64,000 bases of DNA from Mobula hypostoma (Eukaryota), in assembly GCF_963921235.1 (NCBI RefSeq), contig NC_086108.1:93064001-93128000 (forward strand), given 5' to 3'. The position numbers were made by a program, and so were the translations under genes. Shown here one piece after another: positions 1-64,000 of the stretch (its first letter is position 1; each line of letters begins with the position of its first letter). The notes below the pieces were generated by a model. The model saw only the letters and a program-made list of their open reading frames with translations, did no database searches and was not told where the DNA came from.

Positions 1-284
1 CTGGTTTGGGATGTAAAATGTTTCAAACAGTGCTTGTATTGGAGCAAGTTTACCCTGATTACCGATCACGAACTACTAGTGTCAATTTTCAATACACAGC
101 AGCTGTTCTGCCAACAGCAGCAGCACAAAAGCAGAAATGGCCTCTGTTTCTTGGAGGACACAATTACAAGATCGAACTGAAGAGGACAACTCATCATGGA
201 AATGCTGGTAAATTGTCCCATTTACCCTTGGACAAGGAAATACCTGAAAAATTTACAAAAGATAATTCACAAAAATTTACAAAA

Positions 285-1413
285 AATGGATTTCAGCAAG
301 GCACTTGATAAGGTACCCCATACCAGGCTTATTGAGAAAGTAAGGAGGCATTGGATCTAAGGGGACATTGCTTTGTGGATCCAGAACTGGCATGCCCACA
401 GAAGGCAAAGAGTGATTGTAGACGGGTCATATTCTGCATGGAGGTCGGTGACCAGTGGTGTGTCTCAGGGATATGTTTTGGGACCCTTACTCTTCGTGAT
501 TTTTATAAATGACCTGGATGAGGAAGTGGAGGGATGGGTTAGTAAGATTGCTGATGACACAAAGGTTGGGGGTGTTGTGAATAGTCTGGAGAGCTGTCAG
601 AGGTTACAGCGGGACATTGATAGGATGCAAAACTGGGCTGAGAAGTGGCAGATGGGGTTCTACCCAGATAAGTGTGAAGTGGTTCATTTTGGTAGGTCAA
701 ATATGATGGCAGAATATAGTATTAATGGTAAGACTCTTGGCAGTGTGGAGGATCAGAGATCCGAGTCCATAGGATGCTCAAAACAGCTGCGCAGGTTGAC
801 TCTGTGGTTAAGAAGGCATATGGTGTATTGGCCTTCATCAATCGTGGGATTGAGCTTAAGAACCGAGAGGTAATGTTGCAGCTATATAGGACTCTGGTCA
901 GACCTCACTTGGAGTACTGTGCTCAGTTCTGGTCGCCTCACTACAGGAAGGATGTGGAAACCATAGAAAGGGTGCAGAGGAGATTTACAAGGGTGTTGCC
1001 TGGATTGGGGAGCATGCCTTATGAAATTAGGTTGAGTGAACTCGGCCTTTTCTGCTTGGAGCGACTGAGGATGAGAAGTGACCTGACAGAGGTGTATAAG
1101 ATGATGAGAGGCATTGATCGTGTGGATAGTCAGAGGCTTTTTCCCAGGGCTGAAATGTTTGCCACAAGAGGACACAGGTTTAAGGTGCTGGGGAGTAGGT
1201 ACAGAGGAGATGTCAGGGGTAAGTTTTTTATGCAGAGAGTGGTGAGTGCATGGAATGGGCTGCCAGCAACAGTGGTGGAGGCGGATACGAGAGGGTCTTT
1301 TAAGAGACTTTTGGGTAGGTACGTGGAGCTTAGAAAAGTAGAGGGTTATGGGTAACCCTAGTAATTTCTAAGGTAGGGACATGTTCGACACAACTTTGGT
1401 TTTCTATGTTTCT
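285..1413 (+). mobile_element. CR1/HER1 LINE, 5'-truncated (RT C-half and 3' UTR)
   Basis: SGVSQGYVLGPLLFVIFINDL, KIADDTK, LVRPHLEYCAQFWSP; (TTTCTATG)n tail; approximate TSD aagataattc (259-268) / aagacaattc (1414-1423). Confidence 0.95.
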
Positions 1414-2206
1414 AAGACAATTCTCCTTCTGATGTATTCTCCCTTAACACAAATTGGACGTCTCTCTATTACAGCAGAGATGATCCAAAGGGAAACCAGT
1501 AAAGACAGTTCCACATGGAAACCCAAAATGGCTGAAAAATGCAGCAGGAATTTCAGTTTCCCCATTTTTACCAGCACTGGGATGAACTTGTCCTTGACGG
1601 GGGTTGCCTTATGTGGGGATTGAGAGCATCCAAGCTGAGAGCTAAAGCATTGTATGAGCTACACACTGGTCATCTAGGCATGGTCAAAATGAAAGCATTG
1701 GCTTGAGGCTTTGTCTGGTGGCCTGGTGTAGATCAGCAGATCGAGCAGCTTTCCATGCACCGTTCGGGATGCCAACACATCCTGAAGAAAAGGGTCCGGA
1801 GCTGTCAAAACCATTTCCCCTGCTGTCCTAGAGTCAACTTCTACAACCAGCATGAAGGAGACCCCAGAACCTGAGATTGTTTGGTGGCCACAAGTCTCAC
1901 CTGCCAAGCAGAGTGACCCCCTCCCCCCCACAACTTGTCAGGAAAGATGTTATCCCACAAGAATAAAGAATCCTCCATAGTGATCAAATTTTTAAGCCTG
2001 AATGGAACAACTTAAAATTCACTATGCTGTGAATGACCATTAGATAGAATACTACATACTGTATACTCCCATCCCCTTTTCCCAATCATGATTCCCCTCT
2101 CCCTGTTCACTTCCCACTTTCAGTTCACAATAGAGACCCATATCAGAATCAGTCACATGTCATGTAATCTGTGTTTTTTTTGCAACAGTGCAGTACAAAT
2201 TTACTA

Positions 2207-2247
2207 CAGTACTGTGCAAACATCTTAGCACCCTAACTAGGTGTGTG

Positions 2248-2290
<43 letters not shown>

Positions 2291-2330
2291 GTATGTATAT
2301 ATATATTCTTGAGACATTTGCAAGATACTG
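2207..2330. mobile_element. Tc1-type MITE with (TA)n/(TG)n core
   Basis: TA|cagtactgtgcaaa ... tttgcaagatactg|TA: imperfect TIR with TA flanks. Confidence 0.65.
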
Positions 2331-4258
2331 TATACTTCATACTTTATTGTCGCCAAACAATTGATATTAGAACGTACAATCATTACAGCGATATTTGATT
2401 CTGCCCTTCCCGCTCCCTGGATTACAAATTGATAGTAAAAATTAAAAATTTAAATTATAAATCATAAATAGAAAATAGTAAAGGTAGTGCTAAAAAACCA
2501 AGAGGCAGGTCTGGATATTTGGAGGGTACAGCCCAGATCCGGGTCAGGATCCGTTCAGCAGTCTTATCACAGTTGGAAAGAAGCTGTTCCCAAATCTAGC
2601 CATACAAGTCTTCAAGCTCCTGAGCCTTCTCCCAGACGGTTGGGTGGGGCGGGTCCTTGATTATCCTGGCAGCACTGCTCCGACAGCGTGCGGTGTAAAG
2701 TGAGTCCAAGGACAGAAGATTGGTTTGTGTGATGTGCTGCGCTATGTTCATGATCTTCTGCAGCTTCTTCTGGTCTTGGACAGGACAACTTCCATACCCG
2801 GTTGTGATGCACCCTAGAAGAATGCTTTCTATGGTGCATCTATAAAAATTAGTGAGGGTTTTAGGGGACAGGCCAAATTTCTTTAGTTTTCTGAGGAAGT
2901 AAAGACGCTGGTGGGCCTTCTTGGCAGTAGACTCTTCTTGGTTGGACTAAGTCAGGTCATTTGTGATATTGACCCCGAGGAACTTAAAGCTTTTGACCTG
3001 TTCCACTTGCGCACCACTGATGTAAATGGGGTTGTGCTGTCCACTACTCCTTCTGAAGTCAACAACCAATTCCTTCATCTTGCTGATGTTGAAGGATAGG
3101 TTATTGTCTTCGCACCATGCCACCAGGTTCTTAATTTCCTCTCTGTACCCAAACTCATCATTACCTGAGATATGGCCTACAATTGTGGTGTCATCAGTGA
3201 ACATATATATTGAGTTCAATAGAAACTTGGCTACATAAATCATGGATGTACAGTGAGTACAGCTGGGGACTGAGTACACAGCCTTGTGGGGCACCGGTGC
3301 TCAGAGTGATTGCAGAGGAGAGCTTGTCCCCTATTTTTACAGTCTGGGTCCTGTCTGTGAGGAAGTTGAAGATCCAGCTGCAGATCTGAGTGCTAAGGCC
3401 CATGTTTCAGAGCTTAGGAATCAGTTTATTTGGAATGATGGTATTAAAGGCAGAGCTGTAGTCAATGAAAAGGAGCCTTACGTATGCGTCTTTGTTCTCC
3501 AGCTGTTCTAAGGAGGAATGTAGGGCCAGAGGGATGGCATCTGCCGTTGACCTGTTGCTCCAGTAGGCGAATTGCAAAGCGTCGAGGTTGACTGGTAGGC
3601 TGTAGTTGATGTGTGCCATAACCAATCTCTCGAAGCACTTCATAGCAATTGATGTCAGAGCCACAGGTCAATAGTCATTCAGGCATGCCACCTTGCTCTT
3701 CTTCGGCACTGGGATTATCGTTGCCGTCTTAAAACACGAGGGGATCTTAGACTGAAGCAAGGAGCATTTGAAGATGTCAGCAAACACTCCAGCTAGCTTG
3801 CTTGTACAGGCCTGGAGAACCCGTCCCGGGACGCCATCTGGGCCCGTCGCCTTCCTTGGATTTATCTTCAGGAAGGCCCTTCTAACGTCCTCCTCGGTGA
3901 CAATGAATCTCGATGCCACCAGGTCCGGTTCATCCGGAGGGAGCAGGACGATCCTCTTCTGTTTGAATCATGCGTAGAATACATTAAATTCGTCAGGAAG
4001 AGAAGCGCCACAGTTATTGATATTCCCAGCCTTTTCTTTGCGCCCAGTGATCTCATTTAGACCCTGCCATAGTCTACTGGCATCCCTCTGGTTAGCCTGG
4101 GCTTCCAACTTGGCTCGATATTGCCTCTTGGTGCCCTTAATGGCTTTCCGGAATTCATGCCTGGATTCCGTGTAGTGACTGGTATCCCTGGACCTAAAAG
4201 CCGCAGCTCTAGCCTTGAAAAGGGACTTGACCTCATAATTCATCCAAGGATTCTGGTT
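2331..4258 (-). mobile_element. Rex-Babar (Rex1-like) LINE, RT and 3' UTR
   Basis: [58 protein letters not shown]; highly similar to 19152-20315. Confidence 0.92.
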
Positions 4259-4325
4259 ATAATTATACAGTATAAGTGCTATGCATTCTATATTGAGTTG
4301 GAGTTTATAGCTCAGCAGGGAGGAG

Positions 4326-4567
4326 TATTGTTTATTTAGTATTACAGTAATATTTGAGTAATATTGTAAATATATTGTTTGATTAAGCATTCTTTGTTTA
4401 AATAATTCATTACGGGTTATATGTAAAAGTATGTGCATGGCATACGTTACTATGTCAAAACATCATAAGTGCCTCGCTGAAGGTAAAAATGAAGTAGACA
4501 TGCTAACCCTGAGCTCCCTTGTATTTCTTTCAATTAGTTTTATGTTTTGAGGTTACAAAATATAACA
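4326..4567 (+). repeat. 3' LTR of Gypsy copy A
   Basis: Follows a purine tract, ends tataaca, and is colinear with the LTRs at 38069, 43601 and 61200. Confidence 0.85.
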
Positions 4568-4609
4568 ATACCTCCACTACAATTATTCTAAATACTGGCA
4601 CTCCCCCAC

Positions 4610-5640
4610 TCCCTATGCTAATCATTGCACACTCGTGACTGCATAGTCAAATTCTGCTCTATCTCATCCTCAAGTTTACAGATGACACCCAGTAGTAGGC
4701 TGCATCTCAATTAATGATGAGTCAGAGTACAGGAAAGAGATGGTGAGCTTTTGAGTCCCATTTGACTCTCACCAATTTCATTGATACACCATAGAAAGCA
4801 TTCTATTTGGATGCATGACAGCTTAATGTGGCAATTTCTCTGCACATGACCACAAAAAAACTACAGAGTTGTAGAAACAAGCCTCCCCACCCATGGGCTC
4901 TGTCTAAACTGTATGTCACAGACGGGTCATTTAGAAAATAGTGTTTTTTTTGTCAGTTATTGTGTGGACTGTATTTTCTCAGTGTCACCTCATAGGTCTG
5001 CATTGTCCTTGGATTGTTCACCTTTTATATTTAATTGTTCGCCTTTGCACTAACTCTGGTCTTTCACTTTGTGTTGCAGATGTCTCATTTGGGATTATGG
5101 AGATTGTTAAACTCCCTCTGTATTTATCACTTTTATTCAATTTGGGATAATTTAATTAGCACAGTTTTGTCAATGTCTTATATTCCTACTTTCAGGGGAG
5201 CAGGCCAACCCCTTTTTGCTCGGTCATTGTGGTTCCTTGTCTGCTGAAACTCAGACTGGGTTCTGTGTATTCTGAGCGAATACAAGATTCTGTACAGTTT
5301 GCATGAGCCCTTGTTAGTTTTGCTGGTTAATTTCTGTAATAAATGTTTAGTTTTGTTTGAATTGCTTAAGTCTCCGTGATTCCTGCACTTGAGTTCACTA
5401 GTGATCCTTACTCTATACTTCTCGTTCCCTCAGAAAAGCAGCCATCATAATCAGAAACCCCATCCACCCAGAGGTTCTCTCTCTCCCCTCAAGGACAACT
5501 TTTATCCCACTGGTATCAGAGTCTTAAGCAGACCTCTTGTGTGATAAGCTTGATTCTTGATCTACAGTTGGCCTCACTGTGATCTTGCACTTTATTGTTT
5601 ACCTGCACTGCACTTTTCTGTAGCTGTAACACTTTATTCT
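4610..5640 (+). mobile_element. Old, decayed Rex-Babar 3' fragment split by an insert at about 4911-5411
   Basis: aagtttacagatgacacc (KF-DDT), accatagaaagcattct; continuity across the insert with TSD-like tctaaact / tctatact. Confidence 0.6.
4914..5410 (+). mobile_element. Possible solo LTR of an unrelated family
   Basis: Starts tgtcaca, has AATAAA near 5338 followed by ctgcacttgagttc, and interrupts a Rex fragment; the 3' terminus is not clean. Confidence 0.35.
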
Positions 5641-5659
5641 GCTTTGTCATGTGGAGGTA

Positions 5660-5965
5660 TTTATTTGTCTATTTAGTGATACGGCACAGAGTTGGCCCTT
5701 CTGGCCTTTCGAGCCACGTCCCCAGCTACCTCCAACGAACCCAATATACCCCTATCCCAATTGCGGGACAATTTACAATGATTAATTAACATACTCAATA
5801 CATCTTTGGACAGTGGGAGGAAACCAGAGCACTCAGAGGAAATCTGCACATTTCATGGGGAGGGCGTACAGAGACTCCTCACAGAGGATGCTGGGATTGA
5901 ATTCTGAACTCCTGTGGCCCAAGCTGTAATAGTGTCACGCTAACCTTGAAACCATCGTGGCGCCC
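5660..5965 (-). mobile_element. HE1-like tRNA-derived V-SINE
   Basis: tttggacagtgggaggaaaccagagcactc (V-domain, reverse strand); B-box-like gggattgaattc. Confidence 0.7.
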
Positions 5966-7182
5966 TACCATTGTGTTATTGTTTTACCTTGCTCTGGGGT
6001 GTATGGGGTGTTAGGGAGGGGTAGCACCTCTGCTGTGAAGACCTATCGTACCTTCCGAGGTAGGTCCTCCACCTTTTGTCCTCACCTGGCACTCAGCTGT
6101 CACCTGTGGCTCCAGGCGACAGTGGCCACATCCTGGGGCAAACTAGATGACAGTAGCCATTGAGATTTTTTTTTGAACCCTTGGTGACTTCAGGCTTGTC
6201 TGTCCAAAGCATGTGAAGACTGGATTTGGTGGACCGCGCAGAGGAAACCATCAGCTGGTTCAACAAGCAGGAAGGTGTTCCCCATCATGTGTTGTGGAGC
6301 ACAGCAAGACACATAGATTGCCCTGGTCATCCACTGCATCCTGACCTATCTCCAGTCGTCTTGACTCTCTTCTTGCCACTGAATCCAGATAGACTAAGAT
6401 GAGAGAGTGAGGTTGATGACTTGTGCAACTCTCCCTCACTTTAATCAAATTTATGTGCAAATCACAACATCACAAGCCACCAGCTTAAGTATGTCAGTAG
6501 TCCTCATCGCTCGTGCTTACAGGGTTACAGAAAGAACAGGCAAACTCCACATGGACAGCACAGGAGACAGGATGAAACCTGGGCTGTTGGAGTTGTGAGG
6601 CAGTAACACTACCTACCACGCCATTTCACTATGGATTCACTTTTGAGGACTCTACAATTCATATTCAGTATGTATATTTTATACAACCTTGAGATTTGTC
6701 TCCTTACAGGCAGCTACAAAACAAAAAAACCCAATAGAACCTATTGAAACGAAAGGTCGTCAAACACCGAACGTGTAGAAAAAAAGGAGAAAAACATGCA
6801 AACAATAAAAGTAAGCAAATATATTTCAGAAATGAAGTTCACAAAAGTGAGTTCACACTGATAGTCGCAGTGTGGCATCCCGTTATTTTCAATCTACCCT
6901 GGCTCTTAAATTGTCCAGACTTCGCTCTCAGACCTGGACCCTGCCACTTCGATATGCTGTCAGGCTGGTGCCCTGCCACCTCAATTCAGCCTGTAGCCAA
7001 CTTTTCCACTTCGGCTTGGCACTTAAATCGATCAAACTTCGGGTCTTTCCTTGACCTCAGGCTTGGGTCTGGGCTCCGTTGCCCCGACTCCGCATCACCT
7101 CCGCTCACCTTGCCTCAAATTGCCTCTGTTCACTCCAGAAAATGGCCAAACATTGGCTCATTCCGGCCCAGACCCACCGGCT

Positions 7183-7365
7183 GGATCTATGGAAAAGTGT
7201 AAGCAGTCAATGTCTCAGGTTGAGACCCTTCGTCAGTCCTGATGGGTCTTGGTCCGAAATGTCGACCATTTACTCTTTTCCACAGATGCTGCCTGGCCTG
7301 CTGAGTTCATTCAGCATTTTGTGTGTGTGTGTTGCTTGGATTTCCAGCATCTGCAGGTTTTCTCC
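7183..7365. mobile_element. Penelope-derived terminal repeat, inverted pair with hammerhead remnants
   Basis: cagtcaatgt...gacccttcgtcag | tcctgatgggtcttggtccgaaatgtcgac; followed by gatgctgcctggcctgctgagttc...ccagcatctgcag. Confidence 0.75.
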
Positions 7366-8454
7366 TATTTGCTCTCCAAGGTGACCCATGGTCACTTTGG
7401 GAAACATGAGTGTCAGGTCAGGATGCATTGCTTCTCCACAGAGTATGGCATTGTGGATGTCAAAGTGGAAAACTGAGGTGACGGATTTGTTTGGGTTTGC
7501 TTGCCATTGAAACACAGAGCATTGTGCAACTGTCTAATCTACAGTAAATGAAAGCATTTCTACAGATCCAGAGTTCAAGTTCTCTGCGTCCTCTACACCT
7601 CTTCACCTGTGAGCTGGAAGGCCACCTCATGGGTGAAGTGGCAATCCCATACTAAACCTGAAAGATGCTTGACAGTGGAATACTATCATCTCTTATAAAG
7701 TAAAATCAAGTGACACAGGAGACAACAAGACTTTGCGGCCAGATAAGCTGAAAGCCTTCTGTGTTCGCTTTGACCATCAGAACACGGAAGAACCATCATG
7801 AACTCCCACAGCCCCAATCATCTTGTGATTTCAGTCTCTGAGGCCAAAGTACAAAAGCCTTCAGGAGGATGACCACTGAAAAACATCTGGCCCAGACGGG
7901 GTACCTGGCCAAGTACTAAAGTCCTGTGCTGATCAACTGGCTGGAGTGCTCACTGAGATCTTTAAACTTTGGCTTTGGCAGTCTAAGATAACAAACTGCT
8001 TCAGGCAGGCTTCAATTATACCGGTGCCTCAGAAGTGCTCAATGACTATGTAACACTTCCATCCACATGAAGGATTTTGAGAGGTTGATGATGAAACATA
8101 TCAAGTCAAGCCTGAAAAACAACTTGGATCTACTCCAAATTGTCTCCCAGTGCAGCAGGTCCACAGCAGACACCATCTCATTAGCTGTTCCCTCAACCCT
8201 GCAACATCTGGATAGCGAAGATGCATTCATCAGGATGCTCTTTATCAACCACAACTTGGCATTCAATACCATCATTCTCTCAAAGACATTCAATAAGCTT
8301 CAAGCTCTTGGCGCCAATACCTTATGCAATTGGATCCATGATTTCCTCATTTGCAGACTACAGTCAGTTCGAATTGGCAACAACATTTCCTCCACAATCT
8401 CCATCAGCCACGGGTGGAGCACAAGGCTGTGTGCTTAGCCCCCTCCTCTACTTG

Positions 8455-8780
8455 TTTTTTTTTTGGCGTGTACCTGCGTGCGAGTCTCTGCATGTGCATC
8501 TGTGCGCGTGTGTCTTCATGTCTGTGCGTGTGTCCGTGATGTCTTTTTCATGGATTTTACAAGGCGCGAAGCAAGAGAGAGAGACTGTGTGGCGCATCAC
8601 TCCTCACACAGATATTTTTCACTGTATTTTCCCTTTTTGTTTTACGAGGTCGAGTTGCGATCTCGACACTCAACCTGGCACAGATGGAAAGCGTACTCGG
8701 GAGCGGACCCGACTAGTTTCGAACCTGGGAACCTCCGCTCCCGGGTCCGGCGCTGATGTCGTTGCACCACCAGCCAGCCC
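8455..8780 (-). mobile_element. tRNA-headed SINE, full length with TSD
   Basis: Reverse strand has an A-box-like TGGTGCAAC, B box GGTTCGAAAC and an A tail; TSD ctctacttg (8446-8454) / ctctactcg (8781-8789). Confidence 0.85.
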
Positions 8781-8840
8781 CTCTACTCGCTTTACACTTA
8801 TGGCTGTGTGGCTAAGTGCAGCTCCAATGCCATATTCAAG

Positions 8841-9032
8841 ATTGCTGGAGACCCAGCAGGCCAGGCAGCATCTATGGAAAAAACTACAGTTGACCTTTTG
8901 GGCCAAGAACCTTCAGCAGGACTGTTCGGCAGGAGTCCTGCAGGAGAAGGGTCTCGGCCCGAAACCTCGGCTGTACTTTGTCCATAGATGCTGCCTGGCC
9001 TGCTGAGTTCTTCCAGCATTTTGTGTGTATTG
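8841..9032. mobile_element. Penelope-derived long inverted repeat
   Basis: cagcaggccaggcagcatctatgga ... tccatagatgctgcctggcctgctg arms around two hammerhead remnants. Confidence 0.8.
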
Positions 9033-11345
9033 CAGTAACTTTAAATCCCTCAGTGTTATCATTCTGGAGGCCTGTCCAGGGCCCAGCACGCAAGTGCAAC
9101 TACAAAGAAAGCACAGCAGCACCTCTCCTTCCTTCGGAGTTTACAAGATTCAGCATGACATCCAGAACTTTCACAAACTTCTATAGATGTGTGGTGGAGA
9201 GTATCACAGTCTGATATGGAAACACCAATGCCCTTGAATGGAAAATCCTACAAAAAGTAGTGAATACGGTCCAGTCCATCACAGGGAAAACTCTCCCCAC
9301 CACTAAGCACATCTACTTGGATTGCTGTCGGTGGAAAGCAGCATCCATCATTAGTGACCCCCATCACCCAGAACATGCTCTCTTCTTGCTGCTTCCATCG
9401 GGAAGAAGCTACAGGAGCCTCAGGGGTCACACCACCAGGTTCAAGAAGTTATTTCCCCTCAATCATCAGGATCTTGAACCAAAGGAGATAACTTCATTCA
9501 ACTTCACTTGCCCTCTAATTTAAATGCTCCTATAACCTATGGAATCACTTTCATGGACTCTTCTTCTCATGATCTCAATATATTAATTAATTAATTGATT
9601 GATTGATTTTTGTACTTGCACAGTTTGCTGTCTTTTGCACACTGGTTGAGCAACCAAGTTGGTGCAGTCTTTAAGCAATTTTCTTATGTTTATTATGGAT
9701 TTATTGACCATTCTCACAAGAAAATGAATCTCAGAGTTGTGTTTGGTGATGTACATGATAATAAATTTGCCTTGAAATTTGTACTCTCCACAATTCCAAC
9801 AATACGGCCTTGGCTGCCAGGTCAAGCTGTGCGTCAGAGGATTATTGGTTGAAGACTCACTTCACAAAAGGCAGGCTGACACATCTATCTCATTTGCAGA
9901 TGAGACAATGAACTGCTTGCACTGTCAAGTGGACGTCCTTTGCCCCAGTTTAGATGAAGAGCAGAGAGTTCTCTCACTGTATCTCCTGGTGATGTTAAAC
10001 CTGAGTGTCTGTATAACACTCAGATTGTCTTATTATTATCACATCACTTCATAACTTCAGAATGAGCTCATGTAAACAGACAATAATAATTACAATCTTT
10101 TTCCCTTCCTGCTCAGTCCTATGAATATTTATAGTAGCCTCAGCTCAGTAGGACTTTTTGAGAGGAGTAAGTCTCCAGAGCTTCAGTCACATGACGACTT
10201 CTCATGTGCGTAACTCTTAGTGACAGATTCTAAACACTGTTGAATTAGAGACTAAATTGCTTCTTTTTGTAGTTTAACTTGCTTTATGCTTATTTATATT
10301 TTCATATCATCACCTGTCTGCGTGTTTTGTGCCGGGGTCACAGACGGAGTACGTGTCGCTACCAGAGATGGAGTGAGCTACTTGAAGAGCAGTCGATGCG
10401 GAAGACTCCTGCTGTCCATTCGCCTAACCCGGGTGCAAGGTTGGGTCGCTCCAAGCTCTGAGCTGATTGGGTGAGATCGAGAAGGGCTTCGGGCTGGGCG
10501 GGCTGGGTGTGTCACCGCGCCTGGACTCAGGTCCCGGAGCGTGTCACTACCCGATGCTTGGATGATTTAAACGCCAGTCCAGACAGACTGAAAGCCCGAG
10601 TGTCAGGGGATCAGACTGATTTCGCTCGCTCTCCCGCAAATATTTATTCCTTTCTCTGGCTGCCAAGGCTGTGAACTGAGCCGGCTGCTGTGCGTTTCTG
10701 CCCCACTGGTGCGATGAGCTGAAGACCTGAGGCTTGTTATCATTATCATCACATCATTTTATTGAGATACAGTGTGGAATAAGTCCTTCCAGCCCTTTGA
10801 GCCACAGTGCCCAGTGACCCCTGATTGTGCCTCCGTCTGGTTCCAGACACTGTTGGCTTGCTTCTGTTGTTTGTATGATGTGTATATGCTTCTTCCCCTT
10901 TCTTTCTCTGCACAGTGGGTTTTGGTCTTTTTTTAAAATTGGAGTGTTTGGGTTTCTTGCTTTGTAGCTTCCTGTAAGCAGACAAATTTCAAGCTGTATA
11001 ATTTATACATTCTTTGATAATAAATGTGCTTAGAAATCTTGAAATCTTGAAAACTTTTTTTTGTGCTTTTTGTGTGTTTAGTAATGTTTCAATATTTGTA
11101 GTATAGCTAGTTCAAAGTTCTAAGTTGAAAGTAACTTTATTATCAAAGCGTGTACATGTCACCATTTTCTTGCAGGCTTTCACGGTAGAACAAAAAGTGA
11201 CATGGAATCAATGAAAAACGACACACAGTCAAATACCGGCAAACAACCAATGTGCAAAGGAAGACAAAATATGCAAATACAAAAGAAAACAAATAGTAAT
11301 AACCACAACAACAACAACAACAGCGGCAACAAAATAAATAAATAA

Positions 11346-11670
11346 GGGCCAGCTGGTGGCGCAACGACATCAGCGCCGGACCTGGGAGCAGAAGATCCCA
11401 GGTTCGAAACTAGTCGGGTCCACTCCCGAGTACGCTTTCCATCCGTGCCGGTTTGAGTGTCGAGAACGCAACTGGACCTCGTAAAATAAAGGGAAAATAC
11501 TGCGAAAACATCTGTGTGAGGAGTGGCTTGCCACACAGTCTGTCTCTCTTGCTCCGCGCCTTGTAAAAGCCATGAAAATTACATCATCACGGATGGACGC
11601 ACGGCACACAGACGCGCACGCACACACAGACGCACATGCAGAGACTTGCACGCACGCAGGCACATGCTAA
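11346..11670 (+). mobile_element. tRNA-headed SINE, same family as 8455-8780
   Basis: gggccagctggtggcgcaacgac...ggttcgaaac; inserted in (TAAA)n and followed by (TACA)n. Confidence 0.85.
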
Positions 11671-12248
11671 TAAATAAATAAATACATACATACATACATA
11701 CATACATACATAGATTTTCAACTAATTACTACTGAGAACATTATTTGCAAAGTTATTGAATGTCAGTCCATAGGTCGTGGAATCAGTTCAGTATTTTTCT
11801 GGTAGTTTCTCTGCAGCCTGTGTCACGCCATTGAATGACCGTCTCATAGGTTGTCCCTTATCAATGGAGTGTGTCTTTATCTATCTAGTCTGAGTTAATT
11901 TTTAGTATACAGTGACTATGACTTCATTTGCTCTTCTTTGTTCTTCCTTTGTTCTCTCCCTTCCTTACAGTAGAATGAGTTTGTTGTTTTTTCATCGTAT
12001 TTGTTTATTTTATTGAGATGCAGTGTGGAATAAGCCCTTCTGGCCCTTTGAGCCACAGTGCCCAGTGACTCCTGATTAAACCCTAGCATAATCTCGGGAC
12101 AATTTACAATGACCAATTAATAATTAATCTTTGGACTGTGGGAGGAAACCGGAGCACCCGGAGGAAACCCACGCCATCACAGGGAGAACGTACAAACTCC
12201 TTCACAGGCAGTGACAGGAATTGAACCCAAATCGTTGGTACTGTAACT

Positions 12249-12996
12249 CAGTGGTCCCCAACCACCGGGCCACAAAGCATGTGCTACCGGGCCGCGAGGG
12301 AACGATTTGAGTCAGCTGCACCTTTCCTCATTCCCTGCCATGTACTGTTGAACTTGAACATAGGGTTGCCAACTGTCCCATATTTGCCGGGACATCCTGT
12401 ATATTGGGCTAAATTGGTTTGTCCCATATGGGACCACCCTTGTCCCATATTTTCCCAGCTAAGGTAGAGCGTTCCTATGAAACATTTTGTGCCGAAATGG
12501 CGTAAAGCGAAGAAGCAATTACCATTAATTTATATGGGAAAAATTTTTGAGCGTTACCAGACCCAAAAAAAACCTACCAAATCATACCAAATAACACATA
12601 AAACCTAAAATAACACTAACATTTAGTAAAAGCAGGAATAATATGATAAATACACAGCCTATATGTACAGTGTAGTTTCACTGAACAGAAGCGTCCAAAA
12701 CCGACTTGTGGAAAAAAATCGGCACATACGCGCATGCGCACACAGATGCCCGCGCAAAACTTCATGGTCATGGTAGTCTTTCTCGGGGTAAACACAAGTG
12801 TCCCGTATTTGACTGCTACTTTTGTTCCTTATTTGGGAGTGAGAAAGTTGGCAACCGTAACTGTAAAAGACATGTTGAGGTGAGTTTAACCCTAATTGAA
12901 CCCCCCTACACCCTGCCCACCCTGGGTCGGCCGGTCGGCAAGAATATTGTCAATAATAAAACCGGTCCACGGTGCAAAAAAAGTTGGGGACTCCTG
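12249..12996. mobile_element. hAT (Charlie-like) non-autonomous element
   Basis: TIR cagtggtccccaac / gttggggactcctg; 8-bp TSD ctgtaact / ctgtaaag (6 of 8 match). Confidence 0.8.
12361..12859. mobile_element. Second TIR element (hAT-like) nested inside the MITE above
   Basis: TIR tagggttgccaact / agttggcaaccgta; repeated subterminal tgtccc motifs; no TSD evident. Confidence 0.7.
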
Positions 12997-13515
12997 CTGT
13001 AAAGCATTGTGCTAACCTCTACGCTACTATTTCTTTGTTATAATCACCTAATAAAACGGCTCTAACTGCAAGATTTGTGCCTCTTTCCTGACTTCCGAAG
13101 AACTTTCTGGATCAAATCATCTCCAGATCCAATAGCACAGAGGGAGCTAGAGTTAATCTGTCATCTTGTAGCACTCAGGTCAGTACTGGGGGTAGAGGGG
13201 TCAGAGATCAGGAAACTGATTCGGTCAAAAGAAAGATACTACATGAATCTGGCCCTTTATCCCATCCAATCCACAACAACCATTGTTTACCCATTGACGC
13301 CAGTCCTACATTAAGCCCACTTTTTATTCCTCCCACATTCTCATCGACTGCCCCCAGAATCGAGCTGACAAGAACCTGTCTGTTTATTTAATCCCAGACA
13401 GGTCGAATTCCAATGGACACTCACTATGCCTCTCTTGCAGTGGCCAAGTGAAAAGAACGGAAACTGGAGGTTTTCAATATGGATCAGTAGCACACAAACA
13501 TTATCATGTACTCAC

Positions 13516-13632
13516 TGGCCATCGTGGTTCGGCGCCTAAGTCTCAGAGACCTTGATTGGTGGATTGATCCAGACGTGGTGGGAAGTCACAGACAAGTCAC
13601 TGGGTCGAGAAGTGCAAAACTGCTCCAAGATT
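13516..13632 (-). other. Candidate 117-bp exon ending in ATG GCC A
   Basis: Reverse strand tttttcag| ... ACCACGATGGCCA|gtgagt, in non-repeat-looking DNA; no product recognised. Confidence 0.3.
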
Positions 13633-14597
13633 CTGAAAAATTCATTGTTCGAGCTGTTTCATGATTAAACTGGACTTCCTGCAAACTAACTAGGGAATAA
13701 TATTCCCAGCAGGCAAGATGACACAGCAGTTCCAACAAATGATTCCTTCACAAAGTGCTGGAGGATGGAGTACAAACTCTCAGACAAGACTGAAAAGAGG
13801 CCTTGGAAGTTTTCATAAATCCCTGCCTGTCACTGAAAGTGGTGTGGGCAAAAAAAAAGTAACTTTGCAAGTTTTAACAAAAATGCTGATCTGCTTACTC
13901 TTTCTTCAGGCTGATAGGTGGTATAATTAGAAGGAACTTAATAAACAGCTTATGGAAATCAATTGATTTTAATAGCAAACATGCACGACATCATAGCAAT
14001 TACTGTACAGCTTTTCACCGCTTTAATTTCAACAAATGAATTTGTGAGAGACGTGAAATCTTGTCAGTCTGGTCAGTATAGTAATTGGTTTATTATTGTC
14101 ATGTATTGAGATACAGTGAAAGGCTTTTGTTTTGTGTGCTATCCAAACGGATCATGCCATGGACAAGCCTCACACATCAAAGTTGCTGGTGAACGCAGCA
14201 GGCCAGGCAGCATCTCAAGGAAGAGGCAGAATTCCTCGTGTTTGCATATACAAGTCTGTTTACATGGTAAAAGGAAAATACTGTAGAATGCAGTTTGAGA
14301 GAAAATGCGGTGCAGGTAGACCAATAAAGTGCAAGGGTCACAACGGGGTAAATTGGGAGATCATTTTTACTATATCAAGGATCACAGATCAACTTTATTC
14401 ACCATTGATATGTGTTGGTGCAACATGCAACTAAAAACAACATTCAATAATTATAAAGAGTAATGAATGATATAAAAGATAAATTAGAGGTTAAAGGATG
14501 GATATGGATTAAAATGTGTGTAAATACATAAATGCTGGCATGCATTTACACAGTAAACAGCATTATAAAAAGCGGTTTAAAGTTTGTTTGTAGGGTT

Positions 14598-15000
14598 ATA
14601 GAACATAGAACATAGAATAGTACAGCACAGTACAGGCCCTTCGGCCCACAATGTTGTGCCAACCCTCAAACCCTGCCTCCCATATAAACCTCCACCTTAA
14701 ATTCCTCCATATACCTGTCTAGTAGTCTCTTAAACTTCACTAGTGTATCTGCCTCCACCACTGACTCAGGCAGTGCATTCCACGCACCAACCACTCTCTG
14801 AGTAAAAAAACCTTCCTCTAATATCCCCCTTGAACTTTCCACCCCTTACCTTAAAGCCATGTCCTCTTGTATTGAGCAGTGGTGCCCTGGGGAAGAGGCG
14901 CTGGCTATCCACTCTATCTATTCCTCTTATTATCTTGTACACCTCTATCATGTCTCCTCTCATCCTCCTTCTCTCCAAAGAGTAAAGCCCTAGCTCCCTT
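14598..15000 (-). mobile_element. CR1 3' end
   Basis: ERRRMRGDMIEVYKIIRG...TRGHGFK; (CATAGAA)n tail on the + strand; same subfamily as 63160-64000. Confidence 0.9.
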
Positions 15001-15009
15001 ATTCACCAA

Positions 15010-15190
15010 CCCTGGAGATTAGATTGCAAACATTTTGTCACCAGTCAAGGAGACACCATCAGTGCACAATTGTGTGTTGTTTCTGTGGAGTGCTCACGTT
15101 TATATTGGTCTGACTCATTGTTCTGATGATAGCACCTCGACTGGTGATGAAGTGTTTGCGACCTAACCTCCAGGCTCGCTGAACAATCCT
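15010..15190. mobile_element. Inverted repeat carrying a second type of hammerhead-like motif (probably Penelope-derived)
   Basis: ctgatga-t-agcacc-tcgact-ggtgat-gaagtgtttgc and its inverted partner gcaaacattttgtcaccagtcaaggagacaccatcagtgc. Confidence 0.6.
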
Positions 15191-16369
15191 ACAAACAAGC
15201 TACCAATCCGAGTGACCTATCTTCTCTTTCATTTCAATTTCTTAACGCATTTACAGTACAGGGCAGTGGGGAGGGGAGCTGCTTGAACAATTGGTCAGAT
15301 TAACTGCCTAGAGGAAGATACTTTTGAGGAGATATGAAGTTTTTGTTAGAAAACCCTGTAGCCCTTTCCACAAGGGCTGGCTTGGGCCTTTAGCACCTAA
15401 GAGGAGTATGGGTTGTCGATGACCTCCTATCTCCGTCATCTTCTGAAGTCAATAATATTGTGGAGTTTATCAATACTTCTGCAATCCTTTACATCCGTTG
15501 TACAGGGGAACGGTCTGTACAGTTTCACCAGAGTCATGTTGGCCAGCCTTATCCATCTCACAACGGACACTTAGGGTTGGGCTTTGAGAAGCTTTCCACA
15601 AGGAAGCTTTTGGAAAGGGTAGAGTCCGCAGTGACTTCCCTTGGTCCTGGACACATACAAATCCCGCAGTAAAGGTAGACTGCAGCCAATGACCTTTCCC
15701 GCTGTCCTAACAGTTCGGTGCAGTTTTTGTGTATTGTGAGAGAATGCCGCACCAAACCAGACAGTCATGGCTGATGTGAGGATACTCTCTGTGATGCCAG
15801 TGTAGGTCCAGGCCAAGTTATGCAAGGTCCATTCAAGAGTCTATTAATGGTGGGAATGAAAGAGGGTTATTTGAGGGGAATGTGAATATGTCGGGCCTCT
15901 AACAACTAGAGTTTAGAAGCTTAAGAATGGAATGCACTGAAATATACAAAACCCACAGTAGACTTGTTAGGTCAATTTGGGTGAACTTTCCCCCTAATTG
16001 AGAAGGTCATTTCCTTGAAATTAGCAGCAGACTAAGACAAAAATAGATTTCCTTGAGATCTCTATCCCAAGGTCTGGAGAGGCTGCCTGGATCACTTTAA
16101 ACATTTATTAATGAAGGAAGTCAAGGATTCGGAGAAATGGCAGGAAAATGATGCTGATATTGCTGAATGGCAGGACAGGCCTGAACGGCTAAATGGTCTA
16201 CCCCTTCTACTTCTTATGTTCTAATAGTGAATTTTTTCTGTAGCTGTCACACGGTTACAGTTAATTTTGCATTCTGTTATTGCCTTAGCTTGTTCTTCTT
16301 CAATGTTCTGTGCAATGATTTGATTCGTATGATCAGGGTGCAAGACAAGCTTTCCACAGAGTCCGAAAA

Positions 16370-16810
16370 AAGTAATGTAATGGACTTTTAACAACATAAA
16401 CCAGCGAGTTGTTTGTTATGTCTCCCCTCTCGCTGTGAAATGGAGACATCTCTTTCTTCCTTATTAGGGAGAGAGAAAGCCTGTGGTAAATGGAATACCG
16501 GGTGAACAAGTAGTCTTTGGAGTACTGCAAGTCTGTGTCCTTACTGATGCTTTGCTCATGCTTGAGTGCTTGGTGGCGGGTGCTGATGCTTTTTTTTGCC
16601 GGTGGGGGGGTAGGGGGGATCGTTGCTTGCTGCCGCATATGTGTGGGAGGGAGTGGAGCTGGGGGGGGGGACTTTGGGGTTCTAACACTTAACTATTGTT
16701 CATTCTTTGGGGCACCCCTCTGCTTCCATGAATGGTTGTGAAGAGAAAGCATTTCAGGATGAAAATTGTATACATTTCTCTGACATTAAATCTGACTTTG
16801 AAACCTTCAA
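16370..16810 (+). mobile_element. Non-autonomous retroposon-like repeat; inverted copy at about 57690-58092
   Basis: Colinear with the reverse complement of 57690-58092; ends tctgacattaaa...tttgaaacc. Confidence 0.7.
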
Positions 16811-16814
16811 AATG

Positions 16815-18930
16815 CAGTCAGGTTACAGAAAACTCTCTGATCTTTACATATTAGTTTCATCCATTCCCTCAGCTTCAGCTTCAGTGAGGGGTACATCCTG
16901 CTGTATGGCATGTGAGGATTCCATGCCGATTGTCTGAAGATTTCTTATGTAGCTCTCTTGGTGCAATTGTACTGTTCCATCAATGGCAAGGATGTCTATC
17001 CCTACATAGCAGAATTTGTCATGTTCCTCGCTGATTTTAGCTGAGGGATGACTGTTGTGGCAAAGTTTTGTGAGCCTCCCCATATGAAATCATTTACTTG
17101 ACAGGCAAGTACTCCAGTTCGGGCTCTCACGACCAGACTATGTAACAGTTTTTTCCCCCAAGCCGTCAGACTCCTCAATACCCAGAGCTTGGACTGACAC
17201 CAACCTATTGCCCTCTACTGTGCCTGTTGTCTTCTTTATTATTTATTGTAATGTTTGCACTGTTTTGAGCACTTTATGCAGTCCTGGGTAGGTCTATAGT
17301 CTAGTGTAGTTTTTGTATTGTTCATGTAGCACCATGGTCCTGAAAAATGTTGTCTCGTTTTTACTGTGTACTGTACCAGCAGTTATGGTCGAAATGACAA
17401 TATAAAGTGACTTGACTTGAATTACATGGCGCTCTGAATCTTGCCAGTAAAAACAGCTGGATCGACTTGTGAACATCTTTCCACCTGTTTTCAACATTAT
17501 TTTCTTGACCCTTCCTCAGGACGGGTGAAGGGTCTTGGCCTGAAACGCCGACTGCTTTCTCTTTTCTGTAGATACTGCCTGGCCTGCTGAGTTCCCCCAG
17601 CATTTTGTGTGTGTTGCTTGGGTTTCCAGCATCTGCAGATTTTCTCTGGTTTCCCTGTAAGAATGCGGATTTTCTGTCCAAGCAATGGGGTTGCCAATGC
17701 TTTTGACATGTCACTGAGTAAACTAGTCGGAGAGACTCTGATGCATATATTGGTGAGTCTTTCTGGTGCTCACCCATGTTCAGTTCCTCAAAACCTCAAG
17801 ACACTGTATAATTCCTGTTGGCGTTTCTTTCAGAATGCACATCCATCTGGTAGACACTGACTTTTGACCAATGTTTCTGACTTCCTCAAACTCTCTATTA
17901 TTTCTCCAGCTACTGATTTTACCCTGCTTTGAAGATTCATATGACACCTCCTTAGTTACTCAGAAATCTTCATCTTGACATTTCTCAGATGTTCCAGCCT
18001 GAACTATACTTGTTTCAGTTTGAAGTCTGTCTATGCGTGACACGTCGACTCACCCTGCAATGCCAGTGACCGTGGTTGGTTCTAGGTAACTCAAGTTGTA
18101 CCAACTTTTGTTTCTCCCAGTGGCTTTACCTGCTCATCCTAAGACTTCAGCTTTGTTGAGATACCAGAGTCTTTGTCTACAAATCTCACAGTTCGTCCTG
18201 TTGTAAGACTGAAATTTCTGTGTTGTCTTTGCTCTTGCGATCATTTCTGCTCAGGCCAGTCTGCTGAGTACCCAGCTGCACTCCCTTCACCACTGTTAAT
18301 GCCACTGTTAAGCCACTCTGTTGGGTCCTCAGCTACACTCTCTCCAGCACATCTGTACTATGTGTCACTGTATCAGATAAGTACTTTCCATTTTTTTGCG
18401 TCACTCTCCAAGGAGTTCTGATCATCTTCAGTTGGTGCTTTACCATAAGTAGTCTGGAATGATGCACTCTCACATGTGTACCTTCATGTCTCACGAATAC
18501 CACAACTCCATGCTGACCAATAACAACTCTGGAGCCTTTCCATTCTGTAGTCTGCTCTTGTTTGATACACTTTTCCCCCTGCCTCATTTTTCTCATCTGT
18601 AGGACAGAGCTGTGCCCTCTGTGCTCTTCGAACTCTCTCTGAACACTCTGCTTCAAAGAAAGCCTTCGGTAATGCCCACAGTGCTGGAATATGTTTCCCA
18701 ACCCTTTCACTTCTTATAGTGCGCTCTAGAGCAGCTGGCTTGACAACCAGTACAGAGGAAAGGTTTGGATTCTGGCCAAACACAAGTTGGTACAGGCTAT
18801 AGTAATGTACGTTGTGCATGGTATTCTTCACCATCAGGACTCAGTGCTGGGCTGTATTCTAAACATAGTCATTGCTTTTATTTACCTTCAAGATTATTTC
18901 AGAAAGTGTTCGATTGTGTTGTTCCAGAAG
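16815..18930 (-). mobile_element. Ty1/Copia LTR retrotransposon pol relic (integrase followed by RT)
   Basis: In order on the minus strand: YSLYQLVFGQNPNL, WKGSRVVIGQHGVVVFVRH, ESLRL...LDRKSAFLQG, VDPA(V)FYWQD, GVLACQVNDFIWGG (HVDD-like), FCYVGIDI...LHQESYI. Confidence 0.8.
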
Positions 18931-19151
18931 TACATTACTCTAAGGACTCCAAAAGGTTTAGAAGCATAAAGTGTAAAAGAGAAGCAAGAGTGGATATTGG
19001 ACCACTGGAAAACAACTTTGAAGAGGTAGTAATGGGGAACAATGAAATAGCATATGAACTGAATAAGTATTTTGGAGCAGCCTTCTCTGTGAAAGACAGT
19101 AGCAGTATTGTGGATGTTCCAGGTGTCAAGAAGCATGAAGTGTGTGAAGTT

Positions 19152-20315
19152 ACTTTATACTTTACTTTATTGTCACCAAACAATTGATACTAGAGTGTAC
19201 AATCATCACAGCCATATTTGATTCTGCGCTTTGAGCTCCCTGGAATACATATTAATAGTAAATATTAAAAATTTAAATTATTCATCGTAAACAGAAAATA
19301 GAAAAGGGAAAGTAAGGTAGTGCAAAAAAACTGAGAGGCAGGTCCGAATATTTGGAGGGTGTGGCCCAGATCCGGGTCAGGATCCGTTCAGCAGTCTTAT
19401 CACAGTTGGAAAGAAGCTGTTCCCAAATCTGGCCATACGAGTCTTCAAGCTCCTGAGCCTTCTCCCAGAGGGAAGAGGGACGAAAAGTGTGTTGGCTGGG
19501 TGGGTCATGTCCTTGATTATCCTGGCAGCACTGCTCCGACAGCGTGCGGTGTAAAGTGAGTCCAAGGATGGAAGATTGGTTTGTGTGATGTGCTGCACCG
19601 TGTTCATGATCTTCTGCAGCTTCTTCCGGTCTTGGACAGGACAACTTCCATACCAGGTGATGATGCACCCTAGAAGAATGCTTTCTACGGTGCATCTATA
19701 AAAATTAGTGAGGGTTTTAGGGGACAGGCCAAATTTCTTTAGCTTTCTCAGGAAGTAAAGGCACTGATGGACCTTCTTGACAGTGGACTCTGCTTGGTTG
19801 GACCAAGTCAGGTCATTTGTGATATTGACCCCGAGGAACTTAAAGCTTTTGACCTGTTCCACTTGCGCACCACCGATGTAAATGGGATCTTGCGGTCCGC
19901 TGCTCCTTCTGAAGTCAACAACCAATTCCTTCGTCTTGCTGACGTTGAGGTTATTGTCTTCACACCATGCCACCAGGTTCTTAATTTCCTCTCTGAATTC
20001 AAGCTCATCATTACCTGAGATACGGCCTACAATTGTGGTGTCATCAGCAAACTTATATATTGAGTTTGATGGAAACTTGGCTACACCAGCATGGGTGTAC
20101 AGTGAGTACAGCAGGGGGCTAAGTACACAGCCTCGTGGGGCACCGGTGCTCAGAGTGATTGTAGAGGAGAGCGTGTCCCCTATTTTTACAGCCTGGGTCC
20201 TGTCTGTGAGGAAGTTGAAGATCCAGCTGCAGATCTGAGTGCTGAGGCCCAGGTTCCAGAACTTAGGAATCAGTTTATTTGGAATGATGGTATTAAAGGC
20301 AGAGCTGTAGTCAAT
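19152..20315 (-). mobile_element. Rex-Babar LINE 3' part, relatively young
   Basis: 198-aa ORF 19377-19973 ([32 protein letters not shown]); near match to 2331-3470. Confidence 0.92.
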
Positions 20316-21689
20316 GTCAATGATACCATATCTAGAGAGAAGGTTCTTGGGAAACTGAAAGGTCTGAAGATAGATAAGTCACCTGGACCAGATGGTGTAC
20401 ACTCTTAGGTTCTGAAATAGGTGGTTGAAGAGATCATGGAGACATTAGTAATGATCTTTCAAGAATCACTAGTTTCTGGAATGGTTCTGGGAGAATGAAA
20501 AATTGCAAATGTCACTCCGCTCTTCAAGAAGGAAAAGAGGCAGAATAAAGGAAACTCTCGGCCAGTTATTCTGACTTTCGTGGTTGGGAAGATATTGGAG
20601 TTGATTATTAAGGATGAGGGCTCAGGGTACTTGGAGGCACATGATAAAATAGGCCGTGGTCAGCAAGGTTTCCTCAAGGGAAAATCTTGCCTGATAAATC
20701 TGTTGGAATTCTTTGAAGAAGTAACAAGCAGGACATACAAAGGAGAGTCAGTTGATGCTGTGTACTTGGATTTTCAGAAGGCCTTTAGCAAGATGCTACA
20801 CATGAGGCTGCTTAACATGCTGCTGAACCCATGGTATTACAGGAAAGATTCTAGCATGGATGAAACAATGGCTGATTGTCAGGAGGCAAAGAGAGGAAAT
20901 GAAGGGAGCCTTTACTGACTGGCTACCAGTGACGAATGGTGTTCTACTGGGGTCTGTGTTGGGACTGATTCGTTTTACTTTTTACGTCAGTGATTTGGAT
21001 GACAGAATTGATGGCTTTATTGCAAAGTTTGCAGATGATATAAAGATAGGTGGAGTATCGTGTAGTTTTAAGGAAGTAGAGAGGCTACAAAAGGACTTAG
21101 ACAGATTAGGAGAATGGGCAAAGAAGCATCAAATGCAATACAGTGTCAGGAAGTGTATGGTCATGCACTTTGATTGGAGAAATGAAAGGGCTGTATTTTT
21201 TTAAATAGAGAGAAAATACAAAAAAACTGAGATGCAAAGGGACTTGGGAGTCCTTGTTCAGGATTCTGTAAAGGTTAATTTGTAGGTTGAGTCTGTGGTG
21301 AGGAAGGCAGATTCAATGTTAGCGTTAGCACTCATTTTGAGAGGAATAGTATATACAAGCAAGGATATAATGTTTAAACTTTATAAAGCACTGGTAAGGC
21401 CTCACTTGAAGTATTGTGAGCAGGGTTAGGGCCCTTCTCTTAGAAAGGATGGGCTATTCTCTGGGCTTCACTTTCACCAAATCCCACAAACTGGCATCCC
21501 AATTTACTCAGATATTTTAATTATCTTTTGTTCTTATCTGTTTTTATTTTTCATTTCCTTTGTGCTTAAGAATAACTTGTGAGACCATAAATCAAAACTA
21601 ACACTATGGAAAAAATACTGTATATGCTTTTTGCTCCATGGACCCGGTTGATACATTTCAGCGTCTCAGTAAAGCAGCCAGCATAATCA

Positions 21690-21996
21690 TAGAGAAATGT
21701 GACATCGCCACGAACAATTGGGAAACCAATGCCAAGGACAGGAAACTCTGGCAAGCCATCATCCAAGAAGGAACAGCAACTTTCAAAGCCAACAGATGTG
21801 CAGAATTAGAAGAAAAGAGAAGAAAATGGAAAGAGAGGCAGCAACAACCAACGTCCGATCTGCCATCTGGAACTACCTGTCCTGAATGCGGAAGAACTTT
21901 CAAAGCCGAGGTTGGACTCATAAGCCCTTGAGAGCCCGTAAGTAGATCAACAGAACGAAGACCATCATCCTCGACCTCGAGGGATAGCCACGACGA
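21690..21996 (+). mobile_element. RTE-clade LINE 3' end
   Basis: WETNAKDRKLWQAIIQEG...CPECGRTFKAEVGLIS: RTE C-terminal Zn-finger-like end and a short 3' UTR. Confidence 0.75.
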
Positions 21997-23870
21997 GACC
22001 CTACCCACCTCAGATATTTTCTTCTCCCCCTCCCTCCCATTGGGTGGAAGATTTAAAAGCCGGAAAGCACTTACCACCAGGCTCAAGGACAGTCTCTATC
22101 CAATTGTTATCAGATTCTTGAACAGACCTCCTGTGCGATAAAATGGACGCTTAGCATCACAATCTATTTATTTATTAGTTTTTTCCTGTTTATTTATTCA
22201 GTTACTTATTTAGCGATGCAGAGTAGAGCAGGTCCTTGCAGCCCATTGAGCCTGGCCACTGCAGCAACTCCGACAAACCCAATAACCCTTATCTAATCAG
22301 AGAACAATTTCCAATGACCAACTAACCAACCTGATACGTCTTTGGAATGTGGTTATATAGTCTACTGTGTAAATAAAGGGTACAAAGGAGGTTCACGAAA
22401 ATGATTCCAGGATTAAACGACTTGTATTATGAAGAGCATTTGACGGCTCTGGGCCTGTATTCACTGGAATTCAGAAGACTGAGGGTGACCTCATTGAAAA
22501 CTAGCAAATGGTAGAATGTCTTGATGGAGTGGATGTGGAGAGGATGTTTCCTATGGTGGGAGAGTCTAAAACCAGAGGGAACAGCCTCAGAATAGAGGCT
22601 TTTAAAACGGAAATGAGGAGAATTTCTTTAGCAGGAGAGTGATGAATCTGTGGAATTTGTTGCCACAGTTAGCTGTAGAGGCCACGTCTTTATGTATATT
22701 TAAAGCAGAAGTTGCTAAATTCTTGTTTGGTCAGGGCACGAAGGGATATGGGGAGAAGGCAGGAAATCGGGTCTGAGGGAGAAATTGGATCAGCCATGAT
22801 GAAATGGTGGAGCAGACTCGATGGGCCAAATGGCCTAATTCTGCTCCTATATCTTATGGTCTTATATTTACAGTACATGATGACTGGACAGCAATATATT
22901 GGATATTTGAGTTGAGGTGCATTAAGGGAAAGCCCACACATTCCATAGGGAGGACATATAGACACTACCTACAGATGACACTGGATTTGAATTGCAAACT
23001 CCTGAGCACCCCCAGTTGTGATACTGTCATGCTAACCACTACACTAACGTGGTGCCCTATGCCCTACAGTTCACCTTGTTATAACTTAGAATTTATAATT
23101 GAATTGACCTGCCCTGTACTTTTTCGGTAGCCTTTATATTTTATTCTGCGTTGTATTGTTTTGCCTTATTCTTCCTCAATGCACTGCAAAATGATTTGAC
23201 TGTATAAACAGAATGCAAGACATGCTCTTCACTTTATCTTGGTACATGTGACAAGAATAAAGCAACATCAATACCAAAATATTATTTGAGCTAGCTTAAC
23301 AGATTGGGCTGAAAGTAGAGCAGAATTTCAAGTTCAAGTTTATTTTCATCTGACTGTACATATATACAAACAAATGAAACAACATTCCTCCGGACCACGG
23401 TGCACCCATAAAAAAAATCACACACAAAACATAAACCAAAATATTACTACGAATAACTTAATAAATATAATTCAGTATGCATGCCGTGACCAATAGAGAG
23501 AGAGTAAACAATAAGCAGAAAACAGCTCACTGTCCTAGTGACAAGACCTGGGTGGTGACATTAGTCTCACAGCCTGAGGGAAGAAGCTGTTACCGTCTGG
23601 CAGTCCTTGTCCTGATGCTCCTGTACCTCCTTCCTGATGATAGTGGGTCAAAGAGATTGTGGGATGGGTGGCGGGGATCATTAACAATGCCCTTCGTCTA
23701 CAACGCTTCCAGTAAATGTCACAAATAGAGGTCAGGGAGTCCTCAGTAATCCCTTCATTGTTTTTCACTATCCTCTGTAGCATCTTGCGGTCCAATGCTT
23801 TGTAGCTTCCATAGCATGGATTTAAGGACATGCAATAGGTAATATATCCCTACAGTTTGTAAAATGGTGA

Positions 23871-24097
23871 TGTTATGCTTTGTAGCTCCAAAAACTAATT
23901 GAAAGAAAAACACAGGAGGCAGTATGCATGTGCTTGGTTTCTTTTCTTTAGTAAGGCACTCAGATATGACGTGGAGTTGTAATGACATATGCCAGTCCAT
24001 CTTACGTATAACCTATAATGAATTATGTAAACAATGAATATTTAATCAAACAATGTATTTACAATATTACTCAAATATTACAGAAATATTAAGGACA
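23871..24097 (-). repeat. Solo LTR of the Gypsy family A/B/C
   Basis: Reverse complement reads aatatttctgtaatatttgagtaatattgtaaatacattgtttgattaa...gcataaca, matching the other LTRs. Confidence 0.75.
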
Positions 24098-24882
24098 TTT
24101 GGAAGCAGGTGCTTGTAGTGATCACGTACCACTTTCAGAGAGACTTCTGAGATTCTATTTGGTACAAAAGAAGAGCATTGGCTGCATTCACACCTTCCCC
24201 TGCTTTTGTTCTGTGTGAGCCAACTTTTCTCAGTTTAATCAACTGGTGTGAAATGCAGAGTGTATGCACAGTTAATAGAACTGCTGCGTTGCATCTTCTG
24301 CAACTTTGGTTCAATCCCCACCTGGACAGAGAACATAGAATAGAGAACATTACAGCACAGTATATACCCTTCGGAATATGGTGTGCCAACCTTTTAACTT
24401 ACTCTGATTGACCTAACTCTTCCCTCCTACATAGCCCTCCATTTCTCTAACATCCATGAGCTTCTCAAATGTCCCTAATGTATTTGTCTCTGCCATCACC
24501 CCTGACAGTGTATTCCACACGCTCACCACATTTTGTGTACAAACCTTACCTCCAATATCCACCCGAAACTTTCCTCCAATCACCTTAAAATTTTGCCCCT
24601 CACATTTAGCCATTACGCAAACAGAGCTTGCACATTCTCCCTATGACTGCACCGACTCCCCATGAGTGCTTCAATTTTGTCACATATCCCAGAGATGTGC
24701 GGGTTGCCTACTAGTGTGTAGGCAAGTTGGAGAATCCGAAGTGGGGTGGTGGAGGATAATGGGGAAGGGGGAATTGATGGGAATGTGACAATGATACATT
24801 ACAAGGAAAATTAGTTTGGAAAAGCATTACTCTATGAGTTGGCAAATATTCAATAAGCTAAAAGAACCTCCTATTTATAGGT

Positions 24883-25500
24883 GGGAGGAGAAGATGACAG
24901 CGCACTGAGCATGTACAGCTCTCCGGTGAAAAATGATGTTGTATCTGTTAAATAGGGGCCGTGAACAATTCTGATTTGATGGAGAATGGACATGAAATCA
25001 CAAAGGAACATCTGGAGAAATTTCTGAAACGCCCGTCCGCTGCTGTCGTTACTGTGTGGTCGGGAATCTTTCGCAGGGTAGGCCTCAAAATCCCTGGCTT
25101 TGCCTGCTTTTGGCGACTGAGAAGGAGGTCGAATCATTCGGACAGAGATGGCGCTCAGTACTCGGTGTCGGACAGCTGATCAGAGCTCTAAGTTTTCGGA
25201 TGACTCAGAGTCGGATTGTGGTCGGCATGGCAGGGAGAGTTTTTCTTCCTTCTCCCATCTGCGTGAGATGTGGGACATTTGAGAAACTTTGAACTTTACC
25301 GTGCTCACGGACTTTCTTCATCAAGTAATGGTATTGTGCACTGTTGTAACTATATGTATAATTATGTGGTTTTGTCAGTTTTTTCAGTCTTGCTTTGCCC
25401 TATGTTTTTGTGATATCACACCGGAGGAAATAATGTATCATTTCTTAATGCATGCATTACTAAATGACAATAAAAGGGGACTACGTGTCTTCATCATCTA
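24883..25500 (+). mobile_element. ~620-bp non-autonomous retroposon; second copy at 51395-52012
   Basis: Starts gggaggagaagatg, ends taaatgacaataaaag...gtcttcatcatcta; colinear with 51395-52012. Confidence 0.8.
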
Positions 25501-25535
25501 TTTCTTAGGAAGTATGCTACTGTACAGTGATTTAG

Positions 25536-26175
25536 AATAGATTAGATTAGATTAGATTATGTCCTCGTTTATTGTCATTTAGAAATGCATGCATTATAAA
25601 ATGATACAATGTTCCTCCAGAATGATATCACAAGAAACACAGGACAAACCAAGACTAAAACTGACAAAACCACATAATTATAACATACAGTTACAACAGT
25701 GCAAAGCAATACCGTAATTTGATAAAGAGCAGACCATGGGCACGGTAAAAAAAATTCTCAAAGTCCCGATAGCCTCATCATCTCACGCAGACGGTAGAAG
25801 GGAGAAACTCTCCCCGCCATGAACCTCCAAGCGCCGCAAACTTGCTGGTGCCGCACCATTGGAAGCACCCAACCGCAGCAGACTCTGAGTCCGTCCGAAA
25901 ACTTCGAGCCGCCGACCAGCCCTCCAACACAGCCTCTCCGAGCACCATCCTCTGCCCAGCGCTTCGACCACCCACCCCCACCCCCCCCACCGGCCGCCAA
26001 GCAACAAGCAAAGCTGAGGACCCGGGGCCTTCCCCTCCAGAGATTTCGGACCACACAGTAGCGGCAGCAGCGAAACAGGCATTTCTCTGTGCTCTCACAT
26101 CCGTCTCCATCAAATCAGGATTGTTTACGGCACCCTACTTGACAAATAACAGGCACCACCACTGGAGTGGCTGCT
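25536..26175 (-). mobile_element. Related retroposon, tail-to-tail with 24883-25500
   Basis: (TAGAT)n tail on the + strand; shares its 3' ~200 bp and a 5' motif with the neighbour but has a different middle. Confidence 0.75.
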
Positions 26176-27018
26176 GCGAGCTGGACCTGGAATTGAGTAA
26201 AATGCAAATGTTGTTTTGTCTCTGTAAGTATATCAAAATGCCACATATCACAAGTCTGATAAATGAGTTGCTTCAGGGCTGGGCCTGCTGGAAGGGTGTG
26301 ACACCACTGTTTACCATTGATCATTTGTTCAGCTGTGCTGTAGTCCTTATCATCCAAACCGCAGTCCCTGCCTGTGCAAGCCCTCCTGCAGCACCCATGC
26401 AGAGAAACACTGTGGGAAAGTACGGCAGTGAGAGGAGATTTCCAACGAATGTGACACATGTGGTGACATGCTGTCTTTGATTATCTTGAATTACGTTAAG
26501 ACTGACTACCATCGCTTCCACTGAAAGGCCATCTAAAGCAGTAATTTCATCCAGAAGCCCTTTATAGGAGATCATTATTAAGAATGTAGAATCATGAAGA
26601 ACACCATCAGGGCGGTCAAGTAAGTTAATAAAGATGGCTTTAAGATGCATTTCAATAGAACAAATTAATTGACATTAGCAAATCACTGACAACAGGGCAG
26701 TCAAGCAAATTAATAAAGATGGCTTTAAGATGCAGATTAGTAGAACAAAACAAGATGAGAGGTAGCAGGATTTGGGGTGTGAGTTTTGTAATTAAATGTC
26801 TTTTAAACCTAAGGCATGATTGCTAATGGGATGATAAATTTGGCAAGAATTTAGTTGAGCACGGATTTCTTCAAGGGTTAAAGAGCTGGCGGAGATCACA
26901 GAGATTGGAAGAATCAATTCCATTCACAGACTACAAAACAAGGATGAGAGTTATAAAACACGGGTGTTGCATTATTAAGAACCAAGCAATCTTTAAAAAA
27001 AATCTTTTACAAAAGTAT

Positions 27019-27290
27019 GGTGGCACAGTGGTTGTAGTGGTTAGCCCAGCACTTTACAGTATCATCGACCTGGGTTCAATTCCTGTCACTGCCTGGTAAC
27101 AGGTTTCCCCTGGACTTTCTCCCCATGACCACGTGGGTCTCCTCCCACAGTCCCACGATGTACCAGTTGGTAGGTTTATTGGTCATTGTAAATTGTCCTG
27201 TGATCAGGCAAGGATTGAATCAGGGGATGGCTGGGTGGCGTGGCTCAAAGTGCCAGAAGGGCCAATTCCACACTGCATCTCAATAAAAGA
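27019..27290 (+). mobile_element. HE1-like V-SINE; a second partial head follows at about 27297-27420
   Basis: ggcacagtggttgtagtggttagc...gggttcaattcc...ctcctcccacagtccc. Confidence 0.75.
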
Positions 27291-27419
27291 AATAGACGGC
27301 ACGGTTAGCGTAGTGGTCAGTGCAAAACTTTACTGCACCAGCTATAAGATCAGGGTTCAATTCCCACCACTGTCTGTAGCCATGTGAGTTTCCTCCCACA
27401 TTCTTAAAGATGTACAGGT

Positions 27420-27820
27420 TGGCATGAACATCGATTTCTCAAACTTCTGATAATACCACCGCCCCCCCACCACCTTATCTCCTTACCTACCCATCACCTC
27501 TCTCTGGTGCTCCTCTCCATTTTCTTTCGTCCATGGCCTTCTGTCCTCCCTTATCAGATCTCCCCTTCTCCAGCTCTGTATCTCTTTCACCAATCAACTT
27601 CCCAGCTCTTCTCTTCCCCCTCCCAGTTTCACCTATCACCTTGTTTCTTCCTCCCTTCCCGCTATACTTCTTATCTTTTCTTCTCCAATCCTGATGAAGG
27701 GTCTCAGCCTGAAATGTCGACTGTACTCTTTTTGCATAGATGCTGCCTGAACTGCTGAGTTCTTCTAGCATTTTGTGCGCATTGCTTGGACTTCCAGCAT
27801 CTGCTGATTTTCTCTTGTTT
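27420..27820 (+). mobile_element. Penelope 3' terminal repeat
   Basis: ggcatgaacatcgatttctc, pyrimidine tract, hammerhead, gatgctgcctg...ccagcatctgc; same layout as 47250-47670. Confidence 0.8.
27686..27723 (+). ncRNA. Minimal hammerhead ribozyme motif (best-preserved copy)
   Basis: CAATC-CTGATGA-AGGGTCTCAGCCT-GAAA-T-GTC-GACTG: conserved core, stem II, GUC site, stem I CA(G)TC/GACTG. Confidence 0.75.
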
Positions 27821-28079
27821 GTGACAAGTTAGGGTTAATAAGTTGTGGGCATGCAATATTGGCGCTGGAAGCATGGCGCCACTTGTGGGCTGCCCCCAGC
27901 CCATCCTCGGAGTTGGTTGATCATTGACCCAAAACAATACATTTTTCACGTATGTTTTGTTACATGTGTGACAAATAAAGCTAATCTTTTAAAACACAGC
28001 CAAAAATTGGGTGAAGGGAACTTGGTGTCAATTTCAAATTATCTCAGGTTTACACAAGGAGGTTATCCAGATGATCAGT

Positions 28080-31000
28080 GGACAGAGTCAGTTTTCTGCT
28101 CTTGGTGTCAGATGCGGGATTTGCAGGAGACTCCCGGCTTCCCCGATGGCCACATCGGCAGTAGGTGCATCAAGGTGCAGCTCCTTAGAGACCGAGTTAG
28201 AGAACTGGAGCTAAAACTCAACGACCTTTGGCTTGTGAGGAAGTGATCGATGGGAGCTACCGGTGGGTAGACACACCAGAGCCACAGGAGACAGATAAGT
28301 GAGCGACTGTTAGGAGAGAGAAGGGAAGAGCGTGGGGTAGTGGGGAGCACCCCTGTGGCCATCCCCCTTAACAATACGTACTCCATTTTGAGTACTGTTG
28401 GGGGGAGCGACTTACCTGGGGGAAGCAACAGTGACTGTGCCTCTGGCACTGAGTCTGGCCCTGTGGCTCAGAAGGGTAGGGAATGGAAGAGGAGGGCAGC
28501 GGTAATAGGGGACTCTATAGTTAGGGGACAGATAGGCGATTCTGTGGATGCAAAAAAAAAAACCGGGGTGGTAGTTTGCCTCCCAGGTGCCAGGGTTTGT
28601 GATGTTTCTGAGCACGTCCACAATATCCTGAAATGGGAGGGTGAGCAGCTAGAGGTCGTGGTACATACTGGTGCCAATGACATAGATAGAAAAAGGGTGG
28701 AGGTCCGGAAAGCAGAACATAGGGAATCAAGAAGGAAGCTGAGAAGCAGGACCTCAAGGGTAGTAATCTCGGGATTACTGCCTGTGCCACGCGGCAGTGA
28801 GGTGGAGGATAAATGCATGGCTGAGGGATTGGAGCAGGGGGCAGGGATTCAGATTTCTGGATCATTGGGACTTCTTCAGGGGCAGGTGTGGCCTGTACAA
28901 AAAGGATGGGTTGCACTTGAAATGGAGGGGGACGGATATCCTGGTGGGGAGGTTTGCTAATGTTACAGGGGAGGGTTTAAACTAGATTTGCAGGGGAGTG
29001 GGAACCAAAGTGAAGAGGCAGAGGATAGGGAGGTTGGAGCACAAGTAGAGACAGCTTGTAGGGAGTTTGTGAGGAAGGACAGGCAGATGTTAGAGCAAAG
29101 AAGCACTCAGCATAATGATTCGAGATGTGTCTATTTTCAAGCAAGGAGTGTCATGAACAAGACGGATGAACTGAGAGCATGGATCAATATGTGGAACTGT
29201 GACGTTGTGGCCATTACAGAGACTTAGATACCTCAGGGGCAGGAATGGCTGCTGAGTGTGCCAGGCTTCAAGTTTCAGAAAGGACAGGGAGGGAGGCAAA
29301 AGAGGTGGGAGCATGGCACTGCTGATCACAGATAGTGTCCTGGCTGCAGAAAAGGAGGAAGCCATGGAGGGATGGGCTACTGAGTCTGTGTGGGTGGAAG
29401 TAAGAAGGGGGCCATAACTATTAGTCATTAGTCATTAGTTGCCATTAACCCTCCTAAGCTCCGCCTTGCATAGCGTTCTGCATAGGCGTGTTCCACTGAG
29501 TCAGGGAAAGGATGATAGGGTAAAAGAACCATGGTGTAAAAAGGATGTAGAAAATTTAGTTAAGAAAAGAAAGCTTACAAAAAGCTTTAAGAAACTAGAT
29601 ACTGTTAGAGCTCTAGGAAATTACAAGGTTGCCAGGAAGGAGCTTAAGAATGAAATTAGGAGAGCTAGAAGGAGCCATGAGAAGGCCTTAGTAAGCAGAG
29701 TTATAGAAAACCCCAAGGCATTCTACAAATATGTGAAGAGCAAGAGGATGACCCGAGTGAGAATAGGAACAATCAGGTGCAATAGTGGAAACGTGTGCAT
29801 GGAGTCAGAGGAGGTACTTAATGAACACTTTGCTTCAGTATTCACCAGGGAAAAGGACCTTGGCCATTGTGGAGATGACTTACAGGGGACTGAAATGCTT
29901 GAGTATATAGACATTAAGAAAGAGGATGTGCTGGAGCTTCTGAAAAGCATTAAGTTAAATAAGTCACCAGGACCGGACGAGGTATACCCCAGGCTACTGT
30001 GAGAAGCGAGTTAGGAGATTGCTGAACCTCTAGTGATAATCTTTGCGTCTGCAAAAAGTATCAGAGGATTGGAAGTTTGAAAAATTTGTTTCTTTGTTCA
30101 AGAAAGGGAGTAGAGATAACCTAGGAAATTATAGACCAATGAGTCTTACTTCAGTGGTGGGCAAGTTTTTGGTGAAGATCCTGAAAGGCAGGATTTATGA
30201 ACATTTGGAGAGACATAATCTAATTAGAGATTGTCAGCATGTGTTTGTCAAGGACATGTCATGCATTATGGGCCTGATTGAATTCTTTGAGGATGTAACA
30301 AAACACATTGATGAAAGTAGTGCAGTGGATGTAGTGTATATAGATTTCAGTAAGGCATTTGATAAGGTTCCCCATGCAAGGCTCCTTCAGAAAGTAATGA
30401 GGCATGGGATCCAAGGAGACCTAGCTTTGTGGATCCAGAACTGGCTTGCACACAGAAGGCAAAGGGTGGTTGTAGATGGTTTGTATTCTGCATGGAGGTC
30501 GGTGAGCAGTGGTGTTCCGCAGGGATCTGTTCTGGGACCCCTCTTCTTTGTGTTTTTTATAAATGAGCTGGATGAAGAAGTAGAAGGATGGGTTAGTAAG
30601 TTTGCTGATGACACAAAGGTTGAAGGTGTTGTGGATAGTCTGGAAGGTTGTCAGAGGTTACAGCGGGACATTGATAGGTTGCAAAACTGGGCTGAGAAAT
30701 GGCAGGTAGACTTCAACCCAGATTAGTGTGAAGTGGTTCATTTTGGTAGGTCCAATTTGAAGACAGAAAATAGTATAAATGGTAAGACTTTTGGCAGTGT
30801 GGAGGATCACCAAGATCTTGGGGTCCATGTCCATAGGACACTCAAAAGCTGCTGTGCAGGTTGGCAATGTTGTTGAGAAGGCATATGGTGTGTTTCATTC
30901 ACCAATCGTGGGATTGAGTTCAAGAGTCATGAGGTAATGTTACAACAATATAAGACCTTGGTCAGACCCTACTTGGAGTACTGTGTTCAGTTCTGGTCAC

Positions 31001-31499
31001 CTCACTACAGTAAGGATGTAGATATTATAGAGAGAGTGCAGAGAAGATTTACAAGGATGTTGCCCAGATTGGAGAGCGTACCTTATGAGAATAGGTTGAG
31101 TGAACTTGACTTTTCTCCTTGGAGTGATGGAGGATGAGAGGTGACCTGATAGAGGTGTATAAGATGATGAGAGGCATCGATTGTGTGGATAGCCAAAGGT
31201 TTTTTCCCAGGGCTGAAATGGCTAGCATGAGGGGGCATTGTTTTAAGGTGTTTGGAAGCAGGAACAGAGGGGATGTCAGAGAGTTGTGGGTGCGTGGAAT
31301 TCACTGCCAGTGAGGGTGGTAGACACGGATATAATAGGGTATTTTAAGAGACTCTTAGATAGGTACATGGAGCTTAGAAAAATAAAAGGTTATGAGGTAG
31401 GCTAATTCTAGGCATTTTCTAGAGTAGGTTACATGGTTGGCACAACACTGAGGACCGAAGTGACTGTAATGTCCTGTAGATTTCTATGTTCTATGTTCT
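28080..31499 (+). mobile_element. Near full-length decayed CR1 with ORF1 (Zn-finger/leucine zipper, SGNH esterase) and ORF2 (APE partly deleted, RT)
   Basis: CSWCQM...HIGSRC...VRELELKL; VIGDSIVRG, VVVHTGANDI, LYKKDGLHL; VVAITET; PQGSVLGP, FADDTK; (TTCTATG)n tail. Confidence 0.93.
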
Positions 31500-32689
31500 C
31501 GTCAAGGTCAAGTGTAACAAAGTCCTAGTTAAGTATTTCAGTAACAGATGAACTGAGGTAGTGGACAAGTTAGGTGACATGAGAGATGAAAATGTCCTTT
31601 GAAAAGTCAGAAAAATGGAGACAAATATGAAACTGAAATTGTGTAAGGTGTGCCTTGGTCTTAAGCATTAAGACAATATTTGATGTGTGTTTAATATGGA
31701 AATAATTGCAACGAACAGAAAGAGATCGATGTTCATGAAATTATATTTCTTGCATCCCACTCCTTGAAACAACAAACTGGTCTGTGAACTTTGTTCCTTA
31801 ATGCAGGGTTTCTCAGTCATTGCTCAATTTGGGACTGGCAGGGGAAAGAATAGCCAAACACAATGACATCCAGATGTTAAAAGTAAATTCTTCAGTATCT
31901 GAAAATTGAAGTCGGAACATTTCTAGGAATTGACAAGGCTTCATACAATTAATACACCACATACCACCCCCACTTCAGCTTTTTCCTGTCTACTGAAGGA
32001 GTATAGTCTGCACTTGAAGACGGGGCGTGGGGAAAGATGAGGAGTGGGACATACCTGCAGATGGAAACAAAACACTGTACAGGAAGATCCTGTGATCAAA
32101 GTAAGAATCACTCACCTCAGTACAAACATTTTATATGTTTTGCCTAAAGAGAAGATTTTATCATGTACTTTTGTACAGCATGATGCAGCAGGATCCAAAA
32201 TTTATGAATGGACGGACAGCTTTGCTTCACTTTGTCTCTTGCATCACTTGATTGACTCTACGAAAACCATTACGATCCGCCAAGAATCAGGTTGCCACAT
32301 CTCCGGTAGGGAGATCAGAATCAGAATCACTTTTAATATCACTGACGTAGGGCACCACAGTAACGTCATGGCTGGAGGAATGCAAATTCAGCTCAAGGCA
32401 TCAGACTTCGCAGATCAATTCCGATGCTGTCTGTACATTCTCCCTGTGACCATGTGGGTTTTCTGTAGATGCTCCACACCCACCCCCCCATAGTCTAAAG
32501 ACAAACCGGTTAGCAGATTAATTAATTGGTCGGTGTAAGTTAGTTAGTGTTAAACAGGTGGGTTGCTGGGCGGAGTAACTCATTGAGACAGAAGGGCCTG
32601 TTCAGTGCTCCATCTCTAAATAAGTGAATGTTGTGAAGTTTGTTGTTTTGTGGCAATACATAAAAAACTATAAGTTACAATGGTAAACA

Positions 32690-32890
32690 CAGTGGCTCTG
32701 GTTAATTGAGACACATCAGGACCAGTGCATTTTGGCCCAATTAACCAAAGTTTCATCGAAATAGTTAAAAAGGTATAAAAAAAAGATAAACTATCTTTTA
32801 GATGAAAGAACAAATTATGTAGGTAAATGAAATACAGAACAAATTAGAACACTACCAATGCTACTATAGTACTATAAAACTGGAATTAGT
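32690..32890. mobile_element. Tigger/pogo-like MITE, left part
   Basis: cagtggctctggttaatt...; colinear with 61595-61800. Confidence 0.65.
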
Positions 32891-32894
32891 TCCT

Positions 32895-33372
32895 TATGTT
32901 TGCTGTTGTGTGCTGGGGCAGCAGGCTGAGGGTAGCAGACACCAAAAGAATCAACAAACTCATTTGTAAGGCCAGTGATGTTGTGGGGATGGAACTGGTC
33001 TCTCTCACATGGTGTCTGAAAAGAGGATGCTGTCTAAGTTGCATGCCATCTTGGTCAATGTCTCCCATCCACTACATAATGTACTGGTTGGGCACAGGAG
33101 TACATTCAGCCAGAGACTCATTCCACCGAGATGCAACACAGAGCATCATAGGAAGTCATTCCTGCCTGTGGCCATCAAACTTCACAACTCCTCCCTTGGA
33201 GGGTCAGACACCCTGAGCCAATAGGCTGGTCCTGGACTTATTTCATAATTTACTGGCATAATTTACATATTACTATTTAACTATTTATGGTTTTATTACT
33301 ATTTATTATTTATGGTGCAACTGTAATGAAAACCAATTTCCCCCGGGATCAATAAAGTATGACTATGACTAT
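32895..33372 (+). mobile_element. Rex-Babar-like LINE 3' end (different subfamily)
   Basis: FAVVCWGS, SHPLH, KSFLPVAIKLHN; aataaagt followed by (ATGACT)n tail. Confidence 0.75.
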
Positions 33373-33377
33373 TATAC

Positions 33378-33630
33378 AAACAAGAGAAAACCTACAGATG
33401 CTGGAACTCCAAGCAACACACACAAAATGCTGGAGGAACTCAGCAGGCCAGGCAGCATCGATAGGAAAGAACACAGTCAACGTTGTGGGCCCAGACCCTT
33501 CATCAGGACTGGAGAAACAAAAAGATGAGGGGTTGGAGTACAAGGGTGGGCGATGGTCTCAGCCCAAAGCTTTGACTGTTTACTCTCTTCTGTAGATGCT
33601 GAGTTCCTCCAGCATTATGTGTGTGTTGCT
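33378..33630. mobile_element. Penelope-derived inverted terminal repeat
   Basis: Minus strand cagtc-ctgatga-agggtctgggccc-acaac-gtt-gactg; plus arm ggtctcagcccaaagctttgactg. Confidence 0.75.
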
Positions 33631-34550
33631 TATCTCCTAATAGTTACCAATAGAGAAATGCACCCAGTGTAGTTCGCTCTTTGGAGCTCACTGAGCTGAC
33701 TGCATTTTCAGGATCTCCAGGAGCGGCTTGGAAGATGCGCATCTTCAGGGTGCGGTTCTGAGGACAACCCAATTCCTTGTGCATGTTGCCAACTGAAGCA
33801 TCGCAGGAGATTGAAACATCAAGACTGCTGTCAGAGACCTCTGCTCTGAAGCGATATCTCCCTCTCTGGACGGTGAGAGAGAATTTGCTGATTCTCGAGT
33901 CGGGGGAGATTGAATAAACGACTATGCAGACCGTAACATCGAAACAGTGAGCTGTTGGCCTCCCCTCTCGCCGTGACAGGAGCTTAGATCATGTTTTCCG
34001 GGGACTTGCTGTTGCATGGTGGATGGTGGGGATTAATGCTGAGGCAGGTGCAGGAGGGTTAATGCTTTGTGCGTGGGAGGTAGGAGCGAGGCTTTGGAGT
34101 TCCAATGTTTTTCTGTCATTCATACTTCAGGGATTTTTTCTCTCTGGTTCGTGGATGTCTGCAAAGAGTAAGGATTTCAGGTTATATACTGTATACATTC
34201 TCTGACATTTAATTGAACCATTGAACCGTTGAACACTGCCATGTTTTTTTTTTCTGACTGACTATAAAGAGCAAAATCAATGCAGACACCTAGTCCTGAT
34301 AATGGACAACCTTCATACAATGCTTTGGAGCACTGCATCCTCCAAATCTTCATTTTCATAGTTGTGAATGTTCTAATTTATCCAGCTGGAAGGCTGACTA
34401 AGAGAAAGTGTTGGAATTACTCAGCAAGTCATGCAGCTTCTGTGGAGGAAGCCAAAGTTTCAGGCTGGTGACCCTTCATCGGACCCACATGAAGTTAGAA
34501 GTAAAAGAACTTTCAAGATGCAGGGAGGAAAGGAGTGAAAAGAAAGAAAT

Positions 34551-34856
34551 GAGATGAGTTATTAACTTCAAACTTTCTACATAATCACTCAAAGAGTTGA
34601 ACTGCACGTGCGTGTAATAAGAGCTGTATAACTCATCTCCTTCTACCTTAGGCCACAAACTTATCAATCAACCCTGCTGTCGACCACTTCTGGAGCTCCA
34701 AGATGCCAACTTCTACAAAGAAGGGATTGTATGCTCTACGACCGCTGGACTAAGTGTGTAACTGTAGGAGGGGACTATGTTGAAAATAACTGTGCTAGGT
34801 TTTCTAAAATTGACTCCTTCTACCTTAGGCCACGAGCATATCAATCACCCCTCGTA
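34551..34856 (+). mobile_element. Mariner-derived element with transposase C-terminus and duplicated TIR
   Basis: MLYDRWTKCVTVGGDYVE (mariner end); TIR ...tcaatcacccctcg|TA; the same TIR sequence recurs internally at about 34638-34677. Confidence 0.8.
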
Positions 34857-34997
34857 CTTTTAAATCAACTTAACGATCTACAGATTAGGATGGTGGTGAA
34901 TGTTGGTAGGACTGAGGTATTTGATGTTGCAGTGTTCACTGAGCTTGGCAAATAGCTTCCAAATGTTTCATCACCAATCGAGATGACATCTACAGAT

Positions 34998-35680
34998 TTC
35001 ACGATTGTCTGAAGCTCTTGGTGGACCAGGCGCCTTTAAATGGATGAAGCTTCATTGCCATGGCTGGAAGAGAGGCGGGAAGGGTGTCTCCAAGCCAAGC
35101 TGAAACACAGAGGAATGGGATCCACTCTACCCAGCATCTTGTTGGCAAATGTGCAGTCGCCAGAAAACAAAATTGTGGACCTGAGGACAAAGTTGCCGTA
35201 TCGGAGGGAAATGAAGAACTGTTGTACACTTATGCCTGAGTGAAATTTGGTTTTGTCCCAGCACGGCAGATATAACAGTCAAACAGGAAGGCTTCTCGAT
35301 TTTCTATAGGAAGCAATCTGCTGATTTGGAAAAGGCAAAAGGTGGAGGTGTGTGTTTCATGAAAAGCTCTCTGTGGTGCTCCAAATTGGCGTTTTTGCCA
35401 AACTCTTGTTCCTCCAGTCTTGAGCACCTAACAATCAAGTGCCATCCTTTCAGTTTACCTAAGGAGTTCTCCTCCATAATCCTGACCACAGTTTATATAC
35501 CAGCAGCAGCCAACTATAATCAAGCGCTTGTGATACTACCTGCTGCCATCTTCAAACATGAAGTAGTCCTTCCCGACACATTTCAAATCATAGTCGGAGA
35601 CTTCAACCAGGCATGTTTGAAATAAACCCTGCCCAGTTCTCCATCAGCATATAGCCTATAGCACCAGAAGTCCCAACACA
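34998..35680 (+). mobile_element. Rex-Babar endonuclease (APE) fragment
   Basis: LPSILLANVQSPENK, KGGGVCF, VYIP, IIVGDFNQA. Confidence 0.8.
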
Positions 35681-37715
35681 CTAGACCACTTCTTCAGCAC
35701 TACCTACACTTCCACATATCCTCGTATCATCCGCAAACTTTGCCGCAAAACTATCAATTCCATTATCCAAATCATTGACAAACATCGTGAAAAGTAGCGG
35801 TCCCAATACTGACCCCTGAGGAACACCACTAGTCACCGGCAGCCAACACGAAAAGACCCCTTTTATTCCCACTCATTGCCTCCTGCCTGTCAGCCATTCC
35901 TCTGTCCATGCCCGTATCTTTCCTGTAATGCCATAGGATTTTATCTTGCTAAGCAGCCTCACGTGTGGCACCTTATCAAAATGTCTTCTGAGAATCCAAG
36001 TGAATGCTATCTACTGCCTCTCCTTTGCCCACCCTGCTTGTTAATTCCTTGAAGAACTCTAACAGATTTGTCAGGCAAGATTTTCCTTGACAGAAACCAT
36101 GCTGACCTTGACTTATTTTATCATTAGTCTCCAAATACCTCGAAACCTCATCCTTAATAATAGACTCCAACACTTCCCCAGCCACTGAGATTAGGCTAAC
36201 TGGTCTATAATTTCCTTTCTTTTGCCTCTTCCCTTCTTAAAGTGACATTTGCAATTTTCCATTCCTCTGGGACCATGCCAGAATCAAGTGATTCTTGGAA
36301 GATCATGACTAATGCATCTGTCATCTCTTCAGCAACCTCTCTCGGGACTCTGGGATGAAGTCCATCTGGTCCAAGTGATTTATCCACCTTAAGATCTTTG
36401 AGTTTCCCCAGCACACTTTCCTTTGTAATAGCAATGGCACTCACTCCTGCTCTCTGACACTCTGGCACACTGCTAATGCCTTCCACAGTGAAGACAGATG
36501 CAAAGTTCATCTGCCATTTCTTTGTCCCCACCTTACTACATCACCAGCATCATTTTCAAGTGGTCCAATATCAACTCTCACCTCCCTTTTATTCTTTATA
36601 TACTGAAAAAACTTTTAGAATCCTGCTTTATATTATTGGCTACTCTGCCCTCATATTTCATCTTGTCCCTTCTTATAGCTTTTTCAGTTGTCTTTTGTTG
36701 CATTTTAACAGGTTCCCAATCATCCAACTTCCCACTCACTTTTGCTACACCATATGCCCTTTTTTTGGCTTTTATCCAGTCCTTAACTTCCCTTGTTAGC
36801 CATGGTTGCCTACCGCTGCCATTTGATAACAACTTCTTCTGTGGGGAATATCTATCCTGCACCTTGTGAACTATTCCCAGAAACTTCAGCCATCTCTGCT
36901 CTGCCATCATCCCCACCAGTATCCTCCAATCTACCCGAGGAAACAAACTCCTCTCTCATGCTTCTGTAATTCCCTTTATTCCATTGCAATACTGATACAT
37001 GTGACTTGTACTTGTCCCCCTCAAATTACATTCAGTCATATAAAGATCACTACCTCGTAAGGATTCATTTACATTAAGCTCTGTAATAAGATCTGGGTTA
37101 TTATACAACACCCAATCTAAGATAGCCTTTCCCCGAGTAGGCTCAAGCACAAGCTGCTCTATAAAACCATGTCCGAGGCATCTCTTTCGACATGACACCA
37201 ACCTGGTTTTCCCAGTCCCCTTACATATCGAAGCCCTCCATTACAATTGTGTCATTACCCTTATTACATGCTTTTTTCAGCTCCCTTTCCAATCTCAACC
37301 CTAATGATTCCCATGATGTTTTTTTTTACCTTTGCAGTTTCTTCACCCACAAAGATTCAGCATTCTCTGACCCTCTGTCACCTCTTTCTAAAGATGTAAC
37401 TCCATCTCTTACCAACAGAACCACACCACTGCTCTCCACTATCTGATGTTCTCCCTTCCCTCTCCTGACAGTCACCCATTTTTCTGTCTCCCGTAGCCTG
37501 GGGTGACTACCTCCCTGTCGCTCCTGTCTATCGCTGCTTCACTTTCCCTAACAGGCCAAAGGTCATCGAGCTGCAGCTCCAGTTCTCTAACTCGGTCTCT
37601 AAGGAGCTGCATCTTGATGCACCTACTGCAGATGTGGCCATCGGGGAAGCTGGAAATTTCCTGGAAATCCAACATCTGACACATAGAACAGAACACTGGC
37701 TCTGTAGACACACTC
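35681..37715 (-). mobile_element. CR1 with large internal deletions (ORF1 start, APE, RT pieces)
   Basis: MSTEPVFCSMCQM...VRELELQL; EPTRGKAILDWV; QHGFCQGKSCLTNLLEFF; PQGSVLGP...FADDT. Confidence 0.9.
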
Positions 37716-38068
37716 TCTATTCTCTATAGAGTTAAATAAGATATAAGGAATGAACTTAACTTGCTTCTACCCATTCCTGCTGAAGCCCTGTTGAGGCAAA
37801 ACCTTACTACTCTGACTCAAGACTACTTTGACAATGACTGCTCCGCTAGGTGTTAGCTCTCTTTTATAGAGACTGGGTTTTTAAAAGTTCTTTGTCAGAC
37901 CTGCGTGGGAATGCGCTGTTGTGTCTGTGCAGTACTCCAATAAACACAGGCCTAATGCAAGCAAGATGGTTGGTATGGACTTAGTGGTACTAACAGACCT
38001 CTCTCTGCCACATACATTTCTATAACTCTACAGCAAACTCTTATTTGCTTGAATGGTCCCAACACTAT

Positions 38069-38335
38069 TGTTATGTATTTACTATTTCTCTAATATTTGA
38101 GTAATCTTGTTTATATATATATATGTGTGTGTTTCTGCTTGTTGATTAAGCATTCTTGTTTATTTAAATAATTAATTATGGGTTATATGTAAAAATATGT
38201 TAATTGCATACATCCTCACACTACCACATGATACGTTCACACCTCGCTAAAAGTAAACTCAAAGTTACACTTGTCTTTTGGACTCCTCAATCCTTCCTTT
38301 GAACTAATAAATGTTTTGAAGTACAAAATATAACA
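38069..38335 (+). repeat. 5' LTR of copy B
   Basis: tgttatgtattt...tataaca (TG...CA, terminal inverted tgtta/taaca). Confidence 0.85.
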
Positions 38336-39764
38336 TTAGCAATGCGGTCTTTTTAAAACAGACCTGAGATGGCTATCAATCTGTTAAGGAGAGCGAGACA
38401 TTTGAACTAAAAAAAAACTTGGCGAGGAACAATTGAAATCTTAAAGAAACAGCCCAGCACATGGAGAGGCATCGAGTAAAAGGGCGCGAACAGAAGAATT
38501 CAGGGAACATAAAGAGTGAATACTGGGTGATAATAATCATTAAAAAAATCAGAAATGGTTGGCTGCATCTGAAAAATTGACAAGTTTGATTACACAATGG
38601 GTAATTGGCTCATGTATACTGAGCTTTTAGAACAGTATTCTGAAGCAAATGAAATAGCCCATGAGAAGTGAGTGCTAATTTTGCTAAATGTATTGGGTAT
38701 AAAGTCATACAATTTGCTTTAAAGTTTGATTTTGAAGTCCAATCAAACCATATAAATGAGCTCAGCTGAAGTAATGCAGGAACACTTAGAACTGAAGCCA
38801 TTCTTGATTGCAGAACACTTTAGGTTTCATTAGCAGAATCAAAAAGAAGGGGAGTCCATTCAGCATATGTGGCTCAATTGATGAAGTTGTATGAGCATTA
38901 TCAGATTGGCAATGGGTTAAATAATACAATGAGAGATCACTTAGTTTGTATAATCTTAAAAGAAGCTATTCAAAACAGCTCCTGATGGAAGCCCAGCTCA
39001 CATTTAAGAGAGCAGTTCAATTGCTGTTTCAATGGAAACTGCAGACAAAGATGCAATTGAGTCGCAGTCAGGAATGGAAGTGAGCATGAACAAAATTGCA
39101 TGATCAAAAAGAAACTGGCCTGGCCAAACAAATTGTGTTACCATTGAGGATGGGGCTCACATAAACAAAATAAATGCAGATTTAAGGGCAAAACTTTCAG
39201 AAAATGCAACAAAGTAGGACACATTCAAAAAACACATCAAGCAGACAAGAATAAATGGAATGCACAGAGAAGAGAAAAAGATAAATGTTCAAGTTGAAGT
39301 TTCAAAAAGAGCACCAATCTGTATGCTGTTGATGAAAAATCTGATAATGAGGAGAGTAGTCTTGAAACTTAAAATGTGAAAATTAACTATAAACACGAAA
39401 TCTGGCTAACGCCAGAAGTGAATGACAAATTCATTAAAATGGAATTGGATACTGGTTCAGCTGTTTCTTTCATTCCACAAAATGAGTTTGAGCAGCATTT
39501 CAAACAAACCAAACTGAAGCCTGCAAATGTCCCATTAAGAACTTATACTGGAGAAAGGATAACTCCTGTGGGAATGACATTCATAAAAAACCAAAAAGCC
39601 ACATTGAGCTTCTATGTGATAAAAACAGGTGGAGCAGCATTGTGGAAGCGTGATTGGCTGAGACAACTACAACTTGATTGGTGATCCATCCTCCACGTGC
39701 ATGCCACATTCTTGGCAATGAGCGAACTGAAAGTGAATTAAGAAAGGTACTGGATGATGCCACA

Positions 39765-40398
39765 ATTGTCTCCATGCCAAACACCATGAACCATTGCTCA
39801 ACAGAGGTCAAACAGGCATTGGTGACAACCTTTTTACTTCTGGTTGGAAAGTATATTAGACCAAAGAATGACCATGCTGCTCAGAGAAGGCGTGACTATG
39901 ATAAATGCAGTGGCGTGACTACAACTGTTTTTGTAGGCAACATATCTGAGGAAGCTTCTGATATGTTAATTAGGCAGTTGCTTGTGAAATATGGCTCAGT
40001 TCAAGGAGCTTCAGGAAAGATGCAAGCATTCGGCTTTTGTGAGTATAAGGAACCAGTATCTACTCAGTGTGTATTAAGGCATGAACTTCAACTGGGTAAA
40101 GCTTGTAAAAGTAGATGCAAAGGCCAAAGTGCAGCTGGACGAATGGAAGGCCAAAAAGAAAGGAGTCAATGGAGATACGAAAACAGAGGATTCATCAGAT
40201 GGTGTTGTAGATCTGGAAACCAAGAGGACCGATCAGATCGTAAAGGGAACAATAGAAGGATTAATAAGAGAATACTCCGGTGAACTAAATGGACCTTCCA
40301 AAGATCAAGACGCACTAACTAGAAGAAAAAAAGGGAAGGAAGAGACGGAGAAAAAGAATGTGAATGTGAAAAAGAATGGTGTGAAAGAGAGAAGGAAT
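39765..40398 (+). pseudogene. RBM25: Captured intronless RBM25 fragment (RRM, following helix, start of RE repeat); resumes at 43211-43270
   Basis: TTTVFVGNISEEASDMLIRQLL...VQGASGKMQAFGFCEYKEP; LVKVDAKAKVQLDEWKAKKK; QIVKGTIEGLIREYSGELN, matching the RBM25 N-terminal region as recalled. Clear homology starts near 39816. Confidence 0.92.
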
Positions 40399-43210
40399 TA
40401 ATTTGGCGGGGGATAGGAACAGGATGATAGGGCTGAGGAAGGGGAAAACAGAAATAAATCAAAGATAGCATGCAACAGGGATGATAGAAAGGACAGGCGG
40501 GAGATGAGGCATAATCACAGCCAATGGGATGATTTACAGGCCAATAACGGCATGGTGCAGTTGAAACAGGAAGCAACAAATACTGGACTGAAAGTGTTGT
40601 ATTTGAATGCACGCTGCATAAGAAATAAAATGGATGATCTTGAAATTCAGCTACAGATTGGCAAGTATAATGTTGTGGCCATCTCTGAAACTTGGCTAAA
40701 GGATGGCTGCCATTGGGAGCTGAATGTCCAAGGATATATGGTGTATCAGAAAAATAGGTTAGTAGGCAGACGGGGTGGTGTGACCCTGTGTATAAGAAAT
40801 AATATTAAATCATTAGAAAGGGATGACATAGGATCAGAAGGTGTAGAGTCTCTGTGGATTGAGTTAAGAAATGGCAAGGGTAAAAGGACCCTAATGGCAG
40901 TTGTATACAGGTTCCGAACAGCAGCTGGGATGGGGATTACAAACTACGACAGAAGATAGAAAAGGCGTGTCAGAAGGGCAATATCATGATAATCGTTGGA
41001 GATTTTAAACATGAAAATGGATTGGGAAAACCAGGCCAGTACCGGACCTCAAGAGAGAGAATTTATCTAAGGGATGGCTTTTTAGAACAGCTTGTTGTTG
41101 AGCCCACTAGGGGATCGGCTGTGCTGGATTGGGTGTTGTGCAATTATCTGGTGGTGATAAGAGAGTTTAAGGTTAAGGAACCCTTAGGGAACAGTGAGCA
41201 CAATATGATCGAGTTCACTTTGAAATTTGAGAAGGGGAAACTAAATTCCAATGTGTCGGTATTTCAGTGGAATAAAGGAAATTACAATGGCATGAGAGGG
41301 GAACTGGCCAAGGTTGACTGGAAAGACACACTAGCAGGAAGGACAGCAGAGCAGCAATGGCTGGAGTTTCTGCAAAAAATGACAGACGTGAAAGACAGAT
41401 ATATTCCAAATAAGAAGTTTTCAAATAGAAGAAGGACACTATCATGACTGACAAGTGAAGTCAGAGCCAAAGTAAAAGCAAAAGACAGGGCATACAAGGA
41501 AGCCAAAGCTAGTGGGAAGATAGAAGATTGGGAAGCTTTTAAAAACTTGCAGAAGGAAACTAAGAAGGTCATTCACAAGGAAAAGATGAATTATGAAAGG
41601 AAGCTGGCTACTAATATCAAAGAAGATACTAAAAGCTTTTTCAAGTATATAAAGGGTAAAAGAGAGTTGAAGGTAGATATAGAACCAATAGAAAATGACA
41701 CTGGAGATATTGTAATGAGAGACACAGAGATGGCAGATGAACTGAATGCGCATTTTACATCAGTCTTCACACTGAAAGACATGTGCTGTATACCGAACAT
41801 TCAAGAGTGTCAGGAAAGTGAAAATTACGACTGAGAAGATGCTCAGGAAGCTTAATGGTCTGAGGGTGGATGAATTTCCTGGACCTGATGGAATGCACCC
41901 TCAGGTTCCATAAGACCATAAGACCATAAGACAAAGGAGCAGAAGTAGGCCATTCGGCCCATCGAGTCTGCTCCGCCATTTTATCATGAGCTGATCCATT
42001 TTCTCCTATTTAGTCCCACTCCCCTGCCTTCTCACCATAACCTTTGATGCCCTGGCTACTCAGATACCTATCAATCCCTGCCTTAAATACACCCAATGAC
42101 TTGGCCTCCACTACTGCCCGTGGCAACAAATTCCATAGATTCACCACCCTCTGACTAAAAAAATTTCTTCGCATTTCTGTTCTGAAAGGGCGCCCTTCAA
42201 TCCTTAAGTCATGCCCTCTCGTACTAGACTCCCCCATCATGGGAAACAACTTTGCCACATCCACTCTGTCCATGCCTTTCAACATTCGAAGGAAGTAGCT
42301 GGAGAGATTGCAGAGGCATTAACAATGATCTTTCAAGAATCAACAGGTTCTGACATTGTACTGGATGACCGGAAAATTGCAAATGTTACTCTGCTATTTA
42401 AAAAGGGTGGGAGGCCGCAGAAAGGAAACTATAGACCTGTTAACCTGACATCAGTGGTTCGAAAGTTGTTGGAATCGATTGTTAGGGATAAGATTACGGA
42501 ATACTTGGAGGCACATGACAAGATAGGCTAAAGCCAGCAAGAGGACTCCCAAGTTCCTTTGAATTCTCTCCCCGTCTAAATAATATATTGCCCATTTATT
42601 TCTTCTACCAAAGTGCATGACAATACACGTTCCAACACTATATTTTATTTGCCACTTTGCCCATTCCCCTAAACTATCCAAGTTTCTCTGCAGGCTCTTA
42701 TTTTAGAAAGGATATGCTGACATTGGAGAGGGTTCAGAGAAGATTCACAAGAATGGTTCCAGGAATGAAAGGGTTACGGTATGAGGAACACCAGGTAACT
42801 CTTGGGCTGTATTCCCTGGAGTTCAGGCAAATGAGGGGGGATCTCATGGAAACATTCCGAATGTTAAAAGGCCTGAGCAGATTCGATATGACAAAGTTAT
42901 TTCCCATGGTAGGGGATTCTAGGACAAGAGGGCATGACTTCAGAACGTCCATTTAGAACAAGGATGTGGTGAAATTACTTTAGTCAGAGGGTGGTAAGTC
43001 TGTAGGATTTGTTGCCATGAGCGGCTGTGGAGGACAAGTCACTGGGTGCATTTAAGACAGAGATAGATAAGGCATCAAAGGGTATGGGGAGAAGGCAGGG
43101 GAGTAGGGATGACTGGAAGAATTGGATCAGCTCACGATTAAATAGCGGAGCAGACTCGATGGGCTGAATGACCTATTTCTGTTCCTATATTTATGGTCTT
43201 ATGGTCTTAT
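40399..43210 (+). mobile_element. CR1 (APE, partial RT, 3' end) inserted into the RBM25 segment
   Basis: LYLNARCIRNK, VVAISETWL, IVGDF, EPTRGSAVLDWV; (TTATGGTC)n tail; TSD ggaat 40394-40398 / 43211-43215. Confidence 0.92.
41908..42288 (-). mobile_element. CR1 3' end nested antisense within the CR1 above
   Basis: (CATAAGAC)n tail at 41908; ORF 42010-42285 TRGHDLRIEGRPFRTEMRRNFFSQRVV. Confidence 0.9.
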
Positions 43211-43600
43211 GGAATGTTGGAAGGAAAAAAAGAAAGGGATCGAAGTAGATTCAGAGGGGGAGAAAAGGAGAGGAAAGGTTTGCAGAACTGTTAGAACTAT
43301 ACACTTTCTACAGCCTCAGAATCAACTCCTACAGCCACCACTGAGGAGGCCCCAGAACCAGAGATTGTTTCACAGCCACAAGTCTCACCTGGCAGGCAGT
43401 GTGATCCCCTCCACCAGGAAAGAGATTATCCCACAAAGGAAAGAAAGCTTCCACGGTGATTAAATCTTTCAGCCTGAATGGGACAGTTTAAAATTTACTT
43501 TGTAGTCATCTGTATTTTGTCATTGTGTTATATAATATACTATGTATATAGTTCAGATATATTCTTATTGAGTTAGAGTTTATAGCTAAGCAGGAAGGAG

Positions 43601-43838
43601 AGCTGTGTATTTAATATTTCAGTAACATTTGAGTAATCTTGTCTATATGTTGTTTGATTAAGCATTCTAGTTTGTTTAAATAATTAATGACAGGTTATAT
43701 GTAAAAATATGTTAATTGCATACATCATCACACGTGATACATGCGCTCCTTGCTTAAAGTTAAGAAGTTACACCCACACTTCAGACTCCATATCTTCCTT
43801 TGAATTAATTTAATGTTTTGAAGTTACGACACATAACA
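43601..43838 (+). repeat. 3' LTR of copy B
   Basis: Follows the PPT, colinear with 38069-38335, ends cataaca. Confidence 0.85.
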
Positions 43839-46169
43839 GAGTACACTGTGGGAAAATGGGAGGTTATTCTCCTTGTTTAAAAAAACATAAGTTTTAAATG
43901 GGTGAATACTGGGAAAAGCAGAGGTCTGGGCCAATTTAAGCACCAGGCCAGCTTAAAAAGGTCAGAATGTCAGGGCCAGAGGCGAGGAATGGGCCAATTC
44001 AGTCCACTGTCCCACAAGGTTTACTCGTCTCTGTGCTAAATTGAGGCTCTGGCCAGCAACTACGGCCCATTGGAGCAGTTGCAGTGATGACGAGGTTGTT
44101 GGCTGTGGAATCACTTTTGTGAACTTCAGTTCTGAATGTTCATTGCTTGCTTTTATTGTTTGCATGATTTGTTTGTTTTTCTGCATATTGGGTGGTTGAT
44201 GGCCTTCTTTCTTAATAGGTTCTTTTGGATTTCTTTGTTCTGTGGCTGTCTGTACGGAGACCTCTGTGTTGTATATAGTATAGGTACTTCGACAATAAAT
44301 GTACTTTGAACTGTGTTCAATGGAAATTGTACACAGTATTAAAAGATAACATTAGTAAGATTAGTAGGCAGGTATGTTTATTGAAAAGTGACTTGGGTGT
44401 GGCAGCAACAACATCCTACTACAATAAAATAGGGATCTGGTGAGAGCAATTGAGAGTATTTTGTGCATGCTTAGTCTTCTTACCTAAAAAAATAGCTATA
44501 CTCTATATGGTATAGGAGTACAGCAGTGATTCACCAGGCTGGTTATTGGGATGGTATACAATATTTCAGGCCTCTTTCTTAAGTGTTTGGATAAGAGCTG
44601 ATCTCTGAAACAATCAAAGTTCTCAGATGGCTCAACAGAGTAGACACCAAGAGAAAGCTTCCCTTAACTGAGGGTTTGCAGACTCAGACAGGGAGTAGAC
44701 AATTTGGAACTGAGATGAAGAGAGGTGTGCTCACTCAGAAGTGATGAACCTCTGCCCTGAGGGGTGTGGAGGCACCATCATTGAGTTGTTCAGACCCAAG
44801 GTCGATAGAATCAGAACAACTGTATATTACCATTGAGATATGAAATTTGTTGTTTTGTGGCAGCAGTACTGTGCAAGACATAAACATTACTACAAGTTAC
44901 AGTGAAGAAGAAATAAGTAGTGCCAAAGACGAATAGTGAGGTAGTGTCAATGAGTTCATGGACTATTCAGAAATCCAATGGCAATTGGACAGAAGCAGCT
45001 CCTGAAACCTTGTGTGTGGGTCTTCAGCCTTCAGGCTCTGTACCTTCTCTCTGATATTCCACATATCAAAGGATCTGGGAGATACAGGGATTTGGCAGGA
45101 AGTGATGTCAGGACTGAAGATCAACCATGATCTCATTGAACAACAGATCGGACCCTAGGACCAGAATGCCTTGCTCCTTCCCCGTGCCTTACCTGTATGT
45201 TTGTAGGATGCCTGTTTTCACTTTTGTGGTGACACAAGGGACTGCAGTGGCTGGGATCTGGAGCAACACACGATCTACTGGAGGAACTCAGCAGGTCGAG
45301 CACCATCTATGGGGGAAAGGATGTTTTATCAATGCTTTTGGTCAAAACCTTGCATCAGGACTGATGTGATCCAGCAGATAGTTTGACTCTCCACTTTGGT
45401 AGCATTGGCCATCATCAGCTTTGACTTGCCTATCATTGTTTGGGAAGTTGACACTGCTGGTACATCACTCACTAAGGTATCAGGTGCCAAAGAGTCAAGA
45501 CATGCTGTTAGCAACTTCAAAGTCAAAATGACGTGGAAGTGAAGAATGAGGAGGAGTGCCTATTGTGGGATACAATGAAGTGAGGGCAACATGTGGTAGA
45601 GAGTGCCTGATCTTAGAGGTAATACATTCTTTCACTTCATCTTTACTGACTTACTGTTGTACCATTACAGATGGGAAAAAAAGGATTTTTTTTTCATTTT
45701 TCTGAGCCCTGGGCAGGCTTTGCCACAATGCCCACATTTCATTCGAGTGGGGCACCTCACAACAGGTAGGCACATTCCTGAGGTCTCCAGTTTTAGTGTT
45801 GTTAATACAGAGGATCAAATTGAACATAAACTCTTGAACAAAGGCAGGAGTTTCAAAAAATCTTCTGGAGGAACTCAGTAAGTTAAGCAGTGTCTCGTTT
45901 GTGGGAGGAAAGGAATTGTCTGCTGCAGGATGGTTCAGCGATTTAGTGTGACACCTCCCACTCCTGATGCAGGGTGTTGATCCAATTCCTTTCCTTCCCA
46001 GAAGTGCTGCTCAACCCACTGAATTCCTCCAGCAGATTGCTTGCTTCTTCAGATACCAGCATCTTCAGGCTCTTGTGTCAACAAACACAATCATAAACAA
46101 TAATTTTGAAAAAGGAATCGTTCTTCATTATTATTCCATCCCAAACACAAACAAAGCCTCTTTATTAAC

Positions 46170-47670
46170 ATGAGAAAGTCTGCAGATGCTGGAAATCCAA
46201 AATGACACACACAAAATGCTGGAGGAACTCAGCAGGTCAGGCAGAATCAATGTTTTGGGCCAAGATGCTTCTTCAGGACTGAGAAGGCAGGGGGAATGTA
46301 CCAGAATAAAAAGGTGTGGGGGCAATGGGGGAAAGAGGTGATAGGTGAAGCCAGTTGGGTGGGAAAGGTCAAGGGCTGGAGAGGAAGGAATCTGATAGGA
46401 GAGGAGAGTAGACCATAGGAGAAAGGAAAAGAGGAGGGAATCTAGGAAGAAGGGTGGGGGGCATGGGGAAATTCACTGGAAAGAGAAATCGATATTCATG
46501 CCACCAGGTTGGAGGCTAACCAGATGGAATATAAGGTGTTCCTCCTTCATCCTGTGGGTGGCCTCATCTTGGTACAAGCACCTCTTTAGTCCTCCTTCTT
46601 CAAAGAATAGGCTTTTCCTTCCTCCATCGGTTTTTCTGCCTTTACCTGCATCTCCTCCATTCCCCAGATATCTGCGGTCTCCCCATCTTCCTGCCACCTT
46701 GACAGGGATAGAGTTCCTTTTGTCCTCAACTACAAACCCATGAGGCGCTTTATCCAACACAACTTCTGCCATCTTCAACAGGACCCTACTGCCAAACACA
46801 TCTTAACCTTTTCCCCTGACTCTTTGCTTTCCGCAGGGATTATTCCATCCATGATTCCTGTGTCCATTCTTCCCTTCCCAATGATTTCCCTCCTGGCACT
46901 TATTCCTGCAAACAGCAGAAGTGCTACACCTTCTCCCTCACATCCATTCAGGGTCCCAATCTGTCCTTCCAGGTGAGGCAATACTTCATCTCTGAATATT
47001 CTGGAGTATCTGGTGCTCTCTGTGCAGCCTCCTCTACATTGGTGAGACCCAACATAGACAGGGGCGCCGCTTTATCGAGCACCTTTGACCATCTGCAAGA
47101 AGCAGGATTTCCTGGTGGCCAACTGTTTCAAACGAAGTTCCAATTTTGATTCCAATCCCCATTCCCATCCCAACATTTCAGTTCACGATGAGGCCACTCT
47201 CAAGTTGGAGGAGCAACACTTCATATTCTGTCTGAGAAGAGTCCAACTGATGGCATAGACATTGATTTCTCAAAATGTTGGCAGTTTTTCCTATTCCCCC
47301 ATTTCCTGTTCTTCATTTCCCCATTCTGGCCCCCCTTCTCACCTGCCTATCACCTCCCCTTGGTACCCCTCCACCTTCCCTTTGTCCTATGGTCCACTCT
47401 CCTCTCCTATTAGATGCTTCTTCTCCAGCCTCTTTTTCCTTTCCACCTGGCACCTCCCAGTTTCTTACTTCATCCCCTCACTCCTACCCATCTAGCTTCA
47501 CTTGTTACCCTCTAGCTTGTACTTCTTCCCCACCCTGTTCCTTCTTCTTCTGGCATCTTCCCCCTTCCTTTCCGGTCCTGATGATGCGCCTTGGCCCAAA
47601 ACATTGACTGTTTATTCATTTCCATAGATGCTGAGTGGCCTGCTGAGTTCCTCCAGTGTTTTGTGGTGTT
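46170..47670 (+). mobile_element. Penelope-like element: inverted 5' pseudo-LTR, GIY-YIG endonuclease relic, 3' pseudo-LTR
   Basis: About 47010-47090 reads CSLCSLLYIGETQHRQGRRFIEHL (GIY-YIG); 46170-46570 is an inverted copy of about 47200-47670; hammerhead remnants at about 46250 (-) and 47575 (+). Confidence 0.85.
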
Positions 47671-48164
47671 GCTCTTTAGCACAATCTTGCAATCACCCCA
47701 GAATGATTAAACTGCTCTTGAATAGTGAGTTAAACCCATAAAACTGAATGCTTGGGTATGATTCAGGAATTAGTAATTTGTTCTTATTCTATCCCAGATG
47801 ATAAAACACGAGTGCTTGTGCTAGAACATTGTGCTTCGTGTGTTACAAATAATTTGTAATAAAATAATTATTGTTTAGCTTATACGATGATCTAAAACCT
47901 CCAATGGTACACACAAGATGACTCCAGTAAATTCAAGGTCACAATTTCCTGCATGTAATCAACAAGATGTGGTATGGAATGGGAATGGTTCTGAGTAACT
48001 TGTATGAATCTCTTCACCACACTGCAGGAGAAATGTGAGAGCGTTAGAAAGGCCACAAAGGAGATTCAACAGGATGTTTTCTGTCAACAATACGGAGCTT
48101 TAAATTGTTTAGGTTTCTTCGCCTTTTATAATTATTCCATTGTATAAGGGCTAAGAGAGTTGTA

Positions 48165-51055
48165 AAAGAGCGCCTGAAGGCTTTGTGTGTCAATGCAAGG
48201 AGCATTTGTAACAAGGTGGATGAATTAAAAGTGCAGATTGTTATTAATGAATAGTTGGGATCACAGAGACATGGCTCCAGGGTGACCAAGGATGGGAGCT
48301 CAACATTCAGGGATATTCAATATTCAGGAGGGATAGACATGAAAGAAAAGGAGGTGGGGTGGCGTTGCTGGTTAGAGAGGAGATTAACGCAATAGAAAGG
48401 AAGGACATAAGCCGGGAGGATGTGGAATCGATATGGGTAGAGCTGCATAAAACTAAGGGGCAGAAAACGCTGGTGGGAGTTGTGTACAGGCCACCTAACA
48501 GTAGCAGTGAGGTTGGGGATGGTATTAAACAGGAAATTAGAAATGTGTGCAATAAAGGAACAGCAGTTATAATGGGTGACTTCAATCTACATGTAGATTG
48601 GGTGAACCAAATTGGTAAGGGTGCTGAGGAAGAGGATTTCTTTGAATGTATGTGGGATGGTTTTTTGAACCAACATGTCGAGGAACCAACTAGAGACCAG
48701 GCTATTCTAGACTGGGTAATGAGCAATGAGGAAGGGTTAATTAGCAATCTTGTCGTGAGAGGCCCCTTGGGTAAGAGTGACCATAATATGGTGGAATTCT
48801 TCATTAAGTTGGAGAGTGACATAGTTAATTCAGAAACAAAGATTCTGAACTTAAAGAAGGGTAACTTTGAAGGTATGAGAGGTGAATTAGCTAAGATAGA
48901 CTGGCAAATGACACTTAAAGGGTTGACGGTGGATATGCAATGGCAAACATTTAAAGATCACATGGATGAACTACAACAATTGTTCATCCCAGTTTGGTAA
49001 AAGAATAAATCAAGGAAGGTAGTGCACCCGTGGCTGACAAGGGAAATTAGGGATAGTATCAACTCCAAAGAAGAAGCATACAAATTAGCCAGAAAAAGTG
49101 GCTCACCTGAGGACTGGGAGAAATTCAGAGTTCAGCAGAGGAGGAAAAAGGGCTTAATTAGGAAGGGGAAAAAAGATTATGAGAGAAAACTGGCAGGGAA
49201 CATAAAAACGACTGTAAAAGCTTTTATAGATATGTGAAAGAAAAAGATTGGTTAAGACAAATGTAGGTCCCCTACAGACAGAAACAGGTGAATTAATTAT
49301 GGGGAGCAAGGACATGGCAGACCAATTGAATAACTACTTTGGTTCTGTCTTCACTAAGGAGGACATAAATAATGTTCCGGAAATAGTACGGGACAGAGGG
49401 TCCAGTGAGTTGGAGGAACTGAGGGAAATACATGTTAGTAGGGAAGTGGTGTTAGGTAAATTGAAGGGATTAAAGGCAATAAATCCCCAGGGCCAGATGG
49501 TCTGCATCCCAGAGTGCTTAAGGAAGTAGCCCAAGAAATAGTGGATGCATTAGTGATAATTTTTCAAAACTCTTTAGATTCTGGACTAGTTCCTGAGGAT
49601 TGGAGGGTGGCTAATGTAACCCCACTTTCTAAAAAAGGAGGGAGAGAGAAACCAGGGAATTATAGACCGGTTAGCCTAACATCGGTGGTGGGGAAACTGC
49701 TAGAGTCAGTTATCAAAGATGTGATAACAGCACATTTGGAAAGCGGTGAAATCATCGGACAAAGTCAGCATGGATTTGTGAAAGGAAAATCATGTCTGAC
49801 GAATCTCATAGAATTTTTTGAGGATGTAACTAGTAGAGTGGATAGGGGAGAACCAGTGGATGTGGTATATTTGGATTTTCAAAAGGCTTTTGACAAGGTC
49901 CCACACAGGAGATTAGTGTGCAAACTTAAAGCACACTGTATTGGGGGTAAGGTATTGATGTGGTTAGAGAGTTGGTTGGCAGACAGGAAGCAAAGAGTGG
50001 GAATAAACGGGACCTTTTCAGAATGGCAGGCAATGACTAGTGGGGTACTGCAAGGCTCAGTGCTGGGACCCCAGTTGTTTACAATATATATTAATGACTT
50101 GGATGAGGGAATTAAATGCAGCATCTCCAAGTTTGCGGATGACACGAAGCTGAGCGGCAGTGTTAGCTGTGAGGAGGATGCTAAGAGGATGCAGGGTAAT
50201 TTGGATAGGTTAGGTGAGTGGGCAAATTCATGGCAGATGCAATTTAATGTGGATAAATGTGAAGTTATCCACTTTGGTAGCAAAAACAGGAAAACAGATT
50301 ATTATCTGAATGGTGGCTGATTAGGAAAAGGGGAGGTGCAACGAGACCTGGGTGTCATTATACACCAGTCATTGAAAGTGGGCATGCAGGTACAGCAGGT
50401 GGTGAAAAAGGCGAATGGTATGCTGGCATTTATAGCAAAAGGATTCAAGTACAGGAGCAGGGAGGTACTACTGCAGTTGTACAAGGCCTTGGTGAGACCA
50501 CACCTGGAGTATTGTGTGCAGTTTCGGTCCCCTAATCTGAGGAAAGACATCCTTGCCATAGAGGGAGTACAAAGAAGGTTCACCAGATTGATTCCTGGGA
50601 TGGCAGGACTTTCATATGAAGAAAGACTGGATGAGCTTAGGTTTATACTCATTGGAATTTAGAAGAATGAGGGGGGATCTGATTGAAACGTATAAAATCC
50701 TAAAGGGATTGGACAAGCTAGATGCAGGAAGATTGTTCCCGATGTTGGGGAAGTCCAGAATGAGGGGTCACAGTTTGAGGATAAAGGGGAAGCCTTTTAG
50801 GACCGAGATTAGGAAAAACTTCTTCACACAGAGAGTGGTGAATCTGTGGAATTCTCTGCCACAGGAAACAGTTGAGGCCAGTTCATTGGCTATATTTAAG
50901 AGGGAGTTAGATATGGCCCTTGTGGCTAAAGGGATCGGGGGTATGGGGGGAAGGCTGGTACAGGGTTCTGAGTTGGATGATCAGCCATGATCATACTGAA
51001 TGGCGGTGCAGGCTCAAAGGGCCGAATGGCCTACTCCTGCACCTATTTTCTATGT
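48165..51055 (+). mobile_element. Young CR1, nearly complete ORF2 (APE and RT) with few stops or frameshifts
   Basis: Consecutive ORFs 48359-49000, 49514-50320, 50336-50990: VYRPP, MGDFN, SDHNM, QHGFVKGKSCLTNL, FADDTK; tail ttttctatgt. Confidence 0.96.
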
Positions 51056-51394
51056 GCTGATTAACTTGCTTTTAAGGCAACATGAAACCATGATGATTGC
51101 TGAAACTGAGCCTCATAAGTAAACCCAGAAGAATGTCATGTTGAAATCTCGGGATATTATAGAAAGTCAATCTAATCACTAATGACGTGGGCTGTGTGGA
51201 GATGCAATCTTCACAAGGTGAATCAGAGTGTTTGCGGAACACCTTAGCTTTGTTGCATGATCTGAGGGGGTGCCTGAATCTTCTGAAATCACAATATGTG
51301 AAGTTTTGTTTTGTTTTCTTAAAGGGTTTACAAAATAAGTCCCAAACTTTTGCATCACAGACTTTGGATTTTTTCCCAATGTAGAAAATATTCG

Positions 51395-52012
51395 GCGGGA
51401 GGAGAAGATGGCAGCGCACCACGCGTGCGCAGCCCTCCGGTGAAAAATGATGTCATATCTGTTAAATAGGGGCCGTGGACAATTCTGATCTCATGGAGAA
51501 TGGATGTGAAATCACAGAGGAACATCTGGAGAAATTTCTGAAACGCCCGTTTGCTGCTGTCATTACTGTGTGGTCGGGAATCTTTCAGAGGGAAGGCCTC
51601 AAAATCCCCGGCCTTGCCTGCTTTTGGCGACCGAGAAGGAGGTTGAATCTTTTGGCAGAGATGCCGCTCGGTACTCAGTGTCAGAGAGCTGATCAGAGCT
51701 TGAAGTTTTCGGATGACTCAGAGACGGATTGTAGTCAGCATGGCAGGGAGGGTTTTTCTTCCTTCCCCTGTCTGTGTGAGATGTGGGACATTTGAGAGAC
51801 TTTGAACTTTACTGTGCTCACGGACTTTCTTCATCAAGTTATGGTATTGTGCACTGTTGTAACTATATGTATAATTATGTGGTTTTGTCAATTTTTTCAG
51901 TCTTGGTCTGTCCTGTATTTTGTGATATCACACCGGAGGAAATATTGTATCATTTCTTAATGCATGCATTACTAAATGACAATAAAAGGGGACTATGTGT
52001 CTTCATAACCTA
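51395..52012 (+). mobile_element. Second copy of the ~620-bp retroposon at 24883-25500
   Basis: gggaggagaagatggcagcgc...taaatgacaataaaagggg. Confidence 0.8.
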
Positions 52013-54411
52013 AAACTTGAAACATCTGTGTCTTTTCTCTGTTCTGGATTTATTGTTTAGATCTACGTATATGGAGGGGATAATTGTATGCATGGAACAG
52101 CCCATTTGACCAGCACGTCCATGATGTCCAGTGGGGACTCATCCATATTAATCCATCTTCCAGCGCTTGGCCGGTAGCTTTCTATGCATAAGCAATTCAC
52201 TTTTGCCATTTCTGGAGCATTTGCTAGCTCAGGACAGCATGGATGGAAAGCATGCAAGGAGCCAGCTGGATATGGACTCAGGACCATTCGCCTTGAAGTC
52301 TGGTGCTGATGCCACTATCACTGTTGGTGAATCCCCTCGAAATCTCTTGCCGTTTCCAGTTTTATCTACCGATTATATGTTGGATAGTTTCCTGAAGTAT
52401 CCCTTATCTGTACCCTTCATCATTTTGTCTGTCACATCCCTGCCTGATCTCCATTCCTGGGAAAAAATGTTCTCGCTTCCATCTTGTCTGACCAATCTGA
52501 ATGAATTTTTTTTGACGAGGTAACAAAGTGTATTGATCACATCTTCCCTCTAATGCAGAGAATAGAACTGCAATCAAACTCCTATTGTGTCTGAACAATG
52601 TTTCACAAATTGGAACATAGCCTCCCTTTTCTTGTGTTCATTACAGTGACCAGTGAAGGCCATTGAACATCAATTTCTTCCCCTCTCTGTCTCCTTCTCT
52701 CTTTTTTCTATTCTCCATTCACTCTTTCTGTCCTATCTCTCAGAATATTTTCCAATAAATTCCTACTACTGATGTAGCAGGCCTGTAGTTACCAGTCTCA
52801 AAGGACAAACCCGTGATTGGTAAGTCCCAGTGTGAAGTCTGAAGTTGGAGGCCTGACGTCTGCAAGTCTCAGAGTCCGGACCCAAGGACTGGGGGCCCAG
52901 AGGTGGACTGTCCTGGGGTTGGAGATCTGTCTGTATGTGAAGGAGTGAGTTTGTGGGAAAAGGGGTCGGTTATGCTGTTGTCTTATTTTGTTGTTGTTGC
53001 TGTTTATGTTGTTCTATTGAACTTGTGGGCATTCTATGTTGGTGTATGGTGACACCTGTGGGCAGCCCTCAGCACATCATTGAGTGTGTTGGTTGTAGCA
53101 CAAATGACACATTTCACTGTATGTTTCAATGTACATGTTATAAATAAATCTGAATTTACTCTTCTCCAAGGGGGTTCTGACCACATCTTTTCTCTGTCTG
53201 TTTGGTAATCTCCTTTCATAACAATGTTCGGACTGCAGTGTCTGTATTAAGTCTGGGAACAAGGGAGTAGTCAGACATAGTGGACAAAGAATAATTAGGG
53301 CACTGCTTCTGGGGTTGTTGAAACAAGAGAGGACACTGACGTTGGTTCAATTTTCCTGCCCGTGAATCTGAAGGATATTTGGTCAAGTATGTGGCTGGAG
53401 CTGAGGGTCAGGAAAATGGGCTGGGTCTATAACCAGTGTTGGTGGGATTTGGTAAACGTGGGTCAGTTGTGTGTGCGGTCAGAGCAGAGATCCGGAGCGT
53501 GGGTCAGGTGTGTGACAGGCGTGAGGGTGTCAGGAATCGGGGTAGATTCGTGATCTTCTAATTCATGTGGGTATGTTTGAAAAATCTTTCAAAGCTCAGA
53601 ATAAACCCAAATACTGTGTATGCCCAACAAAATAAAATGCAAAACTTCACTCATTAGAATGGCTAGAACTCTTATTTTTTGGTTCCACTTTATGGAAAAT
53701 AGTTCCTTTTTTATTACAGTTAAGTGTTTGAGAAAATCTTTTTCCATTTATGGGTAAAATGAGTGTGGTTACTGTCAACTGCAACTGAATTGAGATCTGT
53801 AAAGATCAGAGTGTTCAAAGATAGTTTGGTTTATTATTATTGCTGTCATGTGTACAAAGTGCAGTCATTCCACGTTGAGGTAGTAACAGAAATCAGAATG
53901 CAGAATATAGCACAACAGCTATGGGGAAAGTAGAACATAACTAAACAAATAAAGAGCATAAGGCTGTGCTGAGGTCAACTGGAAGATCAGGAATTTATCC
54001 TTGGCATATGAGAGGCCCATTCAATGATCTGTTAACAGTGGGATACAAACCATCCTTGAATCTGGTGGTACATACTTTCAGACTTTCCTAACTTTTTCTG
54101 GATGGAAAGAGGAGGGTGAGAAGTGAGAGTGACTGGGGTAGAAGGGGCCCTTGATTATGTTGGCTGCTTTCCAGAGGCAGATGGAGTCAATGGAAGGAAG
54201 GTAGGTTGGTAGGTTTGCATGACATCGTGGGCTATGTTCACAGTTAATTATAATTTACCAGTGTTTCCCGTGTCACCACAGTCACCCCACTAACCGTACA
54301 ACTCGCAAACATACCGGGTTAATCAGTTGTAGGTGTGGTCATTTTGAAAATTCTGTGTAGCATTCTTGACGTGATTAAAAGTGTAAGTTCTGTGTGGTTG
54401 ATGTTTTTAAA

Positions 54412-55090
54412 ACATAGGAGCAGAGTTAGGCCATTTGGCTCATCAAGTCCGCTCCACCATTCAGTCATGGATGATGTATTATCCCTGTCAGGCCAATTCT
54501 CCTGCCTTCTCCCTAGAAGCTTTGACACCATTACTGATCACAAACCTATCAACCTCTATCTTAAATATAAAAAATGACTTGGCTTGCACAGCTGCCTGTG
54601 GCAATGAATTCCACAGATTCACCACTCCATGGCTGAAGAATTTTTTCTTTGTCTCTGTTCTTACTGGATGTCACCCAATTCTAAAGGTGTGGTTTCTGGT
54701 GCAAGACTCTCCCACTATAGGAAACATCATCTTCATACTGACTCTATTTAAGCCTTCCAGTATTTGATAGGTTTCAATGAGTTCCCCCCTCCTTCTTCTA
54801 AATTCCAGCTAGTAAAGGCTCAGAGCCATCAAACACTCCTCATTGGTTAACCCTTTCAGTCCTGGGGTCATTCCCAAGAACCTCCTCTGGACCCTCACCA
54901 TCACCAACACTTCTTTTCTTAGATAAGGGGCCCAAAACTCCTCACAATATTCCAAGCGCGGTCTGACCAATACCTTATAAAGCCTCAGCATTACATTCCT
55001 GCTTTTGTATTCTAGTCCTCTTGAAGTGAATGCTAACATTTCATTTGCCTTCCTTACCATTGATTGAATCTGCAAGTTAATCTTTAGGGA
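54412..55090 (-). mobile_element. CR1 3' fragment
   Basis: LYKVLVRPRLEYCEEFWAP on the minus strand. Confidence 0.85.
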
Positions 55091-55094
55091 ACTT

Positions 55095-56118
55095 CCACCA
55101 TAAATACACCCACGGACTTGGCCTCCACTGCTGTCTGTGGCAGAGCATTCCACAGATTCACTACTCTCTGGCTAAAAAGGTTCCTCCTCACCTCTGTTCT
55201 AAAGGGTCGCCCTTCAATTTTGAGACTGTGCCCACGAGTTCTGATGGCCCCACCATAGGAAGCATCTTCTCCACATCCACCCCATCTAGTCCTTTCAACA
55301 TTTGGCAGGTTTCAGTGAGATCCCCTCACATTCTTCTAACTGCCAGGGAGTATAGGCCCAAAGCTGCCAAATGCTCCTCATATGTTAATCCTTTCAATCC
55401 TGGAATCATCCTCATGAACCTTCTCTGGACTCTCTCCAATGACAGCTCATCCTTTCTGAGATATGGGGCACAAAGCAATTGACAATACTCCAGGTGCAGC
55501 TGACTAGTATCTTATAAAGGGTCAGCATTATCTCCTTGCTTTTATATTCTATTCCCTTTGAAATAAATGCCAACATTGCATTGTAGACTCAATCTATAAA
55601 TTAACCTTCTGGGAGTCTTGCACGAGACTCCTAAGTCCCTCTGCACCTCTGATGTTTGAGCTTTCTCTCTATTTAATTAATAGTCCGCACTATTGTTCCT
55701 TTTAGCAAAATACATTATTGTACATTTCCCAGCACTGTATTCCATCTGCTACTTTTTTTGCTCATTTTTCCAATTTGTCTAAGTCCTGCTGCAATCACAT
55801 TGCTTCCTCAGCACTACCAACCCTTCCATCTATCTTCGTATCATCCACAAACTTTGCCACAAAGCCATCAATTCCATTATACAAGTCACTGACAAACAAT
55901 GTGAAAAGTAGCGGTCCCAATACTGGCCCCTGAGGAACACCACTAGTCACTGGCAGCCAGCCAGAAAAGGCCCCTTTTATTCCCACTCAGTACCTCCTGC
56001 CTGTCAGCCGTTCCTCTATCCATGCCAGTATCCTTCCTGTAATGCCATTGAATTTTATCTTGTTAAGCAACCTCGTGTCTGGCACCTTATCAAATGCCTT
56101 CTGAAAATCCAAGTAAAA
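55095..56118 (-). mobile_element. CR1 RT fragment
   Basis: SGVPQGPVLGPLLF...KFVDDTK. Confidence 0.85.
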
Positions 56119-57047
56119 TGATTGAATTTTTTGAGGATGTGACTAAACACATTGATGAAGGTAGAGCAGTAGATGTAGTGTATATAGATTTCAGCAAGAC
56201 ATTTGACAATACCACATGCAAGGCTTATTGAGAAAGTAAGGAGGCATGGGATCCAAGGGGACATTGCTTTCTGAATCCAGAACTGGCTTGCCCACAGAAG
56301 ACAAAGAGTGTTGTAGATGGGTCATCTTCTGCATGGAGGTCGGTTACCAGTGGTGCCTCAGGGATCTGTTCTGGGACCCCTACTCTTCATGGTTTTTATA
56401 AATGACCTGGATGAGGAAGTGGAGGGATGGGTTAGTAAATTTGCTGATGGCACAAAGGTTGGAGGTGTTGTGGATAGTGTGGAGGGCTGTCAGAGGTTAC
56501 AGCAGGACATTGATAGGATGCAAAATTGGGCTGAGAAATGGCAGATGGAGTTCAATCCACATAAGTATGAGGTGGTTCATTTCGGTAGGTCAAATATGAT
56601 GACAGAATATATTATTAATGGTAAGCCTCTTGCCACTGTGGAAGATCAGAGGGATCTTGGGGTCCGAGTCCATAGGACACTCAAAGCTGCTGTGCAGATT
56701 GACTCTGTGGTTAATACGGTGCATTGGCCTTCATCAATTGTGGGATTGAGTTTGGGAGCCGAGAGGTAATGTTGCAGCTCTATAGGACCCTGGTCAGACC
56801 CCACTTGGAGTACTGTGCTCAGTTCTGGTTGACTCACTATTGGAAGGATATGGAAACCATAGAAAAGGTGCAGAGGAGATTTACAAGGATGTTGCCTGGA
56901 TTGAGGAGCATACGTTATGAGAATAGGTTGAGTGAACTCGGCCTTTTTTCTTTGGAGCAACGGAGGACGAGAGGTGACCTGATAGAAGTGTATAAGATGA
57001 TGAGAGGCATTGATCGTGTGGACAGTCGAAGACTTTTTCCCCGGGAA
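56118..57047 (+). mobile_element. CR1 RT fragment, same subfamily as 285-1413
   Basis: PQGSVLGPLLFMVFINDL, LVRPHLEYCAQFW; lacks its 3' tail. Confidence 0.9.
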
Positions 57048-57173
57048 GGTAGGTTTGCATGACATCATGGGTTATGTTCACAGCTAATTATAATTTACCA
57101 GTGTTTACCATGTCACCACAGTCATCCCACTAACTGTACAATTCACAAATATACCAGGTTAATCAGTGGTACA

Positions 57174-58540
57174 TGAAACCCCGGTTTCCTTGGGCCGCAT
57201 AATTCTAGGGAATACACACTTCGGTCCCGCCAAATCCGTGAGGTTGGGTTGGCTCTCCCACCTCAAACTGCGGTTTCAGTGGATGCTGCGTAATTTGCTA
57301 CCCTTTTACAACTCAGTGCCAAGAAATAGCAGACAGCACACTGCATACGATTGAAGGAATTATATTTATGAATTTTAACTGAAGGGTTAGTAAAGAAAAG
57401 AAAGAACACAAAAACAAAAAGGGCCCGTTATAATTAAACAGTCAAATGTGCACAAGTTGGAGCTCAACTCTTCTAAAAGTCATATTCACCGATCCTCAGT
57501 CGACCTCCGCACCTTGCTCCATCAAATCATGGTCCCCCACGGGGTCAAATCCTATGACTGGTTCTCTCCAGCGGTCTTCTCTTTTCAACTCTCTCCCCAC
57601 AGAAATGGCCCCAGGTTACACCGGTGTCAGGCAGACAAAAAAACCCACTCCCCTGATTGGATGGCTTACATACCAAAGCACCCGTTATCTCAGAGGTTTC
57701 AAAGGCACACTTAATGTCAGAGAAATGTATACGTAAGTACCTCCTGAAATGCTTTTTCTTCACAAACATCCATAAAAAGCAGAGGAGTGCCCCCGAAGAA
57801 TTAAATGTTAGAACACCAAAGTCCCCCCCCCGATACGCTCCCTCCTGCACATAAGCTGCAGCAAGCAACATCCCCTTCGTCCCACCAGCAAAAAAACTCA
57901 TCGGCACCCACCACCGAGCACTCAAGCGTGAGCGAAGACACAGACTTGCAGTACCCCAAAGATTTCTTGTTCACCCGGTATTCGACATACCACAGGCTCT
58001 CTCTTTCCCTATAAAGGAGAAAGAGATGTCTCCATTTCACAGCGAGAGGGGAGACAGAAAAAACAACTCACTGGTTTATGTTGTTAAAAGTTCGTTGTGT
58101 CGCTCTTTCTGAGCTCTGTGCCCAAAGACCTCAGCCAGAGATCTTCTGTCTCCAATGACACTCTGAGCTCCTGCAGAGGCACCAACCTCCAATCCCCTTG
58201 TCTCCAGAGCCATGAAATCTCAGTCCTCCGAAGGCAGACGAAGCTCTTAGGCCAAGCCCTTGGTGTGCCAAACAACGGCCAGTCATGAAACCCCAAGAGT
58301 GGGTTCCATTCCTGCAAAGAACCGTAGTCAGTGTGTAACTCCAGATCAGGGTCTTCAAAAGAACCCTGAAAGGGAAAATTAGTGAAATTAAAGATGGAAA
58401 TAGAGTCCGAAAATGCAAGCAAAGGACTCGCCGTTAGGCGCCATTAATCCTCCTAAGCTCCTTCCTCTAACCATAACCCAAACACTGCTTCAACAGAAAG
58501 ACTATTATGTTAGCAGTGAAACCTTTACCAGGGTGCTACA
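57174..58540. mobile_element. Probable solo LTR containing a nested retroposon (about 57690-58092, minus)
   Basis: taca|TGaaacccc...gggtgctaCA|tata; absent from the paralogous block at about 54330. Confidence 0.55.
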
Positions 58541-58626
58541 TATATATGGTCTGTGTAGCATTCCTGACGCGATTAAAAGTGCAAGTTCTGCATGGTTGAT
58601 ATTTAATGGCAGCGTATTGTTTTATC

Positions 58627-59440
58627 ATAAGACTGTAAGACATAGGAGCAGGGTTATGCCATTTGGCTCATCGAGTCTGCTCCATCATTCAATCGTGGAT
58701 GATGTATTCTCCCTCTCAAGCCCATTCTCGCGCTTTCTCCGCGTAACCTTTGACATCCTTGCTAATCGAAAACCTGTCAACCTCAGCATTAAGTGTATAA
58801 AATGACTTGACTTGCACAGCCGCCTGTGGCAATGAATTCCACAGATATGCCACCTTCTGGCTAAAGAAATTTTTCCTCATCTCTATTTTAAGTGGCTGTC
58901 CCTGTATTCCGAGGCTGTGCCTTCTGGAACTAGACTCCCCAACTATGGAAACATCATCTCCACATCCACTCTGTCTAGACCTTTCAATATTTGATAGGTT
59001 TCAATGAGATCCGCCCAGTTCTTCTAAACTTCAGCAAGTACAGGCTCAGAGCCATCAAACACTCCTCATAGGTTAACCCTTTCATTCCTGGCATCATTCT
59101 CGTGAACCTCCTCTGAACCCTTTCCAATGCCATCACATCTTTTCTGAGATGTGGCCCAAAACTCCTCATAATATTCTAAGTGCTGTCTGACTAATACCTT
59201 ATGAAGCCTCGGCATTACATTCTTGCATTTGTATTCTAGTCCTCTCGATATGATCACCAACATTTCGTTTGTCTTCCAACTCAACCTGTAAGTTATCTTT
59301 TGGGAATTCTCCACGAGAACTTTGATTTTTTGAGTTTTCTCCTCATTTAGAGAACAGTCCATGCCTTCATTCCTTCTACCAAAGTGCATGACTATACACT
59401 ATGTTCCACATGCCACTTCCTTGCCCATTCTCCCAATTTG
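58627..59440 (-). mobile_element. CR1 3' fragment, paralog of 54412-55090
   Basis: cataagactgtaagacatagg tail; ALERVQRRFTRMMPGMKGLTYEE. Confidence 0.85.
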
Positions 59441-60217
59441 TTTAAAAGAGCAGTGGAAATTGCTGTTTCAATGGAAACTACAGACAGAGATGCAATTGAG
59501 TAGCAGTCAGGAATGAAAGTGAGCGTGAACAAAATTGCATCGTCTTAACAGAAACCAGTCTGGTCATACGAATTGTGTTACTGTTGTGGCAGGGGCTCAC
59601 GTACACCAAACAAATACAGGTTTAAGGGTAACCCTTGTAGAAAATACAACAAAGTAGGACACATGCAAAGAACATGTTGGGCAGACTAAATAAATGTCCT
59701 GCACAGGAAGGAGAAAAATATGAACAGCCAAGTTACAGCTTCAGAAAGGGCATTAATCTGCATGCTATTGATGAAAATTCAGGTAACAATAAGAGTGATA
59801 TAGGATTTTGTAGCCTTGAAATTTACACTGTGAAAATTAACAATAGTCAATCAACATGGCTCACACCAGAAGTGAACAGAAAATTATTTTAATTAAAATT
59901 GGACACTGGATCAGTGTTTCAGTGGTTCCACAAAATAAGTTTGATGAAATTTCAAAATACCAACTTGAAATCCAACTAAGAACTTATACTGCAGATAAAT
60001 AACTCCTGTGGGAATGACATCTGTAACGGTGAAATACAACCACCAACAAGCCACATTGAGCTTGTATGTGGTAAAAGCAAAAGGGCCAGCATTGTGGAAG
60101 TATGATTGGCTGAGACAACTACAACTTGATTGGAGATCCATGCACCACTTGTATGCCACATCCCCTGCAATGAATCCAACAGCAAGCGAATAAAGAAATG
60201 CGCTAGATGATGCCACA

Positions 60218-60910
60218 ACTGTCTCCGTGCTGAATACCATGAACTGTTGCCCAACAGAGGACTAACAGGTGTTGGCAACAACCTCTTTGCTTCCGGTTGG
60301 AAAGCATATTGGACCAAGGAAGGGCCATGCTGCTCAGAGAAGCATGAAAGTGACAAAAGCAACAAGAGTTTTTATAGGCAACATATCAGAGAAAGCTTCC
60401 TATAGGTTAATCAGGCAGTTACTTGCAAAATGTGGCATGGTTTTAAGCTTGGAGAGAGTTTCAAGGAGCTTCAGGAAAGTTGCAAGCATTCAACTTTTTT
60501 GAATATAAAGTTCCAGAATCTACACGGGATGCATTAAGATTATTGTGTGAACCTCAAGCGGGAGACAAAAAACTGCTTGTAGAAGTAAATGTAAAGACCA
60601 AAGCCCAGCTGGATGAAGAGAAGGCTGAAGAGAAGGCAGTCAATGGAGTTATGAAAACTAAGGATTTGTTGTGGATGAAGAAACCCAGAGGAGAGATCAA
60701 TCATAAAGGGAGCAATAGTTGAATTAATAAGAGAATACTCAAGCAAACTAAATGCACCTTCACAAGATCAAGATGTACAAACTAAAAGAAGAAAGAGAGA
60801 AGAGTTGGAGAGAAAAAATGTGAATGAGAAAGAGAAAGATGTGAAAGAGAGAAGGAATGTGAGAAAGAAAAAGAAAGGGATCAGAGTAGATCCAGAGAGA
60901 GAAAAGAAGG
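60218..60910 (+). pseudogene. RBM25: Captured intronless RBM25 fragment, second copy
   Basis: VGKHIGPRKGH, VFIGNISEKASYRLIRQLLAKCGMVLSLERV, QAFNFFEYKVPESTRDALRLL, GDKKLLVEVNVKTKAQLDE, LIREYSSKLNAPSQ, then an RE/RS-like tract. Confidence 0.92.
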
Positions 60911-61199
60911 GGAAAGGTGGCCTCCACTGTCAGAACCGCTCTTTGCAATCTCAGAGTTAACTCCTGTAACCACGACGGAGGAGGTCCCAGAACCTGAGAT
61001 TGTTTCACAGCCATAAGCAGAGTGACCCCCTTTGTCAGGAAAGATGTTTTCCCCCAAGAGAAAGATATCCTCCACAGTGATTAAATCTTTGGGACAATTT
61101 AAAATTTACTATGGTGTGGATGTCTGTATATAGTAGTTGTATAGTATAGTTGAGGTACATTCTGTATTGAGTTGGAGCTTATAGCTAAGCAGGGAGAAG

Positions 61200-61422
61200 T
61201 GTTGTGTATTTAATATTTCAATATTATTTGAATAAGCTTGTATATATACTGTTTGATGAAGCACTCATTCAAAAAATTAATTATGGATTATATGTAAAAA
61301 AACACTAATTGCATAAATTATGCTACTACATGATATGTTCACACCTTACTTAAAGATGTATTTATTGGACTCTTGTGTTTCCTTTGAATTAGTTTAATAT
61401 TTTGAAGTTACAAAACATTACT
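61200..61422 (+). repeat. 3' LTR of copy C
   Basis: tgttgtgtatttaatatttc...gaagttacaaaacattac. Confidence 0.82.
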
Positions 61423-61594
61423 ATTATGTTTTCAAATTGCCAGCATGAGGTGAAATCTTCTTCAATCATATGCACAGATTCCTAAATGAGAAACTTTTAG
61501 TTTTAAAAGAAACTATGCTTCTAGAACAATCAGGCACTAATTCTTGACAAAGCAGTACCATTCATTAAGATATTTTATAATATTAAGGCATATA

Positions 61595-62262
61595 CAGTAG
61601 ATTCTGGTTAATTAGGGCATATCAGGACCAGTGAATTTTGGCCCAACTAAGCGGCTGCCCTAATTAGCCAAAGTTTCATAGAAATAGTAAAAGGTATCAA
61701 AAGGTCAAACTACCATTTAACTGAGTATTTATATATATTTAAATGAAAAGCAGAATAAATTAGAACACCACCAATACCTTTTCAGTACTATAAAATTGCA
61801 ACATTCAAGATAATTGTAGATACCTTTGCAATTCCTAACTTGTTGAAGTAGCGTAATAGTTTCATTTTCACTCCTGGCTGCTTCTGGCATGCCCAAGCCT
61901 GAATGCTTGAAACTGTGGTGAGCAAAACAGTTCTGAACTGTCTTACTGCTTATTTCCGTAAATCTTTCTTACCATCAGTGAGAAAACCACTGCTTTTTGA
62001 ATACAAACACACGCAACTGGTGCTATTTAAAAACCAATTGCTCCAAGCACTGTGTAGTGTCTAACATCCATGCAAGTGCATGTGATTGATGCTAGTTAGA
62101 AACTGTTCAGCAATAGTTTCAAGCCCCAATTAAGCAGCATGTTGTCCCAAATAAATGAAGGGAATCCTACCTACTTTCTCGATATAGTTTTTGTTCTTTA
62201 AGGGTTGTCCCAAATAAAGGGCTGTCTCGATTAAACAACACCAAATTAACTAGAATCCACTG
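61595..62262. mobile_element. Tigger/pogo-like MITE, complete
   Basis: TA|cagtagattctggttaatt ... aattaactagaatccactg|TA. Confidence 0.8.
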
Positions 62263-62279
62263 TATATAACATTAGGGAG

Positions 62280-62795
62280 GTCTTCAAAAGGACTTAGACA
62301 GAGTAGGACAATGGGCAAAGAACTGGCAGATGGAATATAATGAAGGCAAGTCTACGGTCATGCACTTTGGTGGAAGAAATAAAGGCATAAACTATTTTTC
62401 AAATGGGAAGAAAATTCAGAAATCAGAGATGCAAAAGGACTTGGGAGTCCTTGTGCAGAAGTCCTAAACGGTTAACTTGCAGGGTGAGCCGGTGGTAAGG
62501 AAGGCATATGCGATGTTAGCATTCATTTCGAGTGGACAAGAATATAAAAGCAAGAATGTAATGCTGAGGCTTTATAAGGCATTGGTTAGATCGCACTGAG
62601 CATATTACGTACAGTTTTGGGCCCCTTATGCCTCTAATCTAAAAAAAAGGATGTATTGGCATTGAAAATGGTCCAGAGGAGGTTCACAAGAATGATCCCA
62701 GGAATGAAAGGTTTAACGTGATGGAATAGCGGAGAAAATTCGATGGGCTGAATGACCTAATTTTGCTCCTATGTCTTATTGTCTTTTGGTCTTAT
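62280..62795 (+). mobile_element. Decayed CR1 fragment
   Basis: caaaaggacttagacaga...gtcatgcactttggt; 3' cctatgtcttattgtc tail. Confidence 0.8.
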
Positions 62796-63159
62796 ATAGA
62801 AACAAAGTTATTCATTGAAATGAATAGAACAGTGCAGTGGTATTGATCAGCCTAGCAAGTTCTGATTCCTTTGCACAGGTATTCAGTCAGTCCAATCCTT
62901 GACTCTTTCCCATATTGCAGCACTTCCGCTTTCCATTAAGCTTTTATACTAATCCTTTATGAAATCTATTTAACCACTGTAGCACTCAGTCAATTCTAGA
63001 CCTTAAGCATTTGTTATGTTAACATTTTTTGCTTACATCACTGTTGATTTTTTTTTGCACCTTGGATAGGAAGTGGATTAGTCACAACAAACAGGTTTCA
63101 GTAAACAATGAATGTATTTCATACATCGAAGGACTGCAGAAAAGAGTCATGCTTTATGG

Positions 63160-64000
63160 GTTACTTACTTCTCGTGATTTTTATTAACGACCTGGATGTG
63201 GGGGTAGAAGGGTGAGTTGGCAAGCTTGCAGACAACACAAAAGTTGGTGGTGTTGTAGATAGTGTAGAGGATTGTCGAAGATTGCAGAGAGACATTGATA
63301 GGATGCAGAAGTGGGCTGAGAAGTGGCAGATGGAGTTCAACCCGGAGAAGTGTGAGGTGGTACACTTTGGAAGGACAAACTCCAAGGCAGAGTACAAAGT
63401 AAATGGCAGGCTACTTGGTAGTGTGGAGGAGCAGAGGGATCTGGGGGTACATGTCCACAGATCCCTGAAAGTTGCCTCACAGGTGGATAGGGTAGTTAAG
63501 AAAGCTTATGGGGTGTTAGCTTTCATAAGTCGAGGGATAGAGTTTAAGAGTCGCGATGTAATGATGCGGCTCTATAAACCTCTGGTTAGGTCACACTTGG
63601 AGTACTGTGTCTAGTTCTGGTCGCCTCACTGTAGGAAGGATGTGGGAGCATTGGAAAGGGTACAGAGGAGATTTACCAGGATGCTGCCTGGTTTAGAAGG
63701 TATGCATTATGATCAGAGATTAAGGGAGCTAGGGCTTTACTCTTTGGAGAGGAGGAGGATGAGAGGAGACATGACAGAGGTGTACAAGATAATAAGAGGA
63801 ATAGATAGAGTGGATAGCCAGCGCCTCTTCCTCTGGGCACCACTGCTCAATACAAGAGGACATGGCTTTAAGGTAAGGGTTGGGAAGTTCAAGGGGGATA
63901 TTAGAGGAAGGTTTTTTACTCAGAGAGTGGTTGGTGCATGGAGTGCGCTGTCTGAGTCAGTGGTGGAGGCAGATACACTAGTGAAGTTTAAGAGACTACT
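63160..64000 (+). mobile_element. CR1 RT C-half, runs off the window
   Basis: QRDIDRMQKWAEKWQMEFNPEKCEVVHFG...LVRSHLEYCV. Confidence 0.93.

Follow-up and report, generated by a model that had tools for sequence, protein, structure and literature searches.

Retrocopies of animal genes made by LTR retrotransposons arise by a known mechanism (Tan et al. 2016, PMC5131818). As laid out in the accessible portion of that paper, the internal ORF of the element is replaced by a partial spliced mRNA, the LTRs are kept, no poly(A) is present, and microsimilarity at the switch points has a median of 6 bp. Two Drosophila retrocopies that occupy several insertion sites were proposed there to move as non-autonomous elements; the same portion reports 18 sites for nine retrocopies and five of seven young zebrafish retrocopies, and the species that it names include no cartilaginous fish. 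Captured host mRNAs that recur across species and have deletion derivatives are also exemplified by the crocodilian CrocERV31-nectin3 and CrocERV29-KIT-ligand (Chong et al. 2014, PMC4299795); going by the available sections, these are ERVs with 6 and 9 copies in which env was replaced or the gene was added, and the ORFs are under purifying selection. Maize Bs1 (PMC13317346) and the pepper NLR retroduplicates (PMC5664825) are presented, in the text at hand, as non-autonomous LTR elements that hold host coding sequence and are moved in trans. Bs1 joins pieces of three genes in an expressed gene, and in pepper 86-123 NLRs lie inside LTR elements under purifying selection.

The RBM25-carrying family described here is well supported as real; it is a striking extreme of this known process, and it is dead. 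Each feature tested from the scheme of Tan et al. was found, namely an intronless multi-exon copy, microsimilarity on both sides (7 and 10 nt), the lack of a poly(A) and dispersed copies. What sets the family apart from the retrocopies in the accessible part of their paper is that one old capture led to 10^3 fixed copies, with internal subfamilies, common to several species. With the crocodilian elements, as far as their description was available, it shares the cross-species occurrence and the deletion derivatives of a captured host mRNA; unlike them, it is a Gypsy element that lost pol, has more than 100 times as many copies and carries an unselected insert. It resembles the plant elements, on the same partial texts, in its presumed movement in trans, and differs from Bs1 in being one vertebrate capture and from the pepper elements in its neutral amplification. 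Very probably, a single template-switch capture was followed by amplification in trans as a passenger-carrying non-autonomous Ty3/Gypsy subfamily, with deletions arising in later masters. A single LTR-mediated capture of a vertebrate mRNA can, from this example, become a major repeat family, at about a hundred times the copy numbers of the vertebrate cases compared.

The literature searched, with Repbase, Dfam, supplements and most subscription journals outside its scope, yielded no description of an RBM25-carrying family or of such a scale, and the available main text of a manta and devil-ray genome preprint (10.64898/2026.10.27.761883) does not contain 'RBM'. Retrocopy counts, the mapping of reads and the masking of the real gene can all suffer from more than a thousand RBM25-like fragments; the retrocopy pipeline of a VGP preprint, according to its accessible text, discards candidates that overlap repeats (PMC13320880).

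Copies B and C and the captured RBM25 transcript

The window is the whole stretch of DNA analysed, 64,000 nucleotides at C50:93064001-93128000. It holds two chimeric copies, both on the + strand. Copy B (38069-43838) consists of two LTRs, gag-protease, an RBM25 insert, an integrase tail and a polypurine tract (PPT); copy C (59441-61422) is built alike but lacks the 5' LTR and the 5' part of gag. Alignment of B with C runs from gag through protease and a single common junction into the insert, then into the tail, PPT and LTR, in agreement with the first-pass annotation, which had described both as Gypsy copies built in this order.

In copy B, the 5' LTR (38069..38335) has TG...CA ends and an 8-bp terminal inverted repeat, and is followed by a decayed primer-binding site (PBS; 38336..38350) whose family motif is clearer in other copies. 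That motif presumably resembles tRNA-Ser(GCU). Gag and the aspartic protease, located by tblastn of the Gag-Pol protein P0121, occupy 38351..39757 with stops and frameshifts; the protease matches Pfam RVP at E=0.0012, below the cut-off. The 5' switch point is a 7-nt microhomology, TGCCACA (39758..39764), common to the parent pol and to host RBM25 exon 3. The first part of the RBM25 cDNA (39758..40398) was mapped exon by exon onto the host gene and comprises, as spliced host exons, the end of exon 3 (39758-39767), exon 3b (39768-39815), exon 4 (39816-39986), exon 5 (39987-40026) and exon 6 (40027-40173), then most of exon 7 and part of exon 9. A 2.8-kb LINE (40399..43215, + strand), presumably CR1-like and foreign to the family, was inserted later with a 5-nt duplication, GGAAT, and divides the RBM25 segment. 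The second part of the cDNA (43216..43276) contains the end of exon 9, the exon 9/10 junction and the start of exon 10, and closes with the 3' microhomology. Alignment places the integrase C-terminal tail, 3' UTR and PPT (~43588-43600) at 43267..43600 and the 3' LTR at 43601..43838; the latter is at a K2P distance of 0.195 from the 5' LTR.

Copy C begins within gag, its 3' half and the protease lying at 59441..60210. Its RBM25 cDNA (60211..60915) consists of the end of exon 3 (60211-60220 by host exon mapping, with the 5' overlap at 60211-60217), exons 3b, 4, 5 and 6, most of exon 7, parts of exon 9 and the start of exon 10, and by alignment is followed by the integrase tail, 3' UTR and PPT (60906..61199) and the 3' LTR (61200..61422). 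The switch had earlier been placed at one identical point, 39764 and 60217; the common junction stands, and the two positions are refined to the right ends of the 7-nt overlap that begins at 39758 and 60211. Residues that each copy was said to keep are indeed present, CGMVLSLERV and GDKKLL in C and RRRDYDKCSG in B. The two copies differ by 20% over 482 common sites, rank 1526 of 1764 pairs in similarity, and show no similarity between their 2-kb 3' flanks; on these grounds they are not one locally duplicated retrocopy, again as first proposed. Elsewhere in the window, LINEs interrupt a decayed parent-family element that retains pol, at positions 1-4567; its pol matches lie at 1-233 and 1506-1802, its tail at 1830-2035, and its PPT with the 3' LTR at ~4310-4567. 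A piece of the same LTR as in B and C lies on the - strand at 24002-24098.

The insert holds an RRM domain (Pfam E=2e-5), and all named proteins among the 120 listed of 173 matches to it are RBM25 or unnamed or hypothetical proteins with its RRM. Against the spliced host exons, the inserts of B and C are each 81% identical by blastn, over 622 and 618 nt. The host has a single RBM25 locus, on contig C1, where the C-terminal part of gar RBM25 matches four exons; this protein search located the gene, and a search with the PWI domain was rejected for matching other genes. These other genes are presumably SRRM1-like and PRPF3-like. Upstream of the C-terminal exons lie ten further exons, all bounded by AG/GT and splicing into the open RBM25 frame; the exon numbers are those of this analysis. 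The 5' end of the insert corresponds to the final 10 nt of exon 3, exon 3b (48 nt) comes next, and the longest form reaches ~31 nt into exon 10, with eight introns over 29 kb of the host gene left out. Of 62 sampled copies, 57, 55, 56, 56 and 51 cross the first five exon junctions, respectively, without an intron. Both the named matches and the exon-by-exon mapping, with exon junctions crossed, establish an intronless segment that best matches RBM25, and the intron-free junctions together with microhomology at both switch points bear out the capture of a spliced mRNA by an LTR element.

Exon 3b (C1:99832586-99832633) is an in-frame cassette exon. In the Heptranchias (shark) protein P0123, 14 residues of its peptide are identical, and the RBM25 proteins of gar, bichir, frog and bird that were compared lack it; judged from these sequences, it is possibly specific to cartilaginous fishes. 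The exact match to the shark peptide suggests that the host is itself a cartilaginous fish. In the family an old RBM25 transcript is preserved as a fossil, together with this shark-shared cassette exon. Fragments of the family's LTR also occur on C1 within the region of the host RBM25 gene or close to it (L030, L037).

The pol-bearing parent and the spread of the chimera

Both switch points lie in microhomology with a pol-bearing parent family, 7 nt at the 5' side and 10 nt at the 3' side, which is what template switching leads one to expect. At the former, parent and host have TGCCACA in common and the parent runs on past the 7-mer into RT; at the latter, the parent integrase tail and host exon 10 coincide in GGAGAAGAAA. 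The 5' break is identical throughout the 62 sampled copies. Across it the RBM25 reading frame continues that of the protease, and natural stop-free stretches span it; the 3' junction enters the integrase tail in a non-integrase frame. The insert replaces ~2.5 kb of pol, stops early in exon 10 and has neither poly(A) nor mRNA 3' end. Beyond the protease region, P0121 finds no match in B or C to RT, RNase H or the integrase core.

Relatives without the insert, in which the same protease continues into RT, were sought at 12 loci, of which nine have RT-region matches, two are chimeric and one has no match. Contigs from three other organisms that diverge from the window at 39764 (138-165 each) continue as the parent. 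The Pfam order in P0121 gives the parent order as protease-RT-RNase H-integrase with no env; colinear Gag-Pol matches occur at L098, L102-L104 and L121, in the last of which an LTR lies ~0.4 kb past the integrase match, the parent having been read in pieces rather than from any single copy end to end. The parent family has the LTR, PPT, gag-protease, integrase tail and decay level of the chimera; unlike it, the parent retains RT, RNase H and integrase, and has about twice as many copies at the common site. Because the chimera lacks RT, RNase H and the integrase core, and a pol-bearing family of the same divergence has the same gag, tail and LTR, mobilisation in trans by these relatives appears likely on sequence grounds. 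The ten best matches to P0121 (L110-L119) were rejected as parents, having no DNA similarity to the element; they belong to other Gypsy families, with long and less broken pol regions. Two parent-type loci on opposite strands (L099 and L100, at C1:100.90 Mb and 102.87 Mb) share one private deletion at the site of the junction and are probably a segmental duplication.

Across the 3.48-Gb assembly of 200 contigs, a 201-nt junction probe returned 1,820 candidates, and the junction was spanned in all 40 that were scored. A 27-nt junction pattern, allowing at most two mismatches, matched 808 times on dozens of contigs and reversed control patterns did not match at all (0); the parent's matching site (27 nt, at most two mismatches) gave 1,729 matches. 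Scaled for an assumed decay of 8-12%, with indels and CpG ignored, these counts correspond to ~1,300-2,300 chimeras, which make up ~32%, or about a third, of the family at the junction site. The many genomic copies of a non-autonomous RBM25-carrying subfamily that had been foreseen are thereby found. Two other counts were set aside: an exclusion pattern for the parent's continuation (344 matches) mostly caught mutated parent copies, and the 547 matches at the parent's 3' site are not comparable with the 808, coming from a one-copy pattern in which a common variant costs a mismatch.

The sample of 62 copies comprises B, C, 39 junction-probe places and 21 of 54 protein-match places, and over-represents the long form. 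LTR pairs with TG...CA ends, decayed in some, were recovered in 24 of the 62, B included, and not in the other 38; within pairs, K2P divergence is 0.18-0.35 (mean 0.25, n=24). A 5-bp target site duplication (TSD) is perfect in 7 of the 24 pairs (P ~4e-14 at an assumed 0.002 each) and matches at no fewer than four of five positions in 10. The remaining 14 match at three of five positions or fewer, and copy B has no recognisable TSD (0/5); age and boundary error may account for the mismatch in these 14. A PBS motif after the 5' LTR and a PPT motif before the 3' LTR recur in the family. The genome-wide junction, with its different flanks, LTR pairs and perfect TSDs, thus agrees with the first reading of the family as dispersed insertions.

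One pair of copies, L085 (C96:22.42 Mb) and L092 (C96:23.60 Mb), is only 1.2% apart and likely a segmental duplicate; the next closest of 1,764 pairs is 11% apart. In L085 the protease-RBM25 junction is repeated internally, and the chimeric copy in L074 is followed within ~1 kb by another LTR and gag from this family (L074:6230-7201).

The chimera exists in three nested deletion forms, long, medium and short. The long form, ~15% of chimeras, keeps exon 8, for which a pattern search gave 122 matches including the host gene (121 in elements); B and C are medium and lack this exon. The existence of the long form upholds the proposal that B and C derive from a chimeric master more complete than either. 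Medium and short copies have in common a ~119-nt deletion bounded by similar words, one in exon 7 and one in exon 9, and their RE repeat is further shortened. Local matches specific to exons decided the form of each copy (15 long, 16 medium, 18 short, 13 unclassified), and the calls were then adjusted by eye, moving seven unclassified copies and one short one (15 long, 21 medium, 20 short, 6 unclassified); global alignment, ambiguous in the purine-rich repeat, was dropped for this purpose. Marker sites are enriched in the medium and short forms yet cross between forms: at one site the derived state occurs in 4 of 13 scored long copies, and the host state in 7 of 37 medium or short copies. A simple succession of masters is therefore too neat, and recombination between masters through co-packaged RNAs is the likely inference. 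The family is a large natural data set on the shrinkage and recombination of non-autonomous LTR elements. Bases of the primer-binding site also differ between most long copies (L042, L078, L080, L082, L086, L088) and most medium and short ones.

Passenger or functional insert

On the favoured reading, a spliced RBM25 mRNA of the isoform with the 48-nt cassette exon would have been co-packaged with Gypsy RNA. Reverse transcriptase would have jumped to this mRNA at the 10-nt match in the integrase tail and returned at the 7-nt match just past the protease, whereby RT, RNase H and the integrase core would have given way to ~1.07 kb of RBM25 cDNA in a product that retained its LTRs, PBS, gag-protease and PPT. 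The enzymes of the pol-bearing parent, active simultaneously, would then have re-copied the chimera; later masters, from which most copies stem, would have lost purine-rich stretches of the insert by deletion at short repeats, presumably in the order long to medium and short. The RBM25 piece would be a passenger, in a subfamily now extinct. The abundance of LINEs in the window and the near-identical C96 pair could suggest instead that a LINE-made RBM25 processed pseudogene landed in a Gypsy copy and that the composite spread by DNA-level duplication. However, pol is replaced rather than interrupted, the insert has no poly(A) or mRNA 3' end and both its ends lie in microhomologies, and the copies, each with TSDs of its own, sit on dozens of contigs at the distances given above. 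Since the TSDs and the star-like divergence refute this history as a general explanation, it is extremely improbable.

Whether the captured piece was useful bears on the passenger part of the favoured reading. A Gag-protease-RBM25 fusion (RRM plus RE-rich), or merely a long open frame, might have aided packaging or RNA stability and so driven amplification. The two frames are joined at the 5' junction with stop-free stretches across it, the RRM is retained in all three forms, and the chimera accounts for about a third of the family. Where the spacing between exon 7 and the tail could be measured, one and the same remainder on division by three was found in 7 of 11 copies of the long form, 6 of 13 of the medium and 11 of 13 of the short. 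Yet changes on the medium/short lineage are mostly non-synonymous (5 of 7), and the deletions common to these forms put RBM25 out of frame after exon 7. The deletions shift the frame individually, two restorations of frame are expected by chance about 1 time in 9, and the repeats, being triplets and hexamers, bias lengths towards multiples of three in any case. A useful capture is accordingly judged unlikely, and the frame observations, compatible with some selection on the masters, leave room for it. More specifically, the masters' Gag-protease polyprotein, with the RRM of a splicing factor in frame, could have aided the packaging or export of its own RNA or protected it from splicing or decay; if so, a retrotransposon gave up its enzymes and gained a stolen RNA-binding domain in exchange, a reading that seems quite improbable. 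In a weaker version, the RBM25-matching copies, in their thousands, may have been a source of small RNAs or decoy transcripts with an effect on the host gene.

The individual copies decay neutrally and give no sign of a selected fusion protein. Private changes number 721 synonymous against 2,274 non-synonymous (24%, with a neutral expectation of 29%), and synonymous enrichment was found in none of 61 testable copies, ~4% of the family (best p = 0.20). This result also weighs against the domestication of one or more copies as RBM25-like retrogenes, which stop-free stretches of 175-284 codons in a few copies (4 of 54 matches without stops) might suggest; the top-scoring protein matches all have stops, in a stricter first look whose count is a floor. 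The first-pass annotation had expected copies to be mis-annotated as RBM25-like genes, and this was not borne out in what is a weak test: no chimeric protein occurs among the 120 listed of 166 matches, in a search with a length window and 90% clusters, and the sole cartilaginous-fish name among them is a genuine shark RBM25 fragment. Domestication is accordingly considered very unlikely.

Age and occurrence in other organisms

Twenty differences from the host gene are fixed in all forms, 19 synonymous and one non-synonymous, and at the latter site the shark protein agrees with the element and not with the host. Since the shark sides with the element there and 19 of the 20 are synonymous, the fixed differences fit change in the host gene after the capture. 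They amount to an estimated ~0.11 per synonymous site, which matches the copies' own decay of 0.10 and so suggests amplification soon after capture. In gag-protease, the chimeric copies and six pol-bearing ones differ by 0.15-0.21 per codon position, no more than within the groups, which argues that the two families were contemporaries. Between long and medium copies the third-position difference in this region is 0.225, a small excess over 0.196 and 0.203 within the groups. Dating with a shark pedigree rate (7e-10 per generation in the accessible text of PMC10587355) gave more than 10^8 generations and was dropped as implausible.

Words of copy B are present in ten organisms, small shares not counting as evidence, and sequence pieces from four were aligned to it, the cross-organism reading resting on 32 of ~78,000 pieces. 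No source of these words is on record as RNA, and exact pieces of copy B in one set that may be RNA speak neither for nor against expression. Among the pieces listed, some cross the junction in organisms A, B and F with 31 letters or more to either side of it. For organism J the piece listed reaches just 22 letters into gag, though the insert is as deep in coverage as gag. The boundary between flank and LTR of copy B itself is bridged in organism B, with 4 differences in 304 letters, and in organism J, with 31 differences and 28 gap letters in ~390. Beyond the assembly, chimeras are thus found in A, B and F, and the copy B insertion in B and J. Shared insertions of this kind could be usable as phylogenetic markers; bridged in both B and J, the boundary indicates that the insertion of copy B is older than those splits.
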